A DNA stretch of 64,000 nucleotides from Botryllus schlosseri (Eukaryota). The translations under genes were made by a program, and so were the position numbers. The notes below the pieces were generated by a model. That model ran no database searches, was not told where the DNA came from, and worked only from the letters and a program-made list of their open reading frames with translations. The DNA is taken from assembly GCA_051294905.1 (NCBI GenBank), contig CM119378.1:21080001-21144000 (forward strand), given 5' to 3'. Shown here piece by piece: positions 1-64,000 of this stretch. How positions within the stretch are numbered: position 1 is the stretch's first letter; each line of letters opens with the position of its first letter.

Positions 1-1106
1 TACCAGGCGATATTATCATACTAATATATCTAGAACAGACACTATAATCGGTGCTGACTAGAATTCATTGATAAGCAACAGAAATCAGACATTAGGGCGG
101 CAGACCGAATTCATTCCCTTTTATCAAATGATGTCAAATGATTCCATAATATTAATTCTGAATACATGTCTTCAATTTGAAGTGGGATGCTTCATTGTCA
201 AAACTATGTAATATTTAAAATTACGGATGATTAGGTCGCTGTTCTAGCAACATATCTTCACAAATAACGCAATTGGTAAAACGGTCTTTTCGAAACTTCA
301 TGGCGACGATATATATTGGTATATTTCCATGATATCTTTGTTTTCATTCGTGACTTGATGTTAGCCCTGTGTGTGAATTGAGGGATTAAAATATTTTGCT
401 GTGAGCACGGAGGATTCGACTTTGGTATTCCAGTTACATTCGCAAATACATAACACGACTTTAGGTCAAGACATTAAAAGAGTCATTAAACCGTCCCTCT
501 GAACCAACGAAGACAATGAGAGATTTGAGCAAATAAGTTTTACGCCAATTGGCATATCTTGAAAGTGCTCATTTCGTTTACAGAATTCCTGCAAGTGGCT
601 TTGGAGGCTGGGACATATCGAATCAATATATAATAATATAGAAATAGGACCATACATATTTCCATTATTTTTTTATCGCAGTACCTTACAATGGCTGAGC
701 CTTGGCATTTCAGCTATGTGAGTAACTAAATATCCTTCTGTCCATTATCTGTCGCAAACTCTACACTTGGCGTCAATGTCGCGCAGGCTTCTTACTATAC
801 ACAACATCGCCGCCGGACTGTTATTATTTGACATTTGAATATGTTCGACATTCCCTTCTTGATGGATTATTTACTTGAAATTATATCTTATTGAATGAAA
901 TTCTTAACTTTCGATCGAAAGTTCAGGCCTTGAGTTCACGTTTAGCTGGCATTGTCATATTACATCATCGCCGAGGGCTTGCCAATCAGGCGTTGAGCAC
1001 CAGCCGCAGTTTTGGCACTTTTTATACCGGATGTACGAAACATTTTCGGCGAGACGTGCCGAAACTTGTAAAGTTGACATCGACCAGAATTTTCCGTAAC
1101 AGTATT

Positions 1107-2647
1107 CAGTAATCTACCGGTTAAGTACGCACCCGTTTAAGTTCGCATCCCAGCTAAGTACGCAAAAATTCTTCACAATTTTTGGGTTCAACTTTTTCAA
1201 CAATTTATTTGATTTAAACAGCAAGCACAATAACAGAATGTCAGGAAAACTTTTACGTCACTACTTGAACAGGTCGTGCAAAGTCATTGATGCATATTTT
1301 GCATTTTTTGTTGCTTGGCTTCCACTGTCACCTGTCTCAGTTTTCGATGAAGCATTCAAATGAGCTTTTGAAGTTGTCAGCACCTCCTGCTTGATCTTAT
1401 AAGGCAGTACACAGCAACTGATCCTCAACTTCAAGCACTTTATTATAAAGTTGTTCGAAGCCATGAAAAACGATGCTGTTTTCGACAGGTGCAGAATCGT
1501 TGCTTACGCCAGCCTCGTCGTCATTGTCAGTCTGCATCGTTTCCAACACCTCATTCATGTCACCCAAAATCGCCTGTGAATACTCTTCATTATTCTCATC
1601 ATCAAAATGCATAAATCCTTCTAGCTCGTCTTTGTCAATCGTAGGCCTAATATCCATGGAGTTTAAACAGTGCAGAATATCAGACATGTAAGACATAAAA
1701 TTAACTTCCTCGTCAATGCCACCATCCAACGAAGTTAGTAGTTGAGCCTCGTTAAATTCATGAGTTTCTTACCGTAGCATTCGATACTGAATCCCATGCT
1801 TGCTTTAAATAGTGAATAACATCCAGCAAATGAGCAGGGTTTCCATAAGCAACACCTGCTGCACCTCTGGGTCTTCAAGTTCTCGTCAAGCTTGTAAAAG
1901 TCCAGAACCTCCTGAGATATAAATATTTGTACCTCTTCTTCAGTGGCGCGATGATTCCCATGTTACGCTTCCTTGTCCACTTCAGCACCTTCACCATGAA
2001 GAAGAATATTCCGCAATCCTCGACGTGCTCTGAATCGGCTAAGCCGCCGCCACGACGCCTGAATATCATCTTCTGATATCGATAATTGTTGAGCGATTTG
2101 TTTTGCTTTTGAAATGACCATTGAAGGGGGAACAGGAAGACTTGCACGGCGCATGCTATCAATCCAAAGATATTGACAATCTTCCAGCTCAGGAAACCGA
2201 CCAACAGATGCTCGAAACTATTTTGTTTTTGTCTACTCCGACATCAGAGTAGAGCACTTTCGTAAAACTTCCTGGTTTTTCAAAATCTTTCGGATAGCAG
2301 CTTCACTCACGCCATACTCTCTTGCGACACTTCTTTTACTAGGAGCGGACGGCACACACAACTTGGCGATGACTTCCTCCAATCTTTGGGATTCACTTAC
2401 ACGCTTGCCTTTACCTGACATCATGCGAACGATAAAATTGCACAGTCTACCCAGTACTCGTGCTGTGCTGTACTCAGTACAGTACTGTAACTTTTACGAA
2501 TGGATGAGCATGGACAGCGCATCGTCAATAACGCAAAATTTGGGTATTGAGTACATGCATGGCTGCACAACTGCTAAGTACGCCTTACCACATAAGTTCG
2601 CACAAACTACTCAGGATCAATTTGCGTACTTAATCGGGAGATTCGTG
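1107..2647 (-). mobile_element. pogo/Tigger-family DNA transposon, internally deleted
   Basis: Seen: imperfect 25-bp TIRs CAGTAATCTACCGGTTAAGTACGCA (1107-1131) and TGCGTACTTAATCGGGAGATTCGTG (2623-2647), plus repeated subterminal TAAGT(A/T)CGC motifs at both ends. Knowledge: internal ORF pieces match pogo/CENP-B helix-turn-helix domains. TA TSD is not intact. Confidence 0.85.
1261..2424 (-). pseudogene. Fragmented pogo/Tigger transposase (two N-terminal HTH domains and acidic C-terminus; no recognisable DDE core)
   Basis: Seen: 2233-2424 SKRSVAREYGVSEAAIRKILK (psq-type HTH); 1963-2154 MVISKAKQIAQQL...ASWRRLSRFRARRGL..LHGE (CENP-B-type HTH); acidic tail 1397-1729. Family assignment is from motif knowledge. 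Confidence 0.8.
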
Positions 2648-3202
2648 GCATGGGCCTACTTATATTGAGTTCCAGCGACCCTTTTTAATACCAGCCGCCG
2701 TTTCGGAACGTTCGCCGGAAATCGAGGTTAGTGTAAACGCGTTTATTAGAATATCTTGTGCCTCACGAAACCATATTTCCAAGTTTCTCCAGTTCAATTT
2801 CACTGCGATGAAGCACTTCTTCATGTTTGAGGCGATGGAAGCCTGTTACGGCACGGTTCGGACTGTTGTGTTACCGCAAGGACATCGTGGACTGCGAGCT
2901 GCGTTGCTACTACGGCATATGTTATATCAGTTTGAATATACCTCTACCTACTGCCGGAGGATAATATGTGCTCCTCATCGCCGATCCCGCTGTTAATACA
3001 GCGCCTTCAAAAGCCCAGAGGATGAGAAAGCTGAACTCAAGAAAGCCGACAGCAGAGACCGATAAAAAGTACGCAAGAAAGCGGAAATACCTCAAAAAGT
3101 CACGAACTTATGAAATTACTGTGCGGGCGCAAAAGACCCAAGTGTTGATGAGCGCCAATTGTGTTAATAGAACTAACAAACCAGTACTGACATGCTCAGA
3201 TA

Positions 3203-5848
3203 CATGGCCTACTAAAAACACGGCCTTACAGTCTGCCTATTGACCTGAAAATTAAGAGGCCAGTTCTGAAAAAGTGTAAATGTCACCGTCGTACCTACGC
3301 AGATGGTAAGTAGCGCGCAAGTCAAAATCACAGTGGATTCTGACCAGGATTAATTGTGTTAAGATGATGGAGTATCGTTTTAACAAGGAAATAATCATTT
3401 TAGTCCCAAAAAAGCTGCTAATCATGTGGACAATCCGCGGATATCACTGCAAAAACTCGTGCGGATGAATACAGTTGTAGTTGTTGTTGAAGTCAAGACA
3501 TTTGTAGTTGTTCGGGATGAGCCGTCTGGTGCTGTTCGTCGCATTGCACTTGTTTCTTTCGCTATCTAGGGTCTATTCACGAGCTAAGGGTCATTATTAT
3601 CATTTGATAGTTTAGTTAGCAATCAGGTTACGGTTCCCCGATAATGCCAGCGGTTCAAGTTGACGCGAATAACGTCGTGTTCGAACGGCTCCATTGTAGT
3701 ATGATAATCTGCCTGCTCGCTAACATAGTCTTGGATATGGTAGTCTATTTTGACGAATTGTATAGCTGGTAGCGTTGGTTCTAAGACATTTATAATGACG
3801 AAGGCATGTTCATTTAACTGCTTCTATAGAATTTCATTAATTGTTGCAAGGCTTGGATAGGGTGCTGTGCCTGAATACTATTTTGCTTTAACAGTGATGT
3901 ATAATTTGTTAATATTCATTTTCTAGTGTAGTTAATAGGCGATGGTTCTTGAGTGTCGCGTGGTTGGGTGTACTTCTGGATATACTACTGCCAAAGTCTC
4001 AAGCAGGGGATCAGCATATTGTACACTATGAGCTATCTTTGGAAGGCTTTCCCAAAATCAAGAATGCCATAAACAATCACAGTCAATTGAGGGTGCAGAT
4101 GCAATACAATGGGATACCTGTGCCTTTACCAACATGGTTCTGCACAAGCAGAAATACTCTGCTCAAAAGGAAATGCGAGCTACTAAACTTCCCAAGCTAT
4201 TTGGATAGTCTTACCGATCCGGATCCCGAAGTAGATATTTTAGAGGAGGTGCATAATCCAAGATACCACAAGGCTGGCAATACTCTGGCATCTTCTGGCA
4301 ATATGATCCGGTCCTGCTTGCTTTTGCGTTCTATTTCTTGCCAAGCGTACAAGTCACGTTTGGAAACGTTCCATATGCCATCTTTGAGCTGTTTGCGAAC
4401 AAGACTAAAGGGACTATTGATTTTTCAAAGGCCATGGAAATTTCTGAGAATGTTATCGTGATGCTGGATGAAAAATGAAATATCTGCAAAAAAGTCTGCA
4501 ATATCATTATGCAACTATTATGGTGCTGATGAAGATGGAAATCTTTACAAAGGCGTCATATTGATTATGATCAAGGGACTTGAAAAATCACTTCCGTTAG
4601 TCCTACAAATTTTACCAGAAACACAAATTTAAGGTACCTGGTTAGCGCAAAAGATGTCTGATTGCATCACGAAAATCTTGTATCTAGGATTTAATATGAG
4701 AGGTATTGTTTCTGACAACCAAAGCACCAACGTTTGTGCTTTCAATATACTGTCATCGCAGTTTGGTTCAAACTCCGAGTTGTTCATCAATCATCCAAGT
4801 TGCAAGACAAAAATCTATCTATTTTATGACAACGTTCATTTGGTGAAGAGCATTCGCAACAATCTACTGAATCTGGGAGATTTTCCTTTCCATCATTCTA
4901 TATTAAAGGTGGCGATATATCCATAATTAGCCCTGCTGGTTATATTGCATGGCAATTGAAGTGTAATTTGCGAATGGCTCCAAAGCTAACAAAAAAAGCA
5001 CTACATCCTGGCCACAACAAGCAGAACGTCAACCTGGCACTGGCTATTGTTGATGAAAAAACCATAGCAGCTTGCTCTAAATACTTCCAGATAAGGCGGA
5101 TACCTCAAAGTCATACATATGTGGTGGAGTGTTGTGAACAGCAAGCAGAGGTCTTGGTAATGCTGTCATTCTGCGGACTGCACCGAGTGTAACTTATCCC
5201 GCACGACTGATGAAACCGAAGAGGAATATGATGAATATTTCAGTTTGGTGGATAGGGGATGGTTGACAATACCTGCCGTTGAAGTGGCCCATTTTGTATT
5301 TGATTCCTTCGCAGTTCTAGATTCGGCTAAAACTGTTCCTCTGCGCCGTGCAGCATTACGTGTGTTGAAAGTTGTGTTAGGTAAATCCCGAATTGGTTGC
5401 AATGCACATAGTGAAAATTGTGCAAATGTCGCGTTCAAGAAAATTGTGAACATTTTTTACAATAATCAGCAAAAATTTGCAAATTCCTCACTCAGGGAAG
5501 ACTCAGTTCGCCAATTTGAAGCGAGACAAAGGCAAAAGAAGTTATAGTCCTGTAAGGCTGTGATATTTGTTTTCTAAGGCTCTAATTCAAGAGTTTCTGC
5601 ACCTATTTTTCTTTGATTATGCAAATTTCGTTCCTAATTTTTTCGTTATATATTGCTGCAATAGACTATTTTTTACATACATTCTGCGCCGGTGTGTTAG
5701 TAGAGTACCAGAGACAGGCAGCATTATAACAATATCGCATTTCTGACCAATTGAGTGCACAGCTGGTAAGGGTTGGAAAGTAGACTTTAGGCCTCTTAAT
5801 TTTCAGGTCAATAGGCAGACTGTAAGGCCGTGTTTTTAGTAGGCCATG
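3203..5848 (+). mobile_element. P-element superfamily (THAP9-like) DNA transposon, defective
   Basis: Seen: perfect 59-bp TIRs (3203-3261 and 5790-5848, starting CATGGCCTACTAAAAACACGG) and an exact 7-bp TSD TCAGATA (3196-3202, 5849-5855). Knowledge: 7-8 bp TSDs and the internal motifs fit P transposons. Confidence 0.92.
3949..5547 (+). pseudogene. P/THAP9-type transposase, frameshifted and internally deleted
   Basis: Seen: fragments LLLRSISCQAY...PSLSCL, VMLDE, GIVSDNQSTNV, LFYDNVHLVKSIRNNLLN, HPGHNKQNVNLALAI and DRGWLTIP in different frames with stops between them. Knowledge: these are P-transposase RNase H-fold motifs. Confidence 0.85.
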
Positions 5849-6906
5849 TCAGATATGATGTCCGAGTGGCAAAACGGTCCGTGCATATACCCCGAGCACG
5901 GCGTTCGAGTGGGAACACCGTCCAAACACATTGTAAATTCGCGCAACTGAACCAAACCTTCACCATAAACCCGCCGCGAGCGCACCCACAATGAACGACG
6001 CATCACCAAAACGTCAAAGTTTAGTCACAGTGTTGCGAAAACACAGCAGGGCCGCTTGTGTTCATACTGGACTGGTTAGGTAAAAAAAAATCCGTAAATA
6101 AACCTGTTCACACTGGCTCGGAAATCGACGGTCACGGTCACATATAGATTGGTTTCTGTAAATAATTTCGGGAAATTTTGCTCCCGAAACATTGGTATGA
6201 AAAGGGCCTTAGTTGCTGAAGATAGTTTCTGCTTGGAATGAATGGTCTTAACCGTGACGACAGAGCTGCGATATTATAGCGAATCTTATTCGTGTATTAT
6301 TATTATTATTACCAGTAAAATCGTGATAGTGGCGCTTGTCACAGTACAGGTTTTGTGCGCCACTTCTATACCGATTATTAGAAGGAATTAGCATTATCCA
6401 AATATATACAGAATCGCTCTGTATTGTTGGTATACCAACGTGTACATTAAATATACGGAACTAACCGACAATATACAATATACCAACACGACATTGACAC
6501 ATTTAGTTACACAAATAATGAATATACAATTATACATGTATTAGCTATACTATACATATGGTCCTGAAGATATCACAGACTCCACAACATTAATCATATC
6601 TTTGGATCTGTTAGAACGTCTGTCAGTTCCAAATTCATGCTGTTAATTTATTCGTGTAACTATAGAGATTGTAGGATGGAGTGACGACTGATTTAAATGC
6701 CCAATTGATATTCATCCGCGACATATTTTGTTGACAGGATTTTGTAGGAACTATCTTGTTAAAATGGATATTTTTGGTATTATTGCAGATAATACTTTTA
6801 ATATTTGATATTGTAATAGTATTAGTGCATATTCACACAGAAATACTCACCATAATTAAACTGCACTATTTACACTGCGCGCAATAATTTTCAACTCCCT
6901 TTAGAT

Positions 6907-7979
6907 CAGGCCTGGGCAAAGGGCGGCCCGCGGGCCACATGCGGCCCGCTAAGCTATTCTGTGCGGCCCGCGAAAGGTTCCTTGGAAATCAAAACATAAA
7001 ACTTGCTTTTTGAATGATTAAAACTGGCTGTATCAAATGAACAGGAAATTCGTTTACTTTGTAGTATGTTCAGTTCATTAATATGCGACGATAACGCTGC
7101 CTACGTACGCATGCGTAGTCCAGATTCAAACTAAAGGCAACGTGGCAAAGTAGAAATCACTCTTCCTATATAGTTTAGTTCAAACCTTCCTTGTTGCCAT
7201 TGTCAAATTACGCATTATACGGTATGAGTTTCAATTTCTCGGTCACGCGGTCAAGGGAGAGCGAAGTTCAGAAAAACTGCAAGTTTCGCTCAACATAAAG
7301 GTTATTTAAGTTGTACAGAGTATACACTGCTCGGAAGGCAGCGACCAAGAAAATAAGCTTTGTACTATTACATATACATTTCAGTGCTGTGGTTCTCAAA
7401 CTGGGAGACGTGAAAGCACCAGAAGGGTGGCGCGAAGCTGAAGTTTATTGAAACAATTTTTCGCGCTCCGCGCGATATACCCCAGCTTATAGTTGTTGCT
7501 TTGTGTATTGTCCGACTTTATATAAGTCACAATTCTCTCATTAACAGCCATGATCTTCCATGCTATCAAACTATCTATTGGGATTACTAGAATTCCGGTT
7601 GCACTTTTCAATATTTTGTGATATCATGATAAGGGGGCTCGAAATTGTTCACTATCATAAAAAGAGGAGTGCCTGAAAAAGTTTGAGAACCACTGTTTTA
7701 AATTCATAATAGAAGAACGTGGATAGGGGTTTAAGAAAGCAAAAATGTATCATGTTTAATAAAGTTGCGAATCATGACAGCAAATAGATATTTTTTTAAT
7801 TAACCGTCACTTTCTCCTTACCTAATATCAACACATTCACTGAGGAGCATTTATTAGGAATGTTATTTACAAATAAAATTAAAATACGCTGGAGAATATA
7901 GCTAAAATTTTTCACTCGGCCCGCCAACGTATGAATGTTTGTCATTTGGCCCGCGGAGAAAAATAATTGCCCACCCCTG
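6907..7979. mobile_element. Non-autonomous hAT (Buster/Charlie-like) MITE
   Basis: Seen: ends CAGGCCTGGGCAAA...ATTGCCCACCCCTG, GGCCCGC subterminal repeats, and exact 8-bp TSD CTTTAGAT (6899-6906, 7980-7987). Confidence 0.9.
7387..7695. mobile_element. Small hAT MITE nested in the 6907-7979 element
   Basis: Seen: 16-bp TIRs CTGTGGTTCTCAAACT / AGTTTGAGAACCACTG (one mismatch); TSD not preserved. Confidence 0.7.
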
Positions 7980-8503
7980 CTTTAGATCGCTCACGCTCCG
8001 CTCTGCGTAGTCGATAACCCATTGTTACAAGCACGACTATCAATCCCATATTGAATTCAGATGGTGAAAGTTGGAGAAGTTGTTGATAATAACGCATATT
8101 TGTTGATGGGAATGGGTCTGCATATAGAAGGTTGAATAGTTATACAGGAATGTCATAAAAATTGGATGTCTTAATATGGGCGTATCAGTGTAGGCTGATC
8201 TTGGATACTTGTGTGAAGGACTAGCGTTTAATCTCGTGAATCTGCCATGCATTTTAACTTGCCGACGAGAAAATAGAAGTCATTATTCTGAATGTTATGC
8301 TTGCACAGAAGTTTTGATTCATTTATAACCTATACTAAATGTGATAGTTATGGCGGGAGGTGGGAGGATTGGAGATCAATCGACCAGGAGGAATTTCTCA
8401 ATGCTTTGAAGCAATGGATGAGTGAAGGGGAATCAGTTGCGGCGTATGGTGGCATATTCCCCACCGTGAGAGAGCTCAAGGAGCATGGGAAAGTGCATAA
8501 ACT

Positions 8504-8543
8504 CCCGTCGCTAACTGAGCAAACCCGTCGCTAACTGAGCAAA
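8504..8543. repeat. Exact 20-bp tandem duplication
   Basis: Seen: CCCGTCGCTAACTGAGCAAA twice. Confidence 0.9.
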
Positions 8544-8928
8544 TTGATATCGACCGAGTAATCGACATTTTGAAGATCGCTTGCCTCAATTGTCATTCTA
8601 TTTCCAAGTTTGGGCCACGGCTTGGGGAATTGGATTTAAATCTTGTTGCTCCACTTGTCAGCTGCTTGAATGCTGTGTTCTGTGACATTGGTACTGATGG
8701 CATATCTACTTGTGATATCAAGCCATTAATCTTGCTATACCCCAAATTTTGCTGTTCAAATTCGTAGCTGATTGAACCAAATCTGGAATATGTTTTGTGC
8801 CTCTCTGTCACTGGCAACTCTTTTCTTCGAAAACGGATCTTCATTTCTTTTTATATGAATAAACATATCAATTGGAATCATTTGGTGCATTCGTTTCTTC
8901 ATCTGAGTGAGAGATACCACGCATACTT

Positions 8929-9790
8929 TTATGAATATGCTACAGTACATCTTTCAGGCAATAAATTTACCTTTGGCAGAGCTCTCATTTTGAGTTGCTT
9001 TCTGGGTTTCAGCTGAATGATATCACTATATAAATTAAACATGGAACGGCAACGACCAATTTTGCAGCTTCGTTCCGCTTCGCTGAGGCTGGAGTGGAGA
9101 ATTGTTTTGCGTAAGCGACTGTAGGATTTCTGGCAATCCAAAAGCTATCTTCCCGAGCGCAGAAATTATTGAATCTGGTATAGATCGAACGCTACTGTGG
9201 CTCCGATTCTGAAAATATAAATAAAAATATTGATCAGGCACTGATCCACCTAGAATCTGTCCTCCAATCTGAAATAAATATCGGCATTGTTCAGAACAAT
9301 CTGGTGACCGCAACACAATGGCCATAACAATCAAACGTTGCGATTCTCCGATTGTTCGAACAATGCCGATATTTCTGACTTGGAGGACGGTTTCTAGGTG
9401 GATCAATGCCTGATCATTATTTTAATCCGTATTTTCGGAATCGGTGCAACAGTAGCTTTCGATCAAGACCAGATTCAGTAATTTCTGCGCTCGGGAAGAT
9501 AGCTTTTGGATTGCCAGAAATCCTACAGTCGCTTACGCAAAACAATTCTCCACTCCAGCCTCGGCGAAGCGGAACGAAGCTGCAAAATCGGTCGTTGCCG
9601 TTTCATGCTTAATTTCTATAATATCACACTCCTCAAAATGATTCTAGCGGACCACGCCTCTATTGTAAATTACTCTGTTAATTCGGTTGAGGTTGAGACG
9701 GCTGCTAGCTTAGGTCTCCGTATGGAGCAACGTATTGATACGCGGGTTATTCACAAAGCTACATCCAGGGATAGCGCAGTTGTTGACCAT
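8929..9790 (-). pseudogene. THAP zinc-finger coding remnant interrupted by a foldback element
   Basis: Seen: minus strand from ATG 9790 reads MVNNCAIPGC...GVVR*NHFEECDI and continues in frame IQLKPRKQLKMRALPKV once 9027-9620 and one TSD copy are removed; two in-frame stops. Knowledge: C-x4-C...HF...(AVP-like) layout of THAP domains. Confidence 0.7.
9027..9620. mobile_element. Foldback element with about 270-bp inverted arms
   Basis: Seen: 9027-9301 is a near reverse complement of 9350-9620 around a 48-bp spacer; 7-bp TSD ATATCAC (9020-9026, 9621-9627). Confidence 0.9.
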
Positions 9791-10661
9791 AATTGCAGGG
9801 GCGGTTCTATTATTTTTATCTGCGTAAGACGCGAAATGTTCAACGGGATATAAGTCAATGCGATGTTGCCTAGTGGACAGAAAGGAAGATGTCAAAACGA
9901 ATAAGTACAATCTTCCAATGTAACATTCACCTCGGCCTAATGCCCGATGAAACAGTGTACGATATTGATCTTTTGGAGGTGATAATATTTTCTTTGCTCT
10001 TTTTCATTCGCTTTCCGTTTTTTCATCGGTTGCGTATGCACAGAAAATAGTTTGGGCAGCTCTGTATCGGTATCATCGGCTTTTAATGGCCACTCAATTA
10101 TTACGGCATAAAGCCCTATCAATTATAGCATTGTCTACGAGTTTACGGGATCCAAACGTAAATAGTCGGCCGTGGAGAACTTATCGCTGAATAAGGCATT
10201 GCGGGGAAGTGATTTCAGACGTGTTCTGGGTCGAGGACAGTTGTGAATATTTTTTAGTGAGAACGTATTGATGCTTCCTCGTAACAAGCAAAATTTTAAA
10301 TGTCTACCTCGAATATCTGCACCCTTTTTCGACGGTCAAATTCGTCCATGTATTTCCGAAATAGCCTATACTTTTACACGTAAAATAGGAACAATCGGAC
10401 TTTCGCGAACGGAATTTTACTACGCAAAGTCAAGCGTGACGGATCTAAACTGAGAACGATGAGTCGTCGCTCCATCCTACAATCTCTATAGTGTAACGTA
10501 GTTCTCTTCCTAGCTGGTGAAATTACTTTCTTCTCGCAGGCTTGGTGATGATAAAGTATATGTATAACTGTACTTGTAACTTTCCAAAAACGATTCCGCT
10601 CAAGTCAACAACACGAACCCATCACAAAAAGATGCCATCGTTACCTTTCAAGCTATAGTAA

Positions 10662-11050
10662 CCATGACTGCCTTTAGCGCCACATGAAATACGTCGAAAT
10701 TATATGCCTTAACAGACCGTGGCGAGATAGTGCAGTGGTATAATCCGCGGCTACAGCACCAATGGGTGCGGGTTCGAGCCCGACCGAGGTCGAATTCCGA
10801 AGTCCGGCACCCAAGTGTTGGAGGTTTACCCAGGCTCCTCCTCGCCACCTCATCCGCGTCAGCGGTGTCTTACAAAAGCCTAGAGGTGGGCCGTGCTCTA
10901 AGTCGGCAGTTTCGGAAATAAGAAGAATATCGGCCTGGTGTAAATGACCATAGTAGTCGACCAACACCATAAATACCCCAAAACAAACAAACCCACAAAC
11001 CGTGACTACCTTTAGCGCCACATGAAATACGTCGAAGTTATAGGCTCTAA
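10662..11050. repeat. About 50-bp direct repeat flanking SINE copy 1
   Basis: Seen: CC(A/G)TGACT(G/A)CCTTTAGCGCCACATGAAATACGTCGAA(A/G)TTATA... at 10662-10712 and 11000-11050. Confidence 0.85.
10716..10999 (+). mobile_element. tRNA-derived SINE, copy 1
   Basis: Seen: head GTGGCGAGATAGTGCAGTGG (A box) ...GGTTCGAGCCC (B box), a body shared with 33551-33857, and a (CAAA)n-like tail. Confidence 0.82.
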
Positions 11051-11215
11051 ATTCATCAACACGGTATTCTCGGTATTATTCTCGCAATTCCGGTAGACAT
11101 GGACATATTCATACTTTCAATCGCATCTAAGAAGAACTCGCAGGGCTTATATTGGAGATAATAAGACCCTGGTGTAATTTTGCATGCTGACTTGAAGGTG
11201 ACAGCTTGTCATATA

Positions 11216-11474
11216 TGTGAAAACCCAGTATTTGACATCTTGATATTTTCCGGTTGTAAAATTTTTGGTGAAACTTTCCGCGCGCTTTCCTTTGTTAGTC
11301 GGTCGACGGGATTGGTCTGGGGTTGGAGTGAGCACTGAGTACGGTAGTAAGTTGCTGCTTTTTAATTAAATGTTACTAAGATAATACGACTGGAGTCTGT
11401 GGCTGCATAAAGCGCAAATCTGCAGTATATGAAGGAATCGGACTATTGAACCAGACCAGGAAAGGGACGCTACA
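11216..11474 (+). repeat. 5' LTR (259 bp, TG...CA)
   Basis: Seen: starts TGTGAAAACC, ends GGACGCTACA just before the PBS; first 192 bp identical by eye to 14544-14735. Confidence 0.93.
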
Positions 11475-11478
11475 AATT

Positions 11479-11493
11479 TGGCGAGCACGCCAG
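11479..11493 (+). promoter_or_regulatory. Primer-binding site, probably tRNA-Arg
   Basis: Seen: TGGCGAGCACGCCAG 4 nt after the 5' LTR. Knowledge: the tRNA-Arg(ACG) 3' end gives TGGCGAGCCAGCCAG (13/15 match). Confidence 0.75.
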
Positions 11494-11550
11494 AACATAC
11501 TGTACTGATTTGTGCTATTGGAACAACGGCGACGCTGCGGTACCGAAAGG

Positions 11551-12855
11551 ATGACAAAAACCAGAAGTAGAAAGACCCAGCGCGAATCTATTGAGAAGCA
11601 TGAGGCAAACGATCGGGAAAGTGAAGTACAATATTCTGCCTTCGTCAGTAGAGCAGTGGGGGAATTGAAGGAATATCTAAACAGAAAGATTGCACTACAG
11701 GAAGAAAGGCTGTTAAAAACGGAAGCTCAACTAAGTAATAGAATTGATGGTCTTGAACAAGGACTAGCCGAGATTATGACTTTTATTCAGACGGTAACCG
11801 GCGCTACACTGCCAGCTCAACCTGCCGCTGCGACTACTGAACGTGAGTCGGTTGAGCAAGAACAGGAAATTGTGACCTCGTCAGAGCCGGTTGTTGAAAA
11901 ATTCCCGGAACCAGTCAGTCCGTCATCAGGAAAGTCAGCCGTAAGTGATGGTATTTCTATGTCGAGAAATTTAGCCCCAGTCATGGAGCAACATTTGACC
12001 AATAATTCTGGTCGTTATAGACCTAAACGGCCTCAACCGTTTGACGGAACTAGCTCTTGGAATAGTTATATATGCCATTTTGAAGCGGTGGCCGAGTATA
12101 ACAGATGGGATGACTATGAAAAGGGCTACGAATTAGCAACTTGTATGCTAGGGCAAGCTCTTGACTTACTCTCTGAACTAGCACCGTCAGATCGGAACAA
12201 CTATGCGATAGTCGTGGCGCATATGCAGAATTTCTTCAATCCCACTGGGGGAGAAATGGCCTACCGGGCAATGTTTGACAATAGGGTACGGAACAATGCC
12301 GAAACTCCCATGGAGTATGGAGCCGCTTTAAAGTTACTGGCAACAAAAGCATTTCCATCGCTGGATTTGCCTGGGCGGGACGTGATGTTGAAGACGCAGT
12401 TTTTCAGGGGAATTGCTGACAACGAAATGCGCAAGCTTGTTGCCATGCAGCAGCCGAAGTCATTAGAAGATGCAATAGCACTCGCCACTCAATACTATTA
12501 CCTCGACGCTATGGACAATACTGTTAAGAGAGAGGGCAAGCCGCGTGCTGGCATCGCTTCTGTGACTAGGAACGAATGTCATTCGTCGTCGGATGAGCCG
12601 ATTCCCAAGATGGATGATACTCTGAGTGAGCTCAAGGATTTGCTGCTGAAGCTGGTACAACAGAATACGCCGACCAAACCTTGTCCGCTATGTAAACAGC
12701 ATGGTCATTGGGCCAGGCAATGCCCAAATGTACCGCCAGGAGCTCGCCGTTGCTTCAACTGTCGTGAAGAAGGGCACATGAGGAGGGACTGCCCAACACT
12801 CGGTGTTACAATGCCGAACGACCCTGTATCAAAAAACGCGATGCAGCAGGCATGA
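11551..12855 (+). CDS. gag: Retrotransposon Gag (coiled coil, capsid, two CCHC zinc knuckles), 434 aa
   Basis: Seen: intact ORF from ATG 11551; PQPFDGTSSWNSYICHFEAVAEYNRW capsid-type segment; CPLCKQHGHWARQC and CFNCREEGHMRRDC. Confidence 0.93.
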   Translation: MTKTRSRKTQRESIEKHEANDRESEVQYSAFVSRAVGELKEYLNRKIALQEERLLKTEAQLSNRIDGLEQGLAEIMTFIQTVTGATLPAQPAAATTERESVEQEQEIVTSSEPVVEKFPEPVSPSSGKSAVSDGISMSRNLAPVMEQHLTNNSGRYRPKRPQPFDGTSSWNSYICHFEAVAEYNRWDDYEKGYELATCMLGQALDLLSELAPSDRNNYAIVVAHMQNFFNPTGGEMAYRAMFDNRVRNNAETPMEYGAALKLLATKAFPSLDLPGRDVMLKTQFFRGIADNEMRKLVAMQQPKSLEDAIALATQYYYLDAMDNTVKREGKPRAGIASVTRNECHSSSDEPIPKMDDTLSELKDLLLKLVQQNTPTKPCPLCKQHGHWARQCPNVPPGARRCFNCREEGHMRRDCPTLGVTMPNDPVSKNAMQQA

Positions 12856-12872
12856 GGTCCTCATCGCCTGCT
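12831..12872 (+). promoter_or_regulatory. -1 programmed ribosomal frameshift signal
   Basis: Seen: A AAA AAC heptamer in Gag phase (12831-12837), 7-nt spacer, hairpin AGCAGGC-ATGAG[GTC]CTCAT-C-GCCTGCT (12845-12872); the -1 frame is open into the protease ORF. Confidence 0.85.
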
Positions 12873-14264
12873 ACTGCGATTGTTGATGATGAAAAGAAAA
12901 TGGACCTGTTTTTGAGACCATGGATTTCAGCTATCCAGTGGGAAGATAGCTGGTATGCTAAAATTGAGGTGAATACTCAATCGATATGGTTTATGGTGGA
13001 TAGTGGCGCTGGTACGACATTACTAGATAAATCACTTCTAGAATCGATTGGTAGTGTTCTGAATCCGTGTACGCGTTCGTTCGATGCGGTGGGAGGATAC
13101 CCACTGGACATCTCTGGTACCGTGAAAGTGGAGCTCAATGTTGGCTTGGTGGCGGCTCGACAGACGGTGGTTGTAGCGGATTTGGGTGTGCCAATCGGAC
13201 TTCTTGGAATGGACTTTTTGAAGAGTCATGAGTGTGTCATGCATCTCTCTTCCGGAATACTGGACGTCGCAGGAGAAGAAGTGAAACTCACCAGTCATGA
13301 CAGGGTACCTTTCTGCCAGGTGATCATTGACGACGATGTTGAAATTCCACTGCTGCACGAGAAAAATACTCCGTTTAAAACAGAAAGAAGAGAAAGTTCT
13401 GATTCACAGCACAAAAGTAGGCATACGGGACAGCCAGTAAAGAGAGCGTCGTCTGAAGGAGGGTCCCCGGTGCTGGGGAGGAGAGGCTCATTGCGACGGA
13501 CACCGAAAACCGGCTCCTGCGAAGAAATGAAAATTGTAGCTGCAATGTTTGACAGCAAGGAAACTCCTGGCGATACAAAGGCAGAGAACCCGTGTTGCAC
13601 CCGACGTAGATCCGGGGCCAATTCTGCGATAATGGGCATTCCGAGAGAGAGTCTGAGAAGACGCAAGAGCAGGGTCCTGCTCTGGTCCGACGTTGTCAAG
13701 AAGAATGCGAAGAAAAAGACAAAACCCGCTAATGTAAATGTCCAGCGTCAGAAACCTGCCAAAATCGATCGTAGATTTGTTGGAACGACTCCGAAGCAGC
13801 AATCCTTGTCGCATCATGTGAACTCGCCTGTGACGATGTACATTGGGAAACGAGCAAAATCCAGGAGATTGAAAGTGACCGTTGTCGATTGGCCGACCAA
13901 TCAGCTCAATTCTGGTATGAGTTCGGGTACCATTACCTCCGGGGGTAAGATAATTGAAGGCCAGCCTACCCAGAGTGAGGTGGCAGTCAAACGAAAGACT
14001 CGAGGTAGTAAGATTGTAGAAAAACGCGTTGCTCCAAAACCCACAGTCGTCGAACCCCAGAAAGTGGGTGAGAAAAGACGAAGTAAGACGGAAACTGCAG
14101 TGGGAGAAGAACCGAAGAAAATGAGATCACAGAAAACTGCAGATGCAGAAACGAAATTTCGTTGTCGGAGTAACCCCAGTAATAATAGAGAATACAGCCA
14201 AACGTTGGTGAAAAAAAAAGAACCTGGTTTTACGTGTCGTCAACTTGCGACATTGCTTGCGTGA
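12852..14264 (+). CDS. Retropepsin aspartic protease fused to a Lys/Arg/Ser/Thr-rich tail of about 300 aa
   Basis: Seen: FMVDSGAGTTLL catalytic motif and GLLGMDFL segment; stop-free to 14264; -1 frame relative to gag, with an ATGA overlap at 12852-12855. Confidence 0.88.
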   Translation: MRSSSPATAIVDDEKKMDLFLRPWISAIQWEDSWYAKIEVNTQSIWFMVDSGAGTTLLDKSLLESIGSVLNPCTRSFDAVGGYPLDISGTVKVELNVGLVAARQTVVVADLGVPIGLLGMDFLKSHECVMHLSSGILDVAGEEVKLTSHDRVPFCQVIIDDDVEIPLLHEKNTPFKTERRESSDSQHKSRHTGQPVKRASSEGGSPVLGRRGSLRRTPKTGSCEEMKIVAAMFDSKETPGDTKAENPCCTRRRSGANSAIMGIPRESLRRRKSRVLLWSDVVKKNAKKKTKPANVNVQRQKPAKIDRRFVGTTPKQQSLSHHVNSPVTMYIGKRAKSRRLKVTVVDWPTNQLNSGMSSGTITSGGKIIEGQPTQSEVAVKRKTRGSKIVEKRVAPKPTVVEPQKVGEKRRSKTETAVGEEPKKMRSQKTADAETKFRCRSNPSNNREYSQTLVKKKEPGFTCRQLATLLA

Positions 14265-14532
14265 GGCTGACCTCGCGCAACCTTGATGAAGAAATCCGAT
14301 CCGGAGGTCGAAGGTTAGAATGTAGATGTTGAGATGCCTGATACTTCCCGCGGGGATGCAGACTTCGAATCTTGTCAGTGACGTCGTCCCGTTAACTTGA
14401 ACGATTTCTATTTGATGCCCTAAGCATTTAGCTCTTGTTTAGTATGTTTATGTTGTTGCTTCTTTCTTGCAAACTCCGTTCGCTCGACCATATTGATTTC
14501 GATTGCTATTAAGAGAATCTCCATCAAAGATA

Positions 14533-14543
14533 CGAGGGGGTAG
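14533..14543 (+). promoter_or_regulatory. Polypurine tract
   Basis: Seen: CGAGGGGGTAG immediately before the TG of the 3' LTR. Confidence 0.8.
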
Positions 14544-14735
14544 TGTGAAAACCCAGTATTTGACATCTTGATATTTTCCGGTTGTAAAATTTTTGGTGAA
14601 ACTTTCCGCGCGCTTTCCTTTGTTAGTCGGTCGACGGGATTGGTCTGGGGTTGGAGTGAGCACTGAGTACGGTAGTAAGTTGCTGCTTTTTAATTAAATG
14701 TTACTAAGATAATACGACTGGAGTCTGTGGCTGCA
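14544..14735 (+). repeat. 3' LTR, lacking the last 67 bp
   Basis: Seen: identical by eye to 11216-11407, then diverges abruptly after GGCTGCA. Confidence 0.93.
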
Positions 14736-15043
14736 CTTTAACAGCCCAGTACACGAAAGAAACCGGTACCGGTACAAGGCACAGGAAATGCGTAGACTAT
14801 ATTATTACCAATAGACAATCCCATCGGTCATTTATTAGCAACGTTGTTTAATTTCTACAGCCAATATAGCGAGTATCTCGTAAGCGTATCAAGATCATTG
14901 AGATATTTCTTGTTTTAGATCAGTGGTTCTAAACCGACAGTCAGGAGACCGCAGTGACTCTTCTGCCAGCCCGCCGGATATTTTGTTATAATATATTTTA
15001 ATTGCAAAATACATGATGTTGACGGCTTGTCACTTGATAAAAG

Positions 15044-15168
15044 AATTGAACAGTTTATTCATATTGAAATGAACCCGAATATTTTCGGCTGACACTCGTC
15101 AGGGGTAATCGTCAGCAACTAGTACAGAATTGGAAAGAACATTGTATATCAACAATCGTATCACAAAA
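15044..15168. repeat. About 125-bp dispersed repeat (inverted copy at 49734-49859; degenerate copy 49963-50073)
   Basis: Seen: about 5 differences by eye between 15044-15168 and the reverse complement of 49734-49859; no TIR or TSD. Confidence 0.85.
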
Positions 15169-16449
15169 TATGACGTCACCAGCATGAAATTTTGTGAATG
15201 AGAGAGCGTTCAATGTACTATTTTTAGGTGGTATACGAACTCTTTTTGTTGACAGAGTTTTGGTCGGTGTATTTTGATAAAAGTCGACTCCAAGGCACAC
15301 AAATGGATTTGTGAACGGCCTCGCCCACCGATTCGAAATCGGTCGTCTCGATAATTATTCGCGCACATCGGATTATCAAACAGATGTTTGCCGATGGCAG
15401 AATTAATGGCCTTTGATCGATCAGCATCAATCTTAAGCGGATAAAAGAAGTAAAACATCAAATTCAAAACTGATTTAGAACTTCTCCAGTCCTGCAATTT
15501 ATAGAGGTGTGACGCAACATTATACCTGGTAACATGTTCGATTTGATTTGAAGTTCATACCGTATATCCGGTGACGACAAGTAAGCGACAACTATGAGCT
15601 GACTCCCTGAATCAAGCAGTTTACAAGATCATTCGTTAAAGCTGTTTTGTGGGTCGGCGGTAGTCGCTGTAGCAGGCGTTTGCGTGCGGCACATTGTATT
15701 CGTACTACGAATGTCGTAGTACGTCTGGTGGTAGTAGGAAATAAGCAAGGCATATCACGATTCCCGACAAGGTGTTTGATACGACTCCGAAACTCTTCAC
15801 CTCTCGATATTGTCGACGAGAATAATAATATTCGAGTTATAGTGTAGTCGGTTTATCAGGATTGTAACCAAGTCACATGGTTCCGAGCCACGAGTCAATC
15901 TTACTTTTGTGGTTTTGACTCGAGTCAAGTCGAGTCATTTTCAATTCAACACCGAGTCGAGTCCGAGTCCAAGTCACTGTTTACCGGGTCAAGTCCGAGT
16001 CATAGTGTTATGACTCGAGTCCGAGTCCAAGTCACAGTATTGAAGTGATATTCATCCAATGTTTTCAATCTTGCTTGGGTGATATCGAATTCCTTGCTTG
16101 CCTAACATGCTTATTTTGTCTCTACCAGAGTCTTGGCACATGTTTATTTAGGTGGATTACGGACAGTTCCTGGCCTCATTTACCGATGCTACAGATAGAC
16201 GAGACAGGCCGCCAATATGATAACTTTACTAATCTTAGAATCCAAAATCAAATGTCTGTCTCGTCAGTCTTATACATCACAAATACAAGCATTCAGTTTT
16301 TATTACGACCACATCGAAGACAGTTCACAAATAGCTGATTGAGAACCTACGAATTCACGTCGACAAATAAGGTGATAGAGAATCAACAGATGCGTGTTTA
16401 TGTAGGGGTATTTTCACCAGACCAGCATGCGGTAAAAGCGTGCATGTAG

Positions 16450-16875
16450 TAGTGCGGAGCATGGACCGGATCCGGATTGGATATCCGGCCGGATTTTTAC
16501 AATTTTGACCGGACAGGATCGGAGCCGGATCAGTACTTTTTCTGTTACGACCGGAGTCGGATCACTACTTTTTTGATCCGGCCAGAATATTTATGGATAA
16601 GCATAACTTTTATAACTATATAACTACCAACCAACCACACGTAAATAACCACCAAGCCAGTGTGAACATAAACGAGGCATATTTATCAATTCACGGAACC
16701 TCCGTACCGAGTAGGGCCGGATTTCTGGCCGGACTTTTTCATTTTTGGCCGGAACCGGATTGGAGCCGGATCAGTACTTTTCCTGATGCAGCCGGAGCCG
16801 GATCGGAGCCGGACCACAGAATTGCACAACCGGATCGGAGCCGGACCAAAGAATTTGTCGATCCGCTCCGCACTA
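16450..16875. mobile_element. hAT MITE with CCGGA repeats, nested in 15857-18345
   Basis: Seen: ends TAGTGCGGAGC...GCTCCGCACTA, many CCGGAT/CCGGAC motifs, exact 8-bp TSD GCATGTAG (16442-16449, 16876-16883). Confidence 0.92.
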
Positions 16876-17589
16876 GCATGTAGCTATGTGCAGTGACAAA
16901 AACAGATACCTTTTGATATTACTAAAGGTTTTACCAATTGCATTACAGACTACATCGCAGTTACAGCACTGGACAAATAATTGGGGCTGTTAAAAAACAT
17001 TTTTTTTCAATTTTCCGGCTACTTCTTAGTATTGTTAGATTGCCTAAAATACTTAAATTTGGCTCAATTCCGACCGGTAGAAAGTAATTCTCTGGGAGAA
17101 AATTTTGCATTAATTACGAATAGAGATTTTCGGATTTTACTGACTACCTCATGATATTGTTAGATTGTGTAAAAATATGATTCATAGCAAATTTGGCTCT
17201 ATTCCAACAAGAAGAAGCGAAGTTATCAGAGGAGGATATTTTGGATATGAAAAAATAGTCGGCTTACCACTAGTATGTAATTATATTATATGAAAGAATT
17301 TCTCCCTAAAAATGCTCCATTAATTTTCAAATCCAAAATTTTCTCTTCTCATATCATTGATTCTACTTTTTAAAATTTAACCAGATCCAGTGTTCTTTTA
17401 ATGCAACATAACAATTTTATCAAGTAGCCTAGCCATCAAGTAAAATAAAAAAAAAAGTTATTTTTGAACAGCCCTACTGTACAAACATCACACAACATTA
17501 GCCATTCATGATTACTCACTTGCACAATGCACATACCTAATAAAACGTCAAATGGACGGAGGGTATTGTGTGTTTTCACAGACGGCAGA

Positions 17590-17862
17590 TCAAATCAATG
17601 ATGAGTTACACTTCAAAAATACCAAAGTGGAGAGGAGATCCTCAGATATATTAAAGCGGCGTGGCCTTAGAATAAATCCACATTTACTGAATACACTTTC
17701 CACTGGTGCACTAGATGCAGGAATTGACAAGCATTTTTGAACCTCACTGAAGAGCGTTGGATACTCATTCTTTCTAGTCGCCCAAAAATGTAAATAATCA
17801 TCGCCTTCAAATCTACACATGAGCTTATCAGTCTGTTCCAAGTACTTGACCATCTGAGTCAT
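17590..17862 (-). pseudogene. hAT transposase C-terminal dimerisation domain fragment
   Basis: Seen: LHFWATRKNEYPTLFSEVQKCLSIPASSAPVESVFSKCG...LVFLKCN. Knowledge: hATC motif (W..P.L...LS.PA+S...ER.FS). Confidence 0.88.
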
Positions 17863-18560
17863 TGCATTGGCTCCAATTGAACTTTGCTTCGATTCTTTGC
17901 TTGTATAATTGAAAAGTCTTGAGAACGGTACTTTGATTGCGGAGGAATTATTACCTCTTCATCACTGGATGATTTTGTACAATGCATTGCTACTATGTAC
18001 CATTGTCTGTTGTTTTTACGGCGGCCTATCTGATATCAGACTAGTGCAACGAAAGCAGTGGTGACAAATAGCGATGTCGGCAGAATTCGTCAGATGCGTT
18101 GATCTAGCCGTTACGATTCGCAAATTTCTTCGTCTTCGAGTCATATAAAATAAACCAAGTCAATGACTTGGGTCGAGTCATGCGTAATGACTCGAGTACA
18201 AGTCGAGTCAATCCAAATATTGACTCGAGTCGAGTCGAGTCATTTTCCCATTTCAAGAAAATGACTCGAGTCAAGTCGAGTCACAAAAAAATCGTGACTC
18301 GAGTCTGACTCGAGTCGAGTCATGACTCGAGTCATTGCCACCCTGCAAATAACATCCATCAGAGAATATTATTAGTTAGTGACGAAATGCTAATTTTTAA
18401 TCGAGTGCTTACTTTAGTTTTATACGTTTATGCGTTTCGATAACTTTTGACCATATAGCGGACAATAGGTAACAAAATAACATGTAACGATTTAATTGTA
18501 CCAACGGGCACGTCCGAATATGTTCAATTACTAATTCAATTACATTTTCCAATACAACAG

Positions 18561-18830
18561 CTCATTCAGCGCTACTGGTAAATCTGATTACGTGGGCTGA
18601 GAGGATAAAAAGTTTATAGTTACATATATATGCAATTACAACCTATTTCATTCATGCATTATAGAAAATTTTGGCTCCTAGGGCGACCATGCCACATAAA
18701 CTTTGCTGACCATCGAAATCACGTGACGGGGTTCTTGGGGGCCAAGCCCTCATGAGTTTGGTTTATCATGCTATGTGTGCCCAAGACAATCGTTTTTTTA
18801 GAGGGGCTGACGAAGTGCTGGCACGGCCCT
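18561..18830. mobile_element. Partial copy of the 46872/53795 hAT MITE family
   Basis: Seen: shares GGTAAATCTGATTACGT, GGTTTATCA and terminal GGGGCTGACGAAGTGCTG(G)CACGGCCCT with 54800-55117. Confidence 0.75.
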
Positions 18831-18855
18831 CCCTCCCTCCCTTCAACATTATCTT

Positions 18856-18951
18856 TATTACAGTCCTTAAAATATCAGGTGGGGGGGGGGGCGCTGGAGC
18901 ACGATAATGTTTGAAAGGGGGCGCTGGAGGAAAAAAGGTCAAGAACCACTG
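18856..18951. mobile_element. Right end of a Buster-like MITE (second copy at about 48905-49000)
   Basis: Seen: TACAGTCCTTAAAATA...GGGGGCGCTGGAGG(G/A)AAAAAGGT(C/T)AAGAACCACTG at both sites. Confidence 0.65.
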
Positions 18952-19545
18952 TTTTAAACAAAGTGTTTTAAATAACCATTACTTTTAAATGCAACTCTAG
19001 TTATAGGGTGCACACGGCGGTATCCGGGTGATACTGCTACTGATGATATCCTCATCTCAAAGACTAAACCATTCAGACGTCTGCTCATGTTTTGCGGGAC
19101 CGACATATAATTCAACGGAGCCCTGCGCAACCCGTTTCGTTGCGGAATATAATCAGCTTCACAAAGGCTAGAAATGCTCTTTGAGCGATACCTCTCTCAA
19201 GTCTCAAATAGACAATATAATACTTATTGAAACCATAAATATGCAGGCAGCAGAAGTATAAAAGTAAAGCCCTACTTTTATTCTAATTACACTGTGAGGC
19301 GTTAATTTTGAGGTTACTAAAATATTGGCGGTTCCTAGTGTACTATTTGATGCTGAATCCAAAGCTGTTATCCGCTTTGTTCAATCAAGTCTAGTTTTTC
19401 GGCAAATTGCATTCGAATTTTCTAAAACTGCAGATTTTAGCGTTATGCGATTAATATTTGTGACGTCATAAAAAGAAGTTCGCAATGAAGTTTTTATGAA
19501 AAGTTTAGAAAATATTTCAATTAGGACGATGACCATTCCCTATAG

Positions 19546-20728
19546 CAGTGGTTCTCAACCTTTTTGACCTCGCAGCACACTTTGAAAATGAAAATTAGTT
19601 CGCGGCACACTAGCACAGTGGTTCTGAACTCTTTTGGCTTACGGCACAGGCAAACTATAAAAATGCGTATAGCAGCAACCATAGTCTTACAGAGGTGGTC
19701 ACTGACGAAGTACTTCTACCTTTTCGGAGCACTCAAGTAGGCTGTTTTTTTTCTGCTTGAGTTTTCTTTTATCTCTGTGGAGATCTCACAAATTGTAACT
19801 GATATAATTTGATCAACTTTACTTCTCAATTCTCATATTTGTCGCCTGCAACATCTTAACAATCGCAATGTGAATGGCTATGTTGGCAATTGTAATTTGT
19901 AAACGTGAACGTGAACATCACTTCCAAATTAGTTCATTTCTCGATGGTGAGAATGCCTTCCTAGGTGTTGGAGGATTATTTAGGCTCCTGCTCGTCCTCC
20001 GATCTGCAAAAGCAGTGTCTTAGAAAAAGTGGGCCGTGCTATAAGTTGGTATCTCAGGAATCAAAATTAGGAATATCAGTATGGTGTAAAATGATCATCG
20101 ATGACGAAGACATGACTACAAATAGACACAGAAAAAGGTCATCAACCTGCGTCATGACCCTGTTCTGCCTCGGGTTCTGATGGGTGACAAGTAAAAGGTG
20201 AACACTTCGGCCACACCTCAATATCACGGTCCGATTGCCCGAGTTTAGCTATCACCGTCCTAAATGCTACTGTGTGCGGGCAAACTAGCGTATCACACCC
20301 ACTGACGGCGGAGGCACCAGTTTGATTCATGGCAGTGCTGTAGCAAGTTACGAAGCGTCGCAGATTTATTAGATTATCCGCCCCTATACGTGGCTGTGCT
20401 CATAGCGTCTTTACAATAAAGGGCCCAGAGAAAGACCCAATCCATGACCTAATGGGGATGTCAGATTGAGATACTAGATTGAGATACCGTAACTACGGTC
20501 GCCTCGACATCCTTATATCTGTTCACGGCATCGGATTGTCTGTTCACTGCATCGGATTGTGCATCACAAGTCTTGACCGGGTAAATTCAATAGAAAAACC
20601 AACGATGACACACTCAAAATCTGGATTTTTGTTATACTTCGACATAGTTTGCTACATTTGCTCGCGGCACACCCGAGCAGTCCGATTGGCACACTAGTGT
20701 GTCGCGGCACACCGGTTGGGAACAACTG
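19546..20728. mobile_element. Non-autonomous hAT (Buster/Charlie-like) element
   Basis: Seen: CAGTGGTTCTCAACC...GGTTGGGAACAACTG, GCGGCACAC repeats, exact TSD CCCTATAG (19538-19545, 20729-20736). Confidence 0.9.
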
Positions 20729-20799
20729 CCCTATAGTATACTGTAAAGATTTTTCACGAATAATATCAGCTTTGGGCATATAGTCTACAGATAGGCAGA

Positions 20800-21800
20800 A
20801 CAGCGATTGTTTTTGAGCTCATCTCACCTCAAGGCATTATTACTACATAATGACATAATGGTTGTGTTGCTGATGGATAATTGGACATTCAGTGAAGCTC
20901 ACTGAACGCTATGAAGACATGAAATTCATTTTGAAACTTCTTCAGTGTAACCAACACAACTGGAAAATAGTTGGTGACTTAAAAATGATTTGCATACATA
21001 CTAAATGTCTTATTTTTGTATACGTGGAACTCTATGGCTGATGATCACCACTACTCGCAAATTAGCTGGCCACACAGAACAAGTTTTTCACCTGGTTTTG
21101 AAAATGTCAAATCTGCTTACTTCGTTGATCCGCAATATATTCTTTTGTCACCCCTCCACATTAAACGTTGTCTCTTAGAAAACTATAACTAGGCACTTGA
21201 TAAAGATGGCCCAACCTTCAAGTTCTTACAAATTTGTTTTCCCCGTATCACTACACACAACACACATGTTGTTGTTGTTGGTATTGAGTTTGTGGTGCTC
21301 GGCAGCTATGGCCTTGTGCACCAGGTCTATTAGTTATTATGTATTCATTATTCCATTATATCTCTCTTCCGGACAACAAAACGAATTCTATTACCGAGGA
21401 TAAATTTGTTTTCCCCGTATCACTACACACAACACACATGTGTGCAGTAGATAAGAGACCGTGGACAGCTTTTCGAGTAGTATTTTAAACTTTCACGGAA
21501 AGCATAGCAGCCCTGATTACGAAGCACAGGTCAAATAGCTGCTTGAAAGCTTTCAATCCTTTTGAGCTCTGATGTCCTTGAAAATGCACTTTCTGATTTC
21601 TCATTAGGATTACCCTCCAGTCAACTGTAGTGATTACAGCGAACAACAAGGACAGAGATTCCACCAATACCTTCACCAGATGGAAGAAATGTCTCAAGGA
21701 TACACGGACGTAAACATGTTGGCAGATTGCCGTTGGTGCTTAAAGAGAGATCCGCACATAACTCCAAACATGAAGAGAATCTTTGAAGCGACATTTATTG
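20800..21800 (+). pseudogene. Degenerate Chapaev3-like (CMC) transposase
   Basis: Seen in broken frames: LKALLLHN, HNWKIVGDLKMI, ILLSPLHIK, ALDKDGPTFKFL and SEQQGQRFHQ...MLADCRWCLKRD. The family name is from memory of Chapaev3 motifs (LPPLHIKLG, SDEQGERFHQ); boundaries are approximate. Confidence 0.7.
21230..21441 (-). mobile_element. 132-bp retroposon 3' fragment with (AAC)n tail flanked by an exact 40-bp duplication
   Basis: Seen: AAATTTGTTTTCCCCGTATCACTACACACAACACACATGT at 21230-21269 and 21402-21441; the insert starts with (GTT)n on the plus strand. Confidence 0.75.
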
Positions 21801-24131
21801 TCAGCATAAATCATTTCTATCTTTTATTGTTTACGTATCTATAGTGTAACATATTAACTTCTACCTTCTTCTGTTAGGTTGACCGTCATTGAACAAAATT
21901 ATGATTTCTTGGTTAGTTGTAAGTGCTTTATTTCAACTGTGTTATTATATTATAGTAGTATTTAAAGCGGTTGTCATTGCAAAAACCTTGAATTCAAGTA
22001 AAATACCATTTTGCAAAAATTGACCACATGCATGACCAATTAAGCTGCCGCAGAAATTAGTTTATTCGTGTACAAAAATGTAACAACGACAACTGTAAAC
22101 AACTGTAGCTTCGAAATTTGTCAGGTGATGGTGTTCTTGCTGCTAAGTTCCAAAAACAGCGAGTATTCGCACAATATATAAAAGTTTTATTGAAATCACA
22201 CCTTCTCAAGCCGATGTTTTGGGTTTAGCGATATTCCAATGTGTCTGCAACGTATTCGACAATTTCAGCAATGCCTCGAAATATGGATGACTGGGCTTGA
22301 CACCTATAGCTAGCAACGTTTTTTTTCAAGATTGGGCGATATGAATAACTCCAGACGAAACTTTCGTGGTATCATTTCAAGCTTCTGCACTATGTCACGA
22401 CAAATGTTCTTCCACAAATATGACACATTGGTTTTTCATTTATATGTGAGAAAGCAAATTCATTGTTCCTCGCAGAGTTACGAACCCAGTCTGACCGTTC
22501 CTTGTTCTTGTTTCTGTTCAAACCATTCGCGGTGAGGGAAACACTCTTTTATAGTGCACCACATGCACAGCGGTATTCTCTTATACCAGAGTTCAGACGA
22601 ATACCGATTCATATCAATAACTATCTGAACTTGAGCAAAGACATCAAGAAACCAGAACACATCAGAGAATGAGTATTCAAATGAAACAAAGATGGTGCGA
22701 GAAGAGAGCTATAAGTAGCTAAATTAATATGTAACAATACTGTGGCAGTAGTAATTGCGTTCATAACGAAAGATGCCGCATGCCGCAAATAAACGTCTCC
22801 GAGCCGCGAGTTGAGAACCCCTGCTAAATAGGCTACTCGAGTAGTCAGAGAAAGTAGTATTTTGCTACTAGCCACTTCTGCATGACTTGCCTACGCATCC
22901 CACGCAGAAAAGCATTAAAATGATAAGAACAGCGAACTACGTCGGTGAGTGTCTGATCTTAAAGGCTACTCCAAGTTGTTTCGACACCTTCCTATCTTTT
23001 CATGGTATCGCAGTCTTGTGATGTTTTTGAAACGATGAAAATATTAATAAACCTGATTGATTGATTCTTATATTGCAAATTTCCCTTGGTGTGGCCATTA
23101 ATCTCTCCCCGTACCCCATTCCATGCGCCCGCCTTGCTCGCAATGCCGAACCGCCCTGATCAATGCATGGCATATCACACATTCAACAGCCCAGATTCGC
23201 CAGCCATTTATTGCCACAACCGTCCAAACACAGGTTGCCGGAAACGCAAGAAACAAGCAATAGGACGGATCATTGATCAAGCACGAACCTGCAACATCCG
23301 TATCAGTAATAGCAACACAGTCGAAGCGATAACGGCATTGATAAATAACAAGCAAGTAGACTTTTTCGAGGATTGCTCCCGATTGAAACGATTGGGAATA
23401 CTGTCGTGAACAAGGAATTTAGCGTATACCAAACACTTTATATTGTCATGAATGCATGAGATCCACAATGACCGCTCTCTATGTGTGATTCGTGTACAGC
23501 AATAACCTCGCCAAATAACAGTATTGCGGCGGTTTGTAATAAATCAAGAAAAAAATGAGTTACACCTTGCTCCTGTGACACATGACATAATCAGCAACTA
23601 TATCACGTAACATGCCGCTCTCTGCGGCAGTACTCTGCTGCCTATATCAATTTCTAAATACAACGGGGACACGCAGAAAATCCTGGCAGTTGAAGAAATC
23701 GGATAGCGCCGATAAGAAGTTGGTTTTATCACCGATATAGGCTACGTCACAAGGTATGATGGATATTCTTAATACTGCATTTATAATACAAGGAAAAGAC
23801 TCTGCCACTGTAACATTGATACGAAAATCTTCAAGCACAATAGTCTAATCATACCATTGCCACGGATAAGGCTCGGATTTCAAAGATGCGATGGGTATCA
23901 ACGAGTATCATTACTCGTATCATGTAATATCATGCTGGTGTCCCGTCGTCGAGTGTCAAAGATTACCCTGCGGTGATCGACGTGACCTCCCCTGTCTTTG
24001 TTGCTGTAAACAGGCTCCTCTGCGACTAGATTGAGCAGCATTTAACGGAGTTACGACCGGCTCAAATTCTCGATTTCCTCATTGGAGTCCCTTTACACAT
24101 TACCCAATAGCCAGTGGCAACGCAGTCTTCG

Positions 24132-24204
24132 TTACGTCACGCCGTCCTCTTCCATGCGCTGAATCTGCTGGTGGTAGCGAAATTCGGCCCGTAAAGCCTC
24201 AAAC
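24132..24204 (-). CDS. IGSF9: IGSF9-like terminal coding exon
   Basis: Seen: (R)FEALRAEFRYHQQIQRMEEDGVT-stop. Knowledge: resembles the vertebrate IGSF9 RCAALREEF motif. Confidence 0.85.
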
Positions 24205-27200
24205 CTGTTGCGGGAAAAACAGTATGCCAATTCTATATGCAGTTTATACCGTCGAAAGTTCCGGAATCACAAAAAAGAGCGAGATTTGAAACACGGCTTT
24301 ACTGTGACGCCATATTATAGTTTCAATAAATGGGCCAAAACCCGTTCCGTTACACGCCTTATTTCAAGTTGCAAGGGTTTTCAAGCTACAACGTTGATAT
24401 GGTGATCGGCAGAGGTCAGTAACGAAGTACTTCTACTCATTCGGAGTACTAATATGAGTTTTGTCTATAATTGCACTACTTACTCAAGCCGTAATGAATT
24501 TAAACTACTTCTACTTGTGCTGAACTGTTTTCAGATTCCACGACACCGTTGCTTTCGACGGTCCAACTCGAATTGTCGGGATGCGGTTCGATCTCATGGG
24601 TTATTCCTACACGTCTGTCCAAGTCTACATTCATACATCTCATATAGTAGCTTACCTTCGTGCATTATTTTCATCCAGTGGTCTCGGCGATGCGGGCGAT
24701 GGTTCGTCGCTATATTGACTCTGTAATAATCAGAAATGCATTGTAACGCTATCGTTAAAACATCCGTGGGAATGGTTAGGCTATAGGGGATAATTTTTAA
24801 GACATGATGGTACTGGTTCATCACTCGAATTGGCACCCGTGGTTATACCAAGGCATTGCATCAGACATGACACTTGACTGATAGACAGACTTGAACACGC
24901 TCATGATATGATATCCGAGTGTTCGCCACACTTGAACAACACACTTCAGACATGATAACTGGCCCCAGATGTGATAACTGAGTATGACCACAGGGCCCGC
25001 TCATGTTATTCAGATTCATAGCGACGAATATCAGAACGGAGTCAACAAGTTCAAGGTTGGCATTGTCAATTGGACGAGGTCACCAAAATCACAAAAATAG
25101 GATTTCTGTCAGCTGAATGCGGTAACAAATTCAAAATTACACATAGGCACTGATCGTGGATTCTAAGCGATCGAAACCGAAAATTAAATCGAAAATATCC
25201 TTTGACAAAATGGTTCCCGACCGCTCCACTACAATCGCCTTTAGCCCGATTAACCTTCAAGTATTGACGATTTCTAGTGAAGTCCACATTTATTGATAGA
25301 AATACTCATATTTACCGCTATTCGACTCTCGCTTGTAAGCGAGTGGAAGTGTATACGGCGTTAACTATACCTCTGCCTGAGCATCAATGCCGACCAGGTT
25401 GACCATTTCTACTCGATCCCTTCGAAAATTGTCGATTAAGTGCCGAAAATGCATTTCCCATACGGTGGCCGTACTAACCTGGTATTGGGTTCGTGCTGTG
25501 ATATTGTTCGATTCGAGTATGTCGGCGGATCTGGATCGCCTTTCGTCGCGGGATTTGGTGGCTTTCGTTATCTTATTCAGTTCGTTCAGCAATTCCTGTA
25601 AAGATATTTGAGAATGTGACGGAGAACACGCTTGACTAACGATCAACTTGCAATCTTGACTTCAGCGTTGTAAAGCATTTGATTTCAATGTACAACAGGG
25701 TTTGTTAAAGCCGTGGTTTGCGGACTAGTTTTAAGGGGTTGGTGAAAGGCTAATAAAAATCATAGCACTAAAACTTTATCGGACTATGTAACAAACAAGC
25801 TTCCACACGTCCTCTAGCAAAATTAGAAAATGAAAGGTTTCAAAAGTTAGTAATGTAGTTTCGAAAGATGCGTCTCAAAAGAGTGACGAGATCCTAAAAT
25901 ATTACCTACCCGATTGCGGTATCGGGTATTAAACTGATTTTCGCCTACGTGCTTGGTTGAAGATCCATCATGATAGAGTATAAATAACAGAAAGACAGAC
26001 AGAAATTCATTTCCGAACCGATTACACTTGGGCCAAATCGTGACCAACGGCTTGCGAAATGATTGCACACTGTCAATCTGATATTATGAATTTAATTTAT
26101 CAGGCACAGATTATATAAGTACTCTGACACGAATAATTATAAAAATGAAGTATATTTTACGCAATACCACCGACGTATACTGCTGGTGAATGATTTATGC
26201 AGAATACTGTAACGCAGTTCAATGAAGTTCTATAAATCGGCGAGGCTATACGCGCACTATATTGTCACCGCGTTCAAATCAGCGATTCTGGACGGTATTA
26301 CCAGGATTGGCTATTCGTCGATAACGAAGCATTTCCACTTTTTTAGAGGAGTTTTGCTGACTTGCACTATTTGAGAAAGGGTTTAATATTTCAGATTGCT
26401 TACATTAGGGAGCTACGAAAACTTACTTGAAGCAGACCCTGTTCCACTCCTACTCCACTCCAATATTCCTGGAAAAACTAAGCCTGGCATACTTACGCCT
26501 GTATTTAGTTAGTAATTAGTTACTTCTACTTGTGCTTGAGTTTAAATTCACGACGTTGATGGTATTTCTACTTGAATTTCAACGATGCCCATTCTTAGAC
26601 CACCTCTGGGTATTACAAGCCTTCCGTTCAATTTCGCCTAAACATTTGGTGTTAGCGCCAAGAGTATTATCTGTGAATACGTTGACTACACCTATGATCC
26701 ACTCACATTCGATACAGGTCCAGATTTCTTTACCGCCCCGTACTGCCTCAGCGCCTCCACGATGTCGCTCTCCATTGCGTGTTCCGAGTCCCATTCGTAG
26801 TTTTCCTCGACTGAGGAGTTATCCTTCCTTGCTGGTCTGTTCGAATTGGCAAACTGTCACCGATTAGTCCTTTCCGATTAGTACGGCCCGCTGGCGAGTT
26901 ACAACAGTTTAGACTCACCTTTCGTGGGCGCGCGACTGAGCCTGAACCGCGGTTTGTTGAGGCATCGGTGAGGTAGAATTGTTGCTAAGCTCTTGACTGC
27001 CGTAGTCGCTGCTTCCAAAGCCAGCGGTAGCTTGCGCGCTGGTCGGTGTGTTGTTTCCGTGTGGTGAAACGTAATTAGGAGAAGATACCTGACGCGTTCG
27101 TGTCTGGTGGCTTGAAACTAGCCTAGGGGATAGTGTTCTCTCCAGAGGGCTTATAGAATGCGTTGGCTGTGACGGATATCTCGCGTTTGGCGGGAAAAAA

Positions 27201-30200
27201 TGATTTTCGATCGCATTTCCGCCGCTAGGATGCGGTATTACATTCTCAGCACTTGGTGGGAGTATTGAGTTCGATGTCATCCCGATGTGTTCGTTTGCGC
27301 GGGAAATTCCAGCGGGCGGTGAAATCGTCGTCCCTCCTCTACCTGAAGTAATTTTGATAAAAGAGAGCCGACCTGTACAACTAAATAATTCTAATTATAA
27401 TAATTACAACGAAGTGACGGCACACCAATAATAATTATACATTATTATAATTTATGAAATGCTTCCATGTTCTCATTTGAATTACTACGTAATTTCCGGT
27501 TTTCCTGAAAGTGCTTCCGGAGAACTGCAGGGTGAAACGAGTCAGGCTTAGCGCTCACTGTACAGACAATTTTCCTTCTCATGATTGTGAGATTAAGCTT
27601 TGATTTGATATGGATTGAACTTATCTTTTGTTGTTTCTTTCAAATTCATAATATAATTTAATCTTAAAGTGTTTGCGAATTCAGTAATTCTAATTCTACC
27701 ATTAATCCATTTTGAAAAACACTCGGAGCAATAATTCTTATTGTAATCAATTTGGAAAAGATAAAAATATTCTAATGGTTCAGCTCTGAGAGAGAGTGCA
27801 GTGCGTCTTAGCGAAATGGCGACGAGACTAACCCGAATAATCGTGCGGCGGGTTGCCGTTAGCGTCCTTGCAAAATCTGACTTCTATGTCGCTGTTGCTG
27901 CAGTCTATCTCACACGTTGACTGCGGCGTCAAGGGGTCGGACGTTGATGGGTGAGTTGATACTGATGGGATTGGAAATGAGGTTGATAAAGGCTGTGCGT
28001 AACCTGGAAATATAAAAACAGTCCGTCTGCGATGGCGATACAATAGTAAAAGTCCGAGTTTGAATATCTGGAAAGAGGCGTCGCGGGAGTCAGCGGGCTT
28101 TGTTGATGCCAGAGGCAAAAATATTAAATAACGAAGAAATATTATAGCCTAATTACAACACCACATCAGAGTCAACCTATTTTAGGTAAAAGTTACGAAA
28201 TCGTACGACATATTATTACACTGTACAAAATTTCAGCAAGGGGGCATAGTAAAAGGCAGCGTTCGGGTACCTAAATACAATACTAACGCCCCAAACTACC
28301 CTAGATCATCGGAGTCGTGACGTCACGTCGTGCAGTATACTATAATGTACAATAGGATATTCTTCATCTTCAGAGTTACAGGTACGCTCATAGCAGCAGA
28401 TACAAATTCCGAGTGTAACTTACCCGGGTTAGGCGAATATGGCGACATCAGATGGTGCCGGTGTCCATAACTATAACTGGCCCTGCTCCGAGCTCTCACG
28501 TTCTGTAACTGCACCACGGGCGGACTAGGGTGATACTGTTGTCGTGACGGGGCAGGCTGCATAGCCCGCGACTGCTCCGCGGAGTACGAATATCGCGTGC
28601 GCGGCCGCGAGCCGTGAGTCCTGTGATAGCCCGGGTTTTGATACGACAAATCGTGTCTGTCGTTCGATTCCGGAGAGCGCTGACTCGACAGAGCGTCTTC
28701 CACTCTGGCGTGAGAAGAGTAGGTTTGATTGTGAAGGTCTCGCCTTGCGTTTGGAGACTTGTAGGTGGATCGTTGTTCGTATGTCAATGACCGTGACTTA
28801 GCCCCGTATGAACGATCGTGTTTTGCAGGTGACCTAGACGGCGGACGCCTTACGGGACTAGGATCATCGTCTGGGTTATATTCCACTGTCCGTCGCGCTA
28901 TAACTCTATTGGGAGACACATCAGGAGAGGAATAATAGTCTTTAGGCGAAGACGCGTGCGCCGGGTGGATACGACGCGTTGACGCGTCGACGGAAGCGTC
29001 ACGGTTTGTTACGTCACATATGTCGTCGTGAGAAGATGCGAATCTCTCTCGTCTGCTATAGGCGAGGGCAGACTTGGCAGGACTTGATTCGGCGATAGGC
29101 CGACTTTTAGGCGTACGCTTTAAAGTGCCGACCACAGCGAAAACGGGGCTTTCTGAGCTGTCGCTGGCAAGCCCGCCAAATGACTCTTTTCTGTCGGAAT
29201 TGCTGGACTTGTGGCTTTTGCGCTTCATGACAATCATGCGACGTTGCTGACCGGCGCCTTCACCGTCGATTTTGCGGCTGTACAATCGTATCCTGGGCTT
29301 GCCGTCGGTGTCGAATGATGAAGTGAGATTGGCCCGTTCAGGATGTGACGGCATGACCCGTTCCGGGGAGGTAGAGGCGGACCGCGTCCCACCGCGCAAT
29401 CGCAAGTCTTTGTGAACTGTCAATGAAAATAGTTACACACGGCAAAGTATAAAGACCAGAAGTTTAATGCTGCATACTGCATACTTAGAGACATTGCTAA
29501 AATATAATTACGGGAAAGCAACATTTAACAACGAACCTGCGTCACGGATGCGCAGTGACACGATCAAAGAACGTTGCTAGGGCTAATTTAAAAAGTGTGC
29601 GAATGGTATATATATGCAGAAAAAGTTTCAACTAACATTGGTTGGAAGGGATGCATTTTGTTTTGAACAATGAAGAGATGGGTATTAATGATGTGACGAA
29701 TGAAGTGGACATCAAAAATTTTGGAACGCATATCAGAGAGCAACTAACAGTGAAGAGCATCCTCAGGCGAGGGTAAACGAATTGTGAACAAAAACTCACA
29801 TCTTTGCTGGGTTTGATCGGCGAATGACCGTCTCTTGTATAGCTCCAGCAGAACCTGTGGGGTGATTTCTCTCCTTTTACGAACGGACGACCTGAAATAA
29901 TAGGTTTCGACTAAAATATTTCTCATTCACCCCTACATTTTCAGGATATTATCTGTTGGTGGGATACCTTACCTCTATCATCTTTCAAGATATTCAGAGT
30001 TGGTCAAAATAGTCTGCGTTGGTACTCAAGTAGAGGTAATACAAGAAATTTCTACTCAATTACAAGTACAAGTAACAATTTCCCAAGACATTTCAAAACT
30101 ACTTCAAGTGAAAGATAAGAAAAGTACTCAAGTTAGTGGTTCAAACACGTAGTGGTCGAAGGGGTGCATACCTTTAGCATTTGATATATACTGGCTATAA

Positions 30201-33200
30201 CTGAAAAGTCTCATTCGATTTCGAGAGAATATTCGACGTCGATGGGCCTTCAGTTCGGTCCGGATATCATGCTATCTGATTCGATTGAAACTCCGATCCG
30301 AAGTAGAAATTGGTTTCCACCCGTCCCTCTCTCTTACCTGTCCGAAGACAAAGTCGCTTTTTTTAAGTCCGTCTCCCCCGCCTGGCTGTTCTTCCTCATA
30401 AACGCATCGAACACGGCGTTGGCCTCTTTGATTTTGCTCTTTTGCAAGAAAGGGGTCTCCACCCCATCAGCGTCCTCCGTGTGCTCGCAATCGTCCAAGT
30501 CTATCCTGTCCATGCCTCGGATCCCGCCGTTTGTCTTTGCCGTCAAGTCAACCACGATCGAGTTCGATATTACTTCGCCGTTTATGCGTGGCCTGGGAGA
30601 CCTGGGACATGTACAGTTAACTTGTATACAGAAGTGATCAGTAACGAATGGCTGATACTTTTTGGGAGTAATCATGAAGGATTGCAATACTGTCACTACC
30701 GACTCATATCGTGATCTTTCCACATTGCTTCCATTTCTTCCAAGGTTTGTTTACGCAAAACTACGTACACCTTACATTTTGAAGATTTTAAGGATTGGTT
30801 TCCTTTTATGAGTGAAGTAGGCACTGCATCATGGTGACTCAATGTTATAATTCCGTCCGTATTGATTTTGCCTTGGCCGCGAAGTCGCATCTTACAATTT
30901 CGAAAGTATAGTCAACTCCGATTAACTGCTAAGGCATACGACAGACTTGACATAAACCTACTTTGTCACTTATGAACTTCCAAGCATACGCAGACAGAAG
31001 CAACCGAGTCACAAACAGAACAACAAATCGAAGTAAACTAATTAGATTAATCACTGCCTAGACACCAAGTGCCTTGAGCATTAACCACAATAACTACTTC
31101 TACTTGTAATTGCGTTGCAATGGAAGGCCTTATTTCTACTTCTAATCGAGTAGTAGCACTTCATGCATTGACAATATCTGCTTGTAGGGCAGGACCAGTC
31201 ATTTCGTTACGGAAGGCCATTGTCCCAATCGATTTGGAGCAGTGGTTCCCATCGTCAGCGCACCTGGGAGCGTTGCTAATCTAATTGACAGGGGACGATA
31301 GCTACAATGTAGGCGTTATCCACTATGGAAATATGTTTGCAAATCCGTAAGTAGAATATAATTATTTGCTCTATTTCGCACTGAGAACATACACAATGTA
31401 CGTGAATATATGGTCACGTCGTTTTCATTCGTACAAGTTAAATCCAATCGGAAATCGTTATCAATTATCTCCGTAAATATTCAACCTATTAGTTGTAGTT
31501 GTTATGCAGCAATGAATTTTTTTTCAACGAATTCAATCAAACTAATCAATCAATCAATCAACGAACAGAATTATCACCTAGCAAGGTCTGTGGTGCTCAG
31601 GTCCTGAATGCCCTTACGACAAGTAGGGAGGTTAAGGTGCTTGACGCAACACAAAGAGCTAAGATTGCTTCAAAACAGAAATTGCCTTTTATTTTATTTC
31701 ATTTCTTAATGGCATCCTGAAATTTGTAGAGTTGTCATCGACATAACCCGCAACGTGCCGACTGCTAGTAGGATGAACCGAAAAAAGCGCCAACTTTAGA
31801 TGATATGTGCAATTATATTCGGGGCTAGGGGTGTGTGGGTGTTTGGTACCTGGCTCGTTTGGGAAAATCTGCTTTCAGATAACGCGTATGCGACCTTTTT
31901 AATGCGACATCTGGTGTTTGAACTAGATTCCAATTTCCAAGAATCCCACTGTTTTGATTAAGTATTTTGCAGTAACCTAAATTTCAGCTTGCTTGGAATG
32001 TAAATCAGTTTCGGTGACTAAGCTACCACGGGTTCCATGTACTAAGGATACATATCATCTAATCAATAGTTCGCACAGATTTTGGGAGAAATATTAGCAG
32101 ATTTATCGCGAGGGCCATACGACGATGAAGTGCTCGCGAAACTGCTGGCTTGAACACTCTAAAACAACGCATACGCAGGAATATAAACAAATAGTATTGC
32201 TTACCCGACGTTATCAGTATCAGTAGTGCTTGTAGTGACATACCGCTGACCTGTAATACACAACAAGCTGTTAAAAACTATGCTTAAATGTCATTAGAAA
32301 CTAGACGACTACCTTTCACTGCTTTCCGCCTACGGCAGCAAAAGCATAATCCCAACATCGTCGACAGCAAGAGAAACAATATCACGCCTACAATGATTCC
32401 GATCAAAGCAGGGTCGCTGATGGCGCTGGCAGAGGTAACAAAGCCACCGTAGCAAGGGTAAGCAGCCAGCCCTGAAGAAAGCATTGCCTTTATTATGCCA
32501 GTATCGTGGTTAACGGAGAGATTGGGCGAGATGGGAGATCGTTTTCAATAATGCGTATGTTCGTACTGGGACCAGTGCAGCGCCATCAGTATATCTAATT
32601 AGGTGATAGGATATGAGACCTGCATCTGTGCATCAACCTGGGGGTGTACCAAACACATCAATTATTATCGATCAATATTGCTATGGGGTAACTGCTCAAT
32701 GCTGAAGTAGCAATAGTCATTTGATGATAACTGGAAGAAGTGAAAAATTCATATGGTGGAGTTCTTCCCTCATACCAGGCAGATTTGGACAACTAGATAA
32801 TTCCAGGTTTTTTTATTGGAAAAATCATGGCAAAATGCCGGTCATCTAACTCCAACCTAATTTGTGAAATGATTTCATGCTCTAATTTGAATTCTAATAT
32901 AATTACTGATTTTCTTAATGATGCCAATCTAATTTTCTACGTCTCCAACACTCCTATAAGGTGGCTCACGTTTGACACCATATAAGGTGCAGAATGCACA
33001 TTGCACAGCTGCGAGTAACACTTCCTTGAAGGAGGTGCAGTGTAACCATCTGCATGTTGCTTAAAGGAACCACACAGGTCAAAGCCTAACTGTCCTATCA
33101 CTAGGGCGATTTTTTTTTGACATGTCAAAAAAAGTCAAAATAAGGTCAAAATTTCAGCGTTAGGTCAAAAAAAGTCAAAATTGTTTACAAATACTAAATA

Positions 33201-36200
33201 TTTTGAAACCTGCATTTCATTTGTATCGTAGATTTTGCACAATCGGTGAACTTATCGGTTGACATTTTACAGCTTGTAGCCTACTTTATAGGCCTACCGT
33301 TGCAGACAGGGCATTGTCTGCTCATTGTGAATCATAAACACTGTCAAATGAAACAAATAGGTTGACACGGTGTTACGCTCAACGTACCGCAATATCCTAA
33401 GTGAAGCAAGACTGCATGGCTCTTTGCATCTTTATGAAAATTGAGATGTACACCATTGTCAGAATGAAGCAACACGGTGTAGGCTATCACCAGCAGTGTA
33501 CGCTCGCACAACTTCAGTGTTGTCAGCCAACAGCTGCTACAACTGAACGTTCTTTCTTCATTCTTCTTGTTTTTTGTATATTCATGGTGTTTGTCGACTA
33601 CAATGGTCATTTACACCAGGCCAATATTCCTTATTTTCGATTCCGTATCAGCCGAGTAGGCTATCTGCCAATTTGTAGCTCGGCTCACTTCTATGCTTTT
33701 TGTAAGACACCGCTTACACGGATGAAATGGCGAGGGGGAACCTAGATAAACCTTCAACACTTGGGTAGGAATTCTGGAGTCGACCTCGGTCGGACTAGAA
33801 CCCACTACCCATTGGTGTTGTCGCTGTGAATTATCCCACTATACGCTATCTCGCCACATCTCCATTCTTGGCAAGCTACCTAGTAAAGACAGACACTTTT
33901 TACCCGAGAATCAGTGATATCTAGAACTAGATATCTAGATATACCGCCGAGAATGTGGAATAGTATCTTTCGTTGTACTACAACAAATTTTAATTATTTT
34001 CACCATAGTACGTCATGTACTGGAATTCATCATAGGGCCTGATTTTGTTAAAACAATATTTTGTCATGTAAAAATTTGTCAATTTTTGAGTCAAAAAAGT
34101 TTTTTCAGGTAAAACTACTTCGTAAGGGTAGACAGTTCAAACCAGAAATGAGGATAAGTAGTACAATTCTAACATTTTTTGGGAAAACACCTAATTTGCA
34201 TACGTTAGGTCAAAATTTGGTCAAAATTTAGTTTTTTAAGGTCAAAAAATGTCAAAATTTAGATTTTTTAGGTCAAAATCTTTCATTTTTTAGGTCAAAA
34301 AAAAATCGCCCTACCTATCACCATTCGTGTTTTACTATGCTGATTGCCAATCCTATATCAGAAAATAAAGCCTATAAATCCCTAAAGTGACTTTTCTAGT
34401 TGGTGTAGCCTATTCATAAAATATATAGTACGTTCTATACTGTACACTACCAGAGATTGAATGGTCAGTTTACCGGATATCAGTGCTGATATCCAACCAG
34501 ATATATGCAGTCATAAAGACTGACACTAAATATATATCAGTCTACCACCACTCAGGTTTACGCAGCAACCCTATAATACCGTCGCATGAACAAATAACGT
34601 ATACTCCTGAATTGACATACAGTCGACCGAGATGATCGTGGTATCTATTTGCCTTCTAGCAACCATTTTAAGGCGCATGGAAACACAATAAAGACAAAAC
34701 AACAAGGCTTCAGCACACGTTGTTTTACAACTGGCACAATCCTCACCTTACAGAAGATTAAATACAACCCTCATCGACATGCTCGCTAAACAGCAAATGT
34801 CAAATATAGTGCAAACCCTTTCCATACCTGCGGTCGAGTACGATACCGGATTGCTGGGCCGGCTGTAGTCGCTCGCGGTAGCCGTCAAAGCTCGAAACTC
34901 ATAATCCACATCGCGGTAAAGCTGATCTGATTTGATAACGACGGCTGTGACGTTTTCGTACGTGTTGGTCAGCGTGTTCCAAGCTTCCTTCTCCGGCATA
35001 GGCTCGTGAGCATCTCTCTTTGTACGCTTGATCTCGGACGATGCTGAATAGCGAGATCGATACTAGCCATGTACGAAATTACCAGTCTTATATTAAAGCA
35101 GTGCAGTATTGATTTTGGGGTCAGAAAGTCGCGAACTCAAATGACTTCTTGTTCCTCGAGTCGGTATCAATTGTATACTGTAAATACGTGGGAGTAAACT
35201 GGTGTATTTATCGGATTTCTATCCATAGTCCCAGTCAGGACATGACATTGTCTAGTAGCAAAATATGGTACCAGAAAGTGCTGTTCACCTAATTCGCACG
35301 AAAAGCCATGGTGAAAATCAACGAAATGTACGATTTTCGTTCACAGTGTATTACGTACTATTATATTATGCAGCACTGGAAAGATTCACAGTCTTTCCTC
35401 GTTGCTCGAGTGTTACTCAAATGATACTCAAAAGCATGGACTAGATTTCTACAATCGGATACGTGTTGTTACGTCTGATGCACAGCAGATAATTGTCATC
35501 GTAGCATGATACTGGGGCCAAATGATCACAAATCGCGACGGAAAACGTTGCTCTACGACTTTACAGGTATGGTAGCATTTATTATGCTCAAGTTTCTGTA
35601 AGGTGTCTGATTCCACTTTATCACTTCGACACTGCTTATCAGAAGTACCTTGTCATCGTATATAGAATGCATTGCTGTACTTACAATATACACGAACTGC
35701 TTGTAACAGTGCATTGCGCACAATAGGTGGACGAAATAGCTCAAGTATTACGGACACAAAAGTTAATTTCAAAAGCGCACATCAGTAAGAATCATTTCGA
35801 AATGATGAATTCTATCGCTTTCACGATTACGTCGCTGGCTGCAGGTAGTAGCCTAAATGGCAATTATATATTGTTTCGACTTCATTTTGAAATTCACTTC
35901 AGTTTTTTCAAATCATTCATTCGTGCTGTTCTACAGTATAGTTTTCAAATGATGTAGGATGTGCAAATTCGATTTTTGATGGAGCATAATTTCAGAGCAA
36001 CAGGTGAATGACTACTGTGACATATTTCAATTCAACTTCAGCGTGGACAAATATTGACCTAGCTAATAATAATTGCAAATCACTGGTATTTACGTAAAAT
36101 CCGGGGTAGAATCTATCTTTAGTAGAATATTTGAACCATAACCACGGAATACACCCCAGCAATATATAATTATGAACAAACGAATCACAACACCTAGTAA

Positions 36201-39200
36201 TGAATGATTGAAAAAGCCTTACTGCAAATCAAGTAATACGTCTGGATAATCACATACTGCCTCTAACTATAGCCAAATCTGCTATCCAAGTCGACTAATT
36301 TCGTACTCTCTAAACGTCTGTAACTTATCGCATAAGACTGACACAGTACTATAGTTTGTAAGCTACATTTGTATAGACACTCTCCCGGCCCACAATTAGA
36401 AATCGCGTTGTACGGAACGAGCCGTCCAAAAAGCAGTAAAACTTTACGACCAACTTTACGGGCGGCAAATCCAATAGAAACCCAATCGCAATCTTACCCG
36501 CATTGATGCCCGTCCATCTGTACTCGATTAAATATCCCAGGATTTTCGTTTTATGCTGCGCGGTGCGGATGCGGGTGGCGCCCAACAGACTCGGTTTTCT
36601 CCAGGACAGTTGCAAAAGGCCAGCGCTGGTGGTGCTGGCGAACAACGCTTGTGGTTGAGGTACGACGGTCCTGCGAGTGGAGGCTGCCGGTCGCAGACCT
36701 TGATACAGTGAGGATATTAACGTTAACAATGTCGCGCGTGAGCAAATCGTCGTAAATTTTTTTTGCCATCAGCCGGGGTAGCTTTGTAGGTCTGCAAATG
36801 TACATGTACATTGTTGGGGCAGACTATACACAAAGAGCGATATAATATTGCAAATATTCATTATGCTGTTTTGCTTTTAACAGGTGCTAAGGGCAGGAGT
36901 TCGCCTCGTATTACACCGCTGACCATTGCAGCTGGTCTGAAAATGTGCAATGTCTTCAACGCAGGTTTGGTTTCTATTAACTAAACCAGTTCCTAACGCG
37001 GTCGATATCGCCCCTCACCCCAAGTGGGCGATTTTGAGAAATATGGGGTTGCTAGGGGAAGATGGGGGGTGAAATTGTTTAAATGTTTAGTGAGATATAT
37101 TTAATTAACCCGACCAAACAATACACCTGAAAACGGCTAGTCGCGGAAGCCGGCTTTCCGAGCACCGTCTCAGAAAAATGACCTTTTTAGCCATTACACA
37201 CCAGCGATGAGATTTGGGCGAATAAATTTTTCGTCTTTTTCGGATCCGCAAATATGGGGGCGACACACAAAATCACCCAGCATGTATATATTAACATACG
37301 CGTAACCAACAGAAATAACCACGATATTATCCAAACTTCCTGATATATTGGCTATTTCTGTTCATTACCAACACTTTATTTACCTTGGTTGTTTTGTGGA
37401 TCGCGTTTAATTTGGTTGAAACACTAATGAACGCAGTAATCAGTGTTTCATCAGTGTTTAATCAGTGTTGCCTATCACGTCGAAGAGTCCTCAAGACTAA
37501 AGCAAGAAGCAGTGGGGCATGGAATGTATGAAATGTAATGCAGTAAGCAGAGTCAAAAAGTAGATCCAGGAGCTGACTACATTCTAAATAGCAAGATGCA
37601 TCTTCATTCTTCATAACTAAGACAAAATTACTGATAACTATACAAACACGCGCGATCTTCAGATGAACGCAGCTCATGACATCACTGATAAAAGTGATGG
37701 AGACGTATCGTAAACTACTTTCAACATTCAAAGTGTAATTAGTTAGTTGGTACCTATCTGCATAAGTACTGCAAGTAAGCGAAACCTACACGAGTGCTCC
37801 GTAAGGTTGTGAAGTATTTCGTTACCGACTAGTCAAGAAATATGTAACGGGGAAGCAGCTACCTTTCGTTCTTGCCGTGACCGTGTCACTGAAAGGCCCG
37901 CTTCTTATTTTATTAACAGGCAGTACCGCTATCTCGTAGACGGTATCGGGAAGTAGATTGCCCAAAATCATCACATTGTCGGACCGATTCGGCTTGTTGG
38001 TAGCCCAAGATGGGTCGACTATTCCAGTTTGACGGTACCTGCATAACAATAATATTGACCGAGTTAACAGGCACGCTTGTGTGAATAAATTAAACACTGT
38101 CAAAAGTATCAATGCTGTATGTATTTCACTACCAGAAATTTCAGGTATCAGGGTACACCGCCAATAAAGATTAGAACTTTTCTTCTGTCAATAGACAGCG
38201 ATTAATCACACAATTGAAACTCTCATCTCCGCGAACAACGCAAGACGGATACTACAACACTGGAGCGGTGCAATTTCTAAACTAGTTCTCGTGTTGATAC
38301 GAAAAGACACAACCCGGTGTAAATCGTCAACAATTCAACCTATAGCACTTTTCTATATTCACCAAAATCTTATGGGTCGACCGCAAGCACTTCTGCTTAC
38401 AAATTGATCGCGAGAAGTAGTCTACCTACACAAAGTAGAATTACTCGTGAAAGTATTTTACATAGAAATTACAAAATTGCATTTTAGAGGGCTGGGTTCA
38501 GAGCAAGAATTGCTGTGCAGTGCGCATGCCCAGGGTCAAAATAGCGCAGCCATCTTTCAGAGAAAGAATATTGAGCCTTCATGTCATTTTCGCATTTCAC
38601 GATGGGTAGACTATAAATCCTTATGGTATAGTTTTCATCCACACATATAAGTGGGAATGATCATCCCTCCCTCGCATATGGTGGAAATAACTTCCACCAT
38701 AACCTTTCAGCCCAAGCTACCCCACCGTCGCTTGTAGCTCACTGTAGCTACGCTTACAAGTGTCAGTAGAGAATGATCCACAGATAGTACCTACCAAACC
38801 ATGAAATACTGCGGATAGCCGCCGTCGTATCCCGGCACCCAGGAAACGCGCAGAGCAGAATCGCTGAAAGGTTGCACGGTGATCTCCTTGATTTTGTGCG
38901 GCATGGTATCTGTTAAATTGGCTCACGTTGCACAATCACTGCACGCAATCAAAAGAAACCAACGAATGCAGCGCACTTACATTTGACCAAGATCTGGACG
39001 TCGGTAGCAACTTCCGCTACGGAGTTTTTCAATACGCACTGCCAGACGCCGTGTATGTGTTTAGTGACGGGTTCTATCCGAAGACTGCCCCTTGTGTCGT
39101 CGTACTGGATTGGTTCTTCCGTTTCGCTAACCTGTCACAAATACGATATGTGGCTAGTGCCTTACGCAAATAGCGGCAAGAACGACTTATGTCTGCATAT

Positions 39201-42200
39201 GTTGACTTACCGGTATCGGCCAACCTCAGTCGATAATAATCGGCCAGTTCAGTGACGTCATCAGCTATCACAGTTGTTGCAAGCGAGATGGTTTTCACTA
39301 CTGCTACGTTGGGGACGTGCTAGTTTCATACTTAGCAGGAGTTTTATTGTATATAAGATGATATGGGATATATTTCCACTATAATTAGATTTCTAGTGTC
39401 CGGAGCTGGTCTAAGTAGTCAGCGTATCTACCTATATAGAAGTAGAGGTAACGCCCATAATTTCCACTCATTTACAAGGGGAAGTAGTGATTTCATAGAG
39501 ATGTCAAAACAACTTCAGAGGGAACTAGAAAATAATAGGTTTGAAAAGTACTCAAAGAGTTGAAAAACTCATTTAAGTAGGCTATAACGGTGGCATACTT
39601 TCAGAAGATAATCGACTGCGACTATTATCAAAATTGCCTTCGCGACCGAAACAAAATGACACTACAAACTGACGAAACACATGCCTTAAATTACCACGAT
39701 GCGGTGGATATCTGGAACGTTTTCTACACGATTTCACTCATACCAGTAACGCAATTTTGACCAACACTAATTTCCACTCTTCAAAATCCACCGCGGTGAA
39801 GGTGACTAGTAGTTAAAGTAGTCTACAAAGATTGTGCACAATGTGCAGGTATAGGCTTCCTGTACTTGAGAATAACTCTACGACGTGTCTATACCGTTTC
39901 ATCAGCGACTACAGTCATCCATAAGGGACAATATATGCATATCTATCTATATACACATGTTACGGAATCAGCCCGATTATACCTTTCTCCAAGATACTTT
40001 GGGCGGCGGGTCGCCCGTGCCGTCGCAAGGTATATACAGGCTCTTTCCGATTTCCGCTTCGTACACGTCAGTCGGCTGGTCGGTGAAACGCGGCGGCTTG
40101 CGTACGTTCAAGTCCGTGCCGGTGCTTTCGCCTGCGGTGCCGATGCGGTTCGACGGGGTGCAAGCGTATCGGCCGGCGTCGGAAAACGCGGCGGGTTCTA
40201 TGATGAGGCTGTAGTGCTCGTCAAGATACATGCGGGGGTCCTGAAATCAAGAGCGAATGTGAATGGAGCGCAGTATGATATTTTGAGAGCATCTGTTACC
40301 AGAGGTGGTGTGTAACGAAGTACTCAAGTCGGTTTTGCCGTCGTGTACTTCTAAAGTGGTTGTTGAGGCCAAACTTCTTACTTTTACACTTGGGATTTTG
40401 TAAAGTTAAGAGCAGTTTTGGTTTTTATCACTTTGGTAAGTGAAATTATCAGATCAACCAAGCGAAATAGCCCCTATATCATGATAGCAGATTATATCTT
40501 CGAACAATACTCTATTGTGTGGAGACATCGGTCATATTGCGTTCTCGTGAACATCTTCCGCATCTCCGAATATCGAAAGTAAAACCCCGTCGATATCCTG
40601 CCACAAGTGAATGATACTTCGAGTAAATCTACTTGTGCATATTTCACACTTGTCATTTTCCATCTCTACTTGATGTATAGTTATGGCATGTCTTGGAGGC
40701 CGTTGCTTCGACTTGGAATTTAGTAGATATTTATATGGATTTTGCTGATTTATTCGTGGTGTGGGATGGGGTGCGAATCAAGTCACGGGCAGGTTAATGA
40801 GCCCGATACACCTGTAAATATGCGATAACAAGTAGAGGGCTAGTTGGATTCTGTTTGTATATTCCGTCCTGAATTGATGATACGCTTTCTTTTTGCTAAC
40901 ATCTTACTGCAAAATGGATTCAATCAAAGTTTTTGCTTTGTGAAAGTATCAAAGTAAATGTATTTCACCACGCCAACTAATTCTTAGGGCGGATGCACCA
41001 TCCTAATGAAAACCCAGCATTCAGTCGCACTCTCACTCTGCAACGACGAAGGGTGTGTTTATACTAGAGAGCTGGTCGAAATGCGCAGTCTATTCTCAAT
41101 GATGTTCGGACGGGGCAATCACTTACCCTGCGGTGGTTTACCACGACGCCATCTTTCCTCCACACGACGCTGTTTACAGGTGGTTCTGCATCGCAAGGGC
41201 AAGTCAATATCGCTTTCAAGCCGTTACCGGCATGTACGAACGGCGGCATATCATGGACTCTTGCCCGAACTGGAACATAGAGAAAGTGTTGCTATGAGAT
41301 AGGCGACCGGTTTCAGAGTTGAAGCCTATGGCAACAGTGTAATAGGCTTGAGGATATGCCATGCCATTACTAACTCTGGTAGTACGTTTGAGATACCGGT
41401 TGCAAACATAAGCTTATAGTACGCTAAGAGAAGGATAAGAAATAATTTCCTCCCTACGCAATGGAGGATGCAAAATCTACCGCATACGGTGTGTAACATT
41501 GGCCACTTATAAGGAGGACAACTACGTCATTTGCGTTTGCATTTACTTCGGCATAAACCAAATCTTACGACTTGTCAGACTTATATCGACTAAGTCACAT
41601 ATGGTAGTTCAAGTGCATCATAATATACATCCTCAGCGTGAACAATGACCTCCCCGAATCAAATTAGCCCTGACATATGATTTTGTATAGATGCTATCAT
41701 TTATCAAGATATGACAGGATTGTTTGTATGAAAATTTCGAAATGATTTGATTGAACTTCGTTCTTAAACCACTGACGTTGCGGTGACACTAAATCGCAGT
41801 AGTGTATACATCTTCTGTAACGTTCAACGCTACTTATTGAACTTTACAAGTCTTAGTGGTCGTCCGAAGACAGATGTTGTTGTTACTATCTCACGGTACG
41901 TCACCTTCTTCAACCGTCATAAGGTATCAGACATTGCCATACCTCTGTCACGGTGGTATTTATCAATTCTCACCAAAGCGACATACCATGTTCGAAAACT
42001 GATTAAAACCTACACTGTACAAACAGAGACGCGGTCGCTTTTGGTGAAGGCTGAATTCCATTATCGGGAACGCATGTAACGTTGCCCTTGTCTCTCGATA
42101 TCACAGTGTAAATGATTAGAGATCCATCCGCTAACACTTTGTATCTCCCGCTGAGATGACTTGATATCTCCACGTCCACGTTGTTATAATACCATCTGAA

Positions 42201-45200
42201 CAAGAGAATGTACCGTATATTTCAAAGAGTAATTCGAAGCGTTGACAGCATGCGGAAGTAATAGCTGAATGAAACTGAGTTTGGAAATGGGCGAGGATAT
42301 TGGCTATCAATAGACGGGGCGAGATTCATTCGCCGCCAGTAATATGGGTAATACTCGTATTCTAATGCGGCTTATGTTTTATATGATCAACTCGAGATTC
42401 TATAATTTTAGTTCACAAGTCGATCTATCTTGGAAGGACCATACCGAGAAGCTATCTGTTGAACTTCACCATGGCGTTGGTATGTTACGACGCGTTAGAT
42501 ATTTAGTATCCTAGACATGGCTTCGCGAATATACATTTTGCAAAGGTTTAGAGTCGTTACACAATATTGACACACACATGAGTTTGGGTTGCTGTAACAA
42601 AACTACTTTGTGCCCAATAGAGGTGATACAAAACAACGCTATCAGTGTCCTTACGCGTTCATATCGATGCAATTTCGTCTTATCGAGTGGAGAATATTGG
42701 GGGTAGAAGAAATTACATCCATAGCTAGATTCTAGGTTACTCGAGTAGTTTTAGAAGCGATAAATAAATATTTACTCAATACAGGTAGAAGTTGGGAATT
42801 TCAAGAGTTTGAAAAGCTAATGCAAGTGTAATGAAACGTCTGAAAAGTACTCAAGTAGCTTTGTAAAGTATATTTAATCGAAGGTGGTAAATCGAAAATT
42901 TGTTACTTTCGAAGGTGCAAAATATATCTTCACTGCATAGCGAAATGACTGATGACTCGGTTTATATATCAATTTTTAAAACTATATTTCGTTACTATGA
43001 TACAGGCGCTGTATTACAGGGCCCACTTAATGATAAAACCTCACTCACAAAATCACACAAACCAGTCAATACTTTCTACTTCTAAACGACAAACTGGAAC
43101 TAGAATTTGAACTAAAAATGGATTTAGGAAAGGAAAGGTCTGGCATAAGCTGAATTTCGTAGTTTTAAATGGTAGTTTTGTTCGAGGGATCGCATACTTT
43201 TGGCAGGTAATCGGAAAAAGGTAGCCTACCTTCAAAATTGTAAGTTGTATTTTTGTGACCATACCGCAAAACGACTAATGACACCACAAATTGGTGCAAT
43301 CTTAATAGATCTATTTAATTATCGCGATTTGAGGGCTGTTTCACACGGTTAGTGTGACACTTACCCAGATAAAAGGGATGAAAACTCATCTCAAAACTAC
43401 ATGCTTCTTTTCTAACTACAGATTGAATAAAGTAAGTGATTTTGCGAAAAAAACTATTCAAGTGATAGTGAAAGTACTTAGACGTATAATCACTTGAAGA
43501 GAGCTTTCAATATAATATCCTTTGTAGTGAACATTTAATAACCCAAAGGGTTTTCGGGGGCCTCTTTTCAAGAGTCATCTGCAAACTAAAGAACTTTACA
43601 CAAATTTGAAAAAAAAATGTAGGGCAATTACTATGGGCAACACGTACTTAAGTACTTCGAAAAAGTAGAATTAGGCCTACTGTGTTACTGACCATTTCTG
43701 AAAATGATACATATATTGTGCCGTCACGCTACGAGTTTATACGTTAATCCATTTCAACTACCCCAACATTAAGTTATTATCACCTGTAACGCATCACCTC
43801 CGGGTAACCAGTCGCTTTGCAATCGAATAGCGCGTTCTTTTCCTCCCTTGTACGCTGATCAGTAGGCCGTTCCAAGAACTCGGGTGGCGCTGTAAACGAT
43901 ATGCGTAACGTACACAGTTGCGATCCGCGTTTTGTCGCAAGTCAAACCTTTCACTTTCACGACGGCTTGCTGTTGAATTTTGCCTTCCAAGCTTTGCGCC
44001 TGGCACGTGTAGATTCCGCGATGTGAAGTGTTCGATTTCTTGATGGCCAGCTGGTGGGTGTGACCTTGGCTTAGCAGTATTCCGTTCTAAACATGAATTA
44101 CAGACAATGCCATGGATGATGCGCTATAACCAGGTGTAAACGGCACGGTATAAAACTGAATAGGCCGGCATACTGTAGCGCCGAACGGTTTATAATAATG
44201 GTCAACGTTTTCATAGCAATCGGCCACTCATACAGCGACAACAGAGATGCACGATAAGAACATACAGTGGTGATCCCAAAAATGGACTTGACAGCCCGTT
44301 TGATTTAAAGCCGTTATCATAAGTGCAAGTAACGAAGTACTACCTTTTCGGAGTACACAGGAGAGTCTGGCGTACTTGCATTACATACTGAAATGGTTAT
44401 GCTTTACACTGCTACCACTTCAACTTCAAGATGACCAGGTCTTTGGTAAAACTAATTGCATTTAACCATTTGTATAATATCCCCTCTGCCCCGGTAACTA
44501 AATATATTTCCGAAGATTTTACGCACGATTAGGTTATTAGTTATTTTGCATTTGTCGCAATGATTTCGAAAGTAGCTTAATTAGTATTGACAAGCCTCGA
44601 AAATTCATACTTCTCTTCGTAATTGAGTAGCAACGCCGACAATTTCGACCAACTCTGGCGGTAATTCAGGGTTTGGATTCCCCCATGAGTACTCCATATT
44701 AACCTAATCAGCTAAATATGTAACAAAAAAGATCTATTGCGAATCAGATGCTATAAATGCCATATAATATGTTTTAGAAACAACGCCAAATACCTCGCCG
44801 CTCCGGATCTGTAGACCGTTCTTCCACCAGGTAATAACCGGTTGTGGCCGACCCGTGGCTCGACATTTCAACACCAAGCTCTCTCCCTGCCGCACGATGC
44901 TGTCGTCAAGATGTGGCGGTTGAAATGTTGGCGGATCTAAACAAGAATAGTTGAATTTACATTTCTAAACAACAATATACTATACGTGCTTATTAACACA
45001 CACATTTGCTGGCCTATACTTGATTATATTGCCTAACTTGCCTAACTCCGAGTATCGGTATGGTGAAAAATATCCAGTGGACTGAAAACTGAATAATATC
45101 GAGTGGACATAAATGCATTTCAAAGCACATGGTGCATATAGGTATGGAATGCGTAAACAAAGCAAGCATTTTATTCTCCCGTAATTACGTAAGATAGCAC

Positions 45201-48200
45201 GGATCAATTTCACAGAGCATGCACCAGGAGAAATTGCATTACCAGAGAAATTTGATACCACATTGATGATTGATGCCAGTTCAATTATATTTGATAATGC
45301 GTATCTAACTAATGCCTTTGGGACGGTCTACATCACAATATACGGACGATAATAACAACTCGCATAAATTACGTAATGTATCAGCCGTATACACAGGGTT
45401 GCCATCGACATGGATCCAAAAATAAGGACAGTCCAAAAATTAGTTTAGCATGAAAAAGTGTTTTTGTACATACTTTGTATTTATACGAGTCGTGGCATAT
45501 CACATTCCATAGTTTTCACCAGAAACAATCTGCTCCAGCAACTCCTTGTTATTAAAAGTGCTTCATGGATCTCACGACAGCTTAGGTCTAGGTTTACCTT
45601 TACTCAGGGCCGATACAGCACTTCCATCAGCCCCCCCACCACCCCCCCTTAGGGTGATAAACCAAACTTCTTCACCTCGTTAGAGGCGTAAACCAAGGCG
45701 GAAAAAGGCCATACACCACGCTTAGACCAACTCATTTTTGAGCGTATGGAGCAAAAACTCCAGTAACAATGCTTCTAGTCTTGGTCCTGGCCAAAGAAAA
45801 CTTACTTGCAATGTTGGAATCGGGGAATATTGCTTTGGACAATTGCGATGTGCAATCGTCGGTGGGGAATGATTGCTGGTGCCCTCGGGGGGCGATTTGG
45901 ATTTCGACGGGGGCGCAAATGCTCACGGGCGATATAGGGGGGGGCGCTGGGCTCAGGGGGCGGTATGGGGGCGCTGAAGAAAAATGGCCTCGCAGTAGAT
46001 GGTGTAGTAAGGAAATATGGTTATACAGTATATATTATATTCCAACCGGTACAAGCGAAGGTGTTTGAGTTTTTTATCAATAATTCTGGGATTACTCCCC
46101 GTCCAGGCTCTTTTTGCATATACACATGTTTCAACTGCAATAACTTCGCTTCTACTGATTGAAAGCTAGCAGAAATGGTTATGCGTCGTTCTTTTAGGCA
46201 ACTTAACGATTTCATGGGGTTGACAATAAAATTTGAAATTTATATTTTTATAATTTATTCAAAAATTTAAACAAGCTCTGCGGCCGCTTCTACTTGTTGA
46301 AATTGAGCCATATTTGTTGTGCAGCGTTTTTTAGGCAACCTAACAATTTAATCAGTGAATCCCTGGAATCCTAAAAAAAATTACATTAAAGATGCTTTGA
46401 AGCTTTTTGGCCAAAATCTTCAACTGAATATACTTTAGAGCAGTGGTTCCCAACCTTTTTCGGTGGCAGGGCCAAATTTAGAATTTCAGGGAACGGCCGG
46501 GGCCGCACGAATACCAAGGCAAGAAGGAACCCAAAATAGTCACTAAAATGTGAAAATTGGCATTGTTCCGATCATTCGCTTGGCGCCATTGGCCATTGTG
46601 TTGCCGCGCTCCCGTTGTTCAGAACAATCAACCTTTGCTGGTTATTTCGGAGTAGTTTTATTGCCCTGGCGAGATTTCAAATCGTATTTTTGGAATCAGT
46701 GCGACACTTGCTTCCAATAAACACTGACATATCAAATTATTCGGACGCTTGGGTCGCGAGCTATAGGACTACCAATTATGCTGCTTTTTGCCAGCTAAGC
46801 AGTACGCATCTCGGCGTATTGAATTGTGAGGCACTTGTTGCACATCTATCCGTAAATTAGTTATCAATACCCAGTGCCGTAACAGCACTTCGTCAGCCCC
46901 CCCCCTCCAAAAAAAACTTTCTCTTGGGCCCCCCCATAGGGTGATAAACAGAATTTCGAAGCCCCCAGACCCCCTCACGCTAGATGGGTGTTTACCGCTA
47001 TTTATCATCTAAATCGGGTGTCCGTATAGGCATCTTCTCGCGACTAATCGCGCGAAGCGCGAAAAGATTCTATAATTCATGATCGAATCGGTCAATATAA
47101 TCGGGAATTTCATATATATTGGTATCCATTTTTATCCTCTCTCTGCTCACGTAATCAGATTGACCGGTTGAGCCGAGTGAGTTGTGTTTGAAAAGGTAGG
47201 ACCAATCAATAATAAATAAGCCTCTTCGGGCGCATACCCGTTGGCAGGAACGAAACAGCACTTCGTCAGGCCCCCCAAAACACTTAGGTCTTGAGTTCCC
47301 ATAGGGTGATAAACCGAACCCCCGTGCCGTTGTTCGCTTCTGCCACGAAATCAGGATCCCCGTTTAACGAGCCAGCGTGGAGCGCGAAAATCTTCGATAA
47401 TTCAAAATAAAATAGGTCAATAAGATCGGGAATTGCATATATATTGCTATCAATTGCTTATCCCCTCTGCTCGCGTAATAAGATTTACCGGTAGAGCTGA
47501 GTGAGGTGTCTTGGAAACTGTAGGGTCCGTAAATAATAATTAAACATATTTGGACGGGCGGACCCGTTGGTACGACTGCGTTACATGATGTTATTTGTTA
47601 TTTCGTGACCTCCAGTCTGCTATATCAAGAAATATAGAATCGCCCAAACATACTAAACTAAAAGATGCACACGATTTCAAATTGGTAGTTCTTCACTGGC
47701 ATATAATTCTTCCCTGCGGGATGGTAGCCTATTTGTCTCGTGACGTTCAGATTGCCAAGACAGGAACATTCGGCGCTAGTCATTCAGGCGCCTAGAAGTT
47801 TTCGGTCAGCGTAAGGGCAGTCCTTTTCGGCCAAGGTTTTCTCGCTGCCGATCGTTCTGGCACACTTCTTGGAGTCGCATGTTACATGGCCTAAAACTTT
47901 ATATGTCTTCGCGCGTCGTGGCACGGTAATGGCCAACGCCGATATGCCCACTTCTATAAATCTTGCGTATTTTATCTTGGTCGAAGAGTACCCAAAAATT
48001 AAGGTACTTGGAAACTTGAAATCGCGCGCAGCGCGAAAAATCTTTGAAAAAGTTGCATAAAATTTCATAAAATACTCTATAATTTATACTAATTCACAAA
48101 ATAATTTTAGGTCCCATTCGAGCTCGCTCCCCCCAATTGGGGGGCTTTGGGCGCGGCAGTTACGGTCCTGTCAATACCTATATCTATACCTATATCTATA

Positions 48201-51200
48201 TGTACTGCCCGTTCAACTGGGAAGTCAGGGCACATTGCATTGAAACAGCAGTGTCGTAATCTTAGCAGTCTACTCACAACTTTCCTGCAATCCTAATTGA
48301 AAACTCCAGACTCCAAGCCAAACAAGAGTAGATCATAAATGTAATTTTTTTCATAAATCGATTTCTCAATATTTTTGTGGGGGCCGCAAGAAGGCTAGCT
48401 GGGGGCCGCATGCGGCCCGCAGGGCCGCGGTTGGGAATCACTGCTTTAGAGCTACAATACTTGAGAGCTACAAATTTAATCGTTAGAATATTTCTTCATC
48501 ATATCATAAATGATGATAATGCTTAGTGTTCTGACCAACATTCATGTTCAAGTTATGACATTGGTTCAGTACCAAATTTTAGTGTGGGAAAAGATCTCTA
48601 CCACATTCTAAGTTGATTTAGTAGTCACACAAAGCAATTAAACAAAACCCAATACAACTAACTTCACCGTATTTCCAATCGCAGAGGAGAATTCGGGATG
48701 TGTACATCGAGCTCGAACAAAATAGTGTGAGCCCGTAGGCCTTACCCGATGGTTATTATAACAACCATGATTTGATCCAGAATATAGCTCATACAACTAT
48801 TATATCGGTAATTAGTCGAGCGGTCCTCTGGCGCAATTCAAGCGTGAAATATTTATAATATTGAAGTCCTTATCCTAAACCGGACTTCGACCAATTACCC
48901 GTTGTTTTTACTACAGTCCTTAAAATAGGGGGGCGCCAGAGGCCAGACCCATGCAATTTTCGAAAGGGGGCGCTGGAGGGAAAAAGGTTAAGAACCACTG
49001 ATTTAAACTAATCAGATTTAGCCTTATTTGTAGCTAAAACTATATGCGTAAGTACAATATAATTTATAGAAAAAACCTGGTACTGCTGTTTACTGCTAAA
49101 TAACGTCCGCTGCGGTAGCTTGGTACAGACGAAACTGCTATAGCACCACTCACTGCCCTAGCTATGACACCACTTAGAAGTCAAATCTTGTGGTGTGTAC
49201 GTCACGAGAGTTCCTTTCATTTATGATGTCATAAAATCTCGACGAAAAAGCATAATTTTAGAATATTATGCAACACAGATACCAGAGGAAAACGATCGAA
49301 CTTCTGTAGCGGCTGAAAATAAGACAAAATAAGGACGCAAGTCGAAAATAAGGACATTTCTTAGAAATAAGGACAGTTGAGTTTTGTAAGACGTGACCCT
49401 TCAAAATAAGGACAAATCTTAGAAATAAGGACGGTATGGCATTCTATGGCAACCCTGCGTATACATGATGATTTATGATGATGCATCCATGATCCACCGT
49501 GCAAAAGGTAGGATTTTAGTCACAGAGCGGCAATGGTCGCATCACACAGCATTGTCAACCACCGGAATTGTACCTCATCGATATCAACGACTGATATTCT
49601 GATAAGATATCGCTTTATTGGATTACTTCACGGTCCTGAGCAATTTAGTTTGAGCACAGAGTCGGTTCCCTTGTGCGATAGAGTGACATTCTTCTAGCGT
49701 TGGTGCGATTACCTGTTGCATGCCTTCTTGGACTTTTGTGATACGATTGTTGATATACAAATGTTCTTTCCAATTCTCTACTAGTTGCTGACGATTACCC
49801 CTGACGAGTGTCAGCCGAAAATATTCGGGTTCAGTTCAATATGAATATACTATTCAATTGTATATTGGAGTTCTGTACATGCAAGAAGCAATTTCTTGGA
49901 GGAACAGTAGAACTTCAGTATAACAGAACCTTAAAATTTACAATCCGGTTATGCAATATTTGGTGATACGTTTATTGATATACAATGTTCTTTTCAATTC
50001 TCCACTAGTTGTTCCTCACGATTGTCTGTCGTAAATACTCCTGCTCATTTCAATATGAATATACTATTCAATTGTAAACTGCTGTATTTTGCACAACTTC
50101 ACAGATCATCCAAACTATTCTCTCGCATATGGGCGATTTGTAGAACACACAAAATGCATGCGTAATTAGAAGGTTTCAGATTAATACTGTAATCCACTTG
50201 CACGGCGGCCGGCGAGGTATAGGACATATATTATTCGACATCGGGAAATTCGTGCACAAAGTGGTAACAGGTTTCTAGTTGACTATTAAATATATTATTC
50301 AATAGAATATTGCGGCTTTGTACCCCCAATAAGCTATTCAAATATTCGACTATGTTCCTTCTTACGCGCAGTTTCGAGTGGAAGATGATAGAATAACGTC
50401 TTTCCGCGCCAATGTTAAGTCACGTTTAGAGTCATGCTGGGCCATTTGTGGCATTCCAAAATGCGCAGATTAGCTCGAAAATCTCAATGTCTCTTAGGCT
50501 ACGGGCACGCGTAGTCATTTGCAGTAAATCAGAATTATTTTAATGGAACCACTATCGATTACGAGATCATTATGTGCAACCGTGGAGCTTTCGAAGACAT
50601 CAGAACACACGATTTGCGGTCGAAATCCTTACTAATGATTGAGGTATTTCGATAGCAGGCTTTTTGTTCCGCGCCATGGCAAATTTTATCCAGTCATAAC
50701 ACCGGCAGGTGATTTGTCTTGGAGGGGTCACATTTCATGCGAGCAAAGCATCTGCACAGCGAGCAAAGCATATTGGAACCGTTGCGTTCATCGCAGTGAA
50801 ATTCTCGTATAGGATATAATGACAGTCTGTCGAATAGCTATTGCTAAACTGTGTGACTATACGGCCACAACGTGATTTTCGATTCATACTTGATCACACT
50901 TTTGTTGACGGTGAGAATTCTCACCAAGAATTTGTTTGGTAATTCCCCTTTTCACATTTACATAAGCTCGCTCCCAATCACGACAACCTCTTCAAAAAGT
51001 TTTATTTGTTAAGAAAAAAAACTGTGTAGCTCCAATGAGCGCATTTCTTGTTCCAATGATAGCCATAATGTAATCGGTTGACTTTATTCATGCGTGTGGA
51101 ATTGAATTCGTCACGGACTAAATGATATTGCAGCTATAACAACGGTCCCCTTACAAACCTGATGTTTATACATGTTATTTGTCTGGGGCGCTAACTTGAC

Positions 51201-54200
51201 ATAAAATTGTAGGGATAGCACCAATTGAACGAACAGTCTTATTGGAATTAACATTTATGATTATATCGGTCGGTATCACAAACGATGCCGCCAAGTTCAA
51301 AATGTGTTTATCTTTGACATGTAAATTACATTTCTGTATGCTCTCCCGAATACTACAGGTGACGAGAGTTTTCGAAGTAAATGAATTAACAGACCCGGCA
51401 ACAGTGATACAAGCTTCGTGGCAAACGCAAGCATAGCTATAAGAATGGGCAGTGGGCAGGGATGTCATACCGTACTGATTTACCAGATCTGTCCTTAGTT
51501 TGACATGTGTTCCCATTTTCGCCAATTAGGCAATGAGTTTTATGCTGCATGTTGCGTCTGTTGTTATATGTATGTATGTATGTATGTTGTGTGTAATGTG
51601 ATATGATAGGCTTATGTAAATATGTCTGTCCAGAACAAGTTCTTTTGATGCTAATTCAATTTTTCGGTTGTCCTGATTTTTGGGTCTTTGTCGATGGCAA
51701 CCTTGAGTATTGGAGAAAAAAATATCTCGGACTACGCACATCTAGGTTATTTTTCGCCCTAGGACTAATTTAGAACGCTTGGTATAACTGAAAATCGTTA
51801 TGTGAAAGGAACAAACATAAACACAGTTGGAAGGCTATTGTGACGTTACAGCGATCAAAACGCAATAGTTAAACAGTGGCATTTGGTAGACAACGAAGCC
51901 TTCGAGGTTCAAAGAATTGTAACAGTAGAGCTCGTGCCAAAAATGACTCTCGTGGCCAAGTGCACAAGGTCAAATTACACAATGTATCTGTTATTCAACT
52001 GAGCCAAAGACCAAGACCGCTTCCGTGTAACAGTATCGGTTTGCAATGTACACCTCGGAGTTCACTGGATACTAGTCCTATATATACCGTCACGAGAACA
52101 TCCAGAACAATGCTGAGATACCAGGCACTCATGACACCGCGTCGAATTAAATTCCACGCATTTTTTCGTCATCTTGAAAATCGGGGAACTAGTAAAAGGC
52201 AGGTGTGCTGGCGGTGATTTTGATATGCGTTGACTTTTGTTGAATTAAAATGTCTTCGAAACTTCGTTCTCGCGAATATAATATGAATCCTCAGCACCGG
52301 AAAGCCCAAAAAATGCATTCGGTCAAAGGCGCGAGCAGAACAAACAAGGTGTATTTGCAGTCTTGCTGCGTCTGGCATTTATAGAGTTATTCCAAGCAGC
52401 TTTTAATGAAAGTTCGGTGGCGGTAAGTGTTTTTTCGCCACGCAAAGCGACATCATCGATATATCTTGACGTAATGCAGAAAAATGATCACACTAGGACC
52501 AAAATCAAGATTCGGCGACAGGGATGAATAAGAATAGTCATAAATAACTTCTAATACGCATTAGATTCTGACTTGATCGATATGCATCGTCAAATTTTTA
52601 TAACTGGACTCGGTCAACAACCATGCATCTTAGAGTCGATCCTTAACAAAATGTAAACATTGATGATCCATGTTGACTGTAAAGCAGTGGTTCCTGACTC
52701 GTGTTTCGGGACACACTTGGGGATCGCTGAGCCAGCCTCAGAGTCTCTCTGGAGCTCAACTCAAACACTGAACTCATACGCACGATTTATGAAGGCACGG
52801 CCGTCAGGGACATCATTGGTTGCAGGTGATTGGTAGTCGATTTGACACTGCCTTGGTGGTGCCTTGTGTGCAGTGACTTACTCTGGGGAGGTTAGGGTTC
52901 GAAATCAAAACACCATCCTTTTAAAATGTCAATTTTAATTTAATGTTAATTCTAATCATAATTCAGGCACATTATGAGGTAAGCAATTGGTATCGCGCTG
53001 TTGCGTTTCGACCGGACAATAAGACGCCACTTTCCAAGGTGAAGACTCGCATTTCTAATATAGTATCTGAAAAAGAGCATCATAAGTCAATCTAATTTGC
53101 AATAAATATCCATTATAATGTTCTCGTTTTGCGGACAGTTCGTCTTGTGCACGAGTAATCTACAGTGACGTAGTAGATGCGTATTGTAGTAGATATTTTT
53201 TCATGACTCGGCGAAATATGGGGTTTCACGAGGCTTGGAAGCCTGATAAAGATTGAAGATCACTGCTGTGGAGTTTGCAGTACATGCGTACATGGGTAAT
53301 GTTAAACGGCCCATTGATGTACATTCCTTACAAAATGTTATATGTTCCGTTTGACATCACGATAATCGCCCGTTGTCATACAAACAACATCCATCAAATT
53401 CTTATAATCATTTGCGAACAAATTTAAAAGCGTCTATTCAAAGACGCAAAGTGCATTTCGACAGAGGAATGAGATAAAACGTGTGGTCGAATAGAACGCA
53501 GTTTATCTTCGTTGAGCGTTACGCCTATATCGTATTGGATTACCTGATTAAAAATTAAAACATCTGAAATTGTCTTTCGCTGGACAAACTTGGATGATTA
53601 TTTTCCGTGCGTTATGAGCGATCATGACGCGTACGCTGCATCAACACCCTTGGGCTCATGAAATAGTAAAGGCCCAACAATGCAAACGCAGTAAAGAGAG
53701 GGAACTTGTGATGGATATTGTACACCGGCTTTGCAACTGTTGTATTAGGAACTCGAATATATGAATATATTTAACAAGGAACTATATACAGATGCAGAGG
53801 ACCGTAACTGCCGCACCGCAGGGGGGGCGAGCTCGAAGGGGGCCCAAAATTATTTCGTCAATTAGCATAAATTATAGAGTATTTTTTGAAAATTTATGCA
53901 ACTTTCCAAAAAAATTTCGCGCGATTTCAAAGTGCCAAATATCATGATTATTTGGTACTCTTCCCCCAAGAAAAGAACACGCAACATTTTTAGAAATGGA
54001 CATATCGGCGTTGGCCAATACCGCGACACGACGTACCAAGACATATAGCGATTTAGCACATATTACATGCGACTCCAAGAAGTGTGCCAGAATGATTGGC
54101 AGCGTAAAAACCTTGGCCAAAAAGGACTGCCCTTACGCTGACCGAAAACTTCGTTATATATACAAAATACATATAGCTTTAATTGTCCATAGCCTAGGCG

Positions 54201-57200
54201 CCTAAATGACTGGCGCCGAATGTTTCTGTCTTGGCAATCTGAACCTCAGAAGACGAATTCCATCTCGCAGGGAAAAATTATACGCCAGTGAAGAAAAAAC
54301 AATTTGAAATCGTGTGCGACTTTTACTTTAGTATGTTTGCCCGATTCTATATTTTTTGATATAGCAGACAGGAGGTCACGAAATAACACCATGTAACGAA
54401 GTCATACCAACGGGTACATCCGCCGAAGATGTTTAATTATTATTTTCGGGCCCTGCAGTTTCCAAGACACCTCACTCAGCTCTACCGGTAAATCTGATAA
54501 AGTGAGCAGAGCGGACAAGAAATTGATGGCAATATATACGCAATTCCCGATCTTATTGACCGATTTTCTCATTAATTATCGAAAAGTTTTGCGCTTCGCG
54601 CTGGCTCACTAAACAGTACGGCTAATTTCGTGCCAAAAGCGATCAACACGATGGGGCGGGTCGGTTTATCATCCTATGGGAGCCCAAGACCCAAGTGTTT
54701 TGGGGACCTGATGAAGTGATGTTTCGTTCCTGCCAACGGGTATACGCCCGAAGATGTTCAATTATTATTGAGGGTCCTATACCTTTTCACATACATCTCA
54801 CTCAGCTCTATCGGTAAATCTGATTACGTCAGTAGATAGGGGATAAAAATTGATAGCAATATATATGCAATCCCCGATGATACTGACCGATTCAATAATG
54901 AATTCTTGAAATTTTTCCCGCTTCGCGTGACTAGGCGAGAATGGCTGGCCCACTAAACGGACACCGGGACACCCAATATTGATGACAAGTAGCGGCAAAG
55001 AGCGGGTAGACAAGGGGGTCTGGGGGGCAAAGCCACCCAGTAGCCCGGTTTATCACCCTATGGGGGGCTCAGGACCAACGTTTTGGGGGGGGCTGACGAA
55101 GTGCTGTTACGGCCCTGTACAGATGCCGACTACGTTAACCACCTCTGGCTATATCCCACCAATCGCGCATAGTGGGTTGCGATTAAAATCCATTAAGATC
55201 TGACTGTGACCCGTGATATCGTTACTAAGATGCACATGACCCAGCACACTTGTGCAGAGGATGCGAATGCCAATAACGGGTATGCCAGATGTAAGGCCAG
55301 TGGTAATAACTGATCAACAAACAGGCCGGTGCAATGCTGTTGTTGGAATTAGAATCTAAACATTAGATTATTGAAGAAATACAGGCCACTCCTTGATACA
55401 GTTGTTTCTCTGTGTATACATCAATGATGAGCATCGGAGCGGAGTTTTGCCGATTTTGTGACAGTGGGGGCGGAGTCGGAGGTTACTACTGATATTTTTT
55501 CGGATAATTTCGGAGTATTGTAACTTTTGTCTCCGATATCTTTGGATAGCTCTGACCAGAATACACTATTGATTATGATTACAAACCAAAACACAGACAG
55601 TTGACATCTTGTAAACTTGTAATATGACGGGTAACATGCAAAAATGATTGTCAAGTGCATAAAAATCAGCCATCTGCATTGCAATTGGGGACTGGAGAGT
55701 AAACAATACTATGAGGCCAACCATATTATCACACGTACCATGTTGTACCATGTGTATCATGTACCATGCTTGCCACTGTTCCGGATACTTGACGAAATTC
55801 ATCGGAGTATCTCGGAGTCTGGGATTGAGCTCTTCGGAGTTGGAGGGAGTTTTCCTCAGACACTAAAGTTATCGGAGGGATTCGGAGTCTCAAAAAGCAC
55901 CATCCGCTCATCACTGGTATACATCGGAATCTACAGTGTACTACACAGTGTACAATGTACTATATAATGTACGTACGCCGTACGGCCATGCAGTATTTAT
56001 ATACACCGACAATACGCTATGTAGCATACTTGTACTGCAGTCGCTTGTCGGTAGTCATTTAAAAAAGTTGCAGCACGAAATCCATCAGTTCATTATCAAC
56101 ACCTCAACCCGATTGGTAAATTAATTTGAAAATTCAAATAATAGGTACGAACAATAAATCCAAGTTCGACACGGCCCGATGGATGTGAAATCACAAGTTA
56201 CGAAACAATATCAGGTATTACGGCGGGCCTAATACAACACAGGGATCCGCCATACCTGTACTGGTGGCATTCCAACAACCCACTACGAACGGTAAATCAA
56301 CAAATACTTCATTCCAACGTGGGGCATGTGGATTAGCTTCACAATTCTCATTGATACAATCGCGAATATTTGGCGTAAATGAATTTTTAATATTTTCAAC
56401 TAAATAACGACATAGGCCTCTGTACATCGGGGCCTTGCAACGCCGTTGTTGCACGGACTACATTTACGAAGCTACACATTATGTAATTTAGTGATTTAAT
56501 TATTCAATATTCGACGCGTGATATTGGAGGTTGTCATGTGTGGTGTGCGTAATGGAATCGTGAATTCGTGCTTAGAATGATACAGTAACGACCGGCTAAT
56601 TGATTACCCTCGGTGGCATGATACATGTTGGGACCATTTTACATCGTGTGTGTAAAGCATGGTTAATATAATTATGCATGGATACTGGTTGCTGATGAAG
56701 CCCCAATCTAATACTACCTATCGTTATGGACTATATACTGATTGCAACTATAATAATACTATATGACACCGATTCGAACCTACTGATCATATAGGCAAAT
56801 TAGTGGGCAAAATCAGTGCCTGACTCATCCGATTCTGAGGAGTAATAGGCGTCGAGAACTCTAGATTATTACTCATTCTGACGTCATAACAGTATGAAAG
56901 ATTTGGAAAGTTCAAATTTGTGCCTTTTGGCTGACATAATGAATATAAAGACAGTTCTACATCACGTTAAGCATAATTTGGTATTTGTCGACAAGGCCTA
57001 TTTCATTGCACTCAGTAACAACGATGAGTGTTGATCACGGCTCCACAGATACGTCAGTTCCACAAACGTGCATAGCTTTGTGCTTCATATTTCTTATATA
57101 CTGCGATATGACCAATCGATATTGCAAGGTTTACACCGCGGAATATACTATCGTTACTTGAATTTTTGGTTGATAAATCAAATTTTAATGTCAAGGAGCG

Positions 57201-58549
57201 CATAATTCTAGAACGGGAAACCATCATCTCTCGCCTCTCGACTTCAGTGTGCCCACTGCCCAGCCCCAAGTCTGAAGGTACCAAAGTGGCTAAGTCTAAG
57301 GCAGTAATGACTTCTGAATTTGATGTCACAAATTCCAACACTATCAAAAGTCTGAAATTTCGATATAAGGACTACTGTGCCGGGTCGGATTTACAACTCC
57401 ACGAAATTGACTTAGTAAACAACAAATTCGTCGCATTAATATCAACATTACGCTTTCAACCGAGATAATACACGAAATCAGGGATTGCTGAATACCTAAA
57501 TAGTAACAGGGTCTTTCCATACTAAGATATATACCTCCTGCCAATAAAGGACGATGGAAATGACCCATAAACCTACAATAGGCGGGCATGATGTATCGGT
57601 ATATCCGGGCGAAAATATCGCACATACCTCGCTAAATTCCTCCATAAAGATCAATAGATGATTCGCTGAGATAATACCCGGGAAAAATAAACACGCCAAA
57701 GAATCGCGAGGCCGATGTAAAGTTGTGAATACCGCTTCGCGACACAAGAGATTCGAATAAATGCGCGTAAGCAAACGATTGCTATATCAAAATCTGTTCT
57801 ACAGTCGCGACCAAGTGACAGATTTGCAGGTGAGATACGCGACTGAACTCTATTGACACCGAAAATGTCACATTTCGACTAACGAAGCACTTTACGAATT
57901 ATACAAAACTTAGCTCGCAAGGTTGCTAACATAATAACGTGATAGATAATTGTCTCCATCAATCACAGTGTCATATCATAGTTAACGTTAACATAGTTAA
58001 CATAGCAAACTATTCAAGATGTTACGATATCATGAACGACAAAACGCAATCGCAACCTAAACACGGAGAATATCATTGGATTTCACTATATTACCATCGG
58101 TGTATGTGTATGTGTGCATAGCCGCCTAGTCGTGTTTGTCACGTATCAAAAAATACCCTCGTTTATTCCAGTTCAGATGAGACAGCCACTGCATGGGTAC
58201 CAATAATATGCAATGTAAAGCATATATAATTTTATAACATTATCTCAAAGTCATTGAGCAAATGCAGATCACAAATATCGATGAAAAAATTATACAAAAA
58301 CCATTTTGTAGATGCAACAGTTATCCCGGAGCGCTGTGTTGTGATAAAATGCTTATGGCGTTTGCCGAAACAACATAGCTTTACAGTGGACGTGTCGATG
58401 TGTTGTTATGTGCATTCGTGATATTTACATTATAGACACAACAGAGCAGTGAATAGAAATAACTTACCCAACACGAGCACCTGGTGCGATGACGCTACCA
58501 TCAGCAACAGATATGCAGTAAAATATATCCATGAGAACATTCGGGCCAT
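24132..58549 (-). CDS. IGSF9: Turtle/IGSF9-family Ig-FN3 cell-adhesion receptor, multi-exon gene model (about 1480 aa or more)
   Basis: Seen: 23 GT-AG exons with consistent phases summing to 4446 nt; signal peptide, 4 Ig, 2 FN3, TM and tail. Knowledge: TCPCDAEPP..V.W.KDG, CTPSNRIGTAG, IPCDGTGDPPPKVSW, SWVPGYDGGY and the tail motifs SVEENYEWDSE and RFEALRAEF correspond to IGSF9/IGSF9B/turtle. The symbol denotes the family; the IGSF9 vs IGSF9B split is not resolved. Confidence 0.92.
24656..24720 (-). CDS. IGSF9: IGSF9-like penultimate exon
   Basis: Seen: TACAG acceptor, SQYSDEPSPASPRPLDENNAR, GTAAGC donor; phase 0 to 2. Confidence 0.8.
25479..25595 (-). CDS. IGSF9: IGSF9-like cytoplasmic exon
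   Basis: Seen: ELLNELNKITKATKSRDERRSRSADILE...; phase 0 to 0; the 3' end could extend in frame to about 25368. Confidence 0.75.
26707..26836 (-). CDS. IGSF9: IGSF9-like exon with the conserved ENYEWDSE motif
   Basis: Seen: PARKDNSSVEENYEWDSEHAMESDIVEAL; phase 2 to 0 (alternative in-frame donor at 26734). Confidence 0.88.
26919..27342 (-). CDS. IGSF9: IGSF9-like cytoplasmic exon
   Basis: Seen: GRGGTTISPPAG...QAQSRAHE; GTGAGT donor; phase 1 to 2. Confidence 0.87.
27833..28003 (-). CDS. IGSF9: IGSF9-like cytoplasmic exon
   Basis: Seen: TTTCCAG acceptor, YAQPLSTSFPIP...NPPHDYS, GTTAGT donor; phase 1 to 1. Confidence 0.82.
28424..29416 (-). CDS. IGSF9: IGSF9-like large cytoplasmic exon (993 nt, Ser/Arg/Pro-rich)
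   Basis: Seen: stop-free 331 codons inside ORF 28323-29423; ACAG acceptor and GTAAGT donor; phase 1 to 1. Confidence 0.9.
29800..29891 (-). CDS. IGSF9: IGSF9-like cytoplasmic exon
   Basis: Seen: TTTCAG acceptor, SSVRKRREITPQVLLELYKRRSFADQTQQR, GTGAGT donor; phase 2 to 1. Confidence 0.85.
30338..30601 (-). CDS. IGSF9: IGSF9-like cytoplasmic exon
   Basis: Seen: SPRPRINGEVISNSIVVDL...ETPFLQKSKIKEANAVFDAFM...; GTAAGA donor; phase 2 to 2; the 5' boundary has alternatives. Confidence 0.82.
30700..30890 (-). CDS. Possible additional cytoplasmic exon
   Basis: Seen: open frame MRLRGQGKINTDGIITLSHH...; two usable donors (GTAAGG after position 30782, phase 1; or at 30700, phase 2). Inference only. 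Confidence 0.4.
31211..31280 (-). CDS. Possible additional cytoplasmic exon
   Basis: Seen: AG acceptor, open LATLPGALTMGTTAPNRLGQWPS, weak GTAACG donor; phase 2 to 0. Inference only. Confidence 0.35.
31533..31670 (-). mobile_element. Probable non-LTR retroposon 3' fragment with (GATT)n tail
   Basis: Seen: (AATC)n on the plus strand followed by TGTGGTGCTC, the same 10-mer seen near the tail of the 21270-21401 insert. Right boundary is approximate. Confidence 0.45.
32205..32250 (-). CDS. IGSF9: IGSF9-like exon: juxtamembrane 46-nt exon
   Basis: Seen: TACAG acceptor, GQRYVTTSTTDTDNV, GTAAGC donor; phase 1 to 2. Confidence 0.75.
32313..32471 (-). CDS. IGSF9: IGSF9-like exon: transmembrane segment
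   Basis: Seen: DPALIGIIVGVILFLLLSTMLGLCFCCRRRK; phase 1 to 1. Confidence 0.92.
33102..34313. mobile_element. hAT MITE with GGTCAAAA subterminal repeats (intronic)
   Basis: Seen: TIRs TAGGGCGATTTTTTTTTGAC / GTCAAAAAAAAATCGCCCTA; exact TSD CCTATCAC (33094-33101, 34314-34321). Confidence 0.92.
33551..33857 (-). mobile_element. tRNA-derived SINE, copy 2, nested in the 33102-34313 MITE
   Basis: Seen: the reverse complement aligns along its length with 10716-10999 (GTGGCGAGATAG head, CACCAATGGGT, CGACCGAGGTCG, GGTGTCTTACAAAA, GGCCTGGTGTAAATGACCAT). Confidence 0.82.
34828..35043 (-). CDS. IGSF9: IGSF9-like exon: FN3-2 C-part
   Basis: Seen: ASSEIKRTKRDAHEPMPEKEAWNTL...LYRDVDYEFRALTATASDYSRPSNPVSYSTA; phase 1 to 1. 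Confidence 0.92.
36498..36698 (-). CDS. IGSF9: IGSF9-like exon: linker and FN3-2 N-part
   Basis: Seen: VPQPQALFA...LLQLSWRKP...KILGYLIEYRW; GTAAGA donor. The acceptor is an AAG, so the 5' boundary is less certain. Confidence 0.82.
37863..38038 (-). CDS. IGSF9: IGSF9-like exon: FN3-1 C-part
   Basis: Seen: YRQTG...MILGNLLPDTVYEIAVLPVNKIRSGPFSDTVTARTK; phase 2 to 1. Confidence 0.93.
38795..38909 (-). CDS. IGSF9: IGSF9-like exon: FN3-1 N-part
   Basis: Seen: TMPHKIKEITVQPFSDSALRVSWVPGYDGGYPQYFMVW; phase 1 to 2. Confidence 0.93.
38981..39131 (-). CDS. IGSF9: IGSF9-like exon: Ig5 C-half
   Basis: Seen: GSLRIEPVTKHIHGVWQCVLKNSVAEVATDVQILVK; GTAAGT donor; phase 0 to 1. Confidence 0.93.
39983..40240 (-). 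CDS. IGSF9: IGSF9-like exon: Ig4 C-half and Ig5 N-half
   Basis: Seen: DPRMYLDEHYSLIIEPAAFSDAGRYACTPSNRIGTAG...KPPRFTDQP...IPCDGTGDPPPKVSWRK; phase 0 to 0. Confidence 0.95.
41127..41269 (-). CDS. IGSF9: IGSF9-like exon: Ig4 N-half
   Basis: Seen: FRARVHDMPPFVHAGNGLKAILTCPCDAEPPVNSVVWRKDG; GTAAGT donor; phase 1 to 0. Confidence 0.93.
42014..42195 (-). CDS. IGSF9: IGSF9-like exon: Ig3 C-half
   Basis: Seen: WYYNNVDVEISSHLSGRYKVLADGSLII...KGNVTCVPDNGIQPSPKATASLFVQ; phase 2 to 1. Confidence 0.93.
43784..43889 (-). CDS. IGSF9: IGSF9-like exon: Ig3 N-half
   Basis: Seen: APPEFLERPTDQRTREEKNALFDCKATGYPEVMRY; 58-bp upstream intron; phase 1 to 2. Confidence 0.9.
43948..44086 (-). CDS. IGSF9: IGSF9-like exon: Ig2 C-half
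   Basis: Seen: NGILLSQGHTHQLAIKKSNTSHRGIYTCQAQSLEGKIQQQAVVKVK; phase 0 to 1. Confidence 0.92.
44794..44936 (-). CDS. IGSF9: IGSF9-like exon: Ig (family Ig2) N-half
   Basis: Seen: [41 protein letters not shown]; phase 1 to 0. Confidence 0.92.
46441..48443. mobile_element. Middle Buster-like hAT MITE
   Basis: Seen: CAGTGGTTCCCAACC...GGTTGGGAATCACTG; exact TSD CTTTAGAG (46433-46440, 48444-48451). Confidence 0.92.
46872..48170. mobile_element. Inner 1.3-kb hAT MITE (family A, copy 1)
   Basis: Seen: CAGTGCCGTAAC...GTTACGGTCCTG; exact TSD TCAATACC (46864-46871, 48171-48178); internal duplication of about 360 bp. Confidence 0.92.
53795..55117. mobile_element. 1.3-kb hAT MITE (family A, copy 2, inverted relative to copy 1)
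   Basis: Seen: ends CAGAGGACCGTAAC...GTTACGGCCCTG; exact TSD TACAGATG (53787-53794, 55118-55125); collinear with the reverse complement of 46872-48170. Confidence 0.92.
55422..55916. mobile_element. hAT MITE with CGGAG repeats
   Basis: Seen: CAATGATGAGC...GCTCATCACTG; exact TSD GTATACAT (55414-55421, 55917-55924). Confidence 0.88.
58468..58549 (-). CDS. IGSF9: IGSF9-like exon: start codon and signal peptide
   Basis: Seen: MARMFSWIYFTAYLLLMVASSHQVLVL followed by a phase-1 GTAAGT donor. The link to the downstream exons is inferred from phase and the lack of a better candidate. Confidence 0.7.
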
Positions 58550-59670
58550 TCGGAATCCAAATATAGACGAGCCTTTCAGTCAAGTAACCACAAGCATTCC
58601 CCCGATAATAAGCCGTTACCGCATGCTACTCGGGCTTTTCATATACGTAGCAATACTCTAACTTTCTATTCATTTAGAACCTTGTCAAGGCAAATCCACA
58701 GGTTACTCACAGTAACAGTATTCAAGTTAAGACAACGTCGATGCCTAACTAATGTTTTAATCAGATAAATTTTGACCAGCGCAATTTTGATTGGACTAAT
58801 ATAAAAGGAGTAATCAGTTAAGAAAACGTGACAGATTTTAAAGAAACTTATTTCGCAATTAACAGACTGCGGAATCTCAATACAACCTCTCGCATTCTTC
58901 AGGAGGGGTAATATCCCTAAGTAACATACAACAATAGGCACACAAGTCAAAGCGAAACAGGTACAGGATGCCTACGCAGAGGTATGCCAAGTAACTATGC
59001 ATTCATGTTTGAATCTGCATGAATACGGAGTTTTGTGGGCTAAGGTAAGTTTCCGCATTCCAGCCATGTACGTACACTCGTACAGTTACCTTGGCCACAG
59101 CCACAGAAGTTGGCGGGTGTACGTAACTGCAGTGCGGAGTACTACTGTTCGTACGTCGTACGTGGCTGCGTAACCGAACTCTCGAGATAAATTTGAATTA
59201 CGCATAGTCAACTCTAATATGGACCATTCTTACAAACAACTCTAACTCCTTAAAATTTCAGACTATCCGTAATTTTCATTCGTCAAAAGTAACCAGTCTA
59301 TTAAATAATACAGCAGGGTTTAGCTTCCACTACTTGACGATGATTTGCAATAATGATTTTGAGCATTATAAATGCGTCGGTCTTCCATGACACCCTCATC
59401 AGCTAAATAGCCGCGCGCGGAACAACGGAAAATTTTCACATCCTACAAGTAGCGCTTCCGCTAGGCGCACTGTTGATAATTATAGCTTCGACTCATTCAG
59501 AGCGGCTTTCGGCCAATTTGTAGCCCGGGAAAGTGCCGACGACTCTCAATTTACTACGCGATCCTGATAAATAGGCGTAAAATTGTCTTGTCCGTCTGGC
59601 AAAGCCGCAGGAAGCCCTCGCATTACCAGGTTTAAAAAGGAAAATTTAGTCGCACGCTTTACTTAATAGC

Positions 59671-60220
59671 CATCTGCTAACCGAAGACTTGAGACCAAAA
59701 TAATTTCCGTATAGTAACATATCCAACTTGGATAATGTTAACAGCAGGAGTATCTGAACTGCTAAACGTCGATGATATTACGGACTTATTAATATTCTGT
59801 CACACCAGTAACTTGAAGACCATCTGTTAGCAAAAAGGCTAGAAACCAAATAATTTTCATATGGTAGTATTTACAACCTGGATATTCTAGCAATACGTGT
59901 ATCTAAGGCGCTAAACTTACGGTATTACAAACTTTGTAATGAAATCAATTTTGGTCGCAGACTTAACTTGTAAAACATCTCCTAACCAACGACTAGAGAC
60001 CAGAATAACATTCGTCTATAGTAGCATATCCACACCGGAAATTCCAGCATTCGATAAAATTACAAACTTTTTAACGAAATCAAATTCTGTCGCAGGCGTA
60101 ACTTTAAAAACATCTGCTAACCAACGACTAGAGACCACTATAACTTTCATTTAGTAACATATCTAAACTGGATATTCATCTGAACTTTGAATCTTCGACA
60201 ATATTACGAACTTATTAATT
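59671..60220. repeat. Degenerate tandem array, four units of 135-155 bp (last one partial)
   Basis: Seen: units start CATCT(G/C)(C/T)TA at 59671, 59821, 59976 and 60111, and share GAGACCA..ATAA, TAGTA.CATATC and ATTAC.AACTT blocks. Confidence 0.85.
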
Positions 60221-63200
60221 ACCAGATAAGCCCAGATTATGATATACGCTGTATAAATTATATTGCTCTGCAATACGCAGCAGGCCGGCGTCTGGCGCTG
60301 GAATACGCGAAGGTATGAAGCTCGCGTAGCCCGTGAATAATCGGAATTGTCGAAACTTTTTTGTGTATACGATGGGTCAAGTCAGGTGAGACTAGGCATA
60401 CAAACCACTAGAATGCTGCGTGGGTGAACTGTGAGAAAGCGAAGGCGGATTCCTGCGAGTGCAGACGATATCGGACTGCGACATGATTGTTCGGTAGACC
60501 GTGGAGGTTGCAGAGCTAGAACACTCATATCAAAGGAATATCATACTCTAAAATCTCAATCAAACCGTCCTTAAATTTTCTATAAATACTGTGGTCCGTA
60601 TATAAAGACGAAACAACCACAAAATGAAAATGGCTTTTATTCAATCAGCAACATATCATGCTCATTTTAAATTATAACGACATTCTTACTTACACAGGGG
60701 CGCAGGGTGTACAACATGCGTCTTGATCAGCAAATGATGATCCTGCGTAGCATATAGCAAACGCAAGACGTTAATGCAATCGAGGAAAGTTGCCGTAAGG
60801 GCGAAATTGCCAATAGCAATCAGGCATTAGCTTCTATACAATTGCAACGGGATAAACCACGCTTTTCGCCGTTGACGCAGCACGTCGCGCTCTTGTGTAG
60901 TGCTATATACGAAGAATGTTTGACAAATCAAAACCGTGACACTTATAAAGTTGGATTCTTGATATTCACTAAAATTGGCGTATGAATGAGCTCCTACGAC
61001 AGTTAACTTCTCCGTAGTTGTCATCATAAACGCGACCAGTGTTTCTTTACCATGAAGATTTGAGGAGGGCGTTGATAGAATATTGAGGAGGGCAGAGGAG
61101 TTACTAACAGTGATGTGATGTTACGGACAAATTGCGACGGAGTGAAACATACCTGAACATACCTGGGGCACCATTCGTCCCATGAATATGGCCTGAACTC
61201 TAAACGAAATTCGTGTAATCTAGCAATTTCCATCCTGCCGTGTAGTGTAAATAACATAATCCGCACGTTCCGGATACAAAATCTGCATTAACGCCACATT
61301 GTACCAGTAGGTGTTAGGGACAAATACACCGTGGGCATTTCATATAGGGAGATATCCAAGGGGCGTAGGGGCGTCTGCTCTGTGTACCACCCCAACGTGC
61401 AAAAGTATCCCAGGGATATATCTCCACATGCAATGGTCCATTTGGCTCATTTACACTGATGGGATGGTTGTAAAGGTCCGGTTACGTATCGGAGAGCACC
61501 ACTGTTATAATTTACACTCAACAGCATGGACCAAATTGGTAAATACACTAATTTCCCACCCATTTATTTACAGTGTGCTAGCCAGGCAGGACATTAGGAC
61601 AAAGTCCATAGTGACTGTTTCGAAAACACTGACTTGGAACCCTAGACACAATGATTGATCCTTATCTCAAACCACCGTGCAGTGCCCAATATAAGTTTGC
61701 AAGTTACACGCGAAAACCCGCAAGTACACTTGATCGATTACATGACGCAGCAAGGTGTTATAACGATTAGGGGAGCGGGTGAAGTTTGACATAATTTTGT
61801 ACACAAACGATATTAGATATTAGAGGCTTCACCTGTCAGGCACCAAGTGCGTCAGCAACGATAATAGACTACAACCAATCTAACCGATGGAAGCAGACAA
61901 TTACATAAAAAATTCATACCCCACGCACTGACGGCAAAACCGATCAAATACACACGTAGAGTGTAGCGAGATCGCGCATAACATCAAGCGATATCGCCGA
62001 AACACCACTTCGCACCTCGCTGATGTGTTCTACATATCTTGAAGCGCATTTCAAGCCGCAAGCGCGAAGCAATTATGTTGTCGGTTGTCGTATGTAGTCG
62101 CGATTAATAAGGTGCGGATAAGCAAAGCCATCGCCGCTCATGTGACGTCGTACGCAGATGGTTAAAGGTTGGTCAGCGCCGCAGGGCGTCACTACACCTG
62201 CAACTTGGCGTAGTGTTCGTCATGATCACATTTCCCGTTGCTTTTGTGAATGAATATGATATAATCAAAGGAAGGGAAAGTAGTCAACGTTTGTGCTGAT
62301 GTAGAAGTGGAATTACTGGCGAAATTAGCACTCATATACAAGTAGGAGTAGATATTTCCGAGGCGTGTCAAAACTGATCCCATTGGATGTAGAAAATTTG
62401 CTTTTAGCAGTTCGTCGGCTGGCTATACTTCGGAAATTCCAATATTTATCTTCGTTACTAACGCAAAACGAGTAAAACTGATGGAAATCTTCGAACATAC
62501 AGTTATCGTTATATCGGGGCTATTACGCGCGGTTCGTGTGACAAATTCTCTCATAAAAGAGAAGCAAACCTATCGGAAACCTACTTTCTTCCGTTCAAAA
62601 TCGGATTTGCGAAAAGTAAGTAATTTTCCACCAAAATGTTGCAGTAGAAGCGAAAGTAATCTCAAAACATAACCACTTGCGGAACTTGTGCAGATACGTA
62701 AAAGACACTTGAGAATTCATAGTGGAAGTACTTTGTTACTGACCAATGACCATACCACTCCATCCTGGCGATATATCACCAAAACATACATATCATTTGA
62801 CTCGTTTTCACCCATTGGAATTTGGTTCCAGAAAGTGACGCAAGCCTGATTCATACCCGATTCACACCCGATACGCCAAAGTTTAGATCAAGTACACAAT
62901 TTTGGTTTACAGTGGATCGACATTCGACAATTACACTTAAAGTTCTGGAAGGAAGGGTGGCGAAAGATATGGAACTTCCAATGTCTCCAGGCTGTCTCAG
63001 ACTACCATTGAATTTCGATCGGATCGGAAATCGGATCGGAAATTGACTCGGTAATATTTGCAAACTGTGCCGACGTAGCACTCGTGCCGTACTATATCAC
63101 CTCCGGCTATTTAAGTAAGCCAGTGAGTTCATTTACACCGTATGTACCTAATGTGTGGAAATACCATGGGAAATATAAAATTCCACGATTTGTGGTGGTA

Positions 63201-63241
63201 TCAATTACGCTGCATTTGTATACAGTCGTAATCGGTCAAGA

Positions 63242-63310
63242 CAGTGGTTCCCAACCTTTTCATCTCGTGCCCCCCTTGGCAGAAATTTGAGTCAAAATTC
63301 CCCCTTATGA
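63242..63310. mobile_element. Left end of a Buster-like MITE
   Basis: Seen: CAGTGGTTCCCAACCTTTT; matching right end not found in the window. Confidence 0.55.
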
Positions 63311-63645
63311 GAAATCTGCCCGATGATCAAAAAAGATCATTTCTACCGCGCCAACTCCTGTTGACTTAAGAATAAGACAAGCAGTACTGACTGTTTGTTT
63401 CTAACAGGGGTGTAACAACACTTTGTAGACCTCCAAAAACAATGGTCTTGGCCCCATTCAAACAAATTGTGGAAGGCTTGACTCAACAGACCGCCACAAG
63501 TCCATTTGTGGTTTCGGCTTAGCATGCACCAATCGCTAATATAACTGCCCTGGAAAATCAGTATGCATAAATTTACTGGTCTCGCGATGTTTCTCTCAAG
63601 TCTGCGTATGCATTTGGCCAATAATATTGATACTTTCATATATAG

Positions 63646-64000
63646 CAGGGTTGCCCAGACTCGAGTCCGACTCGGTCCCCATTTTCTGATGACTCGACGC
63701 GAGTCATTTTCTCAAAATACGAAAACGCCTCGACTAGACTCGAGACAATCTGTGTATTGACTCGACTTGGACTCGAGTCATTGTGCATGACTCGAACCAA
63801 GCCATATGACTCGAGACTATAAGACAGTAAAGTGATTGATACCGTATTGGAATTTCGTCTATTGGTTCTGGTACTTGAAAATGCGTCAAGAAACTGGTCA
63901 AAGTGAGGAAAATTAGTATAGTATAAATCCAAATCATTCAATATCACCAAACAGAATTATAACAAGTGGGTTTAACAAGATTTCGACTGGAAACTGAGCA
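63646..64000. mobile_element. End of a GACTCGAGTC-repeat hAT element running off the window
   Basis: Seen: CAGGGTTGCC terminus followed by GACTCGAGTC/GACTCGAC arrays like those of 15857-18345. Confidence 0.75.

What the first reader, a model, noticed from the sequence alone, without database searches (positions are those of the whole stretch)
11216..14735. Young LTR element encoding Gag and protease but no RT, RNase H or integrase: a candidate capsid-making satellite retroelement
Seen: the LTRs are identical by eye over 192 bp; PBS, PPT, a 434-aa Gag with two CCHC knuckles and a 470-codon second ORF are all intact, yet no RT/RH/IN motif exists between the LTRs. Knowledge: Ty3/Gypsy elements need Pol; Gag-only non-autonomous families are known in plants (TR-GAG), but most deletion derivatives decay. 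Inference: this could be a propagating lineage that builds and matures its own particles while borrowing RT/IN from a helper element, or a fresh one-off in-frame deletion.
Basis: partly seen in the sequence, partly recalled or inferred. Interest (0 to 1): 0.78.

Follow-up and report, generated by a model that had tools for sequence, protein, structure and literature searches.

The report
Gag–protease LTR retrotransposon lacking polymerase
This is a very young copy of a Ty3/gypsy-type jumping gene that still encodes its shell protein and protease. Its reverse transcriptase and integrase have been replaced by a 300-residue basic tail of unknown origin, and a second, decayed copy in an unrelated public dataset shows the same structure, so it is a lasting parasite-of-a-parasite lineage of a kind already known in plants.

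Summary
Two 192-nt direct repeats are 100% identical. They bracket an intact 434-aa Gag with two CCHC knuckles and a 470-codon ORF2 in the -1 frame. ORF2 has a retropepsin domain and no RT, RNase H or integrase.

New findings:
- A conserved -1 frameshift signal (A_AAA_AAC plus stem-loop) links gag to ORF2.
- Homology to a canonical Ty3/gypsy relative (Logan contig L001, PR followed by RT) stops at ORF2 residue 166.
- The remaining 304 residues are a basic (net +42) orphan tail. It had one hit among 1.84 billion proteins.
- That hit lies on contig L002. L002 carries the same PR-end/tail junction, tail and 3' UTR at about 70-74% DNA identity, with its tail frame broken.

So the junction is old and shared. 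It is neither a fresh deletion nor an assembly collapse.

The tail frame shows weak purifying selection (dN/dS 0.51, against a neutral null of 0.81).

Caveats:
- There is no target-site duplication.
- No TGG primer-binding site abuts the 192-nt repeat. A conserved ACA/spacer/TGG-PBS block 57-72 nt further in suggests the 3' LTR is truncated.
- Copy number, the helper element and the host are unknown.

Gag+protease-only LTR families are documented in plants. I rate this a new variant of a known kind, of moderate interest.

The parts
11216..11407 (+). 5' LTR, the part shared with the 3' LTR (192 nt, starts TGTG, ends TGCA). It contains an ATTAAA at 11365-11370 followed by a GT-rich stretch.
   Evidence: 100% identical to 14544-14735. 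Only two copies in the window. The poly(A)-signal reading is inference from the sequence.
11408..11474 (+). Either the start of the leader (LTR = 192 nt), or, as I favour, the rest of U5 of a 259-nt LTR ending ...GCTACA that is missing from the 3' copy.
   Evidence: The block GGGACGCTACAAAT (11464-11477) is exactly conserved in relative L001, although overall nucleotide identity is 55%. No copy of this stretch exists elsewhere in the window.
11480..11497 (+). Putative tRNA primer-binding site TGGCGAGCACGCCAGAAC. It can also fold as a small hairpin (TGGCG-AGCA-CGCCA).
   Evidence: 17 nt are exactly conserved with L001, separated from the ACA block by a spacer of variable length. It is enclosed by a stem with 2 compensatory pairs. 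The window leader fold has z = -3.6. The tRNA identity was not testable.
11551..12855 (+). gag ORF (434 aa plus stop): N-terminal long helix, helical capsid-like core around aa 160-330, and two CCHC zinc knuckles (nt 12682-12723 and 12751-12792).
   Evidence: ORF list. zf-CCHC match. 44% identity over 97% of its length to Gag P0001. Weak capsid-like signals only: Ty3_capsid E 0.18, and Foldseek top hits to the PEG10 CA C-terminal domain at E 0.14 on a low-confidence model.
12831..12837 (+). -1 ribosomal frameshift slippery heptamer A_AAA_AAC, in register with the gag frame, 5 codons before the gag stop.
   Evidence: Read from the sequence. The same heptamer is in register in L001 at 1404-1410. 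This region is the second most conserved 30-nt window between the two elements.
12843..12877 (+). Stem-loop 5 nt downstream of the slippery site, the likely frameshift stimulator. It contains the gag stop and the ORF2 ATG.
   Evidence: RNA folds of the window and L001 give the same stem, GCAGGCAUGAGG / CCUCAU-GCCUGC (L001 z = -4.25). There is no covariation because the stem sequence is nearly identical in both.
12852..14264 (+). ORF2 (470 codons plus stop), open in the -1 frame from 12831. It is probably made as a Gag-PR-tail fusion.
12924..13349 (+). Retropepsin (aspartyl protease) domain and its C-terminal extension. The active-site D50-S-G is at 12999-13007.
   Evidence: Pfam gag-asp_proteas and Asp_protease_2. 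48% identity without gaps to the PR of L001. PDB hits to Ddi1 and retroviral-like aspartic protease.
13350..14261 (+). Orphan basic tail (304 aa, pI 10.8, net charge +42, 69% disorder-promoting residues). It occupies the place of RT-RNase H-integrase.
   Evidence: No Pfam family. One hit in 1.84 billion representatives. Homologous to L002. Open frame 0/20,000 shuffles. dN/dS 0.51. Composition.
14265..14543 (+). 3' untranslated region ending in a polypurine-like tract (14526-14543, core GAGGGGG).
   Evidence: Sequence. Aligns to L002 with 23% differences, as conserved as the tail.
14544..14735 (+). 3' LTR. It is complete if the LTR is 192 nt, or truncated by about 67 nt of U5 if the LTR runs to 11474. 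No TSD follows it.

Best explanation
The element is a young copy of a persistent, non-autonomous Ty3/gypsy (Metaviridae-type) LTR retrotransposon lineage. Its RNA encodes Gag. Through a conserved -1 frameshift (A_AAA_AAC plus stem-loop) it also encodes a Gag-protease fusion that continues into a 304-residue, highly basic, probably disordered tail where RT, RNase H and integrase normally sit.

Shown:
- the anatomy;
- the loss of pol enzymes;
- the age and sharing of the PR/tail junction;
- weak purifying selection and frame maintenance on the tail;
- conserved cis elements (leader/PBS block, frameshift signal).

Inferred:
- The element packages its own RNA in its own Gag particles and processes them with its own protease.
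- It relies on RT and IN supplied in trans by a related autonomous element that recognises its PBS, PPT and LTR ends.
- The tail rides into particles at Gag-Pol-like stoichiometry. It may act as a nucleic-acid-binding or nuclear-import module, or merely keep the ORF long.

This particular copy has non-canonical ends. Most likely its 3' LTR lost the last 67 nt or so of U5 together with the TSD. That would still leave it able to make a full genomic RNA.
For: - LTRs are 192/192 identical.
- Gag and PR are intact and 44-48% identical to a relative whose pol frame runs PR then RT. That relative's RT is closest to Ty3 RT.
- Homology to that relative stops at ORF2 aa 166.
- There is no RT/RH/IN in any frame or elsewhere in the window.
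- The slippery heptamer and stem-loop are conserved in both elements.
- The tail's only relative, P0002, lies on L002. L002 aligns to window 13302-13938 at 73.6% and to 13993-14513 at 68.9%, spanning PR end, the same junction, tail, stop and 3' UTR.
- Nine of 12 indels in the coding part have lengths that are not a multiple of three, and L002's frame is broken where the window's is not.
- Neutral simulation keeps the tail open in only 1.6% of runs at 0.13 substitutions per site.
- dN/dS is 0.51 (CI 0.37-0.72). Out-of-frame controls give 0.91 and 0.79, and the neutral null is 0.81 +/- 0.15, P about 0.008.
- Third codon positions differ most: 19%, 23% and 28% for positions 1, 2 and 3, P = 0.03.
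Against: - Only one copy is in the window, and the source genome could not be searched, so copy number is unknown.
- No TSD.
- No canonical PBS abuts the 192-nt repeat.
- No helper element was found.
- The closest RT-bearing relative is only 44-48% identical in protein, too distant to be called the partner.
- The selection signal on the tail is modest and rests on one pairwise comparison with a decayed copy of unknown species.
- Capsid fold evidence is weak.
- The ORF2 structure model is uninformative (pLDDT 35.6).
Confidence: 0.62

Rival explanations
1. A fresh one-off internal deletion of a full-length element, a dead-end copy with no lineage of its own.
For: Only one copy in the 64-kb window. 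Identical LTRs fit a very recent event. No TSD.
Against: L002, from an unrelated public run, has the same junction and tail at about 26-31% nucleotide divergence, so the junction long predates this copy. The tail is not recognisable pol sequence. An in-frame 304-codon non-pol tail is not what a simple deletion gives.
Confidence: 0.05
2. An assembly artefact: collapse across the PR/tail junction, or a chimeric join at the 3' LTR.
For: Missing TSD and unmatched flanks. The 3' repeat stops 67 nt short of the conserved ACA/PBS block.
Against: The internal junction is reproduced in an independent assembly. The window contains no N. Both ORFs are intact. A chimeric join at the 3' LTR remains possible, but it concerns only the flank and would itself imply at least two copies.
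Confidence: 0.08
3. A family that exists but is no longer mobile. The tail is junk that happens to be open, and this copy arose by non-integrase insertion or by ectopic recombination or deletion, with no functional Gag-PR-tail product.
For: No TSD. dN/dS is only moderately below 1. The 3' UTR is as conserved as the tail. The tail is low in complexity and prone to indels.
Against: Frame maintenance over 304 codons against a diverged, broken relative. The in-frame dN/dS is lower than both out-of-frame controls and the neutral null. Gag, PR, the frameshift signal and the leader block are all intact. Identical LTRs are the signature of recent reverse transcription.
Confidence: 0.2
4. A host gene domesticated from a retrotransposon (PEG10-like Gag-PR with a -1 frameshift), not a mobile element.
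For: It has the same coding architecture as PEG10: Gag, -1 frameshift, protease, then a non-enzymatic C-terminal region (established knowledge). Foldseek top hits are the PEG10 CA C-terminal domain, but at E 0.14.
Against: It is flanked by identical LTRs with a PPT and a PBS-like block. Its only tail relative is a decayed copy. No orthologue-like intact proteins were found in 1.84-5.8 billion sequences.
Confidence: 0.03

Closest known systems
ATHILA gag+protease-only non-autonomous deletion derivative (Arabidopsis thaliana and A. lyrata; PMC11735389)
   Same: A Ty3/gypsy LTR element that keeps only gag and protease, lacks RT, RNase H and integrase, and persists as its own abundant lineage.
   Different: It is a plant element with hundreds of copies documented. 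Here only two copies are known, the host is unidentified, gag and PR are linked by a -1 frameshift, and PR is fused to a 304-aa orphan basic tail under weak constraint.
Wheat Fatima subfamilies RLC_famc1.4 and 1.5 (gag and protease ORFs only), proposed to complement RLC_famc1.1, which carries RT and INT (PMC6097303)
   Same: Division of labour between subfamilies: some encode the structural protein and protease, another encodes RT and IN.
   Different: Fatima is Ty1/copia, in a plant, and its partner subfamily is identified. No partner is identified here.
TR-GAG elements and the GAG/PROT-only families of sugar beet (PMC13570524 and the references it cites)
   Same: Non-autonomous LTR retrotransposons retaining a gag (and sometimes PROT) ORF, described as 'semi-autonomous'.
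   Different: TR-GAG was defined in plants and by gag alone. The present element has an intact protease, a frameshift signal and an additional long ORF segment with no known homologue.
PEG10 (domesticated Ty3/gypsy Gag-PR gene of mammals; established knowledge)
   Same: Gag with a CCHC knuckle, a -1 frameshift into a retropepsin, and no RT/IN. The weak structural top hit is the PEG10 CA C-terminal domain.
   Different: PEG10 has no LTRs and is a fixed host gene. This element has identical LTRs and a decayed paralogue or relative, as a transposon does.
LARD and TRIM non-autonomous LTR elements (established knowledge; mosquito non-coding examples in PMC3286476)
   Same: They depend on a helper element's enzymes. 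They keep LTRs, PBS and PPT.
   Different: LARDs and TRIMs have no coding capacity. This element keeps two long intact ORFs.

Membership tests
Ty3/gypsy (Metaviridae-type) LTR retrotransposon | Two long terminal direct repeats with TG...CA ends | tested here: met
   192 nt, 100% identical, TG...CA
Ty3/gypsy (Metaviridae-type) LTR retrotransposon | tRNA primer-binding site directly after the 5' LTR | tested here: inconclusive
   No TGG follows the 192-nt repeat. A conserved TGG-type block lies at 11480-11497, 5 nt after a conserved ...ACA. This fits only if the LTR is 259 nt and the 3' copy is truncated. The tRNA identity was not testable: there are no tRNA genes in the window.
Ty3/gypsy (Metaviridae-type) LTR retrotransposon | Polypurine tract directly before the 3' LTR | tested here: met
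   AAAGATACGAGGGGGTAG at 14526-14543. This is a sequence reading only.
Ty3/gypsy (Metaviridae-type) LTR retrotransposon | Target-site duplication of 4-6 bp | tested here: not met
   Flanks are CATATA| and |CTTTAA. No match at any 4-6 bp register.
Ty3/gypsy (Metaviridae-type) LTR retrotransposon | Gag with a capsid-like domain and CCHC nucleocapsid | tested here: met
   Two zf-CCHC knuckles. The capsid part is supported only weakly, but it is 44% identical to the Gag of an element with Ty3-like RT.
Ty3/gypsy (Metaviridae-type) LTR retrotransposon | Pol with PR-RT-RH-IN in that order | tested here: not met
   Only PR is present. No RT/RH/IN. It is therefore a derivative, not an autonomous member.
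Non-autonomous gag(+protease) LTR retrotransposon (TR-GAG / GAG-PROT type) | LTR-bounded, intact gag ORF, no RT/RH/IN | tested here: met
Non-autonomous gag(+protease) LTR retrotransposon (TR-GAG / GAG-PROT type) | Several copies sharing the same internal structure (a family, not a single deletion) | tested here: inconclusive
   One further copy with the same junction was found (L002). The source genome could not be searched. The collections hold nothing closer.
Non-autonomous gag(+protease) LTR retrotransposon (TR-GAG / GAG-PROT type) | An autonomous partner sharing LTR ends and PBS | not testable with these tools
   None in the window. L001 shares the leader/PBS-like block and the frameshift signal, but it is only 44-48% identical in protein and its LTR was not sampled.
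LARD / TRIM | No protein-coding capacity between the LTRs | tested here: not met
   Two intact ORFs of 434 and 470 codons
Domesticated Gag-PR host gene (PEG10-like) | No LTRs; fixed single-copy orthologue under host selection | tested here: not met
   Identical LTRs flank it. The only tail relative is a decayed copy. Synteny was not testable.

The most novel reading that the evidence does not exclude
A long-lived animal-type 'satellite' retroelement lineage in which RT, RNase H and integrase have been replaced by a selected, orphan, strongly basic domain fused to the protease. This domain would be delivered into particles by frameshifting. It would actively serve the parasitism, for example by recruiting a helper's RT/IN, chaperoning nucleic acid, or importing the preintegration complex. 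It would not be inert filler.
Probability: 0.2. Interest if true: 0.7.

Novelty: new variant of a known kind. Interest (0 to 1): 0.45.

Why it matters
Non-autonomous LTR retrotransposons that keep gag and protease show how retroelement functions can be split between partners. The structural half must be made in cis. The enzymatic half can be borrowed.

Such families are documented in plants but are poorly described elsewhere. This case adds a clean, intact, very young example with a conserved frameshift signal. It also has a feature not reported for the plant families: a long orphan basic ORF segment in place of pol that has stayed open and shows weak purifying selection.

If the tail proves functional, it would be a tractable system for three questions:
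- what a Gag-Pol C-terminal region must contribute to assembly and packaging apart from catalysis;
- how satellites hijack helpers;
- how Gag-PR genes such as PEG10 may begin their path to domestication.

If copy number turns out to be one or two, it is an ordinary decaying derivative.

Tried and rejected
- Word-index protein searches with all of ORF2 and with PR plus junction found nothing. The first was swamped by low-complexity words, so it is a weak negative.
- Exact-sequence look-ups of Gag and ORF2 were not on record. The source genome's own ORFs are therefore absent from the collection, and genome copy number could not be measured.
- DNA pattern scans of JGI metagenomes and IMG/VR gave 0 hits with a tail block and with the frameshift block.
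- Gag-profile scans of viral and prokaryotic genome contigs gave no confirmed relative.
- P0001 and P0002 are singleton clusters.
- Searching papers for the two SRA run numbers and for the PBS string gave nothing. The organisms behind L001, L002 and the window remain unknown.
- Rfam and tRNA scans of the window found nothing.
- AlphaFold of ORF2 (single sequence) gave pLDDT 35.6 even over the protease, so it says nothing about the tail. The Gag model reached pLDDT 48.5 and Foldseek gave no hit at E <= 0.001.
- Self-priming (Tf1-like): the 18 nt after the 192-nt repeat have only a 7-nt complement inside the LTR, which I estimate as about chance level. I rejected it as evidence. This is my reading.
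- The tail is not related to Gag, to itself (no internal repeats), to the rest of the window, or to any frame of L001.
- The bacterial promoter/terminator scan is irrelevant here and found nothing.
- Pfam scans of 12 other window ORFs gave nothing that identifies the host.


Full report
**What is there.**
- The window has no N.
- Two direct repeats, 11216-11407 and 14544-14735, are 192 nt long and 100% identical. They begin TG and end CA and occur nowhere else in the 64 kb.
- Between them lie two long + strand ORFs.
- The first (ATG 11551, stop 12853-12855, 434 aa) has two CCHC zinc knuckles (Pfam zf-CCHC, E 1.9e-10). PDB sequence hits are to retroviral nucleocapsids and one Gag polyprotein.
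- The second (12852-14264, 470 codons) lies in the -1 frame. It has a retropepsin domain at aa 37-130 with D50-S-G (Pfam gag-asp_proteas 2.5e-09; Ddi1 and retroviral-like protease in PDB).
- Nothing between the repeats matches RT, RNase H or integrase. This holds for ORF2, its last 304 residues alone and the antisense ORFs.
- A tblastn with a relative's PR-RT fragment finds only the PR part in the whole window.
- With 0 differences in 192 nt, the 95% upper bound on LTR divergence is about 1.6% (arithmetic). The copy is young.

**A relative that shows what was lost.**
- The word search with Gag found one protein, P0001 (44% identity over 97% of its length). It lies on a 2,751-nt Logan contig (L001, run SRR23343704).
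- On L001 the -1 frame after gag encodes PR and then runs straight into RT (Pfam RVT_1). The best solved relatives of that RT are Ty3 RT and the Ty3 Gag-Pol polyprotein (E about 1e-26 to 1e-27).
- The window's ORF2 aligns to this pol without gaps at 48% identity up to ORF2 residue 166 (nt 13349). After that, similarity ends.
- The element is therefore a Ty3/gypsy derivative. Everything after the PR C-terminal extension has been replaced.

**Expression signal.**
- Five codons before the gag stop, in register with the gag frame, lies A_AAA_AAC (12831-12837). Five nt later there is a stem-loop (12843-12877) that includes the gag stop and the ORF2 ATG.
- L001 has the same heptamer in register (1404-1410) and the same stem (z = -4.25).
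- Overall nucleotide identity between the two elements is 55%. This region is the second most conserved 30-nt window in the comparison.
- I infer that ORF2 is made as a Gag-PR-tail fusion by -1 frameshifting. This is not shown experimentally, and the stem shows no covariation because it barely differs.

**The tail is real coding sequence, and it is an orphan.**
- The 304-codon frame (13350-14261) is stop-free. The other two + frames carry 15 and 19 stops.
- None of 20,000 dinucleotide shuffles was stop-free (14.5 stops expected).
- The product is strongly basic (69 K+R against 27 D+E, pI 10.8). It is 69% disorder-promoting residues, with several K/R clusters.
- It has no Pfam family and no similarity to Gag, to itself, to the rest of the window or to any frame of L001.
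- An exhaustive HMMER search of 1.84 billion representatives gave a single hit: P0002, 85 aa, E 8.7e-05.

**The decisive relative.**
- P0002 lies on a 1,534-nt Logan contig from another run (L002, SRR25569784).
- At the DNA level L002 aligns to window 13302-13938 (73.6%) and to 13993-14513 (68.9%).
- L002 begins in the end of PR (RVPFYQVTI..., compare the window's RVPFCQVII... and L001's VPTCQVTI...). It crosses the same junction (IPPLSEKNT against IPLLHEKNT). It continues through the tail to the same C-terminus (...CRQLATLLA, stop) and into the 3' UTR.
- No RT/RH/IN lies between. Pieces of its extra 284+58 nt have no Pfam family.
- In L002 the tail is spread over three frames with several stops. 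Nine of 12 indels in the coding part have lengths that are not a multiple of three.
- Hence the PR/tail junction is old and shared by at least two diverged copies in independent assemblies. This rules out an assembly collapse at the junction and a fresh one-off deletion.
- The window's own ORFs are not in the collection. L002 therefore probably comes from a different genome. That is inference.

**Selection on the tail.**
- In the window's frame the two copies differ at 19.1%, 23.2% and 28.1% of first, second and third codon positions. The 3' UTR differs at 23.1% (chi-square P = 0.03).
- Nei-Gojobori dN/dS over 272 tail codons is 0.51 (bootstrap 95% CI 0.37-0.72).
- The same statistic in the two wrong frames is 0.91 and 0.79. 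A neutral null with the observed distance and transition/transversion ratio gives 0.81 +/- 0.15. Of those null runs, 0.75% are as low as observed.
- Random substitution at 0.13 per site, half the observed distance, leaves the tail open in only 1.6% of simulations, indels ignored.
- Together these say the lineage leading to the window copy was selected to keep this frame, with weak constraint on the residues. That is typical of disordered regions.
- The result rests on one pairwise comparison, part of which is neutral decay on the L002 branch.

**The ends are not canonical.**
- There is no TSD. The flanks read CATATA| and |CTTTAA.
- The 18 nt after the 5' repeat do not begin with TGG.
- The most conserved stretch of the whole window-L001 comparison is non-coding. 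GGGACGCTACAAAT (11464-11477) and TTTGGCGAGCACGCCAG (11477-11493) are identical in both, split by a spacer that differs in length.
- This reads as a U5 end (...ACA), a 5-7 nt spacer and a TGG-type PBS (11480-11497).
- In both elements a stem pairs sequence upstream of this block with sequence just after it, with 2 compensatory pairs out of 7. This resembles a retroviral U5-leader stem.
- By the mechanism of reverse transcription (established knowledge), U5 must reach the PBS.
- I therefore favour, at roughly 60%, a true LTR of about 259 nt (11216-11474, TGT...ACA). On this reading the 3' copy lost its last 67 nt or so and the TSD, by deletion, by a non-integrase insertion or by a chimeric join.
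- The alternative is a 192-nt LTR with an unknown priming mode and a conserved leader hairpin.
- Either way, an ATTAAA (11365-11370) and a GT-rich stretch lie inside the shared 192 nt. The copy could thus still make a complete genomic RNA. That is inference.

**How it most likely works.**
- Shown: the anatomy, the loss of pol, the old shared junction, the maintained frame and the conserved cis blocks.
- Inferred: Gag, whose helical core gives only weak capsid-like signals, assembles particles around the element's own RNA.
- Inferred: a minority of ribosomes frameshift and add PR-tail. PR processes the particle.
- Inferred: RT and IN come from a related autonomous element that accepts the PBS, PPT and LTR ends.
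- The basic tail may bind nucleic acid, carry nuclear-import signals, dock helper proteins, or simply keep termination far downstream.
- No helper was found. L001 shares the cis blocks but is too distant to be named the partner.

**Comparison with what is known.**
- Gag+protease-only non-autonomous LTR lineages are documented in plants.
  - The abundant ATHILA derivative that keeps only gag and protease (PMC11735389).
  - Wheat Fatima subfamilies with gag and protease ORFs, proposed to complement an RT/INT subfamily (PMC6097303).
  - 28 GAG/PROT-only families in sugar beet, likened to TR-GAGs (PMC13570524).
- A mosquito survey describes non-autonomous LTR elements, but non-coding ones (PMC3286476).
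- The coding architecture also mirrors PEG10 (from knowledge). PEG10, however, has no LTRs.
- This is therefore a new variant of a known kind. The new elements are the frameshift-linked PR fused to a maintained orphan basic tail, and possibly the host group, which I could not identify.

**Limits.**
- The source genome, its reads and its tRNA set were not available.
- The collections hold only two relatives, both singletons.
- Metagenome, viral and prokaryotic scans were empty.
- L002's breaks are described only.

Noticed in passing
window 11464-11493 and L001 52-87: The best-conserved stretch between two elements that are only 55% identical overall is non-coding. It consists of two exact blocks (13 and 17 nt) split by a spacer of variable length, enclosed by a stem with two compensatory pairs. 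It looks like a U5 end plus PBS domain, and implies that the 3' LTR of the window copy is truncated.
   Followed up: partly
L002 about 640-985 and 1100-1160 (between window 13991/13992 and 14150/14151): The decayed relative carries about 284 and 58 extra nt inside the tail. They are also K/R/E-rich and include a short tandem peptide repeat (KKVSEAK twice). The tail region is prone to indels. The direction (insertion there or deletion here) is unknown.
   Followed up: partly
window 14236-14270: The last 9 codons of ORF2, its stop and the next few bases are almost identical to L002 (...CRQLATLLA, stop, GGCTGA) within an otherwise 70% identical region. This may be a conserved C-terminal peptide or a cis element.
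   Followed up: no
window 9027-9620: An inverted repeat with 241-nt arms, 92% complementary, separated by 112 nt. It is a foldback or MITE-like structure about 1.6 kb upstream of the element.
   Followed up: no
window 47320-48133 and 53821-54927: A set of collinear inverted-repeat pairs (80-234 nt pieces, 80-90% complementary) forming arms of about 0.8-1.1 kb around about 5.7 kb. This is possibly a DNA transposon with long terminal inverted repeats, or two inverted copies of one repeat.
   Followed up: no
window 15044-15193; 49734-49859; 49933-50073: A short interspersed repeat of about 126-150 nt. One copy lies 300 nt downstream of the element, with a 96% identical inverted copy and a 76% copy 35 kb away.
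   Followed up: no
window 10660-11050 and 33571-33857, 19965-20098: The 5' flank is itself repetitive. A 53-nt motif recurs at 338-nt spacing (89%), and a 290-nt stretch has 70-75% identical copies elsewhere in the window. The immediate flanks (11046-11215 and 14736-15043) are unique, so no empty-site paralogue was available.
   Followed up: partly
window 28323-29423 (- strand): A 366-codon ORF rich in S, R and P, in a local GC peak (0.476), with no Pfam family. It may be a host exon or another low-complexity ORF. A weak 22-aa similarity to the tail (E 0.36) looks compositional.
   Followed up: partly
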